Below are positions 1-50,654 of a DNA stretch of 50,654 nt, in pieces; position 1 is the first letter of the stretch; the number at the start of each line of letters is the position of its first letter. The stretch is from NCBI GenBank assembly GCA_019112665.1, contig DXIY01000096.1, forward strand, positions 1 through 50,654, in the 5' to 3' direction. The position numbers and the translations under genes are program-made. This stretch comes from Candidatus Ruthenibacterium merdipullorum (GTDB taxonomy: Bacteria; Bacillota; Clostridia; Oscillospirales; Ruminococcaceae). The notes under the pieces were generated by a model that was given only the letters and a program-made list of their open reading frames with translations, was not told where the DNA came from and did not search any database.

Positions 1-515
1 ACGAAGTAGGCCTGCGGGTGCTCGCACACGGGGCACACCTCGGGGGCATGCGTGCCAATGTGCACATGGCCGCAGTTGGTGCACACCCACACCTGCTCTG
101 TCTCGCGGGCGAACACGGTGCCGGCGTCCAGCGAGGCCTTCAGGGCCAGGTAACGCTCTTCGTGCTCTTTTTCAATTTTGCCCACAGCCTCAAACAGCCA
201 GGCAATTTTGTCAAAGCCCTCTTCTTTGGCTGTTTTGGCAAAGCCTGCGTACATGTCCGTCCACTCATAGTGCTCGCCGGCGGCGGCGTCCACCAGGTTG
301 GCGGCGGTGTCGGGCATGCCGTCGTGCAGCAGTTTAAACCAGATTTTTGCATGCTCTTTTTCGTTGCCGGCTGTCTCTTCGAAAATGGCCGCGATTTGGT
401 TATAGCCCTCTTTTTTCGCTTTCGAGGCATAGTAGGTGTACTTGTTGCGCGCCTGGCTCTCGCCCGCAAATGCCGTCCACAGGTTTTGTTCTGTCTTAGA
501 ACCCTTCAGATCCAT
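1..515 (-). CDS. rbr: Rubrerythrin (3' end runs off the window)
   Basis: Not in the ORF track; translated by hand from ATG at 515: [26 protein letters not shown]...NEKEHAKIW...EHYEWTDMY...EKEHEERY...[10 protein letters not shown]...CPVCEHP. Shows diiron ExxH motifs plus a rubredoxin CxxC pair; AAGGAGAG RBS upstream. Confidence 0.95.
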
Positions 516-629
516 AAACCATCTCTCCTTCTCTTTCGTAAAATAAACTTCCGGCACCGGGGTTTACAGGGCAGGCAAACGGCCCGCCCGCAGGCCCCAG
601 CACCTATTTTGCGCATTTCTGCGTAAAAT

Positions 630-1049
630 TCACACTTTCCGCGCTGCTGTGTGCGCCGCGCAGGCAGGGCAAACCCCCGTGAACAGCACCGTGTGCTGTG
701 CCTGCGTGTAGCCGGTGGCCTGTTCGGCAAAGGTATCCAGCGCGGCAAGCGCGCCACCCTGTGCGCCGGCAGAAAATTCCACATCGTCCAGCCTGCCGCA
801 CACCGTGCACTCAATATGGGCGTGCCCGTCCAGCCGGTGGTCGAACCTGTCCGCCCCGGCGGGCATGGGCAAATGGCGCAGGCGGCCGTCCTCGGAAAGG
901 CTGGCAAGGTTGCGGTACACCGTGGCTTTGCTGATGGTGGGGTGTGCCTTTACAACCTGGGCATACACCTGCTCGGCCGTGGGGTGGTTGTGCAGCTGGG
1001 CCACCGCTTCCAGCACAAGCTGTTTTTGGATGGTGTTTCGTTTTTCCAC
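630..1049 (-). CDS. perR: Fur-family regulator, PerR-like
   Basis: HPTAE, ATVYRNL, FDHxxxxHxHxxCxxC and CPAC motifs; GTG start with GGAGG RBS; directly upstream of rubrerythrin. Confidence 0.85.
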   Translation of the reverse strand: MEKRNTIQKQLVLEAVAQLHNHPTAEQVYAQVVKAHPTISKATVYRNLASLSEDGRLRHLPMPAGADRFDHRLDGHAHIECTVCGRLDDVEFSAGAQGGALAALDTFAEQATGYTQAQHTVLFTGVCPACAAHTAARKV

Positions 1050-1064
1050 AGCGGGCCTCCTTGT

Positions 1065-1109
1065 AATATTCTTAATTGATATTATATCCTATTAAGAATA
1101 TTCTGTCAA
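1065..1109 (-). promoter_or_regulatory. Consensus sigma-A promoter of perR-rbr with an overlapping 12-bp inverted repeat (putative operator)
   Basis: Minus strand TTGACA (1104-1109), 17 bp, TATAAT (1081-1086). AATATTCTTAAT (1065-1076) and ATTAAGAATATT (1091-1102) form a perfect inverted repeat. Confidence 0.85.
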
Positions 1110-1112
1110 CCC

Positions 1113-1604
1113 TCAGCCCTCGCCGCGCGGCTGGCGTTTTTCCCCAAGGCCTTTTTTGGAAGTTTGGCGCAGCGTGGTGCGCACGGTTTTCACGTCTGTC
1201 AGGCTTTGAGCCAGCTGTTCCTCTGTGCGGCGCAGCATGTTTTCGCAATAGCCGGTGACGGTGGCGCGCATCTCGCGGCTTTGGGCCTGGGCGCTGGCCA
1301 GCATTTCGGTGGCCTTCTGCTGGGCGGCCTTCACAATGGCCTGTTCGGCCACAATGGCGCGGGCGCGCTCTTCCGCGCGCTTGATGATGGCCTCGGCCTC
1401 TTTGTTGGCATCGTCCACAATGCGGCCGCGGTCTTCCACAATGGCGCGGGCCTGCTTAATTTCCTGCGGCATGGAAAGGCGGATATCGTCCATAATATCG
1501 CGCACCTTTTCCACGTCCACCATGCGCTTGCCGCCGGTGAACGGCAAAGTGGTGGCCTCCTCCAGCGTCTCGTCCATGATGTCCAGCAATTCGTCGATGG
1601 TCAT
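1113..1604 (-). CDS. Conserved coiled-coil protein (DivIVA-like/'ATPase subunit b-like') typically found downstream of coaD
   Basis: Helical Ala/Glu/Arg-rich sequence (LPFTGGKRMVD...MPQEIKQA); lies immediately after coaD. Confidence 0.75.
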   Translation of the reverse strand: MTIDELLDIMDETLEEATTLPFTGGKRMVDVEKVRDIMDDIRLSMPQEIKQARAIVEDRGRIVDDANKEAEAIIKRAEERARAIVAEQAIVKAAQQKATEMLASAQAQSREMRATVTGYCENMLRRTEEQLAQSLTDVKTVRTTLRQTSKKGLGEKRQPRGEG

Positions 1605-1608
1605 TGAT

Positions 1609-2106
1609 TCAAACCTCCTGTTGTTGGCCCTGTTTCAGGCGAAGTACCACTTCCTCGCGGATGACCTCGGGCAGAAAACCCGTCACGTCGCCGCCAAACT
1701 GGGCGACCTGCTTGACCATGCTGGAAGACAGGTATATGTATTGCGAATCGGTGATGATGAACATTGTCTCCAGCTCGGCGTTCAGCTTTTTGTTGGTGAG
1801 CGCCTGTTGAAATTCGAACTCAAAATCTGTCACGGCGCGCAGGCCCTTAATCAGCGTGCACGCGCCTATGTGGTGGGCGTAATCGGCCAGAAGGCCCTGG
1901 TAGGAATCTACCGTGACGTTGCCGATGTGCGCCGTGGCCCGGCGCAGAAAGCTGGTGCGCTCTTCCACGGTGAAAAACGGGCGCTTGGCCGGGTTGATTA
2001 CCACCAGCACCACCACCTTGTCGAACAGCTTTGCCGTGCGCTCGATGATGTCTACATGGCCTTTTGTCACCGGGTCGAAGCTGCCCGGGCAGATGGCGAT
2101 GCGCAT
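1609..2106 (-). CDS. coaD: Pantetheine-phosphate adenylyltransferase
   Basis: MRIAICPGSFDPVTKGHVDII, KGLRAVTDFEFE and SSSMVK motifs; start trimmed to ATG 2106. Confidence 0.97.
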   Translation of the reverse strand: MRIAICPGSFDPVTKGHVDIIERTAKLFDKVVVLVVINPAKRPFFTVEERTSFLRRATAHIGNVTVDSYQGLLADYAHHIGACTLIKGLRAVTDFEFEFQQALTNKKLNAELETMFIITDSQYIYLSSSMVKQVAQFGGDVTGFLPEVIREEVVLRLKQGQQQEV

Positions 2107-2129
2107 GTTGTTTCCCCCTTTTTTGCGGC

Positions 2130-2684
2130 CTATTGGCCGCCCCCGGCACAAAGCGTGTATTTCGAGACAAGCACCGTGCCGTACCGGTATTGCCTGGCAA
2201 GGCGCAGTGCGCCGCATGCCTCGGGCAGCTGCGCGCCGCGCTCGGTTTCCGCCAGCACCACGCCGCCCGGCGCCAGCACCTGCGCCACGGCGGGCAGAAT
2301 GGCCGCCACAGTGCCGTGATGGTAGGGTGGGTCCAGCAGGACAAGGTGAAAGGTGTCGGAACAGGCGGCAAGGTAGGCCCCGGCGCTTGTTTGCAGCACA
2401 CGGGCCTTTGCGGCCAGGCGTGCGGCGGCGGCGTTTTCCCGCACCACGGCGCACGCCGCGCGCGATTCGTCCAGAAAAACGCACGATGCGGCCCCGCGGC
2501 TAAGCGCCTCCAGCCCCAGCTGGCCCGAGCCCGCAAAGGCGTCCAGCACGCGCGCGCCCGGCAAAAGGAACTGCACAGCGCTGAACATGCCCTCTTTCAC
2601 GCGGGCCACCGTGGGGCGCGTGACGTCTGTGCCAGGCAGCGTTTTCAGCGCGGTGCCGCGCGCCTCGCCAGCAATGATGCGCAT
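2130..2684 (-). CDS. rsmD: 16S rRNA m2G966 methyltransferase
   Basis: MRIIAGEARG...TRPT, LDAFAGSGQLGLEALSRGA and DPPY motifs; usual rsmD-coaD order. Confidence 0.95.
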   Translation of the reverse strand: MRIIAGEARGTALKTLPGTDVTRPTVARVKEGMFSAVQFLLPGARVLDAFAGSGQLGLEALSRGAASCVFLDESRAACAVVRENAAAARLAAKARVLQTSAGAYLAACSDTFHLVLLDPPYHHGTVAAILPAVAQVLAPGGVVLAETERGAQLPEACGALRLARQYRYGTVLVSKYTLCAGGGQ

Positions 2685-2720
2685 GGCGCGCCCCCCTTCC
2701 AGCAATAACATTCCAGCATT

Positions 2721-2749
2721 ATTGTAACAGGAACCCCATGGTTTTTCAA
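2721..2749 (-). promoter_or_regulatory. Putative sigma-A promoter for rsmD-coaD, overlapping the uvrC stop
   Basis: TTGAAA, 17 bp, TACAAT with an extended -10 TG on the minus strand. Confidence 0.55.
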
Positions 2750-4575
2750 GGCGAAGCGTGGAAGGCGTTCCACACGGCCGAGGCCGCGCGCTTTGAAACG
2801 CCCTTGGCGGCGCACAGCTCGTCCAGCGAGGCCGCGCGCACAGCCCCCACCGTTTTGAAGTGGGCCAGCAGGGCCTTGGCCGTGGCCGGCCCCACGCCGG
2901 GCACAGCCTCCAGCGTGGAGGAATAGGCCCTGCCCTTTTGCAGCCTGCGGCGGTAATCGTTGGCCCAGCGGTGCGTCTCGTCCTGAATGGAAGTGATGAA
3001 GGTGAAGGGCCCGCGGTGCATGGCAAGGGCAATTTCGCGCCCGGCCGCGTCCACAAGGCCGCGGGTGCGGTGCTTTGAATCCTTCACCATGCCAAACACG
3101 GGCACACCGGCAAGCCGGGTGCCCGCAAGGGCGGCACACACGGCGGCCACCTGGCCGCGGCCGCCATCGATGAGCAGCAGGTCTGGCTTTATTTTGAACT
3201 GGCTGTTTGTGCCCTTTTCATATTCGGCTGCGCGGCGGGCCAGCGTCTCGGCCATGGAGGCATAGTCGTCTGTGCCGGGCACCGTGTGCATTTTGAAGCG
3301 GCGGTAGCCGGCCTTTTTGGGTTTGCCGTCCTCGAACACCACCATGCCGGCCACACTGGTGCCATCGCCCCAGTTGGAGATATCATAGCTTTCTATCACG
3401 CGCGGCGGCGCGGCCAGGCCCAGCAGATGGGCCGTTTCGTCCAGCGCGCGCTGTTCGCGCGCATAGCGCCCGCTTTCGCGCGCAAGGCGCTCGAAGGCGT
3501 TGGTGCGCGCCATCTCCACCAGCTTTTTCGTGTCGCCGCGCTGGGGCACATACAGCTGCACCTTTGCGCCCTTTGTCTCCGACAAAAGGCGCTGCAAATG
3601 CTGCGCGCCCGCGGGTGCCTCGTCCACGGCGATGCTTTTGGGGATGAACTCGGTGTCCTCCAGATAATAGCGGGGCAGAAATTCGTCGCGCAGGGCGGCA
3701 ATGTCCTGCGTGTCGTGAAACAGAAATTCCCGCTTATCGGCCAGGCGCCCCTCGCGGAAACGCAAAATAGCCGCGCACACGGCGTTGGCCGAGCCCGCAA
3801 AGGCAATGACGTCCTGCTCTGCCACTTCGCTGCGCACTACTTTCTGCCCGCGGCTTACCTTTTCAATGGCGGCAAGCTGGTCCCGTATCAGGGCCGCGCG
3901 CTCAAAATCCAGCCGCCCGGCGGCGTCCTCCATGCGGGCCTTCAGCGTCTTCATAATGTCCGCCTGGCCGTGGCGTATCATGTGCAGGGCGCTTTCCACG
4001 GCCTCGCGGTAATCTTCGTTGCGTATTTTGCCCGAGCACACGGCCATGCACTTGCCAATGTGCGCATTCAAACACGGGCGCCCCTTGCCGATGTCCTGCG
4101 GGAAGCGCCGCGTGCACCGCGGCAGGCGGAACACGTCGGACGCGGCCTCCACCATTTCGCGCACGGCAAAGCTGGAGGTGAACGGGCCGTAGTAATCGGC
4201 GTTTTCATCGTCCTTTTGCAGGGCGGCCGAAAGGCGCGGCCATTTTTCACGCGTGACCTTCACATAGCTGTAGCCCTTGTCGTCCTTCAAAAGAATGTTG
4301 TATTTGGGCTTGTGCTGCTTGATTTGGCTGCATTCCAGCACAAGCGCTTCGAACTCGCTTTGCGTGACAATGACGTCGAACTCGAACGCATGGCTGATCA
4401 TCTTGGTCACCTTGGCGTCGTGCGGCACGCCCTCGCGAAAATACTGCGAAACGCGCGTGCGCAGGCGCTTGGCCTTGCCGATGTAGATAATTTGGCCCTC
4501 TTTGTCGCGGATGATGTACACCCCCGGCAGAAGCGGCAGCATTTTTGCCTTTTCCCAAAGCTGTTGTTTTGTCAT
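2746..4575 (-). CDS. uvrC: Excinuclease ABC subunit C
   Basis: GIY-YIG N-terminus (PGVY...IYIGKAK.LR.RVSQYF), UVR coiled coil, ESYDISN, PDLLLIDGG and a C-terminal HhH. Confidence 0.97.
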   Translation of the reverse strand: MTKQQLWEKAKMLPLLPGVYIIRDKEGQIIYIGKAKRLRTRVSQYFREGVPHDAKVTKMISHAFEFDVIVTQSEFEALVLECSQIKQHKPKYNILLKDDKGYSYVKVTREKWPRLSAALQKDDENADYYGPFTSSFAVREMVEAASDVFRLPRCTRRFPQDIGKGRPCLNAHIGKCMAVCSGKIRNEDYREAVESALHMIRHGQADIMKTLKARMEDAAGRLDFERAALIRDQLAAIEKVSRGQKVVRSEVAEQDVIAFAGSANAVCAAILRFREGRLADKREFLFHDTQDIAALRDEFLPRYYLEDTEFIPKSIAVDEAPAGAQHLQRLLSETKGAKVQLYVPQRGDTKKLVEMARTNAFERLARESGRYAREQRALDETAHLLGLAAPPRVIESYDISNWGDGTSVAGMVVFEDGKPKKAGYRRFKMHTVPGTDDYASMAETLARRAAEYEKGTNSQFKIKPDLLLIDGGRGQVAAVCAALAGTRLAGVPVFGMVKDSKHRTRGLVDAAGREIALAMHRGPFTFITSIQDETHRWANDYRRRLQKGRAYSSTLEAVPGVGPATAKALLAHFKTVGAVRAASLDELCAAKGVSKRAASAVWNAFHASP

Positions 4576-4604
4576 GTATTTGCCTCGTTTCGCGCAGATG
4601 CGTC

Positions 4605-4657
4605 AAAAACAAAGCGGCGTGCCGCCCCCGCACGGGTGCCGCACACCGCCGTTTTTG
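4605..4657 (-). terminator. Putative intrinsic terminator after HPr
   Basis: GC-rich imperfect hairpin followed by TTTGTTTTT on the minus strand. Confidence 0.5.
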
Positions 4658-4669
4658 CTTACCTTTCGG

Positions 4670-4933
4670 TCATTCGCTGAAGCCGGAATTCACCAGCTCG
4701 GTCAGGCCTTCCACGGCCGCCTGCTCGTCTGCGCCGTCCGCAATGATGCGGATGGTGGTGCCGCCTACGATGCCCAGGCTCAGAACGCCAAGCAGGCTTT
4801 TCGCATTGACGCGGCGCTCTTCTTTTTCAACCCAGATGGAAGATTTGAACTCATTCGCTTTCTGGATGAAGAAGGTAGCGGGACGCGCGTGCAACCCCAC
4901 CTGGTTCTCGACGGTAACTTCTTTCACAAACAT
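4670..4933 (-). CDS. ptsH: PTS phosphocarrier HPr
   Basis: GLHARPA (His15) and NAKSLLGV (Ser46) motifs; ATG at 4933 with AAGGAG RBS. Confidence 0.93.
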   Translation of the reverse strand: MFVKEVTVENQVGLHARPATFFIQKANEFKSSIWVEKEERRVNAKSLLGVLSLGIVGGTTIRIIADGADEQAAVEGLTELVNSGFSE

Positions 4934-5184
4934 ATTCAAACGCTCCTTCTAACACAGTGAATGACAGCTGACGCTTTGCCCTCATTCTATACCTTTGGTT
5001 CGCGGTTCGTCAAACAATTTCGTACAGCTTTTGCGATTTTCTGCAACATGCCATCAAACCGGAACTTCTTTTTCCTGTTCTTTGTGCGGTATCACCAATT
5101 AGTTTTCAACTTCCTCTGCGGTTTATACAGAATTCTTTGCCAAAACAGGAAAAAGCACGGCATTTGGGGCCGCCCGCAGGCCGC

Positions 5185-5913
5185 CTAGGGGTTTGTTTCG
5201 CCGTCCTTTTTTCCGGCAAGGTAGGCTTCGTAAAGGTCTGGCCTGCGCTGGCGCGTGCGCTCCAGCGCCTGCTGCGCGCGCCAGGCGCGGATGTTGGCGT
5301 GGTGCCCGCTGAGCAGCACCTGCGGCACGCGCATGCCGTGCCATTCCTCCGGCCGGGTGTACTGCGGGTACTCTAACAGGCCGGAATAGAAGCTCTCGTC
5401 CTCATAGCCCTCGGCACAGGCCAGCACGCCGGGCTGAAGGCGGAACACGCTGTCTGCCACCACCAGCGCCGCCAGTTCGCCGCCGGTGAGCACATAGTCG
5501 CCAATGGATATTTCTTCATCGGCCAGCGCCTCAATTACGCGCTCGTCAATGCCCTCGTAGTGCCCGCACACCAAAAGCAGGCTTTCCTCTTTGGCAAGGC
5601 GCTTGCACACCTGCTGGGTAAGCGGCGCGCCGCCCGCCGTCATAAACACCACATGCGGCCGGGCGCGGCCCTCGGCCGCCGCCGCCTGCAAAACAGATGC
5701 ACAGCAATCGTAAATGGGCTGGGCCTGCATCACCATGCCGGGGCCGCCGCCGTAGGGGTAATCGTCCACCTGGCGCTGTTTGTTCAGCGTGTGCTCGCGA
5801 ATTTGATGGGCGTGAAACTCAATATATCCGTTTTTCTGTGCGCGGCCAATGATGCTTTGCGCCATAAACGCCTCGCAAATCTCGGGGAACAGGGTGGCGA
5901 CGTCAATCCGCAT
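5185..5913 (-). CDS. trmD: tRNA (guanine37-N1)-methyltransferase
   Basis: [45 protein letters not shown] and [10 protein letters not shown] motifs. Confidence 0.97.
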
Positions 5914-6436
5914 CGGCGCGCACCTCCCCGCCGTCGAACATGCCGGGGATGGGCCGCACGGTGACGTACCCCTCCTGCGGGCACAGCTCGCCCAAAAATT
6001 CCGCCACCGCCGGGAACAGCACCGTCTCGCCCTGCGGCGTCTGAATGGCGTACACGTCCGACGCGGCGGGGTGCGTGATGTCGCGCACCGTGCCGTACAC
6101 GGCGCCCGTGGCGGCGTCGCGCACCTCGCAGCCAATGATGTCCTGCACAAAATAGCGCCCGGGGGGCAGCTTGGCGTCCGCGCGGGCAAAATAGGCAGTT
6201 TTGCCAATATAGGCGCGGGCGGCGTCCATGCCGTCCACCCCGCGCAGCTTTACAATGCACATGCCCTTGTGCGCGCGCACACGCTCCAGTTCCAGCGGTG
6301 CGCCGCCCTGCGGCGAAATGTACAGCCGCGGAAGGCACGCAATAAATTCCGGGCCGTCGGCCCAGGGGTACAGCTTCAATTCGCCCAGCACGCCGTGCGT
6401 GGTGACGAACTGCCCTGCTTCCAAATATGCTTTCAT
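5903..6436 (-). CDS. rimM: Ribosome maturation factor RimM
   Basis: [14 protein letters not shown] and YFVQDIIGC motifs plus a PRC-barrel C-terminus; overlaps the trmD start. Confidence 0.93.
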
Positions 6437-6495
6437 GACCATACAGCCCCCTGCTGTCAGAATAAAAACGTAAACCGTGCGCAGCGCGCATGCGC

Positions 6496-7152
6496 CTATT
6501 CCACAATAACGCCCAGCAGCTTTGCCAGCTCGCACGCCTGCAGCGCCGTGACGCGCGCGCCGCGCAGCTCGGGCCCTTCCAGGGCAATGCCCTCGATGTT
6601 GCAGGTGGCAAAGTTCTGCCCCGCAAGGGGCGTGTGCAGAAACTGCGCGCCCGCAAGGCTGCATTCCCGAAAGGCGAACACGGCGCGCCGCCGCAGGCCA
6701 ATGTCGGAAAAGACGGCGCCAGAAAGGTCTGTCTGCTCGAACAGAACAGCCTTCATGCCGCATTCGGAAAAAACGGCGCTTTGCGCCACGCAGCCGGAAA
6801 AGCGCACATCCGCCAGGGCGCCGGCGCTGAAATTTGCCCCCGTGAGGCGGCAGCCCTCGAACACACACCGGTGCAGCGTGGCGCCAACCAGCGCCGCGCC
6901 CGCAAAATCACAGTTGTGAAACAACACATCGCAAAAGTACGCGCCGCGCAAATCGGCCCCGCGCAGGCACACGCTTTTCAGCGCACAGCCGCGCCATTCG
7001 CTTTTGGCAAGCGGCGCGCCGGGCGCGCCGCCGCCCGTGAAGGCGAAGGCCTCTATGGGCGCATCCTCCATGGCGCACAGGCTTTGCGCCTCTTCAAAAG
7101 AAAGCTGTGTCTCCAGCGCGCCCAGCACCGGGCCCCGGGGCTGTGTTTCCAT
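6496..7152 (-). CDS. Pentapeptide-repeat protein (Gram-positive Qnr/MfpA-like)
   Basis: Tandem 5-residue repeats (LRGAD LRGAY FCDVL FHNCD FAGAA ...) and a C-terminal LRGARV...QACELAKLLGVIV helix. Confidence 0.85.
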   Translation of the reverse strand: METQPRGPVLGALETQLSFEEAQSLCAMEDAPIEAFAFTGGGAPGAPLAKSEWRGCALKSVCLRGADLRGAYFCDVLFHNCDFAGAALVGATLHRCVFEGCRLTGANFSAGALADVRFSGCVAQSAVFSECGMKAVLFEQTDLSGAVFSDIGLRRRAVFAFRECSLAGAQFLHTPLAGQNFATCNIEGIALEGPELRGARVTALQACELAKLLGVIVE

Positions 7153-7258
7153 GGGCTTGCGCCCCCTTTCAGCGGCATTTGGGCGCTGTGCGCGCCACAT
7201 GGCGAAAAAAGCCGGAAGAGCGTGTTCTCTTCCGGCTGGCGGGCTGCGCTGTGCGCCT

Positions 7259-7396
7259 TCAGCGCACGCGCGGGCGGCTGAACTTTTTGCTCAGCACCAC
7301 GCCCACGGCGCTGAACACAATAGCCGTGATGGACACAACGGCCCCCACGGCACCCAAAATAAAGCCAACCAGGCTGAAGGCTGTCCCTTTTCTCAT
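7259..7396 (-). CDS. Small (45 aa) membrane protein, below the ORF-track cutoff
   Basis: ATG 7396 preceded by AAAGGATG. Translation MRKGTAFSLVGFILGAVGAVVSITAIVFSAVGVVLSKKFSRPRVR*; codons match the genome bias; same strand as neighbours. Confidence 0.7.
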   Translation of the reverse strand: MRKGTAFSLVGFILGAVGAVVSITAIVFSAVGVVLSKKFSRPRVR

Positions 7397-7417
7397 TTCA
7401 CAGCATCCTTTCTGCCG

Positions 7418-7951
7418 TCAGCGGCAAAATTTTTCAATGTATGCATCCAGGCAGTTCTGAATGATGCGCTTGGCCTCATCCGGGCCCTGCTCTTCGTTCA
7501 CCACGGTGTCTTTGCCCTCCAGGTTTTTGTACACGCTGAAGAAATGGCGCATTTCCGAGAAGATATGGCTGGGCAGCTGGGAGATATCCGTATAGGTGTT
7601 ATAGGTGGGGTCGTTGAACGGGATGGCGATAATCTTCTCGTCCATCTTGCCCTGGTCCAGCATGGTGATGACGCCGATGGGGTAGCACCGCACCAGGCTG
7701 AGCGGGGCGAGCGTCTCGCTGGAGAGCACCAGCACGTCCAGCGGGTCTCCGTCGTCGGCATAGGTGCGGGGGATCAGCCCGTAGTTGGCCGGGTAATGGG
7801 TAGAGGTATAAAGGATGCGGTCCAGAATGATATGGCCTGTCTCCTTATCCAGCTCATATTTTTTCTTTGAGCCCTTTTCAATCTCGATAACGGCAATGAA
7901 ATCGTCCGGGCTGATGCGCGAGGGGTTCATATCGTGCCAAATGTTTGACAT
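7418..7951 (-). CDS. ppa: Inorganic pyrophosphatase (family I)
   Basis: KYELDK, YPANYGLIP.T...DGDPLDVLV and DEKII motifs. Confidence 0.95.
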   Translation of the reverse strand: MSNIWHDMNPSRISPDDFIAVIEIEKGSKKKYELDKETGHIILDRILYTSTHYPANYGLIPRTYADDGDPLDVLVLSSETLAPLSLVRCYPIGVITMLDQGKMDEKIIAIPFNDPTYNTYTDISQLPSHIFSEMRHFFSVYKNLEGKDTVVNEEQGPDEAKRIIQNCLDAYIEKFCR

Positions 7952-8095
7952 GGCGCTTCCAACTCCTTTTCAGGCCCGCCGCATGCATCCCCTGCCCGGC
8001 AGGGCAAAGGGCGGCGCGGGCCGTTTCTTTTTTCATCATAACACCGCCCGCGTGTTTTCGCAAGGCGTTTTGCGCGCCGGGCGGCGCACCCTGCC

Positions 8096-8926
8096 TTACA
8101 GCGCCTCTTCGCAGAAGGCGCCGCCGCGCAGCACCCACACGCTGGAAAAGCCGGCCTGCCGCAGCATCTCGCGCGCGGGTGCAAAGCCGAAACACAGCGC
8201 CTCGGCGCAGTGGGCGTCTGCGTTGACGGTGGCGCGCATGCCCTTTTCCGCCGCGCGGCGCAGCAGGAACGGCGCGGGGTAAAACGTGCTGCGCCAGCCG
8301 CGGAACACGCCGCCCGTGTTCACCTCCAGAATGCCCCCCGCCTCACAGCAGGCGTCCAGCGCCTCCAGTGCGGCGGCGCGGTAGGCGGGGCTCTCTTCGT
8401 CGAACAGGGCGCCGTGCGCATTGGGCTTTACCACCAAATCGAAGTGGCCAATCACATCCGGCCTGGTGCGCAGGGCATTTTCCGCCACGGCCGCGTAATA
8501 CGCCTTCGCATAGGCCAGGCCGTTTTGGCCAAACATCTCTTTGATGCAGCTTTGGGCTGTGGCCTCGTCCCAATCCACCCCGTAAAAACGGTCTGCAGCC
8601 TTGTCGTACAGGTAGTGCACCGAACCGATGACATAATCCAGCTCGTGCCGGGCAGAAAAATGGGAGAGCGCGTCCAGCTCAAGGCCCGCGGCCACACAGA
8701 TCTGGCCCGCAAAGCGCGCCTTTGCGCCGCGCAAAGCGGCAAGGTAGCCCGCCTCGTCGCCCGTGGCATGCGGCGGCTCTGCCGCCAGGCAGGAATGGTC
8801 TGAGATGCCGATGTCGGAAAAGCCCTGACGGACGGCGGCGCGCACCATGTCGTCCAGCGCCAGCGCGCCATCGCTCATCTGCGTGTGGTTATGGCACGCC
8901 GAAAGGCCGCGCGCCGGGGCCGTCAC
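8096..8926 (-). CDS. PHP-domain phosphatase (histidinol-phosphatase HisJ/HisK family)
   Basis: HNHT..SDG, ISDH, DYVIGSVH, IGHFD, LEVNTG and ADAH motifs. Confidence 0.85.
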   Translation of the reverse strand: MTAPARGLSACHNHTQMSDGALALDDMVRAAVRQGFSDIGISDHSCLAAEPPHATGDEAGYLAALRGAKARFAGQICVAAGLELDALSHFSARHELDYVIGSVHYLYDKAADRFYGVDWDEATAQSCIKEMFGQNGLAYAKAYYAAVAENALRTRPDVIGHFDLVVKPNAHGALFDEESPAYRAAALEALDACCEAGGILEVNTGGVFRGWRSTFYPAPFLLRRAAEKGMRATVNADAHCAEALCFGFAPAREMLRQAGFSSVWVLRGGAFCEEAL

Positions 8927-10164
8927 GCCTTTTCCCCTTTTTCTTCAAAATGGGCATACAGGCCCACCAGGTGTACCAGCATCTCCACCACGGCGTCCAT
9001 GGCCTCCACGGTAATGCACTCGTACGGCCCGTGGAAGTTGTGGCCGCCCGTGCCAAGGTTGGGGCACGGCAGGCCCATAAAGGAAAGGCGTGCGCCGTCT
9101 GTGCCGCCGCGGATGGCCTCGGTGTAGGGCTCGATGCCCGCAGCCCGCGCGGCTGCGCGCGCGTTTTCAATAAGGTGCATGCACGGGGCAATTTGTTCGG
9201 CCATGTTGCGGTAGCTTTCGCTGAGCTTCAGGCGGATGCGCGCTGTGGGGTGCTCGGCCTGCAGCCTGTCGCAAATCTGCTGCAAAAGCGCACAGCGGCC
9301 CGCAAACTTTTCGGCATCGTGGTCGCGCACAATGTATTCGACAGACGCCTTCTCGTCCGTGCCCGAAAGGGCCGTCACATGGAAAAAGCCCTGGTAGCCC
9401 TCTGTTTTGGCGGGCACGTCCTGCGCGGGCAGCAGGGCGTTTACCTCCATGGCAATGAGCAGGGCGTTTTCCATAACGCCCTTGGCAGAGCCCGGATGCA
9501 CCGAGACGCCCGTGATGTCAAAGCGGGCCGCCGCGGCGTTGAAGTTTTCATATTCCACGCCGCCCTCGGCGCCGCCGTCCATGGTATAGGCGTACTTTGC
9601 GCCAAATTTCTGCACGTCGAAATGGTCGGCCCCCTGGCCAATCTCTTCGTCGGGCGTAAAGGCAATGCACAGCCTGCCGTGCGGCGCGCCGGTGGCGGCC
9701 AGTGTCTCCAGCAGCGTCATAATTTCGGCAATGCCGGCCTTGTCGTCCGCCCCAAGCAGCGTGCTGCCGTCCGCTGTGATAAGCGTGCGCCCGCGCAGCG
9801 CTTTCATTTGGGGGAAATCTTTTACGCGGATGGTGCGGCCTGCTTTGGGCAGGGGCACGTCGCCGCCGTCGTAATGCTCGTGAAACACGGGCGTCACCCC
9901 CGTGCCGCTGAAGGCGGGGGCGGTGTCCATATGGGCAATGAGGCCCAGCGCGGGCGCCGCCTCGCAGCCGGGCGCGGCAGGCACCCAGCCGTACACATAG
10001 CCGTATTCATCCACATGGGCGTTTTCGGCGCCCAGCGCCGTCAGCTCTTCACACAGCGCCTTTGCCAGCACAAGCTGTTTTTCCGTAGAGGGCGAAGTGC
10101 CCGACACCTCGCTGGACTGTGTGTCATACGCCGCATAGCGGCAAAAACGTTCCACTGCACGCAT
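8923..10164 (-). CDS. pepT: Peptidase T (M20B tripeptidase)
   Basis: IAHMDT, LLGADDKAG, FTPDEEIG, IRGGTDG and HNFHG motifs; start trimmed to ATG 10164. Confidence 0.95.
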   Translation of the reverse strand: MRAVERFCRYAAYDTQSSEVSGTSPSTEKQLVLAKALCEELTALGAENAHVDEYGYVYGWVPAAPGCEAAPALGLIAHMDTAPAFSGTGVTPVFHEHYDGGDVPLPKAGRTIRVKDFPQMKALRGRTLITADGSTLLGADDKAGIAEIMTLLETLAATGAPHGRLCIAFTPDEEIGQGADHFDVQKFGAKYAYTMDGGAEGGVEYENFNAAAARFDITGVSVHPGSAKGVMENALLIAMEVNALLPAQDVPAKTEGYQGFFHVTALSGTDEKASVEYIVRDHDAEKFAGRCALLQQICDRLQAEHPTARIRLKLSESYRNMAEQIAPCMHLIENARAAARAAGIEPYTEAIRGGTDGARLSFMGLPCPNLGTGGHNFHGPYECITVEAMDAVVEMLVHLVGLYAHFEEKGEKA

Positions 10165-10408
10165 GGTTTCTCTTCCTTTCCTGCCCTGGCCCGCCCAAAT
10201 GCGGGCGCACAAGGCGGCCTTTTTTTCGATGGTAGCACGCCGCAGGCCCCGCCGTCAAGGCAAGGCCATACACCAGCCCGCACTTCCCCGCTGCCGCACA
10301 GACATTAGCCCTTTTCTTGCAGAGAGAATCATGTTATAATGTGTAAGGTTATTGGACATTTTCCGGCGTGCGCCGCTCATTTTATGATGTCAGGAGTTTT
10401 GCAAGGCC

Positions 10409-11458
10409 ATGAACACAGAATTTTTCAAAGGAAAAACGCTGCTTATCACGGGCGGCACAGGCAGTTTTGGCAACACGGTGCTCAAGCACTTTTTGCACAG
10501 CGACATCGGCGAGATTCGCATTTTTTCGCGCGATGAGAAAAAGCAGGACGACATGCGCCACGAATACCAGCAGCTGCACCCGCAGCTTGCGGGCAAGCTG
10601 CGCTTTTATATTGGTGACGTGCGCAACCCTGCCAGCGTGAAAAGCGCCGTGCGCGGGGTGGATTTCATCTTCCATGCCGCGGCCTTAAAGCAGGTGCCCA
10701 GCTGCGAGTTCTTCCCCATGGAGGCCGTGCGCACCAACATTGTGGGCACCGACAACGTGCTGACGGCAGCCATTGACGCGGGCGTAAAGAAGGTGGTGTG
10801 CCTTTCCACCGATAAGGCCGCCTACCCCATCAACGCCATGGGTATTTCAAAAGCCATGATGGAAAAGGTGATAGGCGCCAAGGCCCGCACCGTGAAGGCG
10901 GAGGACACCACCATCTGCTGCACGCGCTATGGCAACGTGATGTGCAGCCGCGGCAGCGTCATTCCCCTGTTTATTGACCAGATTAAGGCCGGCAAGCCCA
11001 TCACCATCACAGACCCGGACATGACGCGTTTTCTGATGAACCTGGACGAAGCGGTAGACCTTGTGGCCTTTGCCTTCGAGCACGCGCGCCCCGGCGACCT
11101 GTTTGTGCAGAAGAGCCCGGCCTCTACCATTGGAGACCTGGCCAAGGCCGTGCAGCAGCTGTTTGGCGACACCGGCACGCAGATTATTGGCACGCGCCAC
11201 GGCGAAAAGCTGTTTGAAACGCTGATGACGCGGGAAGAGCGCGTGCGCAGCGAGGACATGGGCGGCTATTACCGCGTGAGTGCCGACGGGCGCGATTTGA
11301 ACTATGACAAATTTGTGGTGAAGGGCCAGGTGCACACCCAGGCGGACGAGAGCTACACCAGCCACAACACCCGCAGGCTGGACGTGCAGGGCACGGTGGA
11401 GAAGATTTTGACCGCCGAATATGTGCAGCGCGAGCTGGCGAACTGGAAAAAAGCCTGA
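10409..11458 (+). CDS. fnlA: UDP-GlcNAc 4,6-dehydratase/5-epimerase (FnlA/Cap5E/WbjB)
   Basis: TGGTGSFG, FSRDEKKQDDMR, HAAALKQVPSCEFFP, STDKAAYPINAMG and TRYGNVMCSRGSV motifs. Confidence 0.92.
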   Translation: MNTEFFKGKTLLITGGTGSFGNTVLKHFLHSDIGEIRIFSRDEKKQDDMRHEYQQLHPQLAGKLRFYIGDVRNPASVKSAVRGVDFIFHAAALKQVPSCEFFPMEAVRTNIVGTDNVLTAAIDAGVKKVVCLSTDKAAYPINAMGISKAMMEKVIGAKARTVKAEDTTICCTRYGNVMCSRGSVIPLFIDQIKAGKPITITDPDMTRFLMNLDEAVDLVAFAFEHARPGDLFVQKSPASTIGDLAKAVQQLFGDTGTQIIGTRHGEKLFETLMTREERVRSEDMGGYYRVSADGRDLNYDKFVVKGQVHTQADESYTSHNTRRLDVQGTVEKILTAEYVQRELANWKKA

Positions 11459-11503
11459 GCACGCGCCCGGCGCGTAATGAAACATAAAGGAGCCTTTTGC
11501 CAT

Positions 11504-12637
11504 ATGGATAAGCACAGCGCTATCCTCATCACCGGCGCGGGCGGGTTTGTGGGAAAAAACCTGTGCGCAGCCCTGCGCTGCCGCGGGTATGACAACCTGC
11601 TTATGTTCGACCTTGACACCCCGAAAGAGGCCCTGCGCGAATATGCGCAGCAGGCCGCTTTCGTGTTTCATTTGGCGGGCGTAAACCGCCCGAAAGACCC
11701 AAGCGAATTTTACGCGGGCAACCGCGGCTTTACCGAAGAGCTTTTGCATCTTCTGGCCCAGGCGGGCAACAAGGCGCCCGTGCTGGTAACCTCCTCTGTG
11801 CAGGCAGAACTGGATAACGACTACGGCAAATCGAAACGCGAGGCAGAGCAGCTGATTTTCGCGCACGAGCGCGCCACCGGCGCCCCGGCGCTGGTGTACC
11901 GGCTGCCGGGCGTGTTTGGCAAATGGTGCCGCCCCGCCTATAACAGCGTGGTGGCCACGTTCTGCCACAACATTGCGCACGGCCTGCCCATTGAGGTGCG
12001 CGACAGGGCCTACACCCTGCCGCTTGTGTACATTGACGACGTAGTGGCCTGTTTCCTCAGCGCCATGGAGGGCCGCGCCGCGCGGGATTGTTCCATTCCC
12101 GGCTACTGCCATTTGATGTGCGAGGTGTACCAGACAAGCCTTGGGCACCTGGCGGATACCATCCGCAGCTTTGCCGAAAGCCGCGCCGCGCTGGCCGTGC
12201 CGGATATGGGCGACGCCTTTACGCGCAAGCTGTATGCCACCTACCTCTCTTACCTGCCCGAGGACGCCTTTGCCTACCCGCTTTGCACGCATGCGGACGC
12301 GCGCGGCAGCTTCACTGAATTTTTGCGCACGCCCGAGCGCGGGCAGGTTTCGGTGAACGTGGCAAAACCCGGCGTTGTAAAGGGCAACCACTGGCACCAC
12401 ACCAAAAACGAAAAATTTTTGGTGGTGAAGGGCCAGGCGGCCATCCGCTTCCGCAAACTGGGCACAAGCGAGGTGCTGGAATACCGCGTAAGCGGGGACA
12501 AGCTGGAGGTGGTGGATATTCCCACCGGCTATGTGCACAACATTGAAAATGTGGGCCAGGGCGAGCTTGTCACCATCATGTGGGCCAGCGAGCTTTTCGA
12601 CCCGCAGAACCCGGACACCTGGGCAGAGCAGGTGTAG
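11504..12637 (+). CDS. fnlB: FnlB/Cap5F/WbjC reductase-epimerase (SDR + cupin)
   Basis: TGAGGFVGKNL, HLAGVNRP, FGKWCRPAYNSVVATFC and cupin KGNHWHHTKNEKF motifs. Confidence 0.92.
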   Translation: MDKHSAILITGAGGFVGKNLCAALRCRGYDNLLMFDLDTPKEALREYAQQAAFVFHLAGVNRPKDPSEFYAGNRGFTEELLHLLAQAGNKAPVLVTSSVQAELDNDYGKSKREAEQLIFAHERATGAPALVYRLPGVFGKWCRPAYNSVVATFCHNIAHGLPIEVRDRAYTLPLVYIDDVVACFLSAMEGRAARDCSIPGYCHLMCEVYQTSLGHLADTIRSFAESRAALAVPDMGDAFTRKLYATYLSYLPEDAFAYPLCTHADARGSFTEFLRTPERGQVSVNVAKPGVVKGNHWHHTKNEKFLVVKGQAAIRFRKLGTSEVLEYRVSGDKLEVVDIPTGYVHNIENVGQGELVTIMWASELFDPQNPDTWAEQV

Positions 12638-12707
12638 AGCAGGTGTAAAGCAACTCTCACTTTTTATATTCTGATAAAATACACTTTTTTGCAATAAAGG
12701 GGCAGCC

Positions 12708-13847
12708 ATGAGCAAGCTGAAATTGATGACCATTGTGGGCACAAGGCCGGAGATTATCCGCCTTTCGGCCGTGATTAAAAAGTGCGACGTATACTTTGAC
12801 CAGCTTCTGGTGCACACGGGCCAGAACTACGATTACACGCTGAACCAGATTTTTTTTGAAGACCTTGGCCTGCGCGCGCCGGATTATTACCTGAATGCCG
12901 TGGGCGCCGACCTTGGCGAGACCATTGGCAACATCATTGCCAAAAGCTATGCCCTGATGGTGCAGGAAAAGCCGGACGCGCTGCTGATTTTGGGCGACAC
13001 CAACAGCTGCCTTTCGGCCATCAGCGCAAAGCGCCTGCACATCCCCATCTTTCATATGGAGGCGGGCAACCGCTGTTTTGACGAATGCCTGCCGGAAGAG
13101 ACGAACCGCCGCATTGTAGACCACATTGCGGATGTGAACCTGTGCTATTCCGAGCACGCGCGCCGCTATTTGAACGCCGAGGGCACCGCCAAAGAGCGCA
13201 CCTATGTCACCGGCAGCCCCATGGCCGAGGTGCTGCGCGCGAACCTTGCGCAGATCAAAGCCAGCGATGTGCTGGCAAGGCTGGGGCTGGAAAAGGGCAG
13301 GTATCTTCTGCTTTCGGCCCACCGGGAAGAGAACATCGACACGGAAAAGAATTTCACCGACCTGTTCACCTCCATCAACCATTTGGCCGAAATGTACGAT
13401 ATGCCCATTTTGTATTCGTGCCACCCGCGCAGCCGTAAATTTCTGCAGCAGCGCGGCTTTGTGCTGGATAAGCGCGTGCGCCTGCACGAGCCGCTGGGCT
13501 TTCACGATTACAACCACCTGCAGATGAACGCCTTCTGCGTGGTGAGCGATTCCGGCACGCTGCCGGAAGAGGCCAGCTTTTTCACCAGCGTGGGGCACCC
13601 CTTCCCCGCGGTGTGCATCCGCACCTCTACCGAGCGCCCCGAGGCGCTGGACAAGGGCTGCTTCATTCTGGCCGGCATCAGCCAGGGCGGCGTGGAACAG
13701 GCCGTGCAGACGGCCGTGGCCATGAATGCAAACGGCGATGTGGGCATTCCGGTGCCCTGCTATGCCGAGGATGTATCCACCAAAGTGGTGAAGATCATTC
13801 AAAGCTATGTGGGCGTTGTAAACAAAATGGTGTGGCGCAAGGCCTGA
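12708..13847 (+). CDS. fnlC: UDP-N-acetylhexosamine 2-epimerase (FnlC/Cap5G/WbjD)
   Basis: GTRPEIIRLS, HTGQNYD, HMEAGNRCFD..LPEE.NR and SDSGT.PEE motifs; follows fnlAB. Confidence 0.9.
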   Translation: MSKLKLMTIVGTRPEIIRLSAVIKKCDVYFDQLLVHTGQNYDYTLNQIFFEDLGLRAPDYYLNAVGADLGETIGNIIAKSYALMVQEKPDALLILGDTNSCLSAISAKRLHIPIFHMEAGNRCFDECLPEETNRRIVDHIADVNLCYSEHARRYLNAEGTAKERTYVTGSPMAEVLRANLAQIKASDVLARLGLEKGRYLLLSAHREENIDTEKNFTDLFTSINHLAEMYDMPILYSCHPRSRKFLQQRGFVLDKRVRLHEPLGFHDYNHLQMNAFCVVSDSGTLPEEASFFTSVGHPFPAVCIRTSTERPEALDKGCFILAGISQGGVEQAVQTAVAMNANGDVGIPVPCYAEDVSTKVVKIIQSYVGVVNKMVWRKA

Positions 13848-13954
13848 GCGCGCCATGCGAAAAACGGCGGCCCGGCAGGGCCCGCCAGGCGCAGCGCCCG
13901 CGCCGCCCCCGCCTGCCGCGCGGCGGCAGAGCACACAGCGAGGTGACGCAGAAG

Positions 13955-15193
13955 ATGGAACAGCAGCATAGGCGTATCCTTGTTGTGAGCCAGCATTACT
14001 GGCCGGAGAATTTCCGCATCACGGATATCTGCCGGGGCTTTGTGGAAAGCGGCGTGGAAGTGGACGTTTTATGCGGCCTGCCGAACTACCCGAAGGGCGA
14101 GTGGTTCGAGGGCTACCGCTATATGGGCCCGCGGCGCCAGCAGCACGAAGGCGTGCAGATATTTCGCGCGGGCGAAGTGCCGCGGCGCGGCAACACGGCC
14201 GCGCGCATTTTTTTGAACTATGTCTCCTGGCCGCTGTGCGCGCTGTTCAGCCTGTCAAGGCTGCACGGGCGGCACTATGACGCCGTGTTCTGTTACGAGA
14301 CAAGCCCTGTGCTGATGATGGTGCCCGCCATTGTATATGCAAAGCTGCACCGCGTGCCGCTTTGCACCTATGTGCTGGACCTGTGGCCCGAAAACCTCTA
14401 TTCGGTGCTGCCGGTAAAAAACCGCGCGCTGCGCGCTGTGGCGGCGGGCGTCTCGCATTGGCTGTACCGCCGCAGCGATGCCCTTTTGGGCATGAGCGAT
14501 GCGCTGGGCGAAAAGCTGCACGCCATTGCGCCGCGGCGCACGGTGGCGGTGGTGCCGCAGTATTGCGAAGACCTTTACGCCCGGGATGTGCACGACGAGG
14601 CGCTGGCGGCGCGCTTTGCCGGGCGCTTTTGCGTAGTGTTTGCGGGCAACATCAGCCCCGCGCAGGACCTTGGCCTGCTTGTCGCGTGCGCCAAGCGCCT
14701 TGCCGCACAGGGCCGCAGGGATATCCACTTCTGCATCGTGGGCGATGGCATGAGCCGGGCGCAGCTGGAAGCGGACATTGACAGCGCCGGTGTGCGGGAA
14801 TATTTCACCTTCGAGGGCATGCAGCCGGTAGAGCGCATCCCCGCCTACCACACCATGGCCGGCGCATTGTTTGCGGCGCTGGCCAAAAGCGACGATTTGG
14901 GCCTGACGGTGCCCGCAAAAATAACCAGCTATATGGCCGCGGGCCGGCCCGTGCTGGTGGCGGCAGACGGCGAGGCGGCGCGCGCCGTGCAAAGCGCAGG
15001 CTGCGGGCTTGCGTGCGCGGCGGGTGACGAAGAGGCGCTGTGCCGGAACCTTGTGCGCCTGGCGGATATGCCCGCCGAAGCGCGCGCCGCGCTGGGCAAA
15101 GCCGGGCGCAGCTATTTCCGGGCACACTACCGCCGCAGCCTGCTTTTGCAGCGGCTGCTGGCATGCATCCTTGGCGGTGAAAACGCCGAATGA
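13955..15193 (+). CDS. GT4 glycosyltransferase, WbuB/Cap5L-like (putative L-FucNAc transferase)
   Basis: SQHYWPENF, GLPNYP, DLWPE, FAGNI and PAKITSYMAAGRP motifs; directly follows fnlABC. Confidence 0.85.
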   Translation: MEQQHRRILVVSQHYWPENFRITDICRGFVESGVEVDVLCGLPNYPKGEWFEGYRYMGPRRQQHEGVQIFRAGEVPRRGNTAARIFLNYVSWPLCALFSLSRLHGRHYDAVFCYETSPVLMMVPAIVYAKLHRVPLCTYVLDLWPENLYSVLPVKNRALRAVAAGVSHWLYRRSDALLGMSDALGEKLHAIAPRRTVAVVPQYCEDLYARDVHDEALAARFAGRFCVVFAGNISPAQDLGLLVACAKRLAAQGRRDIHFCIVGDGMSRAQLEADIDSAGVREYFTFEGMQPVERIPAYHTMAGALFAALAKSDDLGLTVPAKITSYMAAGRPVLVAADGEAARAVQSAGCGLACAAGDEEALCRNLVRLADMPAEARAALGKAGRSYFRAHYRRSLLLQRLLACILGGENAE

Positions 15194-15205
15194 CGGGGTG
15201 AGGTT

Positions 15206-15937
15206 TTGAAAATACTGGTGATCATTCCCTGCTACAACGAGGCAGAAAATATTGCGCGCGTGGTGAAAAACCTGCAGGCGTCCGTGGCCGGGCAGGCTTT
15301 GCCCGGCCAGGTGGATTACCTTGTGGTGAACGACTGTTCCACCGACGGCAGCGCCGCAATTTGCGCGCGGGAGGGGTTTTCCTACATTTCCCTGCCGGTA
15401 AACCTTGGCATTGGCGGCGGCGTGCAAAGCGGGTATTTGTACGCCGCGCAGAACGGCTATGACATTGCCGTGCAGATGGACGGCGACGGCCAGCACGACC
15501 CCGCCTACCTTGCCAGCGTGGTGGGCCCTGTGGCGCGGGGCGAAGTGGACATGTGCGTGGGCAGCCGCTTTATTACCAAAGAGGGTTTTCAGACAAGTGC
15601 CATGCGGCGCGCGGGCATCCGGCTGCTCAGCGGGCTCATCCGCCTTTTGTGCGGCGTGCGCGTGCTGGATGTGACAAGCGGGTTTCGCGCCACCGGCCGG
15701 CGCCTGACGGAATTTTTTGCGCACCATTATGCGCAGGATTACCCCGAGCCCGAGGCCATTATCTCGGCCGTGCTGAACGGGTTTCGCGTGGGCGAGGCGC
15801 CCGTGGTAATGGCCGAGCGCATGGGCGGCACGTCCTCTATCAGCCCGCTGCGCTCTGTATATTATATGGTAAAGGTAAGCATTGCCCTTGTGGTATACCG
15901 GCTTACGCGCCCGCGCCGGAAAGGAGGCCGCGCATGA
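15206..15937 (+). CDS. GT2 polyprenyl-phosphate glycosyltransferase (DPM1/GacI-like)
   Basis: IPCYNE, VNDCSTD, NLGIGG, MDGDGQH, GSRF and DVTSGFR motifs; TTG start. Confidence 0.88.
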   Translation: MKILVIIPCYNEAENIARVVKNLQASVAGQALPGQVDYLVVNDCSTDGSAAICAREGFSYISLPVNLGIGGGVQSGYLYAAQNGYDIAVQMDGDGQHDPAYLASVVGPVARGEVDMCVGSRFITKEGFQTSAMRRAGIRLLSGLIRLLCGVRVLDVTSGFRATGRRLTEFFAHHYAQDYPEPEAIISAVLNGFRVGEAPVVMAERMGGTSSISPLRSVYYMVKVSIALVVYRLTRPRRKGGRA

Positions 15938-16335
15938 ACGTACCCAATATCGACCTTACCCTGCGGCTGGATTTGTTTCTTGGCGCTGCGGTGTTTCTGG
16001 CGGCCATTCTGTGGCTTTTGAAAAAGGGGCGGCTGACGGTGCGCTATTCCATCATCTGGCTGATGGCGGGCGGCGCGCTGCTTCTGTTCGCCGCGTTCCC
16101 CTACATTGTGCTGGTGCTGCGCGATTGGCTGAACATGGAAATGCCGGTGAACGTGGTTTTTACCCTGGTGCTTGCCTTTGTGCTTTTGCTGCTGCTCAGC
16201 CTTTCTACCATTGTGTCCGGCTTTGCGGAAAAGCTGAAGCGCCTTGCGCAGGAAAACGCCCTGCTGGAAAAGCGCGTGCGCGAGCTGGAACAGGCCCTTG
16301 CACAGCGCAAAGACGGGCCGGACGAGACAAAATAA
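15934..16335 (+). CDS. DUF2304 small membrane protein (GacJ-like)
   Basis: Three hydrophobic segments, YSIIW and C-terminal KLKRLAQENALLE; ATGA overlap with the GT2 gene. Confidence 0.8.
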   Translation: MNVPNIDLTLRLDLFLGAAVFLAAILWLLKKGRLTVRYSIIWLMAGGALLLFAAFPYIVLVLRDWLNMEMPVNVVFTLVLAFVLLLLLSLSTIVSGFAEKLKRLAQENALLEKRVRELEQALAQRKDGPDETK

Positions 16336-16410
16336 CACCGCCCTGCGGGCGGTTTTAAACACAGCGCGGTTGCGGCGCGCAAACCTTGTGTGGGGCGGAG
16401 TGAAGCTGCG

Positions 16411-17883
16411 ATGAATTTCATCACCCTTGCATTCTTCATTTTTCTGGCGGTTGCGGCACTGGTGTATTATATTCTTCCGCGCATTGCGCGGGCGGCATGG
16501 CTGTTGTGCTGCAGCTATGTGTTTTACCTATACGACCCGGCCAACGCCGGTTATCTTGTGTTGCTTTGTGCGGCCACGCTGGTCACCTGGGGGGCGGGCC
16601 TTGTGCTGGAGCGCGTGCAGCGCCCCGCCGCGCGCAAGGCCGTGTTGGCCGTGTGTGTGGCCGTGTGCATCGGCAGCCTTGGCTTTTACAAATATGCCGG
16701 CATGGTAACACAGTGGCTGAACGGGCTGTGGGGCCTGTTTGGGCAAAAGGACGCCTTCACAGCGCCAAGCTTTGCCGTGCCGCTGGGCATCAGCTATTTT
16801 TCCTTTATGGCGCTGGGCTATGCCATTGATGTATACCGCGGCAAGCCTGCCGAGCACAATGTGGTGCACTATGCGCTGTTTGTCAGCTTTTTTCCGTGCA
16901 TCGTCACCGGCCCTATCGAGCGCGGCGAGCATATTCTGCCGCAGCTTGCCTCGCCTGCGCCATTTGAATACGGGCGCTTTTGCGGCGGCATGTTCCGCAT
17001 TTTGTGGGGCCTGTTCAAAAAGCTGGTGGTGGCAGACAACATTGGCGTCATTGTGGCCTCTGTATACGGCAGCGTAACGCAAGAGGCCTACACGGGCCCG
17101 GTGTTTCTTTTGGCCAGCGTGCTGTTTGCCTATCAGCTATATTGTGATTTTTCCGCCTGCACAGACATTGCCATTGGCGCGGGCGAAATGTTCGGCATTC
17201 GCCTGATGGAAAATTTCCACCGCCCGCTGGCTGCGCACAGCTTCACCGATTTGTGGCGGCGCTGGCACATCAGCCTTACCAACTGGTTCCGCGATTATCT
17301 GTATATCCCCCTGGGCGGCAACCGCAAGGGCAAGTTCCGCCAGTATTTGAACCAGATCATTGTGTTTCTCACAAGCGGCCTGTGGCACGGCGCCAGCCTC
17401 ACCTTTGTGGTGTGGGGCCTTTTGAACGGCATTTACATGTGCATTGGCAAGGCCACGGCGCCCTGGCGCAGAAAAATGGAAAAGTATAACCCGCTTTACT
17501 GCACAAGGCCCACGCGCGCCTTTTTCAAAGTGGTGTGCACCTATTTGCTGTTCACAAGCTGCATCGTGTTCTTCCGTGCGGCCAGCTTTGAGGACGCCGC
17601 CTGGGTGTACAGCCATCTGTTCACCGGCTGGGGCGCCATGTTCACCGATTTTGAAGCCTTCCGCGAGGTGCTGGTGACCATTGGCTTCGATTTAAAGATG
17701 ACGCTGACGCTGCTGGTGGGCCTTGCCTTCACCGAGGGGCTGGAGGCCTTTGGCGTGCCCATGCATGAATTTATCCGCCGCTACCCGCTGGTGCTGCGCT
17801 GGCTTTTGTATTATGCGCTGGCCGGCATGATTTTGTTCTGCGGGGCGTTTGGCAAATCGGCGTTCATTTACCAGAACTTCTGA
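16411..17883 (+). CDS. MBOAT family O-acyltransferase (AlgI/PatA/DltB-like)
   Basis: PLGISYFSF, FFPCIVTGPIER, YCDFS, ENF, WRRWHISL.WFRDYLYIPLGGNR, GLWHG and FIYQNF motifs. Confidence 0.93.
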   Translation: MNFITLAFFIFLAVAALVYYILPRIARAAWLLCCSYVFYLYDPANAGYLVLLCAATLVTWGAGLVLERVQRPAARKAVLAVCVAVCIGSLGFYKYAGMVTQWLNGLWGLFGQKDAFTAPSFAVPLGISYFSFMALGYAIDVYRGKPAEHNVVHYALFVSFFPCIVTGPIERGEHILPQLASPAPFEYGRFCGGMFRILWGLFKKLVVADNIGVIVASVYGSVTQEAYTGPVFLLASVLFAYQLYCDFSACTDIAIGAGEMFGIRLMENFHRPLAAHSFTDLWRRWHISLTNWFRDYLYIPLGGNRKGKFRQYLNQIIVFLTSGLWHGASLTFVVWGLLNGIYMCIGKATAPWRRKMEKYNPLYCTRPTRAFFKVVCTYLLFTSCIVFFRAASFEDAAWVYSHLFTGWGAMFTDFEAFREVLVTIGFDLKMTLTLLVGLAFTEGLEAFGVPMHEFIRRYPLVLRWLLYYALAGMILFCGAFGKSAFIYQNF

Positions 17884-17899
17884 AAAGGGGGCGCGGCAG

Positions 17900-19132
17900 A
17901 TGGAAAAGAAAACGCAGGGGCAACGCCGCACGCTGCCCAAGCCGGTGAAAAAACTGTTCTGGGCCGGGCGCCTTGCCCTTGGCGCGGCCGCTTTTGTGCC
18001 CATTTTTCTGTTTATGGTGCTGTTCAACTTCAAGGTGGACTGCCAGGGCTATTTCCAGGGCGACCAGGAGCTGCGCGATGTGGTAGAGCTGATGCTGAGC
18101 GGCCATGACGTGGTGGGCGCCGAGCGGCTGAACAACAGCCAGCGCAAAATCATCAAAACCTTTGTGCACAATATGGAAGACGTGCCCGCCACCATCGCCC
18201 TGGGCTCCAGCCGGGTGATGATGATTTCCAGCGAGATGCTGAAGACAGACAGCTTTTACAACTGTGCCATCACGGGCGCAGACATGTACGACCTGATGGG
18301 CACCTATTATTTGTTTGAACAGCGCGGCGCCGTGCCGCAGAACATCATCATCGGGGTAGACCCGTGGGTGTTTGGCGGCGAGGACGCGGTGGACCCGCGA
18401 AGCGACAAAGCCCTGTATGCCGAGTTTCTTCTGCGCGACCTTGGCATTGAGACAGATTTTGAAACCGAAGACCCCACCATGAAGTGGGAGGCATTGTACT
18501 CCCCCAGCTATTTTCAGGGCAACCTCACCTATTTTCTGTCTGCCCGCGGCGAGGTGGTGCAGCCCCAGGCCGTAGAGGGCGACGTGATGAACCAGGACAC
18601 CGAGGTGATGCGCTCGGACGGCAGCATTGTGTACAGCCGCTCGTTCCGCACGCAGCCGCAGGAGGCCGTTGACGCCGCCGCGCTGGGGCAGACAAGCAAT
18701 TTCTTCCGGGTGGAATATTATGAAGAGCCCGAGGAAGAGCGCATTGAGCTGTTCACCAAATTTGTGCAGTATCTGCAGGGCAAGGGCATCCGCGTGGTAC
18801 TCCTTCTTTCGCCCTATCACCCCATCGCCTATGACAACGCCATGGAAAACGCCGAGCACTACAGCGGCTTTGTGGCCACAGAGCCGCTGATTCGCCGCAT
18901 TGCCAAGCAGCTGGACGTGCCGGTGTACGGCAGCTATAACCCCTATGCCATGGGCCTGACGAACGCAGATTTCTATGACGGCATCCATGTGCGCAGCGAG
19001 GCGCTTTCCACCTTCCTTCCCCCGCTGGAGGATATTTTGTATAATTTGGAGAACGGCGTGGATGTCTCGGTAAACTACCGCCAAAAAGCCCCGCAGGAAG
19101 AGGACACGCCCAAAGACGCACAGCTGACATAA
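17900..19132 (+). CDS. Membrane-anchored SGNH-like protein (AlgJ/PatB/DltD-type partner of the MBOAT)
   Basis: N-terminal TM helix, LGSSR block I, late DGIH (DxxH) motif; follows the MBOAT gene. Confidence 0.65.
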   Translation: MEKKTQGQRRTLPKPVKKLFWAGRLALGAAAFVPIFLFMVLFNFKVDCQGYFQGDQELRDVVELMLSGHDVVGAERLNNSQRKIIKTFVHNMEDVPATIALGSSRVMMISSEMLKTDSFYNCAITGADMYDLMGTYYLFEQRGAVPQNIIIGVDPWVFGGEDAVDPRSDKALYAEFLLRDLGIETDFETEDPTMKWEALYSPSYFQGNLTYFLSARGEVVQPQAVEGDVMNQDTEVMRSDGSIVYSRSFRTQPQEAVDAAALGQTSNFFRVEYYEEPEEERIELFTKFVQYLQGKGIRVVLLLSPYHPIAYDNAMENAEHYSGFVATEPLIRRIAKQLDVPVYGSYNPYAMGLTNADFYDGIHVRSEALSTFLPPLEDILYNLENGVDVSVNYRQKAPQEEDTPKDAQLT

Positions 19133-19138
19133 CACACA

Positions 19139-19176
19139 AAATGAAACGGCCCGGTTTTTACCGGGCCGTTTCATTT
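19139..19176. terminator. Bidirectional terminator
   Basis: AAATGAAACGGCCCGG...CCGGGCCGTTTCATTT perfect stem between convergent genes. Confidence 0.85.
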
Positions 19177-19207
19177 GACAGAAGGGCAAAGCCCGCTTGG
19201 GGCGCTG

Positions 19208-20575
19208 TTAGAAGAGGAAGCCCGCCACCAGGTAAAGCAGCGTTGTCACCCCGGCGCCAATCAGGCAATAGGGCAGCTGCGTGGTGGCATGTTCCATATT
19301 GTCTATTTTCGTCATGCCAGAGGTGAAAATGGTGACATCGCAATAGAAGCAGGCGTGCGCGCCGAACGCCGCGCCCGAAATGACCGCAGAGAGCACCATG
19401 GGCATGTTGCCGCCCACAGAGGCGCACAGCGGAATGACAACGGCCGCCACCGGAAGCGTAGAGCCCCAGTTGGTGCCGGACATGAAAGCCAGCAGCGCGC
19501 AGATTACAAATGTGATGACAGGCAGCAGCGCCGGGCTCATGAACGGCTGGGCAATCGAGATGACATATTCCGGCATGCCAATGGCAATGAGGGAATCGCG
19601 CACCATGTAGGCCGCAAACACAATGACAATCATGGGCACCATGTCGGTGATGCCCTGCATGCAGGCCTTCATCAGCTCGTTCCAGCGCGCCAGCCTCAGT
19701 GCCAGGAACAGCACAAACGCCACGGCGATGGTGACAAGCGAGCCCAACACAACGTCGCCGTTGACAAGCACGATGACAATGAACACCGCCAACGGGATAA
19801 TAAAGCCGGCCAGCAGCTTTTTGGTTTTCACAGAGTCCAGCGGTGCTTCCTCGCCATCGTCCGTATTCAGTGCATCGCTTTCCTCCGAATACAGCCGGCC
19901 GGTGGCCTGTGCGCGTTCATACGCCTTTTTCATGGCGCCCATGGGCTTGAGCACGCCCAGCGCCACCAGCAGGGCAATGGCCACGGACACCCAGCCGTAG
20001 AAGATAAACGGCACGGTGGAATTGTATACGCTCATGCTGTCGCCCAGGGCCGTAACCTCGGCATAGCCCACAAACACAGATTGATAGAAAATGCCCCATG
20101 TGCCAATGGGAATCAGCGCGTTCAGCGGCGAGGCCTGCGCGTCTGTGATATAGCTGAGCATGGCGCGCGGAATTTTGTTTTTATCGTACAGTTTTGTCAT
20201 GGTGCCGCGCACGGCAATGCTGGTGAAATCGTCAATGAACACCAGAATGCCAATCACCCAGGTAAGCAGCAGCGTGCGGCGCTGGTTGGTGGCGTATTTT
20301 TGCAGCTGTTCGGCCAGGGCGCGCGTGGCCCCCGTGTGGGACCAGATGCCCAATACACACCCGAACAGCGCCACAAACAGCACATACCAGATGGTGTCTT
20401 CGTCACAGCCCACTGCATACATCAAATCGATAAACCCGGTAAGAAAGCCGGTTTTATACTGCAGAATGCAGCACAAAAGCGCGCCCGCCAGCAGCGAGGA
20501 CGTGGTGTTTCTAGTTTTCAGCGCCATCAGCAGAATGACAATGGGCGGCAACAGCGTCAGAATGCCAAGTTCCAT
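19208..20575 (-). CDS. NhaC/ArcD-like (IT superfamily) transporter, paralog 1
   Basis: Polytopic hydrophobic protein with FIDDF, YITD..ASP, GTNWG and GAAFGAH motifs; last gene of the carbamoyltransferase-deiminase operon. Confidence 0.85.
   Translation of the reverse strand: MELGILTLLPPIVILLMALKTRNTTSSLLAGALLCCILQYKTGFLTGFIDLMYAVGCDEDTIWYVLFVALFGCVLGIWSHTGATRALAEQLQKYATNQRRTLLLTWVIGILVFIDDFTSIAVRGTMTKLYDKNKIPRAMLSYITDAQASPLNALIPIGTWGIFYQSVFVGYAEVTALGDSMSVYNSTVPFIFYGWVSVAIALLVALGVLKPMGAMKKAYERAQATGRLYSEESDALNTDDGEEAPLDSVKTKKLLAGFIIPLAVFIVIVLVNGDVVLGSLVTIAVAFVLFLALRLARWNELMKACMQGITDMVPMIVIVFAAYMVRDSLIAIGMPEYVISIAQPFMSPALLPVITFVICALLAFMSGTNWGSTLPVAAVVIPLCASVGGNMPMVLSAVISGAAFGAHACFYCDVTIFTSGMTKIDNMEHATTQLPYCLIGAGVTTLLYLVAGFLF
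19577..19634. repeat. 58-bp tract identical (inverted) to 25144-25201
   Basis: Reverse complement matches 25144-25201 base for base (codons MIVIVFAAYMVRDSLIAIG). Confidence 0.9.
20418..20482. repeat. 65-bp tract identical (inverted) to 24293-24357
   Basis: Reverse complement GCGCTTTTGTGCTGCATTCTGCAGTATAAAACCGGCTTTCTTACCGGGTTTATCGATTTGATGTA matches 24293-24357 exactly. Confidence 0.92.
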
Positions 20576-20638
20576 ACTCTCCTCCTCTTTCTCAAGGTTC
20601 CGGCGGGGTTTTGCGGCCCCGCCGGGCATTGTGCACGT

Positions 20639-21769
20639 TTACTTCACAACCTGCTGGGTAAAGCAGTGAATAGAGCCGCCGCACAGCGCAATTTCGTGCG
20701 CGTTCACCGGGCGCACCACATAGCGGCCCGCCACAATTTCTTCCAGGCACTTTACGGCCTCTTCGTCCGTATCCAGCCCATAGATGGGGAAGATGATAGA
20801 GCCGTTGGTGATGAGGAAGTTTGCATAACTGGGCACGGCGAAATCGCCCTCTTTGCGCCACTTGCCGTCCGGGTTCTGGCCCACGCCCTGGGACACCAGC
20901 ACGTTTTCCGCCTCTTCTTTTGTAATGCGGAACGGCTTGCACGCCGTGAGCTTGTGCACCTTCAGCTTGCGGCCCTTTGCATCGGTGGAGTTGCACAATA
21001 TCTCATAGCAGTTTTTGAACACTTTGTAGTACTCGTTGGTGGGGTCCTCGGTGTAGCAGCACACCACCTCGGCGGGCCCAATAAACGAGCAGATGTCATC
21101 CACATGGCCGTCTGTCTCGCCCGCGTTCAAATCGATGCCCTCGTTCAGCCAAATAACCTTTTCAAAGCCCAGGTAGGTTTTCAGCTTTTCCTCAATTTGC
21201 TGCCGGGTAAGGCCGGGGTTGCGGTTCGGGTTCAGCAGGCAGCTTTCGGTGGTAATCACCGTGCCCTCGCCGTCCGCGATAATAGAGCCGCCCTCCAGCA
21301 CAAAGGTGGTTTTGTAGCGGTCGTGCCCGGTGGCCTGCAGCATCTTGCGCGCGGCCAAATCGTCGTTGGCATAGCTGATCATGGCGCCGTTGGAATCGCC
21401 GCCCCAGGCATTGAATTTGAAATCCACCCCGCGCACTTCGCCCGTTTTGCGGTTCTTCACATAGATGGCGCCGCTGTCGCGCGGCCAGCAGTTATCCAGC
21501 GACATCTCGTAAATGGATACATCCAGCCCGGCGAAGATATACTCTGTCTCCAGGTACAGGTCGTTGGGCACGCCAATGTTCACATGGGTGCCGGCGGCAT
21601 TGATGGCCTTGGCCAGGTTCACCTGGGTTTCGCGAATTTTAAACCCGCCGTTGTGCCAGTGTGAGTAGGCGCCGCCCACCAGCAGCCACACGGCCGACTG
21701 CGGCTCGAACTCTGCGGGCATCACAAAGCCGTCCTCATAGGGCAGCGTTTTCAGCAAATGCGATGACAT
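20639..21769 (-). CDS. Agmatine deiminase-family (PAD_porph) guanidino-group hydrolase, divergent
   Basis: MPAEFEP, W.RD.G, FNAWGG, LEGGS, ETDGHVDD, SYANF and GGSIHCFTQQ (catalytic Cys) motifs. Confidence 0.9.
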   Translation of the reverse strand: MSSHLLKTLPYEDGFVMPAEFEPQSAVWLLVGGAYSHWHNGGFKIRETQVNLAKAINAAGTHVNIGVPNDLYLETEYIFAGLDVSIYEMSLDNCWPRDSGAIYVKNRKTGEVRGVDFKFNAWGGDSNGAMISYANDDLAARKMLQATGHDRYKTTFVLEGGSIIADGEGTVITTESCLLNPNRNPGLTRQQIEEKLKTYLGFEKVIWLNEGIDLNAGETDGHVDDICSFIGPAEVVCCYTEDPTNEYYKVFKNCYEILCNSTDAKGRKLKVHKLTACKPFRITKEEAENVLVSQGVGQNPDGKWRKEGDFAVPSYANFLITNGSIIFPIYGLDTDEEAVKCLEEIVAGRYVVRPVNAHEIALCGGSIHCFTQQVVK

Positions 21770-21827
21770 ATTCCATCCAACCTTTCTTGCATTTTATACT
21801 GCCGGGCGCGCGGCGCCCGGCCCTGGT

Positions 21828-22937
21828 TCAACGTGTTGCATGCGTGAGCTGTGTGCCGAATTTTTTGTTCATGTAATCGATCTTCTCCCGCACAATCGCG
21901 CCCTCTTCCGTCAGCTCGGCCTGGCTGGGCTGGCTGGAGCGCGGGCCCATCAGGTATGCCATCAGGCCGCGCTGAGTGTGCAGGCGGTTCTCGGCCTGCT
22001 GCCACAAAAGCGAGCCCTCAAAATCCATGGCGTAATCGTCCATCTCTTTGCCGCGCAGCGCGGGCAGGTAATGCATGGTTTTGGCGCCCGGGCAGTGTGC
22101 AAGCAGCTCTTTGTTCACCTGGAAGCCCTTGTCAAGGAACACCTCCTGGAAATATTCAAAATCGCTTTTGCTTTCGGTGCCCTCATAGCAGAAGCAGCCG
22201 GTGTACACAAAGTCTGCCGCCTGCACGGCCTCTACGGGGTCGTGGGTGGTGAGGATGCGGCCGCCGCCCTCTTTCACCGCCTGCTCGCGGCAGATAAGGT
22301 TGCGCTGAATCATCCATTCCGGGTTGTTATCCTTCTCACCGCCCAGCGTGTGCCCCTCGGGGCTGCACAGCACCACAGTGGCGCCAAAGCGCGGCAGCAG
22401 CTTGGCAAGGTCGTTGGCAGAGGTTTCGCGCACGCCGGTGGCACCCACAAAGGCCAGGCGGATATCTTTCAGCTCTTTGCCCTCGGGCAAATGCTCCAGA
22501 ATGGTGACAAAGTCGCACAAAGTCTGCGTCGGGTGGCGGGTATGGTCCATGCCGTTGAAAAACGGCACGCTGCACTGGGCCACAAACTCTTCCATCTCTT
22601 TGGTGTTGCGCCAGCGCATGGCAATGCCGTCCACCATGCTGGAGACAACGCGCGCGGTGTCGCCAATGGTTTCGCGTTTGCCCAGGTGCAGCTCGCCCTC
22701 TGGCCCGCCCGTGAGGAACAGGGCGTGCGCGCCCAGCTGCTGGGCGGCCACCTCGAAGGAGATGCGCGTGCGCGTAGAGTTTCCGTTAAAAATCATGGCA
22801 ATCGATTGCCCCTGAAGCAGCTTGGGCACCGTGCCCTCGTACGCGTCCTTTTTCAGACGGCGAATCAGGTCTGCCAGTGCCAGAAGTTCCTCGGTGGAGT
22901 AATCCCAGCAATCCATAAAGTGTTTTACCGGTTTCAT
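21828..22937 (-). CDS. Putrescine-carbamoyltransferase-like transcarbamylase with altered acceptor site
   Basis: STRTR, HPTQ, EHLPEGK and QAENRLH motifs are present, but it has FVGA, YTGCFCY and HYLP instead of FVGD, YTDVW and HCLP. Confidence 0.85.
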   Translation of the reverse strand: MKPVKHFMDCWDYSTEELLALADLIRRLKKDAYEGTVPKLLQGQSIAMIFNGNSTRTRISFEVAAQQLGAHALFLTGGPEGELHLGKRETIGDTARVVSSMVDGIAMRWRNTKEMEEFVAQCSVPFFNGMDHTRHPTQTLCDFVTILEHLPEGKELKDIRLAFVGATGVRETSANDLAKLLPRFGATVVLCSPEGHTLGGEKDNNPEWMIQRNLICREQAVKEGGGRILTTHDPVEAVQAADFVYTGCFCYEGTESKSDFEYFQEVFLDKGFQVNKELLAHCPGAKTMHYLPALRGKEMDDYAMDFEGSLLWQQAENRLHTQRGLMAYLMGPRSSQPSQAELTEEGAIVREKIDYMNKKFGTQLTHATR

Positions 22938-22999
22938 AAATACAGCAACCCCGTTTCTTGTGTTGTTCCAGGCTGGTGCATTGCTCAGCCTGCGCTTTT

Positions 23000-23137
23000 A
23001 TTCTAACGGATGCATTTTCATGTTACAATTACACAGAATTATGATGTTGATATAACAATTTTTAGTTAAAACATCTTATAATTTCTCTTGTAATGCTCAT
23101 CTTTTTTCTTGACAAGGCCTGGTAACCTTGGTAGCAT
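23000..23137. promoter_or_regulatory. Divergent promoters for the carbamoyltransferase operon (-) and the LuxR-type regulator (+)
   Basis: Minus: TTGTAA (23023-23028), 17 bp, TAGAAT. Plus: TTGACA (23109-23114), 17 bp, TAGCAT (23132-23137) with an extended TG. The region is AT-rich. Confidence 0.6.
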
Positions 23138-23218
23138 AAACCTGTTGAAAATTTTTTGAAGCAGGGTTTGCACGGTGTGCAACGCCCGTTTTAATCGGTA
23201 AAAAAGGGGTGTCGAACT

Positions 23219-23989
23219 ATGGAGCACAGCATCAACAGCGCACAGTGGTATCAGTTGGACGAATTGACCGCCACCATTTACAACACGTCATTCGACCACT
23301 TGTTTGAAGTTGTTTTGAAGGGTATCAAGCAGCTGGTGCCGTACTCGCATTCGCTTACCTACCTGCTTCGAAGCGAGGACGGGTTGAACGTGAGCTTTAA
23401 TTTTAAAAGCGACGAGATCCCGCCCGAGCATTTGCGCCTGTACCTGGATAAATATTCCCGGCTGGATTTCATCAACTGGTACACCGGCACCTGCGCGGCC
23501 GAGGTGTTCCGCGAGTCGGACATTCTTCCCAACGACCTGCGGGAACGCTCTATTTTTATGAAGAACTGGATGGAGCCCATTGGCCTGTACCACGGCGCGG
23601 GCATGGTGATTTGGTGCAAGGGCATTTCATACGGCTCTATTTTTCTTTACCGCCCCAAGGACGCCGAAGATTTTTCCGGCCAGGAGCTGGAAGTGCTGCG
23701 CGTAATAAACCGCCATTTGTGCCTGCGCGCCCACGCGCTATACCCAAACGGCCTGGGGCAGATGTTTGTGCAGCAGGGCGCAGGCGACGGGGCCGTGCTT
23801 TCTGTCACCTGCCTGACAAAGCGCGAGCGCGAGATCATCGACTGCATCCGCAACCATGTGCTGCGCAGCGAGCTGTGCGACAAGCTTTTTATCACAGAAA
23901 ATACGCTGAACAAACATTTTGACAACATTTATAAAAAGCTGAACATCAATTCTTATGAAGAGCTGCTGCAGCTTATCAAAAAAAGGTGA
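23219..23989 (+). CDS. LuxR-family HTH transcriptional regulator with soluble N-terminal sensor domain
   Basis: C-terminal LTKREREII...LCDKLFITENTLNKHFDNIYKKLNI; GAF-like N-terminus (LYRPKDAEDFSGQELEVL); no TM helices. Confidence 0.85.
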   Translation: MEHSINSAQWYQLDELTATIYNTSFDHLFEVVLKGIKQLVPYSHSLTYLLRSEDGLNVSFNFKSDEIPPEHLRLYLDKYSRLDFINWYTGTCAAEVFRESDILPNDLRERSIFMKNWMEPIGLYHGAGMVIWCKGISYGSIFLYRPKDAEDFSGQELEVLRVINRHLCLRAHALYPNGLGQMFVQQGAGDGAVLSVTCLTKREREIIDCIRNHVLRSELCDKLFITENTLNKHFDNIYKKLNINSYEELLQLIKKR

Positions 23990-24002
23990 CGTAACGCACC
24001 GC

Positions 24003-24037
24003 GCCCCGGGCTTTTGCTGCCCGGGGCCTTATTTTTT
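24003..24037 (+). terminator. Intrinsic terminator after the LuxR gene
   Basis: GCCCCGGGC-loop-GCCCGGGGC followed by TTATTTTTT. Confidence 0.75.
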
Positions 24038-24199
24038 ACCGTGCTGCATTTTTACAAATTCTTGTAATGCGCCCGGCATAAAAATAACAGGATTCTGGAA
24101 TTGATTGTTCCCGCCGCTGGATATACCATATCAAGAGAAGGGGCAATTCGCAAAAAAATATGGGCTTTTTGCCAGATGAACAAAGGGGATGAGGCTTTT

Positions 24200-25573
24200 A
24201 TGGAACTTGGAGCATGGACACTTCTGCCGCCTTTAGTGATTATTGTCATGGCCATCAAAACCAAAAGCACAACCTCCTCGCTGGTGGCGGGTGCGCTTTT
24301 GTGCTGCATTCTGCAGTATAAAACCGGCTTTCTTACCGGGTTTATCGATTTGATGTACTCGGTGGGCTGCAACGAGGACACCGTGTGGTATGCCCTGTTT
24401 GTGGCGCTGTTCGGCTGCATTCTGGGCATCTGGTCTTCCACCGGGGCCACCGGCGCGGTGGCGGATAAACTGATGAAGTTTGCCACCACACAGCGCCGCA
24501 CGCTGGTGCTTTCCTGGCTGGTGGGCATTCTGCTGTTTATTGACGATTTCACCAGCATCGCCGTGCGCGGCACCATGACAAAGCTGTATGATAAAAACAA
24601 AATTCCGCGCGCCATGTTGGCGTATATTGCCGATTCCACCGCCTCACCCATGTGCATCCTGATTCCGTTCGGCACCTGGGCCATTTTTTATCAATCTGTG
24701 TTCGCGGGCTACCCCGAGGTAACCGCCTTGGGCAGCCCCATGGAAGTATACATCCGCACCATTCCCTACCTGTTTTACGGCTGGGCCGCACTGCTCATTC
24801 CCCTGCTGCTTTCGCTGGGCGTGTTGCCTCAGGTTGGCGCCATGAAAAAAGCCTACCAGCGCGCACAGGCTACCGGTGAGCTGTATGGCCCCGAAAGCCG
24901 CGCGCTGAACAGCGGCAGCGAAGACGCCCCCGCCGCAGAAAGCGGCACCGGCAGCTTTAAGCAGGTGGCATGCTTTCTGGTGCCGCTGGGCTGCTTTATT
25001 GCGGCCGTGCTGGCCACGAGCGATGTGATTATTGCCTGCATGCTCACCCTGGCCGTTCTGGTGGCCATGTGCCTTGTGATGCGGGTTGCCGGCTGGGGGC
25101 AGATGATGGGCGCCTGCATGAACGGCATCAAAGATATGACCAGCATGATTGTCATTGTGTTTGCGGCCTACATGGTGCGCGATTCCCTCATTGCCATTGG
25201 CCTGCCGGAATATGTGGTGGCTGTGGCCCGCCCGTTTATGAGCCCGGAGCTTTTGCCCCTTATCACCTTTATCGCCTGCACCATCCTCACCTTTGCCTCG
25301 GGCAGCAACTGGGGCGCCACGCTGGCCGTGGCTGCCATTGTCATTCCGCTTTGCGCCGCCCTGCAGGGGAACATGATTTTGGTGCTGGCGGCCATTGTTT
25401 CGGGCGCCGCGTTTGGCGCGCATGTGTGCTTTTACTGTGATGTGACGGTGTTTACCTCTGGCATGACGAAGATAGATAACATCGAGCACGCCGTTACACA
25501 GCTGCCCTACGGGCTGCTTGGCATGGCCGTAAGCTGCGTGGGGTACCTGCTGGCAGGTTTTCTTCTGCACTAG
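24200..25573 (+). CDS. NhaC/ArcD-like transporter, paralog 2
   Basis: Colinear close homolog of 19208-20575 (MELGAWTLLPP..., FIDDFTSIAVRGTMTKLYDKNKIPRAML); own putative promoter TTGATT-17-TACCAT at 24101-24129. Confidence 0.87.
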   Translation: MELGAWTLLPPLVIIVMAIKTKSTTSSLVAGALLCCILQYKTGFLTGFIDLMYSVGCNEDTVWYALFVALFGCILGIWSSTGATGAVADKLMKFATTQRRTLVLSWLVGILLFIDDFTSIAVRGTMTKLYDKNKIPRAMLAYIADSTASPMCILIPFGTWAIFYQSVFAGYPEVTALGSPMEVYIRTIPYLFYGWAALLIPLLLSLGVLPQVGAMKKAYQRAQATGELYGPESRALNSGSEDAPAAESGTGSFKQVACFLVPLGCFIAAVLATSDVIIACMLTLAVLVAMCLVMRVAGWGQMMGACMNGIKDMTSMIVIVFAAYMVRDSLIAIGLPEYVVAVARPFMSPELLPLITFIACTILTFASGSNWGATLAVAAIVIPLCAALQGNMILVLAAIVSGAAFGAHVCFYCDVTVFTSGMTKIDNIEHAVTQLPYGLLGMAVSCVGYLLAGFLLH

Positions 25574-25599
25574 GCCCCGGCCTTTTCTGCAAAACACCG

Positions 25600-25639
25600 G
25601 CCCGGCCCGCTTTTTTGGCGGGCCGGGCTTTGTTTTTTT
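25600..25639 (+). terminator. Intrinsic terminator
   Basis: GCCCGGCCCGC/GCGGGCCGGGC stem followed by a T-rich tail. Confidence 0.8.
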
Positions 25640-25729
25640 CGCCCAGGGGGGCCTGTGCCCTTGCATTTCTGCGAAGGCGTAGTACAATAAGACAGTGTCA
25701 TGCAACAATATGGAAGGGAGATGCCCCTT

Positions 25730-27097
25730 ATGCCGGGGAGCGAACAGGGCGCCAGCCGCCCCCTTTTCACGCGCAGCGAGCTGCTGCGCCTTATTATTCC
25801 GCTTGTAATTGAACAGCTTCTGCTGATGACGGTGGGCATGGCAGACACGGTGATGGTGACCACCTCCGGTGAGGCCGCCGTGTCTGGCGTGTCGCTGGTG
25901 GATAATATCAACACACTCATCATTCAGATCTTCTCCGCCCTTTCCACCGGCGGCGCCGTGGTGGTGGCCCAGTACCTGGGCCGCCGGGAGGCCGGCAACG
26001 CAAAGCTTGCCTCCAAGCAGCTTTTGTACACCATGACCGCGGTGTCTGTGTTTCTGATGGCTGCCGCCCTTCTTTTCCGCCAGCACATTTTAAGCCTGAT
26101 TTTCGGCCATGTAGAGGCAGACGTGATGGAAAGCGCCCTGATGTATTTTCTGATTACCGCGGCCGCCTACCCCTTCATGGGCGTATACAACGCGGGCTCG
26201 GCGCTGTTCCGGGCCATGGGCAACAGCAGCGTTTCCATGTTCTGCTCTTTGGTGGTGAATGTCATCAACATTGCCGTCAACGCCATTTTCATCTACGGCT
26301 TTGGCATGGGCGCGGCCGGGGCGGGCATTGGCACGCTGGCCTCGCGCATTGCCGCCGCCATCATCATTATGGTCATGCTGAACCACAAAAGCAACGCCGT
26401 GCGCGTGGAGGGTGTGTTCCACCTTGAATTCCGAGGCGACATGATTAAGCGCATTCTGTTCGTGGGCATTCCCAACGGGCTGGAAAACGGCATGTTCCAG
26501 GCGGGCAAGCTGGTGGTGCTGAACCTGATTGCCACCTTTGGCACCTCGGCCGTGGCGGCCAACGCCATTGCCAACAGCATTGCCGGCGTGGTGAACGTGC
26601 CGGGCACGGCCATTGGCCTTTCCATCATTACGGTGATTGGCCGCTGCATGGGCGCGGGCGAGACAGGCCAGGCCGCACATTACACAAAGCGGCTGGTGGG
26701 CGCCAGCTATGTGTGCATGCTGGTGATGAGCACGGGCATGTTCCTGTTTGCCGACACGCTGGTTTCGTGGTTCAACCTCACCCCGCAGGCCGTGCAGATG
26801 GCCGGGCAGGTGCTGCGGGCATGCGCGGTGGGCAACGTGCTGTTCTGGCCCATGGCTTTCACCCTGCCAAACTCGCTGCGCGCCGCGGGCGACGCCGTGT
26901 TCACCATGGGCGTTTCGCTGTGCAGCATGTTCGCATGCCGCGTGGCCCTCAGCTATGTGATGGCCTGTGAATGGGGCCTGGGGCTTGGCCTGCTGGGTGT
27001 GTGGCTGGCCATGATTGCCGACTGGGTGGCGCGCGCCGTGCTGTTCTTTGTGCGCTACCGTCAGGGCAAGTGGAAAAAAATCAAAGTCATCGGCTGA
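25730..27097 (+). CDS. MATE family efflux transporter
   Basis: P..IEQLL...GMADTVMV, GEAAVSGVSLVD, AQYLG, RAMGNS and LRAAGD motifs; start uncertain (25700/25721/25730). Confidence 0.9.
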   Translation: MPGSEQGASRPLFTRSELLRLIIPLVIEQLLLMTVGMADTVMVTTSGEAAVSGVSLVDNINTLIIQIFSALSTGGAVVVAQYLGRREAGNAKLASKQLLYTMTAVSVFLMAAALLFRQHILSLIFGHVEADVMESALMYFLITAAAYPFMGVYNAGSALFRAMGNSSVSMFCSLVVNVINIAVNAIFIYGFGMGAAGAGIGTLASRIAAAIIIMVMLNHKSNAVRVEGVFHLEFRGDMIKRILFVGIPNGLENGMFQAGKLVVLNLIATFGTSAVAANAIANSIAGVVNVPGTAIGLSIITVIGRCMGAGETGQAAHYTKRLVGASYVCMLVMSTGMFLFADTLVSWFNLTPQAVQMAGQVLRACAVGNVLFWPMAFTLPNSLRAAGDAVFTMGVSLCSMFACRVALSYVMACEWGLGLGLLGVWLAMIADWVARAVLFFVRYRQGKWKKIKVIG

Positions 27098-27164
27098 ATG
27101 CCCGCCCCGGCGCCAGAGGTGCGCAGAGTGCCCGCCGGGCGGCGCAATGCCAGCTTTCAAACAC

Positions 27165-27218
27165 AACACGCCCGCTGTGCGGCCCTGGGTTGGGCCGCAC
27201 AGCGGGCGTGTTTGTTTT
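27165..27218. terminator. Long bidirectional hairpin between convergent genes
   Basis: 21-bp perfect stem AACACGCCCGCTGTGCGGCCC / GGGCCGCACAGCGGGCGTGTT with a 6-nt loop and T-rich 3' side. Confidence 0.8.
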
Positions 27219-27341
27219 GTGTTGAGCCGCCGCATACAAACAGCGGGCGGCCGGCAAAAGCGCCAAAACGCTCGTTCGCATTCTTTTCGCAACAGGATGG
27301 GGCTGCGCTTACAAAGCACCGCCGAAGCGGCGCAGCGCGCC

Positions 27342-27701
27342 CTATTCGGCCTGCTTTTCCATGCTGCGGGTGGCTATTATATCCGCCCCTATGCCCAGCA
27401 CGTTGGGCACCACCACCTGCCCGGCAGCCACGGGGGCCGTCAGCTGCACATTGTCCAGCGTGCGCATCACCTCAAACAGCATGCCCTTGGGGATGGGCGC
27501 GCTGGTTTTTACCGGCAGGCGCCGGTGCAGCCCCCCTTGCACCTTTACGGTGCTGGTAAGCACGCGCGTGGGGTGCAAAAGCTCGCTTTTGCCATATTCG
27601 GCCCCGCGCGGGCAGCCGTTGCCCGTGACAGCGCAGCCGTTTTCCTCGTCCACCTTCAAATGGCAGCCCTTGGGGCATACAATGCAGATAAGCTCTTTCA
27701 T
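27342..27701 (-). CDS. DUF1667 Cys-rich protein (third subunit of clostridial G3P oxidoreductase trio)
   Basis: CIVCPKGC...GNGCPRG and PTRVLTSTV motifs; overlaps the upstream gene. Confidence 0.88.
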   Translation of the reverse strand: MKELICIVCPKGCHLKVDEENGCAVTGNGCPRGAEYGKSELLHPTRVLTSTVKVQGGLHRRLPVKTSAPIPKGMLFEVMRTLDNVQLTAPVAAGQVVVPNVLGIGADIIATRSMEKQAE

Positions 27702-28969
27702 GCCTGTGCCACCTCCTGTGCATGCAGGGTAAGCGCGCCCTGCGCCTTTTGCAGCAGCGCAGCGGGCAGCACAATGTGCTCCATCTCACCCGGGGCCATG
27801 CGCTCGCGCCGGTATTGGGCAATCTGCACCCCTGCGGCGTCCTGCACCACAATGCGCGAGGCGCCCAGCACGCGGTTTACGCGGAAGAACACTTCGGCCC
27901 TGTGCGCACCTGCGCGCACATGCTGCGGCACGGTGTAGCTGACGCCCGTGCCGTTTTTCACCTCCAGCACAGCGCCGTCCGCCCGCCGGGCCGCCTGCAC
28001 ATAGGCTGCGGCTGCGGCGCCCGCGCGCTCGCTTTCGGCAGAGACATAATCCACAAGGTCGTGCACATGCACCACATTGCCGCAGGCAAAAATGCCCGGC
28101 ACGCTGGTCTCCATATTCTCGTACACCACGGCGCCGCCGGTGCGCGTGTCCATGCAGATGCCCGCCTGCCGCGTCAGCTCGTTTTCCGGAATGAGCCCCA
28201 CGCTCAACAGCAGGGTGTCGCATTCAAACACCATTTCGGTGCCGGGGATGGGCATGCGCTGTTCGTCCACCCGGCTCACCGTCACCTGCTCCAGCCTGTC
28301 GTGGCCCCGAATGCCGGTGACCGTGTGGCTGAGGTACAGCGGAATGCCGTAATCTTGCAGGCACTGCACAATGTTGCGCGTCAGGCCGCTGGAATAGGGC
28401 ATCAGCTCCACACAGGCCAGCACCTTGGCCCCCTCCAGCGACATGCGGCGTGCCATAATCAGGCCAATGTCGCCGCTGCCCAGAATCACCACGCGGCGGC
28501 CCACCATATAGCCCTCCATATTGAGGTAGCGCTGGGCCGTGCCCGCGGTGAAAATGCCGCTGGGCCGCTCGCCCGGAATGGCAATGGCGCCGCGGGTGCG
28601 CTCGCGGCAGCCCATGGCAAGCACCACGGCGGCCGTTTCCAGCGCCTGATAGCCGTGCTGTGCGCTGACGCAGTGCACGGTGTGCGGCGCGCCCGCCTGG
28701 CCCGGCACCAGCTGCAGGGCCATGGTGTCCATCTGCACCTGCACGCCGGTGGCGCGCAGCATCTCCAGAAAGCGCCCGGCATATTCCGGGCCGGTGAGTT
28801 CTTCCTGAAAGCGGTGCAGCCCAAAACCGTTGTGGATGCACTGGTTTAAAATGCCGCCAAGCTCTTTGTCGCGCTCCACCACCAGAATGCGGCGCAGCCC
28901 GTCTTCCCACGCGCGGCATGCCGCCGCAAGTCCCGCCGGGCCGCCGCCTATCACAATCAGTTCAAACAT
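27698..28969 (-). CDS. FAD/NAD(P)-dependent pyridine nucleotide-disulfide oxidoreductase
   Basis: IGGGPAG, GGILNQCIHNGFG, GSGDIGLIMARR and GIFACGNV motifs. Confidence 0.9.
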   Translation of the reverse strand: MFELIVIGGGPAGLAAACRAWEDGLRRILVVERDKELGGILNQCIHNGFGLHRFQEELTGPEYAGRFLEMLRATGVQVQMDTMALQLVPGQAGAPHTVHCVSAQHGYQALETAAVVLAMGCRERTRGAIAIPGERPSGIFTAGTAQRYLNMEGYMVGRRVVILGSGDIGLIMARRMSLEGAKVLACVELMPYSSGLTRNIVQCLQDYGIPLYLSHTVTGIRGHDRLEQVTVSRVDEQRMPIPGTEMVFECDTLLLSVGLIPENELTRQAGICMDTRTGGAVVYENMETSVPGIFACGNVVHVHDLVDYVSAESERAGAAAAAYVQAARRADGAVLEVKNGTGVSYTVPQHVRAGAHRAEVFFRVNRVLGASRIVVQDAAGVQIAQYRRERMAPGEMEHIVLPAALLQKAQGALTLHAQEVAQA

Positions 28970-30416
28970 GCTGCACGCCTCCTCTGCCCTGCTTTGTCTC
29001 GCCGGTGATGAGATAGGTGCCGTCCTGGTCCATCAGCACCTCCTGTTGCGGGATGCCCAGCTCGCGCGCGATGATGGCCTGCACGCGCGGCCCGCAAAAG
29101 CCCCCCTGGCAGCGGCCCATGCCCGCGTTGCAGCGGCGCTTGACGCCGTTCAGGCTGCGCGGAGGAATAGGGCTGTGCAGCGCGGCCACAATTTCGCCCT
29201 CGGTGATGGTCTCGCAGCGGCATATCACGCGGCCATAGCGTGCGTCCTTTTGAATCAGCGCGTTTTTCTCTTCGGCGCTCAGCGCTGCAAAACAGGCGGC
29301 GCGGCGCCTTTCGCGAAAGGCCGGCTTTTCTTCCAGCGCCACGCCCTTTTGGCGCAGCAGCTGCACCGCCAGGGCGCCAATGGCCGGGGCGCTGGTAAGG
29401 CCGGGCGATTTGATGCCCGCCAAATCGAAAAAGCCGGGGCTGGCCGCGCTTTCTTCCAGAATGAAGTCGTCCCGCGTGCTGACGGCGCGCAGGCCCGCAA
29501 AATTGCGGATGTTTTCGCGGAAATTCAGCCCCGGCACGCTGCGCAGGGCCGTTTTGCGCACATAGGCAAGGCCCGCGCCCGTGGTGCCAACGTCCCGTTT
29601 ATCCGGGACGGGCTCGGCATTGGGGCCCACAATGAGGTTGCCGTGCACGGTGGGCGCCACCAGCACGCCCTTGCCGCTTTGGCTGGGGCATTGAAAGATA
29701 ATGCGCCCCACCTGCGCGCCCTGGCTTTTATCCATCAGGTAATATTCACCGCGGCTGGGGGTTATGGCATAGCCCGGCGCTTCCAGCAGGGCGTGCACCT
29801 CGTCTGCCTGCACCCCGGCGGCGTTGAACACATAGCGCGCTTCATAGGCGCCGCGCGGCGTCTGCACGCAAAAGCCGCCCGGCGTTTTGCCAATGGCGGT
29901 GACAGGGCTTTGCAGGCACAGCTGCACGCCGTTTTCCACCGCCGTTTCAGCCATGGCAAGGGCAAACCGCCACGGGTCCACAATGCCCGCGCTGGGCGCA
30001 TACAGCGCGGCCTGCACGGCTTCGCTGAGGTTCGGCTCCATGGCGCGGGCCCCGGCCCCGTCCAAAAGGCGCAGGCCCGGCACGCCGTTGGCCTGCCCGC
30101 GCTGAAACAGCGTTTCCAGCGTTTGGCGCTCGGCCTCGCAGAAAGCCAGCACAAGGCTGCCCACGCGCGCAAAGGGCACGCCCAGCTTTTCACAAATTTC
30201 GCCCGCCATGCGGTTGCCCTGCACGTTCAGCCGGGCCATTTGGGTGCCGGGCTCGGGGTCGTACCCCGCATGGATAATGGCGCTGTTCGCTTTGGTGGTG
30301 CCGTTGGCCACGTCGTTCTGTGCCTCCAGCACCAGTGTGCGCAGCCGGTATTTTGCCAGCTGATACGCCGTGGCCGCACCCACCACGCCGCAGCCAATGA
30401 TGATGACGTCGTACAT
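28962..30416 (-). CDS. FAD-dependent glycerol-3-phosphate dehydrogenase/oxidase (GlpA/LhgO-like) with BFD-type 2Fe-2S domain
   Basis: IGCGVVG, TTKANSAIIHAGYD, SPGLTSAP and CRCE...GRCQGGFC motifs; neighbours glpP/glpK. Confidence 0.85.
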   Translation of the reverse strand: MYDVIIIGCGVVGAATAYQLAKYRLRTLVLEAQNDVANGTTKANSAIIHAGYDPEPGTQMARLNVQGNRMAGEICEKLGVPFARVGSLVLAFCEAERQTLETLFQRGQANGVPGLRLLDGAGARAMEPNLSEAVQAALYAPSAGIVDPWRFALAMAETAVENGVQLCLQSPVTAIGKTPGGFCVQTPRGAYEARYVFNAAGVQADEVHALLEAPGYAITPSRGEYYLMDKSQGAQVGRIIFQCPSQSGKGVLVAPTVHGNLIVGPNAEPVPDKRDVGTTGAGLAYVRKTALRSVPGLNFRENIRNFAGLRAVSTRDDFILEESAASPGFFDLAGIKSPGLTSAPAIGALAVQLLRQKGVALEEKPAFRERRRAACFAALSAEEKNALIQKDARYGRVICRCETITEGEIVAALHSPIPPRSLNGVKRRCNAGMGRCQGGFCGPRVQAIIARELGIPQQEVLMDQDGTYLITGETKQGRGGVQHV

Positions 30417-30451
30417 AAGGCCCGCCTCCCGCTGTTTTTTGGGGATAAAAT

Positions 30452-30567
30452 AAAAAAGAGCACGCAAAACACAGCCCCAAGCGGGCAGCGTGTCTGCATG
30501 ACTCTTTCTCTTTGCAGAATATCCAATTTTCTGTTTTCAATATAACACCTTTTTTGGGAAAAAGCAA
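30452..30567 (-). promoter_or_regulatory. Promoter plus terminator-type leader (putative GlpP attenuator) of the GlpA-like operon
   Basis: TTGCTT (30562-30567), 17 bp, TATATT (30539-30544). The leader hairpin AAAGAGTCATGCAGACAC...GTGTTTTGCGTGCTCTTTTTT lies before the RBS. Confidence 0.7.
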
Positions 30568-30800
30568 GGGGCAGAAAGCAGGGGCTTTTCTCTGTTTTCT
30601 TTCCGTGTGCACCCGGGCGGAAATGCATCTGCCCGCCCGCCGGCGGCGCAAAGGGCGCCGCACTGCAAAGGCAATACAGACAGGCCAGGCCATTGGGCGA
30701 CGCAGTTGGCCTTTGCCCTCTTTTTCGATAATTTTGTTCAAAATAACTTGTTTGTTTTTTAACAGTTGAATTTTAATATGCAAATTATTCAAAAATGCTA

Positions 30801-30915
30801 TTGACAACGCCCGTTATCTTCTGTAATATGAAAATCAGGATGTGGGTGTGCCCTTGCAGGAAGAAGGAGTGCAGGCGCAGCGGCCGAAAGGTTTGCTGTG
30901 CCTCTTTTTTCTTCC
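30801..30915 (+). promoter_or_regulatory. Promoter plus terminator-type leader (putative GlpP attenuator) of the membrane hydrolase
   Basis: TTGACA (30801-30806), 17 bp, TAATAT (30824-30829). The leader hairpin AGGCGCAGCGGCC-GAAA-GGTTTGCTGTGCCT is followed by CTTTTTT. Confidence 0.7.
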
Positions 30916-30983
30916 GGCGCGGGCCGCCGCAGGGGTATTTTTTCATTTACCGGCAGGCTGCCGGGTTGAAAAGGAGGATGAAT

Positions 30984-32915
30984 ATGTCTGTCACACAAGC
31001 AACCAAGGCCAAGGTAAAAAACATTGCCGCCATTGTGACGTGCGCGGCCCTCGTGCTGATTTTATTCGGCGCAGCCCTGGCCCAGTGGGCCCACACCTCG
31101 GGCGGCAAAGTGCAAATTGAGGATATCCGCTTTGTCACAGAGGACGGTGGGTACCTGCGGGCCCTGCTTTACATCCCGCAGGGCGTTTCCCCCGAGGCAA
31201 AGGCGCCTGCCGTCATCTCGTGCCATGGTTACAACAACACGGCCGAGGTGCAGGACCTGAACTGCGTAGAGCTTTCCAAGCGCGGCTATGTGGTGATGGC
31301 CATTGACGCCTATGGCCACGGCCATTCCAAATTCCCCGACCCGCAAATCAACGGCGGCCTTGCGGCCGATATGGGCACCTATGCGGCGCTGCAATATATG
31401 AAGACGCTGCCCTATGTGGATTTGGACCGCATTGGCATGACAGGCCACTCCATGGGCTCGGCCGCCATTCAGGACGGCGCCTTCCGCGCGTTTGAAGCGC
31501 AGAAGGAAGACCCGGACATCGTGGTGCCCGCGGCTATTCTTCCCACTGCCAACTCGTTCAACCTGGACGCAGACGGCGAGCTGCTTTTGAAAGATTACCC
31601 CGTGAACCTGGGCGCCGTGTACGGCCAATTTGATGAATGGGCCCTGGGCATGTGGGGCACGGTGAAGGGCAGCGATTTGAACACCACCCCCAAAGCCATT
31701 GCCGGCATGGGGTTTTCGGGCTGTGAATATGATACATACTACCGCTTTGGGGATAACACGCCCATCGACCGCGCACAGGCCATAGAGGCCGCGCAGGAAA
31801 AAGAGCTGCGCATTGTGTACCAGCCCCCGCACGACCACCCCATGATGCACTTCAGCGCCGAGGCCGTGGGTGACGTGGTAGACTTCTTTGATATCACCCT
31901 GACGGGCGGCACCGGCACGCCCGCCTCAGAGCAGACGTGGTTCATCAAGCAGCTGGGCACCGGCCTTGCTATGATCGGCTTCTTTATTTTCATTGGCGCG
32001 TTTGGCATGCTTTTGCTGAAGGCCCCGTTCTTCCAAACAATGGTGCGGGAAGAGCCCCAGGGCCTTACCACGGTGAAAACCGGCAAAGACCGCATTCGCT
32101 ACTGGCTGATTTACATTGTGGGCCTGCTGCCCGCCCCGCTGCTGTACAACTGGTTTGTGGGCTATTCCATCGACATTGTGGCGCAGGGGCGCACCGTGCC
32201 CATTCTGCTGCCGGCCAGCAACCTGCTGCCTCTGCCCTGTGTGAACGGCATTTACCTGCTGAACATCGTCACCGGGCTTATCGCGCTGGCGCTGTATTTG
32301 GCCGTGTTCTTCACCGTAAGCCGGAAGCTTGGCTGCACGGCAGAAAACATGGGCATTCGCCTGCCGGGCAAACAAATTGGCAAAGCGGCGCTTCTGGCCA
32401 TTGCCGTGTTCGGCGCGGGCTACCTGCTGCTTGTGATTTGCGAGCAGTTCTTCGGTGTGGATTTCCGCTTCTTCACCCTCAGCATCAAAACGCTGACAGC
32501 CGCCAAGTGGCCCATCTATGTGCGCTATCTGCCCTCGTTCCTACTCTTCTTCCTCATTAGCAGCATGACGCTGAACACCTTTACCCGCGTGAACAACTAT
32601 AAAGAATGGGTGAATGTGCTGCTGATTACCTTCTCCAGCTTCGGCGGCCTGCTGGTGCTGCACCTCATCGATTATATCTCGCTCAAGCATACAGGGGTCA
32701 AAGTGTTCCAGTTCGTCCCCTTCACCGCAGACACCACGGCGGCCCTGGCCGGCGTGCTGCTTTGGGGGCTGCTGTTCATTTTGCCGGTGGCAGCCATCCT
32801 CTCGCGGCTGTATTTCAAAAAGACGGGCTCTATCTGGGCAGGCGGATTTGTGAACGCGCTGGTGGTTACCCTGTTCGCCATTTCCAACACCGTCGTCTCG
32901 GCCTATGTGCTGTAA
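30984..32915 (+). CDS. Membrane-bound alpha/beta hydrolase with polytopic C-terminal membrane domain
   Basis: N-terminal TM, HGY oxyanion region, GHSMG nucleophile elbow, candidate acid (FDE) and His (HDH), then many TM helices; AAGGAGG RBS. Confidence 0.85.
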   Translation: MSVTQATKAKVKNIAAIVTCAALVLILFGAALAQWAHTSGGKVQIEDIRFVTEDGGYLRALLYIPQGVSPEAKAPAVISCHGYNNTAEVQDLNCVELSKRGYVVMAIDAYGHGHSKFPDPQINGGLAADMGTYAALQYMKTLPYVDLDRIGMTGHSMGSAAIQDGAFRAFEAQKEDPDIVVPAAILPTANSFNLDADGELLLKDYPVNLGAVYGQFDEWALGMWGTVKGSDLNTTPKAIAGMGFSGCEYDTYYRFGDNTPIDRAQAIEAAQEKELRIVYQPPHDHPMMHFSAEAVGDVVDFFDITLTGGTGTPASEQTWFIKQLGTGLAMIGFFIFIGAFGMLLLKAPFFQTMVREEPQGLTTVKTGKDRIRYWLIYIVGLLPAPLLYNWFVGYSIDIVAQGRTVPILLPASNLLPLPCVNGIYLLNIVTGLIALALYLAVFFTVSRKLGCTAENMGIRLPGKQIGKAALLAIAVFGAGYLLLVICEQFFGVDFRFFTLSIKTLTAAKWPIYVRYLPSFLLFFLISSMTLNTFTRVNNYKEWVNVLLITFSSFGGLLVLHLIDYISLKHTGVKVFQFVPFTADTTAALAGVLLWGLLFILPVAAILSRLYFKKTGSIWAGGFVNALVVTLFAISNTVVSAYVL

Positions 32916-32939
32916 CACCGTAAAATTTTTCTGCGGGCT

Positions 32940-33012
32940 TTGACGCCTCGGCATTTCTCTGCTACCATAGAAAGGGGCGGAACGGGCCGCTGTTCGTTCC
33001 GCCCCCTGTTTT
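32940..33012 (+). promoter_or_regulatory. Promoter for glpP-glpK followed by a terminator-like hairpin
   Basis: TTGACG (32940-32945), 17 bp, TACCAT (32963-32968, extended TG); then GGGGCGGAACGG...TCGTTCCGCCCC-CTGTTTT. Confidence 0.6.
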
Positions 33013-33033
33013 GAAAAGTTCCTGGATAAGGGA

Positions 33034-33615
33034 GTGGTTCCGTTGGACGAGCTGCAGATATGCAGGCAGCGGTTGATGGATTGCCCGGTGATTGCGGCGG
33101 TGAAAAATGAACAGGACCTTGCCGCCGCCCTGGAAAGCGAGTGCGAGGTGGTGTTTTTTCTGTTTGGCACCATTCTCAGCTTGGCGGGGCTGGTGCAGCG
33201 CGTGAAAGCCGCGGGCAAGGTGGCGCTGGTGCATGCCGACCTGGTGGAGGGCCTTGGCAACCGCGAGGTGGCGGTGGACGCGCTGAAGGCGCTGTGCGGG
33301 CCGGACGGCATTATCAGCACGCGCCCCCAGCTGGTGCGCCGCGCGCGCCATTTAAAGCTCATCACCGTGCAGCGCGCCTTTATTCTGGATTCCATGTCCG
33401 TCAGCAGCCTGGCCGGGCAGCTTAGCGTGGGCAAGCCGGATTTTATTGAGGTGCTGCCGGGCATTATGCCGCGCATCATCACCGAAATCAGCGAGCGCTA
33501 TGCCACCCCGGTCATTGCGGGCGGGCTTATTAAGTATAAAGACGACGTGCTGGCCGCCATCCGCGCGGGCGCGGTGGCGGTGTCCACCACATGCCACGCC
33601 GTATGGCACATGTAG
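33034..33615 (+). CDS. glpP: Glycerol-3-phosphate-responsive antiterminator GlpP
   Basis: [35 protein letters not shown] and IAGGLI motifs. Confidence 0.92.
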
Positions 33616-33670
33616 GCACACAGCGCGCCGCCCCGGCGGCAAGCCGCACAGCAAAAAGGAGGCACACAGC

Positions 33671-35167
33671 ATGAAACAGTATGTCATTGCATTGGACCAG
33701 GGCACCACATCCAGCCGCTGCATCATCTTTGACAAAGGGCAGAACATTGTGGCGCTGGAACAGCGCGAATTCAGCCAGCATTACCCGAAGCCCGGCTGGG
33801 TAGAGCACGACCCCATGGAGATTTATTCCAGCCAGTACGGCGTTTTGATGGAGGTGCTGGCGCACAGCGGCATTTTGCCGCAGGAGATTGCCGGCATTGG
33901 CATCACCAACCAGCGCGAAACGGCCATTGTGTGGGATAAAGAAACCGGCAAGCCCGTTTACAACGCCATTGTGTGGCAGTGCCGCCGCACGGCCGCGCTG
34001 TGTGAAGAGCTGAAAAAGGACGCGGCCTTTACCGAATATGTGAAAGAGAACACCGGCCTTTTGATAGACGCCTATTTTTCCGGCACAAAAATCAAATGGA
34101 TTTTGGACAACGTGCCCGGCGCGCGCGAAAAGGCCGAGGCGGGCCGGCTTTTGTTTGGCACCGTGGACACCTGGCTGATTTGGAAGATGACGGGCGGGCG
34201 CACCTATGTGACAGATTACACCAACGCCAGCCGCACCATGCTGTATAACATCAAAACGCTGTGCTGGGACGAGGCCATTTGCCGCCGCCTGGGCATCCCC
34301 ATGAGCATGCTGCCCGAGGTGTGCGATTCCAGCAGGGTGTACGGCACGGTGAACATCCAGGGCACCGAGGTGCCCATTGCGGGCATTGCGGGCGACCAGC
34401 AGGCCGCCCTGTTCGGCCAGACGTGCTTTGCCCCGGGCGAGGCCAAAAACACCTATGGCACGGGCTGCTTTTTGCTGATGAACACGGGCGAAAAGCTGTA
34501 CCGCAGCCAGAACGGCCTGCTCGCCACCATTGCCATTGGCCTTGGCGGCAAGGTGCAGTATGCGCTGGAGGGCAGCGTGTTCGTGGGCGGCGCCGTCATT
34601 CAATGGGTGCGCGACGAACTGCGGTTCATCACCGAATCGCGCGATGCGGAATACTATGCCCAGAAAGTGCCCGACACGGGCGGCGTGTACCTGGTGCCCG
34701 CCTTCACCGGCCTTGGCGCCCCCTATTGGGACATGTATGCCCGCGGCTGCCTGGTTGGCCTGACGCGCGGCACCACGCGCGAGCACATTATCCGCGCCGC
34801 GCAGGAATCTATCGCCTACCAAAGCTATGACCTGGTGGCCGCCATGGAAAAGGACACCGGCATGTGCATGACAGAGCTGAACGTGGACGGCGGCGCCTCG
34901 CGCGACCAGTTTTTGATGCAGTTCCAGGCGGATATTTTGAACAAGACGGTGCGGCGGCCCATGATACGCGAGACAACGGCCCTGGGCGCGGCTTACCTGG
35001 CCGGCCTTGCCACCGGCGTGTGGAGCGGGCTGGACGAGATACGCGCCCAGTGGACGCTGGATAAGCTGTATGCGCCGGATATGGCCGCTGCCAGGCGCGA
35101 AAGGCTGCTGGCGGGCTGGCACAAGGCTGTGGGCCGCAGCCTTGCCTGGGCCGAGCCAGAGGCCTAA
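33671..35167 (+). CDS. glpK: Glycerol kinase
   Basis: [41 protein letters not shown] and KNTYGTG motifs. Confidence 0.97.
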
Positions 35168-35235
35168 AGCAAAAGCCTGCCTGCCCTGCCCGGGCCGTCT
35201 GCTGCGCACAGGGCCCGCGCAGGCCCCAATATGCC

Positions 35236-35275
35236 AAAAAGCCCCGCCCCTTCTGCACAGAGGGGGCGGGGCTTT
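35236..35275. terminator. Bidirectional terminator
   Basis: AAAAAGCCCCGCCCCTTCTG-CA-CAGAGGGGGCGGGGCTTT between convergent glpK and fucO-like genes. Confidence 0.85.
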
Positions 35276-35305
35276 GTATGTTGCGCTGTGCGGCCGGGCG
35301 GCACC

Positions 35306-36454
35306 TTACATCAGGCTGCGGTACAGCGCGGCAATCTCCTCCACGCTGGTGTCGCGCGGGTTGCCCGGGCGGCAGGCGTCGGCATAGGCGCTTTCGGCCA
35401 GGAACTGCACGTCCTCTTCCTTCACAATCTCTTTCAGGTCGGCAGGGATGCCCACGTCCTGGCTCAGCTTCTTCACGGCGGCGCAGGCGGCGGCGCGGTA
35501 TTCTTCCTGGCTCATGGCGTCCACGCCTTCCACGCCCATGGCGCGGGCAATTTCGCGATATTTTTCGCCCGTGCAGGGGGCGTTGTACTCCATGATGGTG
35601 GGCAGCAGAATGGCGTTGGCCACGCCGTGCGGCGTGTCGTACACAGCGCCCAGCGCATGGGCCATGCTGTGCACAATGCCAAGGCCCACGTTCGAGAAGC
35701 CCTGCCCGGCAATGTACTGCGCCAGCGCCATGCCCTCGCGGCCCTCGGCCTCGCCCGCCACGGACGCGCGCAGGTATTTGCTGATGAGGCGGATGGCCTC
35801 CAGGTGGAACATGTCCGTCATTTCCCAGGCGCCCTTGGTGATGTAGCCTTCAATGGCGTGCGTCAGCGCGTCCATGCCGGTGGCGGCCGTCAGGCCCTTG
35901 GGCATGGTGGCCATCATATCCGGGTCCACCACGGCAATTTCGGGAATGTCGTTTGTATCCACACACACGAATTTGCGCTTTTTCTCCACATCGGTGATGA
36001 CGTAGTTGATGGTCACCTCGGCGGCCGTACCTGCGGTGGTGGGCACAGCAATGGTGAACACAGCGTGCTTTTTGGTGGGGGCCACGCCCTCCAGGCTGCG
36101 CACGTCGGCAAACTCGGGGTTGTTGGCAATGATGCCCACAGCCTTGGCCGTATCCATGGAAGAACCGCCGCCAATGGCCACAATGCAATCTGCGCCGCTG
36201 TGCTGGAAAGCGGCCACGCCGTGCTGCACGTTTTCAATGGTGGGGTTGGGCTTTATCTCGCTGTAAATTTCATAGGGGAAGCCGGCTGCATCCAGCAGGC
36301 TTGTCACCTTATAGGTGACGCCGAACTTGAGAAGGTCCGGGTCTGAGCAGACGAAAGCCTTGTGATAGCCGCGAGCGGTAAGCTCCGGCACAATGTTTTC
36401 CACGGCGCCCTTGCCGTGATAGGAAATGGTGTTCAATACAATGCGGTTGGCCAT
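35306..36454 (-). CDS. fucO: Iron-containing alcohol dehydrogenase, lactaldehyde reductase-like
   Basis: MANRIVLN..SYHGKGA, GGGSSMD, PTTAGTAAEVT, DALTHAIE, HSMAH...PHGVAN and PGNPR motifs. Confidence 0.85.
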   Translation of the reverse strand: MANRIVLNTISYHGKGAVENIVPELTARGYHKAFVCSDPDLLKFGVTYKVTSLLDAAGFPYEIYSEIKPNPTIENVQHGVAAFQHSGADCIVAIGGGSSMDTAKAVGIIANNPEFADVRSLEGVAPTKKHAVFTIAVPTTAGTAAEVTINYVITDVEKKRKFVCVDTNDIPEIAVVDPDMMATMPKGLTAATGMDALTHAIEGYITKGAWEMTDMFHLEAIRLISKYLRASVAGEAEGREGMALAQYIAGQGFSNVGLGIVHSMAHALGAVYDTPHGVANAILLPTIMEYNAPCTGEKYREIARAMGVEGVDAMSQEEYRAAACAAVKKLSQDVGIPADLKEIVKEEDVQFLAESAYADACRPGNPRDTSVEEIAALYRSLM

Positions 36455-36607
36455 AATTTCACGCAACTCCTTTCAAACCTGTGTACCCGCACAGGGGCAG
36501 GCATGCTGCCGCCCCCGCGCCCGGATACGGTGGAACTGTTATTATCATAGCGCGTTCTGACGCAGATTTCCAGATATATTTTTCACAAAGTGCCGGGCCG
36601 TGGCATA

Positions 36608-36641
36608 CAAAAAAAGCCTCGGGCTGTCAAAAGCCGAGGCC
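36608..36641 (-). terminator. Terminator after the HAD gene
   Basis: GCCTCGG...CCGAGGC stem followed by a T run on the minus strand. Confidence 0.7.
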
Positions 36642-36653
36642 GGGCCGCCGCCT

Positions 36654-37370
36654 TTACAGGCTGGCCACCTGTTCCAAATCTTGAATGCAAAGCTGCGCGC
36701 CCTCCGGCAGGGGGCCTTCCCAACCGTCCGGGCGGAAAAACACGCCGGTGATGCCGCTGTTTTTGGCGAAAAGCATATCGTTGGCGGAATCACCCACCAT
36801 CGCAACCTGTTCCGGCAGCAGGCCGTACTGGCTGCAGAACATGCGGGCAATGTCCGGCGCGGGCTTGGGGTTCGGCACGCGGTCCGCGCCGAACACGGCG
36901 TCAAACAAGTGCGCCACCCCCAGGGCCCGCAGGCACTGCACTGTTGGCAAATAATCGTCCGAGGTGGCCACCCCCAGGCGGATGCTCCGCGCCTTCAGCT
37001 TTTGCAGCAGCGCGGGAAGGTCTGCGCGCGCTTTCAGGTTGCCGTGATGCTCGCAGGCCCACTGCAGGTAGTCCAGCGCGTTTTGCGCCAGTTCTTCGCT
37101 CAGCTGCATGCCGCCCGTGCGCAGCACGGTGCGCCAGGCCTCCATCAGGTCCCGGTTTGTGCCCGAGACGATGGGGGCATCGGCAAGCAGGGTGTCGCCC
37201 CGAAAGCCGGAGGCCTCGGCAAGCCGCTCTATCCAGCCCTCGTCTGTGCCTTTTCCCATGTGCTGCGACAAATACGCCGCCGTCATATAGATGGGTTTGC
37301 GGCAAAAGGCCGCAAGGTCAATGAGCGTGTCGTCTTTATCGAACAAAATCCCCTGGATGGAATGCTGCAT
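36654..37370 (-). CDS. HAD-superfamily hydrolase (phosphoglycolate phosphatase-like)
   Basis: FDKDDTL (DxD), VATSD, KPAP and MVGDSAND motifs. Confidence 0.88.
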   Translation of the reverse strand: MQHSIQGILFDKDDTLIDLAAFCRKPIYMTAAYLSQHMGKGTDEGWIERLAEASGFRGDTLLADAPIVSGTNRDLMEAWRTVLRTGGMQLSEELAQNALDYLQWACEHHGNLKARADLPALLQKLKARSIRLGVATSDDYLPTVQCLRALGVAHLFDAVFGADRVPNPKPAPDIARMFCSQYGLLPEQVAMVGDSANDMLFAKNSGITGVFFRPDGWEGPLPEGAQLCIQDLEQVASL

Positions 37371-37457
37371 GGTTTTCCCTCTCTTTCGCAAGAAAGTGCA
37401 GCAGGCCGGGGCCCACGCCCCGGCCTGCCATGTGTGCGGGATGCCCGCTGCAAACGC

Positions 37458-39437
37458 TCAATACAGCTTGGCGCCTGCGGGAATGTGGTCGTCCACCATC
37501 AGGCAGTGCAGCTTTTCCACGCCTTCTTCGTGGTGCACGGCAGAGATAATCATGCCGCACGAATCAATGCCCATCATTTTGCGGGGCGGCAGGTTTGTAA
37601 TGGCAATCAGCGTTTTGCCCACCAGCTCTTCCGGCTCGTAGGTGTCATGAATGCCGCTGAGAATCACACGGTCTGTGCCGGTGCCGTCGTCCAGCACAAA
37701 CTTCAAAAGCTTTTTGCTTTTGGGCACGGCCGTGCACTCTTTCACCTTCACCGCGCGGAAATCGGACTTTGAGAAGGTGTCAAAATCTACAAACTCCTCA
37801 AACAGCGGCTCAATCTCCACCTTCGAGAAATCAATGGCCTGCGCTGCGGCCGGGGCGGCGGGCGCATCTTCCTGCTGCACGGGGGCCTCCTGGCGCTGCG
37901 CGGGCGCGGCCTTTTCCAGCGGCTTCATGGTGGGGAACAAAATAACCTCGCGGATGGTGTCGGAATTAGTAAGCATCATTACGGTGCGGTCCACCCCAAT
38001 GCCCATGCCGCCCGTGGGGGGCAGGCCATACTCCATGGCGGTGAGGTAGTCTTCGTCCATCATGCCGGCCTCGTCATCGCCCTTGGCGCGCAGCTCTACC
38101 TGCTTTTGGAAGCGGCCGCGCTGGTCGATGGGGTCGTTCAGCTCTGAGAAGGCGTTGGCCAGCTCGCTGTGGCAGATGAACAGCTCGAAGCGCTCGGTGA
38201 GGCGCGCGTCGGCAGGGCTGCGCTTGCTGAGCGGCGAAACCTCCACCGGGTACATGGTGATAAACGTGGGCTGAATGAGGTTTTCCTCTACCTTCTGGTC
38301 AAAGCAGGCATACAGGGCGTTGCCCCATGTTTTATCTGCCGTGTCGGCCAGCTCTACCCCCACGGCCTTTGCCGCGGCCACGGCCCCGGCGTCATCGGAA
38401 ATGGCGTCAAAGTCAATGCCCACATATTCCTTCACAGCCTGCACCATGGTCATGCGCTTCCAGCCGGGGGCCAGGTTCACCTTGTAGCCCATCCACTCCA
38501 CGTCATAAGTGCCCAAAATTTCTTTGGCCGCGCCAGAGATGATGCCCTCGGCAATATCCATCATGTCGTGGAAATCGGCATAGGCCTGATACAGCTCGAT
38601 GGTGGTGAACTCGGGGTTGTGCTTTGGGTCCATGCCCTCGTTGCGGAAGATGCGGCCAATTTCGTACACGCGGTCCAGCCCGCCCACAATCAGCCGCTTG
38701 AGGGGCAGCTCGGTGGCGATGCGCATATACATATCCAGGTTCAGCGTGTTGTGGTGCGTGATGAACGGGCGCGCCGTGGCGCCGCCGGAAATGGTGTTCA
38801 GCACGGGCGTCTCCACTTCCATATAGCCCATGTCGTCCAGATATTTCCGCATGAACTTGATGAACTTCGAGCGCACCTCAAACGTGCGGCGCACCTCGGG
38901 GTTCATAATGAGGTCTACATAGCGCTGGCGGAAGCGCAGCTCGGTGTCGCGCAGGCCGTGGAACTTTTCCGGCAGCGGCAGCAGGCTTTTGGAAAGCAGC
39001 GTCACCTCGGTGGCATGCACGCTGATCTCGCCCATTTTGGTGCGGAACAAATTGCCCTTTACGCCAATGATGTCGCCAATGTCAAACTTTTTGAAATCGG
39101 CATAGGCCTCGTCGCCCACATCGTCGCGGCGCACATAAATTTGAATATCGCCCTCGTTGTCGCGCAGGTGGGCAAAGCTTGCCTTGCCCATTACACGCTT
39201 GGACATCATGCGGCCGGCCATGCACACCGCTTTGCCAAGCTGGCCCTCCGGCACGTCGGTGAACCCGGCTTTCGCCGTGGCGGAATAATCGGTCTGCGGG
39301 TATTTGGTAATGACGAACGGGTCTTTGCCCGCGTCGCGCAGAGCCTTCAGTTTTTCATGGCGTACCTTCACAATCTCGTTATACGCCTGCTGTGTCATCT
39401 CGCCCGTCTCTTCGGGCTTGTTCAGATGCTCCGGCAT
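37458..39437 (-). CDS. lysS: Lysyl-tRNA synthetase (class II) with C-terminal tRNA-binding (Trbp111/MetRS-C-like) domain
   Basis: GKASFA, RQRYVDL, GGATARPF, FRNEG...HNPEFT and YGLPPTGGMGIG motifs; then an Ala/Pro/Gln linker and FDTFSKSDFRAVKV...NLPPRKMMGIDSCGM. Confidence 0.95.
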   Translation of the reverse strand: MPEHLNKPEETGEMTQQAYNEIVKVRHEKLKALRDAGKDPFVITKYPQTDYSATAKAGFTDVPEGQLGKAVCMAGRMMSKRVMGKASFAHLRDNEGDIQIYVRRDDVGDEAYADFKKFDIGDIIGVKGNLFRTKMGEISVHATEVTLLSKSLLPLPEKFHGLRDTELRFRQRYVDLIMNPEVRRTFEVRSKFIKFMRKYLDDMGYMEVETPVLNTISGGATARPFITHHNTLNLDMYMRIATELPLKRLIVGGLDRVYEIGRIFRNEGMDPKHNPEFTTIELYQAYADFHDMMDIAEGIISGAAKEILGTYDVEWMGYKVNLAPGWKRMTMVQAVKEYVGIDFDAISDDAGAVAAAKAVGVELADTADKTWGNALYACFDQKVEENLIQPTFITMYPVEVSPLSKRSPADARLTERFELFICHSELANAFSELNDPIDQRGRFQKQVELRAKGDDEAGMMDEDYLTAMEYGLPPTGGMGIGVDRTVMMLTNSDTIREVILFPTMKPLEKAAPAQRQEAPVQQEDAPAAPAAAQAIDFSKVEIEPLFEEFVDFDTFSKSDFRAVKVKECTAVPKSKKLLKFVLDDGTGTDRVILSGIHDTYEPEELVGKTLIAITNLPPRKMMGIDSCGMIISAVHHEEGVEKLHCLMVDDHIPAGAKLY

Positions 39438-39597
39438 GGTCTGCCACTCCTCCTGTTTTTGATATTCCCCGGCGCGCCGCAAACGGCGGCGGGGCGCCGC
39501 GCAAAGCCCTGTGCGGCAAATTTGAGTATAACACAAAAACAGGCGCTTTCGCACCTGTTTTAAAAAAAAATATCGTGTTTTACAACAAAACCTGCGC

Positions 39598-40080
39598 TCA
39601 GATGTCCGCGCGGCCCACTTCCAGCACTTCGTACAGCACCACGGCGCCGGTGGGCAGGGTAATTTCCACCTTGTCGCCTGCGCTGTGCCCCAGCAGGGCG
39701 GCGCCCACGGGCGATTCGTCCGAGATGCGGCCGTTCAGCGGGTCTGCCTCGGTAGAGCCGGTGATATCGTATTCATCCGTATCGCCGTCTTCGTCCTGAA
39801 TTTTCACATGGCTGCCCACGCTGATGACGCTGGTGTCGATATCGGCAGAATCCAGCACACGGGCATGTTTCAGCATTTTTTCCAGTTCGGCAATGCGGCT
39901 TTCCAGCATGCCCTGCTCGTTTTTGGCCTCGTCGTATTCGCTGTTCTCTGAGAGGTCGCCATAGCCGCGGGCCACCTTGATTTTTTCCGCCACTTCCTTG
40001 CGTTTTACTGTTTTCAGTTCTTCCAGCTCGGTTTCCACGGCGGCATAGCCGCTTTTCGTCATTACGATCTCTTTGTTCAA
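39598..40080 (-). CDS. greA: Transcription elongation factor GreA
   Basis: GDLSENSEYDEAK and ISDESPVGAALLG motifs; TTG start; usual greA-lysS order. Confidence 0.96.
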   Translation of the reverse strand: MNKEIVMTKSGYAAVETELEELKTVKRKEVAEKIKVARGYGDLSENSEYDEAKNEQGMLESRIAELEKMLKHARVLDSADIDTSVISVGSHVKIQDEDGDTDEYDITGSTEADPLNGRISDESPVGAALLGHSAGDKVEITLPTGAVVLYEVLEVGRADI

Positions 40081-40160
40081 GGCTCTCAGGTCTCCTTCTG
40101 GGAATCTTCCGGCCTGTGCGGCATAGTTCCCTCTTGATACACAGGCTCACAATGCCCATT

Positions 40161-40189
40161 ATTATATATGTTTTATAATGCAGTGTCAA
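40161..40189 (-). promoter_or_regulatory. Consensus sigma-A promoter of greA
   Basis: TTGACA (40184-40189), 17 bp, TATAAT (40161-40166) on the minus strand. Confidence 0.8.
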
Positions 40190-40310
40190 GCCATTCGCCA
40201 TTTTTTGTCTATTTCGTCACTATTTTAACTCAACACAAGAAAAGATGCGCTGTTTTTTCGTAAAATTGCACATATCTGCCCGGCAGGTTCGTGACAAATG
40301 CCCAAAAAGC

Positions 40311-40346
40311 AAAAAAGCGCCGTATGGAGAAGCCTCCATACGGCGC
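40311..40346 (-). terminator. Terminator after the EF-G paralog
   Basis: GCGCCGTATGGAG/CTCCATACGGCGC stem followed by T6 on the minus strand. Confidence 0.8.
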
Positions 40347-40371
40347 CGGGCTGTTTGCATGCGGTGCGGGG

Positions 40372-42450
40372 TTATTCTTCGTCCGCCTTGCCGTCGAACA
40401 GCTTTTTCGCCTCTTCAATCACCTTGCCCTCCAATGTGGCAGGCAGCGGCTCGTAGCGCACAAATTCAAACGTAAAGCTGCCGCGCCCCTGCGTAAGCTG
40501 GCGCAGGTACATGGTGAAATCGTGCATTTCGCTTACCGGCACCTCGGCCTCCACACACTGCGTGCCGTCCTCGCCGGGGTTCATGCCCAAAACACGGCCG
40601 CGGCGCTTGGTTACTTCGCCCATAATGTCGCCCGTGACATCGCTGGGCACGGTGGCCTTCAGCTCGCCAATGGGCTCCAGCAAAATGGGGCCCGCCTCGG
40701 GCAATGCAGCCTTATAGGCCAGCTTGGCCGCCATTTTGAAGGCCATTTCGCTGGAATCCACCGGGTGATAGCTGCCGTCCAGCAGGGTTGCCTTCAGGCC
40801 CACCACCGGGTAACCGGCCAGCACGCCGTGGCGCACGGCCTCCTGCAGGCCCTTTTCCACCGCCGGGAAGTAGTTCTTGGGCACGGCGCCGCCAAACACC
40901 TTTTCTTCAAAGACAAAATCGCCTTCCTCTGTGGGCTCAAACTCAATCCACACATCGCCAAACTGGCCATGGCCGCCCGTCTGCTTTTTGTGGCGGCCCT
41001 GCGCCTTGCACTTTTTGCGGATGGACTCGCGGTAGGGAATGCGCGGGTCTGCCAGGGTAACCTCTACGCCAAACTTGTTCTTCAACTTGGCGCACACAAC
41101 GTCCAGGTGCTGCTCGCCCAGGCCGGAGAGCACCTGCTCTACCGTCTCTGCGTTTACCTCGTAGCCGATGGTGGGGTCCTCTTCCATCAGGCGCTGCAAC
41201 GCGCCGGAAATTTTGCTTTCGTCGCCCTTCTGCTTCACCCGCACGGCCATGGAAAGCGTGGGGTGCGGGAACACCGGGCGCGGCAGGTTCACCACGCGGC
41301 CGGGCGCACACAGCGTGTCGCCCGTTTGCGCGGTGGGCAGCTTGGTGACGGCGCCGATGTCGCCGCAGCCAATCTCTGCTGTATCCGTCTGCTTTTTGCC
41401 GCGCACATACACCAGTTTGCCAAGGCGCTCGGCCTCGCCGGTGCGCGCGTTTACCACAGCGGTGTCGGCGGTAAGCTTGCCGCTTATCACCTTTACATAG
41501 CTCACCTTGCCCACAAACGGGTCGGCCACGGTTTTAAACACATAGGCGCACAGCGGGGCGTCCGGCACGCAGGGCACCTCCACCTCGTTGCCAGAGGCAT
41601 CTGTGCCCACAGCGCCCGCGCCGCGGGCCGCGCTGGGCATCAGTTTCTGCAGGCCCCACACGGCAAGGTCTACAGCTTCCATTGCCGTGGCGGAACCGCA
41701 GAACACCGGCGTGATGGCGCCCGTTTTGGCGCCCGTGCGGATGGCCTCGGTAAGCTCTTCCTCGGTAAAGGGCTCGCCCTCGAAGAATTTTTCCATCAGG
41801 GCGTCGTCCGTTTCGGCCGCGGCCTCGCGCATGGCCTCCAACAGGCCCTCTGTGCGGTGGCCATAGCTGGGCACCGGCACTTCGCGCACGCCGCCGCCCG
41901 TATAGCTGTAGGCCTTTTGGGTGATAAGGTTCAGATACACACGGCCGCCCGCCTGCTCTACCGGCACCACCACGGGGCACACCGAGGGGCCAAGCTCTGC
42001 CTTCAGCTGTTCGAACACTTTATAGAAATCGGCATGCTCTGCGTTTACTTTGTTCACGAAAATCATGCGGCTTTTATTCTGTTTCAGGGCAAGCTGATAC
42101 GCCTTGCGCGCGCCCACGGCCAGGCCGCTGCGCGCCGACACCACCACCATCACGCTTTCGGCGGCGGGCATGCCCTCGTACAGGCCGGCCTCGAAATCGA
42201 ACAGGCCCGGCACATCGATGAGGTTCAGCTTGACATTGCCCTGCTCTACCGGCGCCACGGCCAGCGAAAGGGACACATGGCGCTTGATCTCTTCCGGGTC
42301 AAAATCGCACACGGTGTTGCCATCCTCCACACGGCCCTGCCGGTCGGTGGCTTTCGTCAGGTACAGCATGGCCTCCACCAGGCTGGTTTTCCCTGCGCCG
42401 CCATGGCCTGCTACAAGGACGTTGCGGATGTGATCGTTCGCGTAGTTCAT
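40372..42450 (-). CDS. Elongation factor G paralog (EF-G2/FusA2-like)
   Basis: GHGGAGKT, DVPG, GLGEQHL, KKQTGGHGQFGDV, GYPV and DGSYHPVDSSEMAF motifs; not in a str operon. Confidence 0.9.
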   Translation of the reverse strand: MNYANDHIRNVLVAGHGGAGKTSLVEAMLYLTKATDRQGRVEDGNTVCDFDPEEIKRHVSLSLAVAPVEQGNVKLNLIDVPGLFDFEAGLYEGMPAAESVMVVVSARSGLAVGARKAYQLALKQNKSRMIFVNKVNAEHADFYKVFEQLKAELGPSVCPVVVPVEQAGGRVYLNLITQKAYSYTGGGVREVPVPSYGHRTEGLLEAMREAAAETDDALMEKFFEGEPFTEEELTEAIRTGAKTGAITPVFCGSATAMEAVDLAVWGLQKLMPSAARGAGAVGTDASGNEVEVPCVPDAPLCAYVFKTVADPFVGKVSYVKVISGKLTADTAVVNARTGEAERLGKLVYVRGKKQTDTAEIGCGDIGAVTKLPTAQTGDTLCAPGRVVNLPRPVFPHPTLSMAVRVKQKGDESKISGALQRLMEEDPTIGYEVNAETVEQVLSGLGEQHLDVVCAKLKNKFGVEVTLADPRIPYRESIRKKCKAQGRHKKQTGGHGQFGDVWIEFEPTEEGDFVFEEKVFGGAVPKNYFPAVEKGLQEAVRHGVLAGYPVVGLKATLLDGSYHPVDSSEMAFKMAAKLAYKAALPEAGPILLEPIGELKATVPSDVTGDIMGEVTKRRGRVLGMNPGEDGTQCVEAEVPVSEMHDFTMYLRQLTQGRGSFTFEFVRYEPLPATLEGKVIEEAKKLFDGKADEE

Positions 42451-42601
42451 ATTCTATTCCCTCTTTTCGTCCACGCGCGAAAGGCGTGTGGCAACTTATA
42501 CAAAAATATTATCATATTTTCCTCTTATATAAAAGATGTCACCAAGAGATTTTCGCCAAAGCGCCTGCCAAAACTTTGCAGCTTTCCTTGTATATATTGC
42601 C

Positions 42602-42634
42602 AAAAAGCGCCTCTGGGAACCCCAGAGGCGCTTT
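42602..42634. terminator. Terminator after the GH112 gene
   Basis: AAAAAGCGCCTCTGGG-AA-CCCCAGAGGCGCTTT hairpin. Confidence 0.8.
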
Positions 42635-42644
42635 GAAGGCTGTT

Positions 42645-44810
42645 TCAAATTTCAAACCAGCGAATTTCGTTGGCGGCCATATCCAGCTCAAAGCTGGCGC
42701 CGTCGCCCGTGTACACTGTGGTGTGCTGCGGCTCGTAGGTGTTGTTCACCACGCAGTACTTGCCGTTTTTCACATAGGCGTGCACTTCCACATTGAAGTT
42801 GGACGAGAACCACCTGTGCAGGTTCTGCTCGTCGTGGGTGCTCCACAAAATGCTGCGGTAGAGGATGCGGCTGTTCTCGAAGGAATACGGCAGGCCGCTG
42901 AGATACACCGCACGGCCCGCGCCGAATTCGTTCACGGCCATCTGCACCTCTTTGTCGCGCTGCACCAGCACCTGCGCGCCCTCCAGCGCATAGATGCTTT
43001 TTTTGCCCTCGCCGAAGTCCACAGGCTTTGTGCAGTCTGCCAGAATGAAGTGCTGCGGGTGCTCTTCCCAGTTGTACTTATCATACCCCAGGGTAAAGCC
43101 CGTCTCTTTCTCTACCCCCAGCACGCCGGCCAGCTGGAAGAAGCGGCCCTGATACTGGTGGCCGCTGGGCTCGCCCACGCCGATGAAGCCGCCGCCGCGG
43201 TGCACAAAGCCGCGCACGGCCGCTGTGATGGCCGGGTTTTCCCACACGATGCCGCCGGTGTGGGCCGTGTCTGCGTCGCCCACGTTCACCAGCACGTCCA
43301 CGCCGTCCAGCACATGCGCATCGCGCTCAATGTCGTCAAAGCTGAGGAAACGCACATCGAACGGTGCGCCCGCCAGCGCCTCAATGACGCCGGCATAGCT
43401 GTAGTTCTGCTTTTGATACAGCGCATGGTGCACCATGTGGCAGCCCCAGCTGCGCGCGCGGCCCCAGCTGTTCAGCACGGCCACTGTCTTGATGCAGTAG
43501 GGCGTTGTGCCGCGGATGTTTGTGTACAGCAGGCGGAATTCGTCGCACACCGATTTGATGTAGTCGATAAACTCCGGAAACTGCAGCGCCAGCTTCAAAT
43601 AGCCGCCGTAGCCAATGCGGTCGATGGGTTTGCGCAGAATGGCGCGCCGGGCCGTCACCCAGTTCTCTTTGCCCTCCTTCACAGGGTCGCCGCCCTCGTG
43701 GAAGGTGTCGGGGAAGAAATAGGGCAGAAAGCGCCCCTCGGTGTATTTCACGCCCGGGATGTCGCTGATGAGGCGCAGCGTGGCGCCGTTGCCCACGCTG
43801 CCCACCACGGCGTCCAGGCCAATGGATTTGAATTCGTCCAGGAAGGGCTCGGTGCCAATCCAGTGGTCGCCCAGGAACATCATGGCCTCTTTGCCCAGCT
43901 CGTGGGTGATGTCCACCATCTCTTTGGCCAGCTTGGCCACCTCGCGGCGCTGAAAGGCCATAAAATCTTTGAATTCCCTGCTGGGCACGCGGTACTGGTT
44001 GTTGTAATAGCCCTGGTCGATGATAAACTCGGGGCGGAAGCGGTAGCCCACCTCCTGCTCGAACTGTTCAAGAATATACGGGCTTACCGAGGCCGAATAG
44101 CCATACCAATCCACATACTTTTCGCGCTTCAGCTCGTCAAACACCAGCGTGAACTGGTGGAAGAAGGTGGTGTAGCGGATGACATCCACATACGGGTGCT
44201 CGGCAATAAACTTGCGCAGGCGCTGCATGGTGAACTTGTGCGTTTTGGGCTGGCGCACATCGAAGGTGATCTGGTGTTCAAAGTTCGTCCAACCGTTTGT
44301 CACCGCGTTGTACATGTGCACGGGGTCCCAAATCAGATAGGCAAGGAAGCTTACGGTGTAATCGTGGTACGGCTTGGCGCCGTGCACCACCACACAGCCC
44401 GTGGCCCCGTCATAGCTCCACTCGTCCGGCCCCAGCGGCTCGCCCGCGGTGCGGTCCATCACTTCCCACCAGCGCTTGATGTCGTCGCGGGTGTTCACCT
44501 GCATCAGCTCGTTGGAAACGCCCTGCATCAGCGGGATGGAAAGCGTTTCGCCCACGGCGGTGTGAAAGCCCGTCATGATATAGCACTGCTGCACTTCGTC
44601 CGGGTTGGCTTTGGCCCAGGCGTTGTCCTTGCGGGTGGTGTAATAGGTGGAATAGATTTTGGCGCCGGTGTCCTTCAGGGCCTCTGGGAATTCCGTGCCG
44701 TCGCAGTCTCGAATGGCGTCTGCGCCCCACTCCTCCAGTATTTTCAGCGTCTCGGGCACCACGTCCACATCTGTGGGGATGGTGACGCGGCCCCTGTTCG
44801 GTTCGGTCAT
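42645..44810 (-). CDS. gnpA: 1,3-beta-galactosyl-N-acetylhexosamine (GNB/LNB) phosphorylase, GH112
   Basis: WGADAIRDCDGT, YTTFFHQFTL, FLGDHWIGTEP, GRFLPYFFPD and DRIGYGGY motifs. Confidence 0.93.
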   Translation of the reverse strand: MTEPNRGRVTIPTDVDVVPETLKILEEWGADAIRDCDGTEFPEALKDTGAKIYSTYYTTRKDNAWAKANPDEVQQCYIMTGFHTAVGETLSIPLMQGVSNELMQVNTRDDIKRWWEVMDRTAGEPLGPDEWSYDGATGCVVVHGAKPYHDYTVSFLAYLIWDPVHMYNAVTNGWTNFEHQITFDVRQPKTHKFTMQRLRKFIAEHPYVDVIRYTTFFHQFTLVFDELKREKYVDWYGYSASVSPYILEQFEQEVGYRFRPEFIIDQGYYNNQYRVPSREFKDFMAFQRREVAKLAKEMVDITHELGKEAMMFLGDHWIGTEPFLDEFKSIGLDAVVGSVGNGATLRLISDIPGVKYTEGRFLPYFFPDTFHEGGDPVKEGKENWVTARRAILRKPIDRIGYGGYLKLALQFPEFIDYIKSVCDEFRLLYTNIRGTTPYCIKTVAVLNSWGRARSWGCHMVHHALYQKQNYSYAGVIEALAGAPFDVRFLSFDDIERDAHVLDGVDVLVNVGDADTAHTGGIVWENPAITAAVRGFVHRGGGFIGVGEPSGHQYQGRFFQLAGVLGVEKETGFTLGYDKYNWEEHPQHFILADCTKPVDFGEGKKSIYALEGAQVLVQRDKEVQMAVNEFGAGRAVYLSGLPYSFENSRILYRSILWSTHDEQNLHRWFSSNFNVEVHAYVKNGKYCVVNNTYEPQHTTVYTGDGASFELDMAANEIRWFEI

Positions 44811-44828
44811 TCTATACTCCTCTCTGGG

Positions 44829-45032
44829 TCAAAGCCGTTTTTTGGTGTCTTCAAACGGTTTGTTGTAAATCATCAGGGCCGACAAAAGCAGAATAAGGCC
44901 CACAATCATCAGCCCAAGGCCGGCCAGCTGGCCGGTCATCTTCCAGCCCACAATCAGCAGAACCATTCCCGCCACAAAAAAGGCGAAAATCAGGCCCAAC
45001 CGCAGGCCCACATGCTCTTTCCAGTATTTCAT
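44829..45032 (-). CDS. Small two-TM membrane protein of GNB/LNB ABC loci
   Basis: Two hydrophobic helices ending in YNKPF; located between the permease and GH112; start could be 45041. Confidence 0.75.
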   Translation of the reverse strand: MKYWKEHVGLRLGLIFAFFVAGMVLLIVGWKMTGQLAGLGLMIVGLILLLSALMIYNKPFEDTKKRL

Positions 45033-45042
45033 AAGGTTCACC

Positions 45043-45930
45043 TTACCCTTTCAGGCCGCCCACAGTCATGCCCTGGGTCAGCTTTTTCTGTACGCAGATA
45101 TACAAAATAAGAGTGGGCAGCATTACCAGCACAAGGCCTGCATACATAATGCCGTACTGTGCGGCCGACTGCTGCGCCTGCATCAGGCTCAGCAGCCCAA
45201 CCGGCAAAGTTCTGGGGCCGTTCTGGGCGCTGAGCAGCGTCAGTGAGATGATATACTCGTTCCAGAAAGACAAGAAGTTGAACAGGATAATGGTGATGAT
45301 GGAGGGCTGCGCCATGGGGAATATGACGCTTACCATGGTGCGGCCGTAGCCGGCGCCGTCGATGTAAGCGGCCTCTTCATAGTCGTGCGGCAGCGTGGCA
45401 AAATAGCCCGACAAAAGGTAAATGGTGAAGGGCAGCGCCGTGGCGGCATACACCACGGCCAGAACAAAGATGTTGTTCAGCAGGAAGCTGCCGCCCACCA
45501 GATTTTTCAGCCAGAGGTCGCCGTCCCGCAGCATGAGGAAGATGGGCACCACAATGTAGTTCACATTGATGAACAGCCCGCCCATGAAGCACACGTTGAG
45601 AAACTTGCGCCCTTTGAATTGAAAGCGGGACAGCACATAGGCCGCGGGCAGCGCCACCACCAGCAGAATGGCAAGCGCAAGCGCTGTTACAATGACTGAA
45701 TTGAGCATATAGCTGCCCATGCTGGCCTTGTTCCAGGCATCCACAAAGTTCTGCCAGTAAAAGCCGGCGGGCAGCGCCCAGGGGTTGCCGTAGAATTCAC
45801 TGTTCTGCTTGATGGAGGCCAGGAACACCCAGGCCACCGGCACGATGATGCTGATGGCAAGCAGGCCCAGCACCAGGTAGACAAACGCCTTGTACAGGCG
45901 CTCGCCCGATGTCTTTTTCACGTGATCCAT
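45043..45930 (-). CDS. Carbohydrate ABC transporter permease (MalG-like)
   Basis: EEAAYIDGA EAA loop; FWNEY and GMTVGGLKG motifs. Confidence 0.93.
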   Translation of the reverse strand: MDHVKKTSGERLYKAFVYLVLGLLAISIIVPVAWVFLASIKQNSEFYGNPWALPAGFYWQNFVDAWNKASMGSYMLNSVIVTALALAILLVVALPAAYVLSRFQFKGRKFLNVCFMGGLFINVNYIVVPIFLMLRDGDLWLKNLVGGSFLLNNIFVLAVVYAATALPFTIYLLSGYFATLPHDYEEAAYIDGAGYGRTMVSVIFPMAQPSIITIILFNFLSFWNEYIISLTLLSAQNGPRTLPVGLLSLMQAQQSAAQYGIMYAGLVLVMLPTLILYICVQKKLTQGMTVGGLKG

Positions 45931-45942
45931 ACCTACCCCTCC

Positions 45943-46830
45943 TTAAAATTCCAGCGGCTCGCGCTTGGTCACCTTGTTCACCAGCGCAGAGAGCAGGAAC
46001 GAGAACAGGAACACCACCACGCCAATGGCCATGGAATAGCCGTATAGGCCGGCGTCCTTCTGGCCGTACATATAAGACAATGCCACCTCAGAGGCGCCGT
46101 TGGGGCCGCCGGAAGTCATGGCCTTGACGAACAGGAACGCCATGTTGATGGTGGAGATGATAAAGAACGTCAGTGTCGTGCGGATATTCGTCCAAATCAG
46201 GGGAATGGTGATTTGGAAAAACTGCGTCAGGCGGCCGGCGCCGTCCAGGCTGGCGCTTTCGTACAGGCTGCCGGGCACGCTGGCCATAGAGGCCATGTAC
46301 ATCACCATGTAATAGCCAATGGCCTGCCACACCATGGCAATAATCAGACTTACCATTACAAGGCTTTCACCCTTCCAGCGGATGGGGTCGGCCATGTTGC
46401 GGAACAGGCCGATGATGCTGTTGAGCAGGCCCGTTTCGTCCGGCTGGTAAATGGCCGAGAAAATGCCGGAGATGACAACCACGGAAAGGATATTGGGGAT
46501 GTAGAACACAACCCGGAAGAACCCCTGGCCGCGAATTTTTTCACGGGTCAGGATGTTGGCGAACACCAGTGCGAAAGCGAACGTCACAATGGTGACAACC
46601 ACAATCAGCAGAATTGTATTCTGCATAGAACGGATGAACGTTGCATCATTCAGCAGCGTCTGAAAGTTTTTCATTCCCACAAACGTCTCTGTGGGAGAAA
46701 ACGCCCCGCGCTCGAACAGGGACATCCGGAACACGTTCAGTGTGGGGATGATCATGAGTACAGTGAACAGGATGGTGGCCGGTGCCACGCAAAGGGCCAC
46801 GAATGCCTTATGCCGTCCGTCTTTCTTCAC
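45943..46830 (-). CDS. Carbohydrate ABC transporter permease (MalF-like)
   Basis: LYESASLDGA EAA loop and FYIPNILS; GTG start at 46830 with GAGGAG RBS. Confidence 0.9.
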   Translation of the reverse strand: MKKDGRHKAFVALCVAPATILFTVLMIIPTLNVFRMSLFERGAFSPTETFVGMKNFQTLLNDATFIRSMQNTILLIVVVTIVTFAFALVFANILTREKIRGQGFFRVVFYIPNILSVVVISGIFSAIYQPDETGLLNSIIGLFRNMADPIRWKGESLVMVSLIIAMVWQAIGYYMVMYMASMASVPGSLYESASLDGAGRLTQFFQITIPLIWTNIRTTLTFFIISTINMAFLFVKAMTSGGPNGASEVALSYMYGQKDAGLYGYSMAIGVVVFLFSFLLSALVNKVTKREPLEF

Positions 46831-46856
46831 ACTTTCAACTCCTCTTCTCAAAAATG

Positions 46857-46894
46857 GGCGGCGATGAACGAAATTTCCGCTCATCGCCGCTTTT
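46857..46894 (-). other. Intercistronic stem-loop after the binding-protein gene (mRNA stabiliser or partial terminator)
   Basis: GCGGCGATGA...TCATCGCCGC inverted repeat. Confidence 0.6.
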
Positions 46895-46932
46895 ATTTGG
46901 TGTTATGAATCCTGCGACGGAGACCGGCGCAA

Positions 46933-48303
46933 TCAGGCCACCAGGTTGGCACGCATTTGATCGGTAGCGGAAATGATATTGGCTCTCCACTCGTCAATGC
47001 TCAGGCTGCCCTCTACCAGAGAGTTGATCGGCTCGAAGAACACAGAGGTGTTGTCGATGCCGGGAATGGGCGAGTAGGCTGCAAAGCCGCCCATGGCAGC
47101 GCCCGCGCCATTGTCATAGATGGAATAGAACAGTTTGTTGTCGCCTTCCAGCTGGTCGGTCATGCCGAGGATGGGCTGCACAGCACCGCCCTTGGCAAAA
47201 ATCGAGGCGGCCTCATCGCTATACAGGTAAGACAGGAATGTCTTGGCCTCGTCAATGTGCTCGGCGCCGGAGGGGATCCACGCCTGCTCCAGGAAGGTGT
47301 AGCTGTAGCCGATGCTGTCCGCATCCAGGGCGGGCAGTGCGGTCATGCCCCACTGGAAGCCGTCGGCCACATCCTGGGCAATTTCCGCCTCGGCCATCTC
47401 GCCGATAATCCACGTGCCGTTGGGCATGAACAGGGCCTCATCGGTCATCACCATCAGCTGGTTGCGGGTGAAGTCCTGGTTGTTGGCCTGCGCAGGGGTG
47501 CTGGGGTGGGTGTAATCGGCCAGTTTATCCAGAATTTCGAACAGCTTGTCCGCTTCCGGGGTCTCCCAGATGCCCTCTTCATAGTGCGTGGCCTTCTCGA
47601 AGAACTCGGGGCCGCCCACCACGTTCATCAGAGCATACAGGAAAGCGTCAAAGTAGCCGGCGGTGGGGTAGGTGAACAGGTAAATGCCTTCCTCCATGGC
47701 CTTGTCGCCCAGCTCCCACATCTCGTCCCACGTGGTGGGCACTTCCCAGCCTTTTTCCTCAAACAGGCCGGCGTTGTAGAACAGGCCGCAGGGGCTGTAG
47801 AACATGGGGGCAAGGTAGGTTTTGCCATCGCCGTAGGGGTTGGTGGCAGAGGTCTCGGTAAAGCCCTCAATAATCTTGTCGCCAACCTTCACGTCTTCAC
47901 CGGGCACCGTCATATCCAGCACATCGGTGATATCGGCAATCATCTTGTCGTTGATGAACTGCTCGGTCAGGCCGGCGGGGCGGCCGGTGGCCAGATGGAT
48001 GACATCCGGATAATCGCCGCCCTGCATGGAAGCGTTCAGCACATCCTCCAGGTTCTGCTCAAGGGTGAGCTCCACGTTGATGCCCGTCTGGGCGGTGAAG
48101 GCGTCGCATACCTCCTGCCACATGCCGGGGTAGGTGTTCTCGTAGCCGGACACCAGCGCGGCCACCTTAATGGTGGCGTTTTCTGCGTTTCCGGCAGAAC
48201 CGGAAGCCGCCGTGCTGCCGGAAGAAGCGGGCGCGCCGCCGCAGCCGGCCAGCAGCGCCAGCGCCATGGCAAGCGCCAGCACAGTGCACAATACTTTTTT
48301 CAT
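46933..48303 (-). CDS. Carbohydrate ABC transporter substrate-binding lipoprotein (putative GNB/LNB)
   Basis: Lipobox LAGC, Ser/Ala linker, SBP family 1 motifs (GLFYN...PTTWDE, MPNGTW). Confidence 0.9.
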   Translation of the reverse strand: MKKVLCTVLALAMALALLAGCGGAPASSGSTAASGSAGNAENATIKVAALVSGYENTYPGMWQEVCDAFTAQTGINVELTLEQNLEDVLNASMQGGDYPDVIHLATGRPAGLTEQFINDKMIADITDVLDMTVPGEDVKVGDKIIEGFTETSATNPYGDGKTYLAPMFYSPCGLFYNAGLFEEKGWEVPTTWDEMWELGDKAMEEGIYLFTYPTAGYFDAFLYALMNVVGGPEFFEKATHYEEGIWETPEADKLFEILDKLADYTHPSTPAQANNQDFTRNQLMVMTDEALFMPNGTWIIGEMAEAEIAQDVADGFQWGMTALPALDADSIGYSYTFLEQAWIPSGAEHIDEAKTFLSYLYSDEAASIFAKGGAVQPILGMTDQLEGDNKLFYSIYDNGAGAAMGGFAAYSPIPGIDNTSVFFEPINSLVEGSLSIDEWRANIISATDQMRANLVA

Positions 48304-48579
48304 CTTGTTGACCTCCTAAAAGAATTTCACCCTGCGCCCCGGGCGGCACGGCTGCCGCGTGCGGCAGGCGCGGAGTGTGTTCCTGTATGTTCAGCATAGC
48401 CCTCACAAAAATTTCTTTCAATCAGTTTCTTGCGTTCCATTTTATATTTCTTGTTCTTTTGTGCACAGCGAACATTCAGTTTGCACCAGACAGGTGATTT
48501 TTATGAATATTATCAACAAAATTATAAAATAAATTCTAGCATATTGCTGTTTTGGAAAAATCAGGATATTCACCCCGGC

Positions 48580-48608
48580 TTGTATCCTGCGCAAAAGATG
48601 TTTATAAT
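48580..48608 (+). promoter_or_regulatory. Putative promoter of the AraC pair
   Basis: TTGTAT, 17 bp, TATAAT. Confidence 0.6.
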
Positions 48609-48683
48609 GGAAAAAAGCAGATGGGAAATTTCTCCCATCTAAAAAGCACGCAAGATTTCTAAATAACGTATGAGGTGCCCGTT

Positions 48684-49541
48684 ATGAGCAATATCCGTTA
48701 CGAGCTGCTGGACACCGGGCCCGCGCCGCATGGCGGCCCGCAGCTTTTGTATGTCACCTCTGCCCAGTATGGGCCGGATTGGCAGGGCTCTATGCACGCG
48801 CACACCTGCACCGAGCTGTTTTACTGTGTGCGGGGCATTGGCGAGTTTCGCCTGACAGACCGCGCCCAGCCCGTGGGCAGCGACGACCTTATTATTGTAA
48901 ACCCGCATGTAGAGCACACCGAAACCAGCTTTTCTTCCAACCCGCTGGAATATATTGTGCTGGGCGTGAACGGGCTGGACCTGCAGCTGGCCGGCAATGC
49001 CTCGCCCTGCACGGTGCTGAACTGCCGCCAGCAGCGCAGCGAGATGCTGTTTTACCTGCGCGAGTTTGTGCGCGAGGCCGAAAACGCCCCGCAGGGCTGG
49101 CAGGCCGTGTGCCAGCATCTGCTGGATGTGTTTTTAATCAAATTATCCCGCCAGGCGGCGCTGCGCCTGGCGCCCGCCGGCACCTACCGGGCCAATTCGG
49201 AATGTGCGGCCGCGCGGCGGTATATTGACGAGCATTTCACCGAACCCCTTTCGCTGGACACGCTGGCCGAGGTGGCGCATGTGAACAAATATCACCTTTC
49301 CCACACGTTCCGGCGGGAATACGGCATTTCGCCCATCAACTACCTGATTATGCGCCGCATTCGCGAGGGGCGGCACATGCTGGAACACACCAGCTATTCC
49401 CTTTCGCAAATTGCCCATTCCATCGGCTTTTCCTCGCCCAGCTATTTTTCGCAGAGTTTTCGCAAAGCCGAGGGCCTCAGCCCCGCAGAATACCGCAAGC
49501 GCGCACGCGCCGCACAGGCGGCCGCGCCGGTGCAGCCATAA
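48684..49541 (+). CDS. AraC-family regulator (cupin + HTH)
   Basis: HAH...E...H cupin; SLSQIAHSIGFSSPSYFSQSFRKAEGLSP HTH. Confidence 0.92.
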   Translation: MSNIRYELLDTGPAPHGGPQLLYVTSAQYGPDWQGSMHAHTCTELFYCVRGIGEFRLTDRAQPVGSDDLIIVNPHVEHTETSFSSNPLEYIVLGVNGLDLQLAGNASPCTVLNCRQQRSEMLFYLREFVREAENAPQGWQAVCQHLLDVFLIKLSRQAALRLAPAGTYRANSECAAARRYIDEHFTEPLSLDTLAEVAHVNKYHLSHTFRREYGISPINYLIMRRIREGRHMLEHTSYSLSQIAHSIGFSSPSYFSQSFRKAEGLSPAEYRKRARAAQAAAPVQP

Positions 49542-49553
49542 GGAGGAACTGCC

Positions 49554-50462
49554 ATGGATTATAAAGCCCTTCGGCTGGAGCGCCCGTTCGAGGTGGACGA
49601 GGTGGTCTCTGTGCATTATTTTGAATACGCCAGCAATTATTGCTACGAGGGCGAACAGCACGATTTCTGGGAATTTTTATATGTGGACAAGGGCGAGCTG
49701 CATGTGCGCGCGGGCAGCCGCGAGCTGACCATGAAGCGCGGCCAGATGATTTTTCACGAGCCGGGCGAATTTCACAGCCTGCGCGCAAACGGCGTGGTGG
49801 CGCCCAACCTTGTGGTGATGAGCTTTGTGTGCCGCAGCCCGGCCATGGCGCGCTTTGCCGGGCGCGTGCTGGCCATTGGCGACGCCGAGCGCGAATATCT
49901 GGCGCGCATCATCAAAGAGGCCGCAGAGGCCTTTTCCACCCCGCTGAACGACCCCTACACAAAGCAGCTTCTGCGCGCGCCGCACGCGCCCTTCGGCGCC
50001 GAGCAGCTGATTGGCGCCAGCCTGGAAAGCCTGTTGGTGTGCCTGGCGCGCCGGGGCCAGGGCGGCGCGGCGCAGGGCACGGCAAAGCCCACCAGCCTGA
50101 TACGCGCGCACAGCCAGCAGGAATTTGTGGACAGGGTGCGCGCCTACCTGGAAAAGAACATTTCGCGCAAACTGACGCTGGCCGACATCTGCCGCGACAA
50201 CCTGGTGGGCCGCAGCTATTTGCAAAAAGTGTTCCGCGAAAAGACGGGCGGCGGCGCCATGGAGTATTTCGGCAGCATGAAAATAGAAAAAGCGCAGGAG
50301 CTCATCCGCGAGGGGCGGCACAATTTCACCGAGATATCGGCGCTTTTGGGTTACACCTCCATCCACTATTTCTCGCGCCACTTCAAAAAGGTGACGGGCA
50401 TGACGCCCTCGGAATATGCCTCCAGCGTGAAGGGGCTGGCCGGGCACCGCAGCGGCCGCTGA
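49554..50462 (+). CDS. AraC-family regulator (cupin + HTH)
   Basis: GEQHDFWEFLYVDKG cupin; TEISALLGYTSIHYFSRHFKKVTGMTPSEY HTH. Confidence 0.92.
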   Translation: MDYKALRLERPFEVDEVVSVHYFEYASNYCYEGEQHDFWEFLYVDKGELHVRAGSRELTMKRGQMIFHEPGEFHSLRANGVVAPNLVVMSFVCRSPAMARFAGRVLAIGDAEREYLARIIKEAAEAFSTPLNDPYTKQLLRAPHAPFGAEQLIGASLESLLVCLARRGQGGAAQGTAKPTSLIRAHSQQEFVDRVRAYLEKNISRKLTLADICRDNLVGRSYLQKVFREKTGGGAMEYFGSMKIEKAQELIREGRHNFTEISALLGYTSIHYFSRHFKKVTGMTPSEYASSVKGLAGHRSGR

Positions 50463-50654
50463 AGGAAAGCGGCCTGTTGCACAAAAAAGCGCGCAGCGCG
50501 AACAATAATCCAAATATTGTGTAAAAAAATCTATTTATGAAACCGTTTGGCCCCCGTACAATGGTAGTGACAAGGCGGCAGGCCAAATGCCCCGGGCGGG
50601 GCTGTTTTCTGTTTTTCCCGCTGCACGGCGGTGCGGCGCACTATTTTGCAAGGC

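Follow-up and report, generated by a model that had tools for sequence, protein, structure and literature searches.

A conserved agmatine-deiminase-like module of gut Clostridia with divergent substrate sites and a possible role in the catabolism of another guanidine

Results

Layout and conservation of the locus

A carbamoyltransferase, a deiminase and two transporters of Candidatus Ruthenibacterium merdipullorum resemble the agmatine deiminase (AgDI) pathway, which raises the question of whether they serve agmatine or another guanidine. The window, that is, the whole stretch of 50,654 nucleotides analysed, contains five module genes, which an ORF and profile check found intact at their originally annotated positions. 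All five are under purifying selection (dN/dS 0.015–0.10). The genes and the candidate signals around them are:

19139..19176, minus strand: terminator-like hairpin closing the carbamoyltransferase-deiminase-transporter operon (17-pair stem and T tract; consensus scan)
19208..20575, minus strand: transporter 1, NhaC/ArcD-type (PF03553, Na_H_antiporter; 455 aa)
20639..21769, minus strand: deiminase, divergent AguA-like (PAD_porph; 376 aa)
21828..22937, minus strand: carbamoyltransferase, divergent PTC-like (OTCace family; 369 aa)
23000..23028, minus strand: candidate sigma-70 promoter of the operon, TTGTAA-17-TAGAAT (consensus scan)
23053..23068: candidate operator upstream of the operon promoter (imperfectly palindromic, T(A/T)AC-N8-GT(A/T)A)
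23109..23137, plus strand: candidate regulator promoter, TTGACA-17-TG-TAGCAT (scan; 10/12 with extended −10)
23219..23989, plus strand: soluble LuxR-type regulator, divergent to the operon (GerE, PF00196; 256 aa)
24003..24027, plus strand: terminator-like hairpin 3' of the regulator (consensus scan)
24052..24067: second candidate operator, same pattern, upstream of transporter 2
24101..24129, plus strand: possible weak promoter of transporter 2, TTGATT-17-TACCAT (by eye; 8/12 consensus; not listed by the consensus promoter scan)
24200..25573, plus strand: transporter 2 (PF03553; 457 aa)
25599..25629, plus strand: terminator-like hairpin (both strands) 3' of transporter 2 (consensus scan)

The start codons of both transporters are most likely internal ATGs (20575 and 24200) and not the longest-ORF starts, because the N-termini of homologues match there; a GGAGGAG site lies upstream of the ATG at 20575. 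By eye, a similar −35/−10 pair is present at the operon-promoter position in related loci. The operator pattern, which was defined after the fact and is only a lead, has 9 matches across the 2.1-Mb genome, of which 2 fall within the module, and similar 16-mers occupy the position of the second candidate operator in loci L010–L012.

The module was found in 11 genomes of gut Clostridia. In all 11 the carbamoyltransferase gene is directly followed by the deiminase gene (split over two contigs in G714), so that the gene neighbourhood proves to be conserved; two transporters are found in 10/11 of these genomes, as is this LuxR family in 10/11. No module neighbourhood contains a substrate-specific gene, a decarboxylase gene or an aminopropyltransferase gene. 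Two genomes (G063 and G714) carry a complete canonical agmatine cluster besides the module, which favours a different substrate for the latter.

The deiminase

Against TIGR03380, the deiminase scores 372.7 bits, below the AguA cut-off of 381.8, which the Emergencia enzyme of the same clade passes with 404. The catalytic residues Cys369, His222, Asp224, Asp98, Trp95 and Asn317 are intact and invariant in 38/38 aligned deiminases, and these are the mechanistic positions given for Enterococcus faecalis AgDI (PMC4487231). The structural model (pLDDT 90.3) has E. faecalis AgDI 2jer as its best fold match (Foldseek, TM 0.92). Residue roles in both enzymes were assigned by alignment to published structures. 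In the tree, the clade nests inside canonical AguA (support 99/94), and sequence comparison thus indicates that the deiminase arose within that family. The stems of the two enzyme clades measure 0.79 and 0.80 substitutions/site (support 100/100), after which both enzymes are strongly conserved (dN/dS 0.015–0.047).

The entrance loops had been described as changed, and they differ from those of all 32/32 canonical AguA compared. The bulky lid GLYFPW is reduced to G-A/C-x-x-x-Y/W, and loop 211–221 has two extra residues and averages 4.1 acidic residues versus 2.3. Trp95, Trp/Tyr122 and Glu218 are retained, the last in 50/51 deiminases of the clade; it corresponds to Asp220 of Medicago AIH, a ligand of the terminal amine (PMC6447857). 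Since the Medicago Asp220 also bonds Arg301, and Arg305 is kept in 50/51 of the clade, Glu218 may instead be retained for a structural salt bridge.

The carbamoyltransferase

In profile searches the carbamoyltransferase remains below the cut-offs of both TIGR04384 (286.9; cut-off 500) and TIGR00658 (252.9; cut-off 280.85). The best fold match of its model is the E. faecalis putrescine transcarbamylase (PTC) 4a8h (Foldseek), and a PTC-like C-terminal helix spans residues 344–360 (model, pLDDT 90.7); in the tree, its clade falls outside the PTC clade of the E. faecalis type. STRT, Arg108, HPTQ and HxLP are intact, and STRT, Arg108, His135, Gln138, His289, Pro292 and Arg318 are present in 49/49 clade members.

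The acceptor site comprises G52, D131, R134, E171, G247-CFC-Y251-E252 and Y290, and its reported changes are real: DVWYGLY has become GCFCYEG, HCLP has become HYLP and Gln50 has become Gly52. Asp227, Tyr233 and Gln164, which shape the putrescine site of PTC (PMC4581275), are all lost. Gly/Ser247 and Tyr290 occur in 49/49 clade members; Asp and Cys stand there instead in 32/32 DVWYGLY-type PTC and 52/52 OTC; overall, this pair is fixed in 129/131 sequences outside the 55 with Gly/Ser and an aromatic residue. The clade gained the acids Asp131 (47/49), Glu171, Asp176 and Glu252 (49/49 each), lost two (the equivalents of Asp162 and Asp227), and lacks the OTC lysine (Gly52 in 49/49). Arg134, which is clade-specific (46/49) and adjoins HPTQ, could, judging by its position in the alignment, bind a carbonyl or carboxylate.

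Transporters, regulator and genome context

Transporter 1 matches PF03553 (Pfam E 2.4e-31) and weakly ArcD (55 bits; cut-off 650), and has 10 hydrophobic segments by hydropathy and a dN/dS of ~0.06 (0.06–0.09 for transporter 2). It is predicted to take up a guanidine or to exchange substrate for product. The two transporters are closely related, as first noted, with 67% identity. The regulator matches PF00196 (E 1.4e-8), and its N-terminus gives Atlas feature matches (0.95–0.96) to GAF (41% of members) and Autoind_bind (25%) clusters; we predict a ligand-activated activator with a GAF/autoinducer-binding-like sensor and a GerE HTH. It lacks any hydrophobic segment (19-residue hydropathy peaks at 1.05), in agreement with the described lack of transmembrane helices.

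Several features that the first-pass annotation took as signs of re-tooling turn out not to be diagnostic. An NhaC-type transporter also adjoins the canonical agmatine cluster L163, and the Emergencia copy of the module uses two APC transporters. The same LuxR family is found beside canonical AguA/PTC in L159. Carbamate kinase is absent from the locus, but two matches over the TIGR00746 cut-off lie on other contigs; across the module genomes it is adjacent in 2/11 loci and over the cut-off in 11/11.

Elsewhere, this genome carries a second, canonical aguA (551 bits) and its own arc cluster (contig C39). Canonical aguA is present, under purifying selection, in four genomes of the genus (one lineage), exactly the 4/37 that carry the module, and no PTC or AguB scores over cut-off in these four. 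Because this aguA is an orphan, the carbamoyltransferase could well act on N-carbamoylputrescine. G061, G064 and G065 lack any full-length aguA besides that of the module. Carboxy(nor)spermidine decarboxylase was not found over cut-off in 5/5 genomes tested, and this genome gave no spermidine-synthase-family match.

Proposed function and substrate

The overall chemistry is very probably deimination, phosphorolysis and ATP-yielding breakdown of a guanidine, and the preferred substrate is probably not agmatine, as the long stems with strong later conservation, the parallel canonical clusters, the second aguA and the lost putrescine-site residues suggest. Our main reading, with a probability of about 0.45, is that the module inducibly breaks down a cationic agmatine analogue with an extended tail to yield ATP. 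The cationic tail is suggested by the retained Glu218, the more acidic loop 211–221, the reduced lid, the acids gained by the carbamoyltransferase and its missing OTC lysine, and the catabolic role by the conserved gene pair, the transporters, the LuxR regulator and carbamate kinase, with neither of the two polyamine-synthesis families tested found in this genome.

The earlier proposal of a catabolic module for another guanidine therefore survives in part: it keeps the separate long-stem clades, the failed PTC signature and the co-existing canonical cluster in 2/11 genomes, and loses kinase absence, soluble LuxR and NhaC-type transporter as supports. The phylogenies are likewise divided, with the carbamoyltransferase outside the PTC clade and the deiminase within canonical AguA. 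The further idea that R lacks a free distal amine is not supported, given Glu218 in the deiminase and Asp131, Glu171, Asp176 and Glu252 in the carbamoyltransferase.

From their family and the gene layout, the two NhaC/ArcD-type transporters would take up the guanidine and expel the amine formed from it. Using Cys369-His222-Asp224, the deiminase would convert R-NH-C(=NH)NH2 to R-NH-CO-NH2 and NH3, and the carbamoyltransferase, with its carbamoyl-phosphate site intact, would phosphorolyse this urea to R-NH2 and carbamoyl phosphate. Carbamate kinase, encoded adjacently in some relatives and elsewhere here, would then make ATP. The soluble LuxR/GAF-like regulator may sense intracellular substrate or intermediate and activate both promoters.

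N1-aminopropylagmatine is the first candidate, although taken by itself this identification is unlikely. It would be converted to N-carbamoylspermidine and then spermidine; its secondary amine would occupy the agmatine terminal-amine site, and the additional aminopropyl arm would lie in the wider and more acidic entrances. There is precedent among AguA homologues, some of which are specialised for, or probably act on, aminopropylagmatine and bis-guanidino-homospermidine (PMC13625781). Aminopropylagmatine is an intermediate made by gut Bacteroides fragilis and Clostridium leptum (PMC13683441) and accumulates in speB mutants (PMC12749970); the literature excerpts yielded no demonstration of abundant free aminopropylagmatine in the gut lumen. 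Deiminases L117–L123 of other Clostridia, presumed biosynthetic, lack the loops of this clade, which counts against the main reading. So do the absence of a substrate-specific gene from the neighbourhoods, the possible salt-bridge role of Glu218, the two acids lost by the carbamoyltransferase together with its Arg134, the orphan aguA, the three genomes without another full-length aguA and the Emergencia deiminase above the AguA cut-off.

An ordinary, if divergent, agmatine deiminase pathway, possibly of broader specificity, is somewhat improbable. It is opposed by the long stems with changes limited to substrate loops, the complete canonical cluster kept in parallel in two genomes, the second deiminase kept in four, the fixation of Asp and Cys in 129/131 sequences and, set beside by description only, a second annotated agu operon of Eggerthella lenta DSM 2243 that is not agmatine-induced (PMC10234575). 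The pocket residues do vary among putative PTCs (PMC4581275), and Tyr290, Tyr251 and Glu171/Glu252 could re-create the putrescine site that Asp227/Tyr233 provide in E. faecalis PTC. Plain agmatine would also fit the nesting of the deiminase, its Trp95, Trp/Tyr122 and Glu218, the clade members on either side of the AguA cut-off, the orphan aguA in exactly the module-bearing genomes of the genus, and the three genomes without another full-length aguA.

Clearly less likely is a neutral tail that has no free amine, for which we take N-acetylagmatine, cereal hydroxycinnamoyl-agmatine or galegine as presumable examples. Such a tail would suit the replacement of the distal-amine ligand Asp227 by Gly, the aromatic surface added by Tyr290 and Tyr251, an Arg134 that could bind an amide carbonyl, and the opened lid; the host species occurs in chicken gut metagenomes, and chicken diets are usually cereal. 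It is at odds with the acceptor loops, which on balance gained conserved acids, with the retained Glu218 and more acidic loop 211–221, and with an acid at the position of Glu171, or adjacent to it, in Asp227-lacking sister enzymes (P0051–P0053, P0056 and P0059). For an acidic guanidine (4-guanidinobutyrate, guanidinoacetate, taurocyamine) or a guanidino amino acid (homoarginine, canavanine), which is highly improbable, one can point to Arg134 and to Arg88 in the 80s loop; however, 35/35 DLWWW-type putative PTC also have Arg88, neither the carboxylate-binding lysine nor the SMG loop of OTC is present, and in the alignment four newly acquired acids point to the pocket region. We regard as equally remote a biosynthetic module, in which the carbamoyltransferase would work in the forward direction or polyamine synthesis would be supplied. 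In its favour, 9/11 loci have no adjacent carbamate kinase; against it, the pair of transporters and the sensor regulator are conserved, and decarboxylase and aminopropyltransferase are missing from every neighbourhood and, for the two families tested, over cut-off from the genome.

Comparison with known systems

The module shares enzyme folds and catalytic residues with aguR/aguBDAC of E. faecalis, as well as the C-terminal helix of PTC, a divergent LuxR-family regulator and a carbamoyltransferase gene placed first in the operon (PMC3796520). In contrast, its enzymes are only 33% and 41% identical to PTC 4a8h and AgDI 2jer, the PTC signature is absent, the deiminase lid is rebuilt, two NhaC-type (or two APC) transporters replace the single AguD, and carbamate kinase is often off-site. 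Its regulator is soluble, unlike the membrane-bound AguR. AguR has membrane helices, and the regulators beside canonical clusters L164/L167 have 4–5 hydrophobic segments.

The arginine deiminase pathway (ArcA-ArcB-ArcC-ArcD) follows the same logic of deimination, phosphorolysis and kinase, and the module transporters weakly match ArcD; however, the module deiminase is PAD_porph and not ArcA, and its carbamoyltransferase lacks the OTC lysine and SMG loop. Compared by description only, diagmatine iminohydrolase (G44G) and presumed N1-aminopropylagmatine iminohydrolases illustrate shifts of the AguA fold to tail-extended cationic analogues but, unlike the module, are biosynthetic and paired with an AguB-type amidohydrolase (PMC13625781); a literature search found no transcarbamylase for the products of these specialised homologues. 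The second agu operon of E. lenta, likened by description only, hints at agu-like operons of gut anaerobes for 'a related compound' (PMC10234575), and Eggerthella sinensis carries members of both enzyme clades (P0024 and P0116).

The module and its setting

The five genes of the module are all present and intact, and their arrangement is that described in the first-pass annotation, with carbamoyltransferase, deiminase and transporter 1 in one operon and the regulator and transporter 2 on the opposite strand.

Features of the module in the window (position, strand, feature)
19139-19176, hairpin closing the minus-strand operon
19208-20575, minus, transporter 1
20639-21769, minus, deiminase
21828-22937, minus, carbamoyltransferase
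23000-23028, promoter-like site of the minus-strand operon
23219-23989, plus, regulator, followed by a hairpin
24200-25573, plus, transporter 2, followed by a hairpin

When compared with three congeneric relatives, all five genes gave dN/dS values of 0.015-0.10 (for transporter 1 from only two of the three, the gene being cut off in locus L010), which rules out a decaying or chance cluster. The source genome, G000, is 94.8% complete and shares a genus with G027. The window sequence is present in chicken gut metagenomes from at least four studies; in two runs of chicken-gut RNA, coverage was low and even along the contig, the module being covered like its flanks, and these reads may be DNA.

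An EmmdR/YeeO-like MATE exporter (25700-27097) lies immediately 3' of transporter 2; since it adjoins the module only in genus-level relatives, it is probably not part of it. On the other side, a surface-polysaccharide cluster (10409-19132) converges on the module terminator and, by inspection, comprises UDP-sugar epimerases, glycosyltransferases and an MBOAT-like acyltransferase with a partner that matches no family. The window also encodes a membrane protein with an alpha/beta-hydrolase domain (30984-32915), whose neighbors by inspection resemble glycerol-utilization genes.

Distribution

Among 87 protein matches to the carbamoyltransferase, 45 clusters lie at 60-99% identity and the next at no more than 49%, while the deiminase search gave 42 clusters at 57-100%. 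In a 50%-identity library a single full-length representative reached 682.7 bits, followed by matches of 404.7 and 264.8 bits. Named clade members are Ruminococcus sp., Eggerthella sinensis and Clostridium estertheticum, and the database labels are ornithine carbamoyltransferase (OTC), putrescine transcarbamylase (PTC), hypothetical protein or agmatine deiminase. The module is patchy: it was found in 4 of 37 genomes of its own genus, in 3 of the 251 from G065's family and in 3 of 151 related to G063. A class-wide draw of 399 other genomes, one of them unscored, gave no clade-level match (best 380.7 versus 736.6 bits); this rarity limits the importance of the module. Scanning metagenomes with the clade alignment returned only relatives of 31-39% identity, which served as outgroups, the patterns being too general. 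The three clade alignments (A1-A3) show two sub-types that may differ in substrate: an NhaC-linked one with the motifs GVRETSAND and GGxYSHWH, and an APC-linked or Eggerthella-type one with DDxxESSxxD and LAxxxxxWYNG.

The carbamoyltransferase has an altered acceptor site

The carbamoyltransferase scores below cut-off against both the PTC profile TIGR04384 (286.9 versus 500 bits) and the OTC profile TIGR00658 (252.9 versus 280.85 bits); canonical PTCs in module-bearing genomes reach 534-551 bits. Its predicted structure (pLDDT 90.7) finds its best fold match in Enterococcus faecalis PTC, and a predicted helix at 344-360 corresponds to the PTC-type C-terminal extension with its extra helix. The carbamoyl-phosphate site is intact, with STRT and HPxQ in all 49 aligned sequences.

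PTCs have been characterized by the signatures DVWYGLY and HCLP (PMC3282769), and the putrescine site is described as being shaped by D227, Y233 and Q164 (PMC4581275). The suspected change of the acceptor site is borne out at four places. Two residues before STRT stands Gly52 (49/49), which is neither the Lys of OTC nor the Gln of E. faecalis PTC. The 230-loop signature D227-V-W-(Y/W)(G/W)(V/L/I)x is replaced by G247-C-F-C-Y-E-G, the D227 equivalent being Gly or Ser247 and in none of the 49 sequences Asp. This loop places YEG at the position of the OTC SMG, and the OTC DxxxSMG loop is absent. Finally, the invariant HCLP of PTCs has become HYLP throughout (49/49), Tyr290 replacing Cys. Because the 55 sequences that combine Gly or Ser with an aromatic residue fall into one or a few related branches, we have discounted the covariation from Asp/Cys to Gly/aromatic as independent evidence. 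Acids equivalent to D162 and D227 are lost, and new conserved charges have appeared: E171, D176 and E252 in 49 of 49 sequences each, D131 in 47 and R134 in 46. Judged by alignment, these residues would face the pocket.

In an IQ-TREE phylogeny of 44 selected rows, the enzymes form a clade of their own (100/100, stem 0.79) outside the DVWYGLY clade, as the proposal of a re-tooled enzyme had implied, but they do so within a radiation of putative PTC-like enzymes; a FastTree phylogeny of 186 rows agrees with this placement. OTC identity is ruled out by Gly52, the YEG loop and the TIGR00658 score. YgeW (60.2 versus 500 bits) and AOTC (114.6 versus 288 bits) were rejected as well, the best of the fold matches listed being PTC and OTC. 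Judged by its sequence, the protein is a carbamoyltransferase without the published PTC signature, and by that criterion not a PTC.

Probable descent of the deiminase from agmatine deiminase

The deiminase has a pentein fold (TM 0.92 for the model against 2jer) in which the equivalents of C357, H218, N306, D220, D96 and W93, the six mechanistic positions of E. faecalis agmatine deiminase (PMC4487231), are all invariant; residue roles were taken from this source and PMC6447857. Against TIGR03380 it scores 372.7 bits (cut-off 381.8) and the Emergencia clade member 404.1, compared to 545-590 for four canonical AguA copies. IQ-TREE analysis of 37 selected rows gave a distinct clade (100/100) on a stem of 0.80. 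The expected separation from canonical AguA thus holds for the clade itself, which is however nested inside canonical AguA, as sister to a group holding G000's own canonical copy (99/94). This nesting likely reflects an origin from agmatine deiminase followed by fast change, which would be the usual pattern of a function shift.

The changes cluster in four loops, which upholds the view that the entrance loops are altered. The comparison, drawn from 98 rows, set 51 of the clade against 32 canonical ones. In the clade, WPxRxDNW has lost its Pro and Asp (equivalents of P32 and D36 in 0 of 51), a contrast that is circular insofar as the canonical set was picked by this very motif. In the clade, the GLYFPW lid is slimmer, loop 211-221 is longer and more acidic (mean 4.1 versus 2.3 acids) and loop 293-311 is longer by six residues. 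In the canonical motifs ETNGH and GGNIHC, Asn is replaced by Asp220 and Ser366, respectively, in 51 of 51 rows. An acid is retained four positions ahead of the catalytic His, namely Glu218, which is present in 50 of 51 rows. The residue aligned with it in the Medicago enzyme AIH, Asp220, binds the terminal amine of agmatine and also bonds the gate arginine (PMC6447857); in view of this double role, retention of Glu218 is suggestive rather than decisive. The deiminase belongs to the AguA family, and its specificity is uncertain.

Gene neighborhood, transporters and regulator

Neighborhoods were compared in 11 genomes (G000, three of the same genus, G061, G062, G063, G064, G065, G664 and G714), and the arrangement is conserved: carbamoyltransferase is followed by deiminase in all 11 (in G714 across two contigs), and a regulator of the module's LuxR family and two transporters each occur in 10. 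The sole exception for both is G664, whose locus sits at a contig start and has at least one transporter resembling the APC transporters of Emergencia. The transporters are an NhaC-type pair in nine genomes and two APC transporters in Emergencia. None of the 11 neighborhoods contains a substrate-indicating gene.

Carbamate kinase lies 3' of the transporters in two of the 11 loci (L014 and L017) and is found over cut-off somewhere in all 11 genomes. A kinase encoded away from the module is thus the rule, which makes its absence from the window ordinary and removes it as the sign of re-tooling for which it had been taken. Likewise, the transporters do belong to a different family (PF03553) and the regulator is soluble, as claimed, yet these traits do not mark a new substrate: in L159 a member of the module's soluble regulator family (32% identity) accompanies canonical AguA and PTC, and the canonical cluster L163 has a transporter of NhaC type next to it, so that transporter and regulator type are weak features.

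A recent transporter duplication was ruled out, the copies being 67% identical and transporter 2 branching below the first copies of all other genera. For transporter 1, no relative of solved structure was found. By Atlas features the regulator's sensor is GAF/autoinducer-like. Two similar palindromes occur, one upstream of each transcription unit, with nine such sites genome-wide for a pattern drawn post hoc. The idea of one operator consensus common to all loci was rejected, as the genus box is spaced differently from boxes outside the genus. Upstream of the operon, five loci from outside the genus (L013, L014, L016, L017 and L018) carry a 16-bp palindrome resembling TACT(C/T)-N6-(A/G)AGTA (L015 is one base off), a candidate box for the module's LuxR family. 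In L014, the LuxR gene is separated from the carbamoyltransferase by an insertion (4692-7803) that encodes an AraC-like regulator and a lipoprotein of 553 aa; the lipoprotein resembles solute-binding proteins by inspection and has no NCBIfam match.

Canonical paralogues

In G063 and G714 the module is accompanied by a complete canonical cluster of PTC (546 bits), AguA (588-590 bits), kinase, APC transporter and membrane-type regulator, a coexistence that argues for separate jobs; G062 has broken remnants of one. Speaking against separate jobs, in the module's genus exactly the four genomes with the module have a second, canonical aguA (G000:C3:34583-35677, L180; G027:C3; G034:C30; G036:C2), which we take as one event since the four are close kin. 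This orphan aguA, which is intact and conserved, points away from pyrB-pyrI and has a YfcC-type basic amino acid antiporter nearby. The four genomes, of which G036 is only 71% complete, yielded neither a PTC nor an AguB above cut-off, and the N-carbamoylputrescine partner could be either the module carbamoyltransferase or another enzyme. Possible others in G000 are a nitrilase on contig C8 and an odd carbamoyltransferase on C118. The former, a nitrilase-family amidase scoring 151.6 against 410 for the AguB model, shares a cluster (C8:7543-11112, L182) with a carbamate kinase and, by inspection, an NCS1-like transporter. The latter (C118:8921-9913, L181) has HPLP, the 230-loop YAKSWGSTHG and a long tree branch; by inspection its neighbors are a dihydroorotase/allantoinase-like amidohydrolase, dihydropyrimidine-dehydrogenase-like genes and a sodium/solute symporter-like gene, possibly indicating ureide or pyrimidine catabolism. 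G061, G064 and G065 lack a second full-length aguA.

Mechanism and substrate

All components of the agmatine pathway, namely deiminase, transcarbamylase, amine transporter and an available carbamate kinase, are present. The pathway would import a guanidine, deiminate it, cleave the product by phosphorolysis, gain ATP via carbamate kinase and export the amine, and would be switched on by the cytoplasmic GAF/autoinducer-like sensor regulator. A biosynthetic role is very improbable.

We favor as substrate a cationic, tail-extended agmatine, to which we assign a probability of roughly 0.45. Agmatine itself, the substrate of the family from which the deiminase likely arose, is a lesser possibility; the canonical clusters running parallel in G063 and G714 speak for a division of labor. 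A pocket widened to take putrescine as well as a longer amine would be compatible with these clusters and the orphan aguA alike. The earlier proposal that R lacks a free distal amine is not supported, since Glu218 is kept in 50 of 51 rows and the carbamoyltransferase has gained conserved acids. A neutral tail ranks below agmatine and is unlikely, and an acid as substrate has hardly any probability. For the favored cationic tail, N1-aminopropylagmatine is the first candidate, as it has a nitrogen at the position of the agmatine amine and beyond that calls for just such a roomier and more acidic site. This compound is made by the gut bacteria Bacteroides fragilis and Clostridium leptum (PMC13683441) and acts on host cells (PMC12749970), and AguA homologues handling it or diagmatine have been described (PMC13625781).

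Significance

Transcarbamylases with new acceptors are seldom found, and whether variant "PTCs" are true PTCs is described in reviews as unknown (PMC4581275). The clade offers a clean test, since both enzymes have intact catalytic cores and sharply defined changes in the pocket, and a canonical pair encoded alongside them can serve as control. Its members are labeled OTC, PTC or agmatine deiminase in databases, so that figures for agmatine consumption and putrescine formation derived from gut metagenomes may be wrong for them. If aminopropylagmatine is the substrate, the module ties bacterial cross-feeding to a host-active polyamine (PMC12749970); gut anaerobes would then release spermidine while removing a bacterial metabolite that is reported to inhibit the deoxyhypusine synthase of the host.

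Comparison with known systems

We found no description of the clade or of a spermidine-type transcarbamylase among the matches listed from the openly accessible papers searched, in one case 15 of 136 (background in PMC3796520 and PMC12283126). Within that literature, the module is a real, conserved and undescribed variant of a known pathway type. It would work like the agmatine deiminase pathway, which has the APC antiporter AguD and the membrane-bound AguR where the window has PF03553 transporters and a soluble regulator.

Other divergent agu-like clusters occur in gut anaerobes (L158 in G641:C314, L160 in G724:C210, L161 in G734:C7, L162 in G734:C42, and L020), and in each the carbamoyltransferase, the deiminase or both are unusual in their own way. 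L158 has two deiminases and a probable solute-binding protein, L162 a DCLP carbamoyltransferase motif and a 434-aa deiminase, and L020 Gly/HFLP; G734 has three PTC-like loci. Together they suggest a radiation of guanidine-using modules. It is a speculative and rather doubtful extension that the module adds a third pathway of guanidine fermentation to the two that use arginine and agmatine. It would draw ATP from N1-aminopropylagmatine or a bis-guanidine (diagmatine, arcaine) by means of a deiminase dedicated to this task and a spermidine-type transcarbamylase not yet described, and the clade would be one branch of a wider radiation of mis-annotated agu-like operons that differ in the guanidine to which they are tuned. 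A published hint of the same kind comes from Eggerthella lenta, in which a second agu operon, possibly related to the clade, is not induced by agmatine (PMC10234575).
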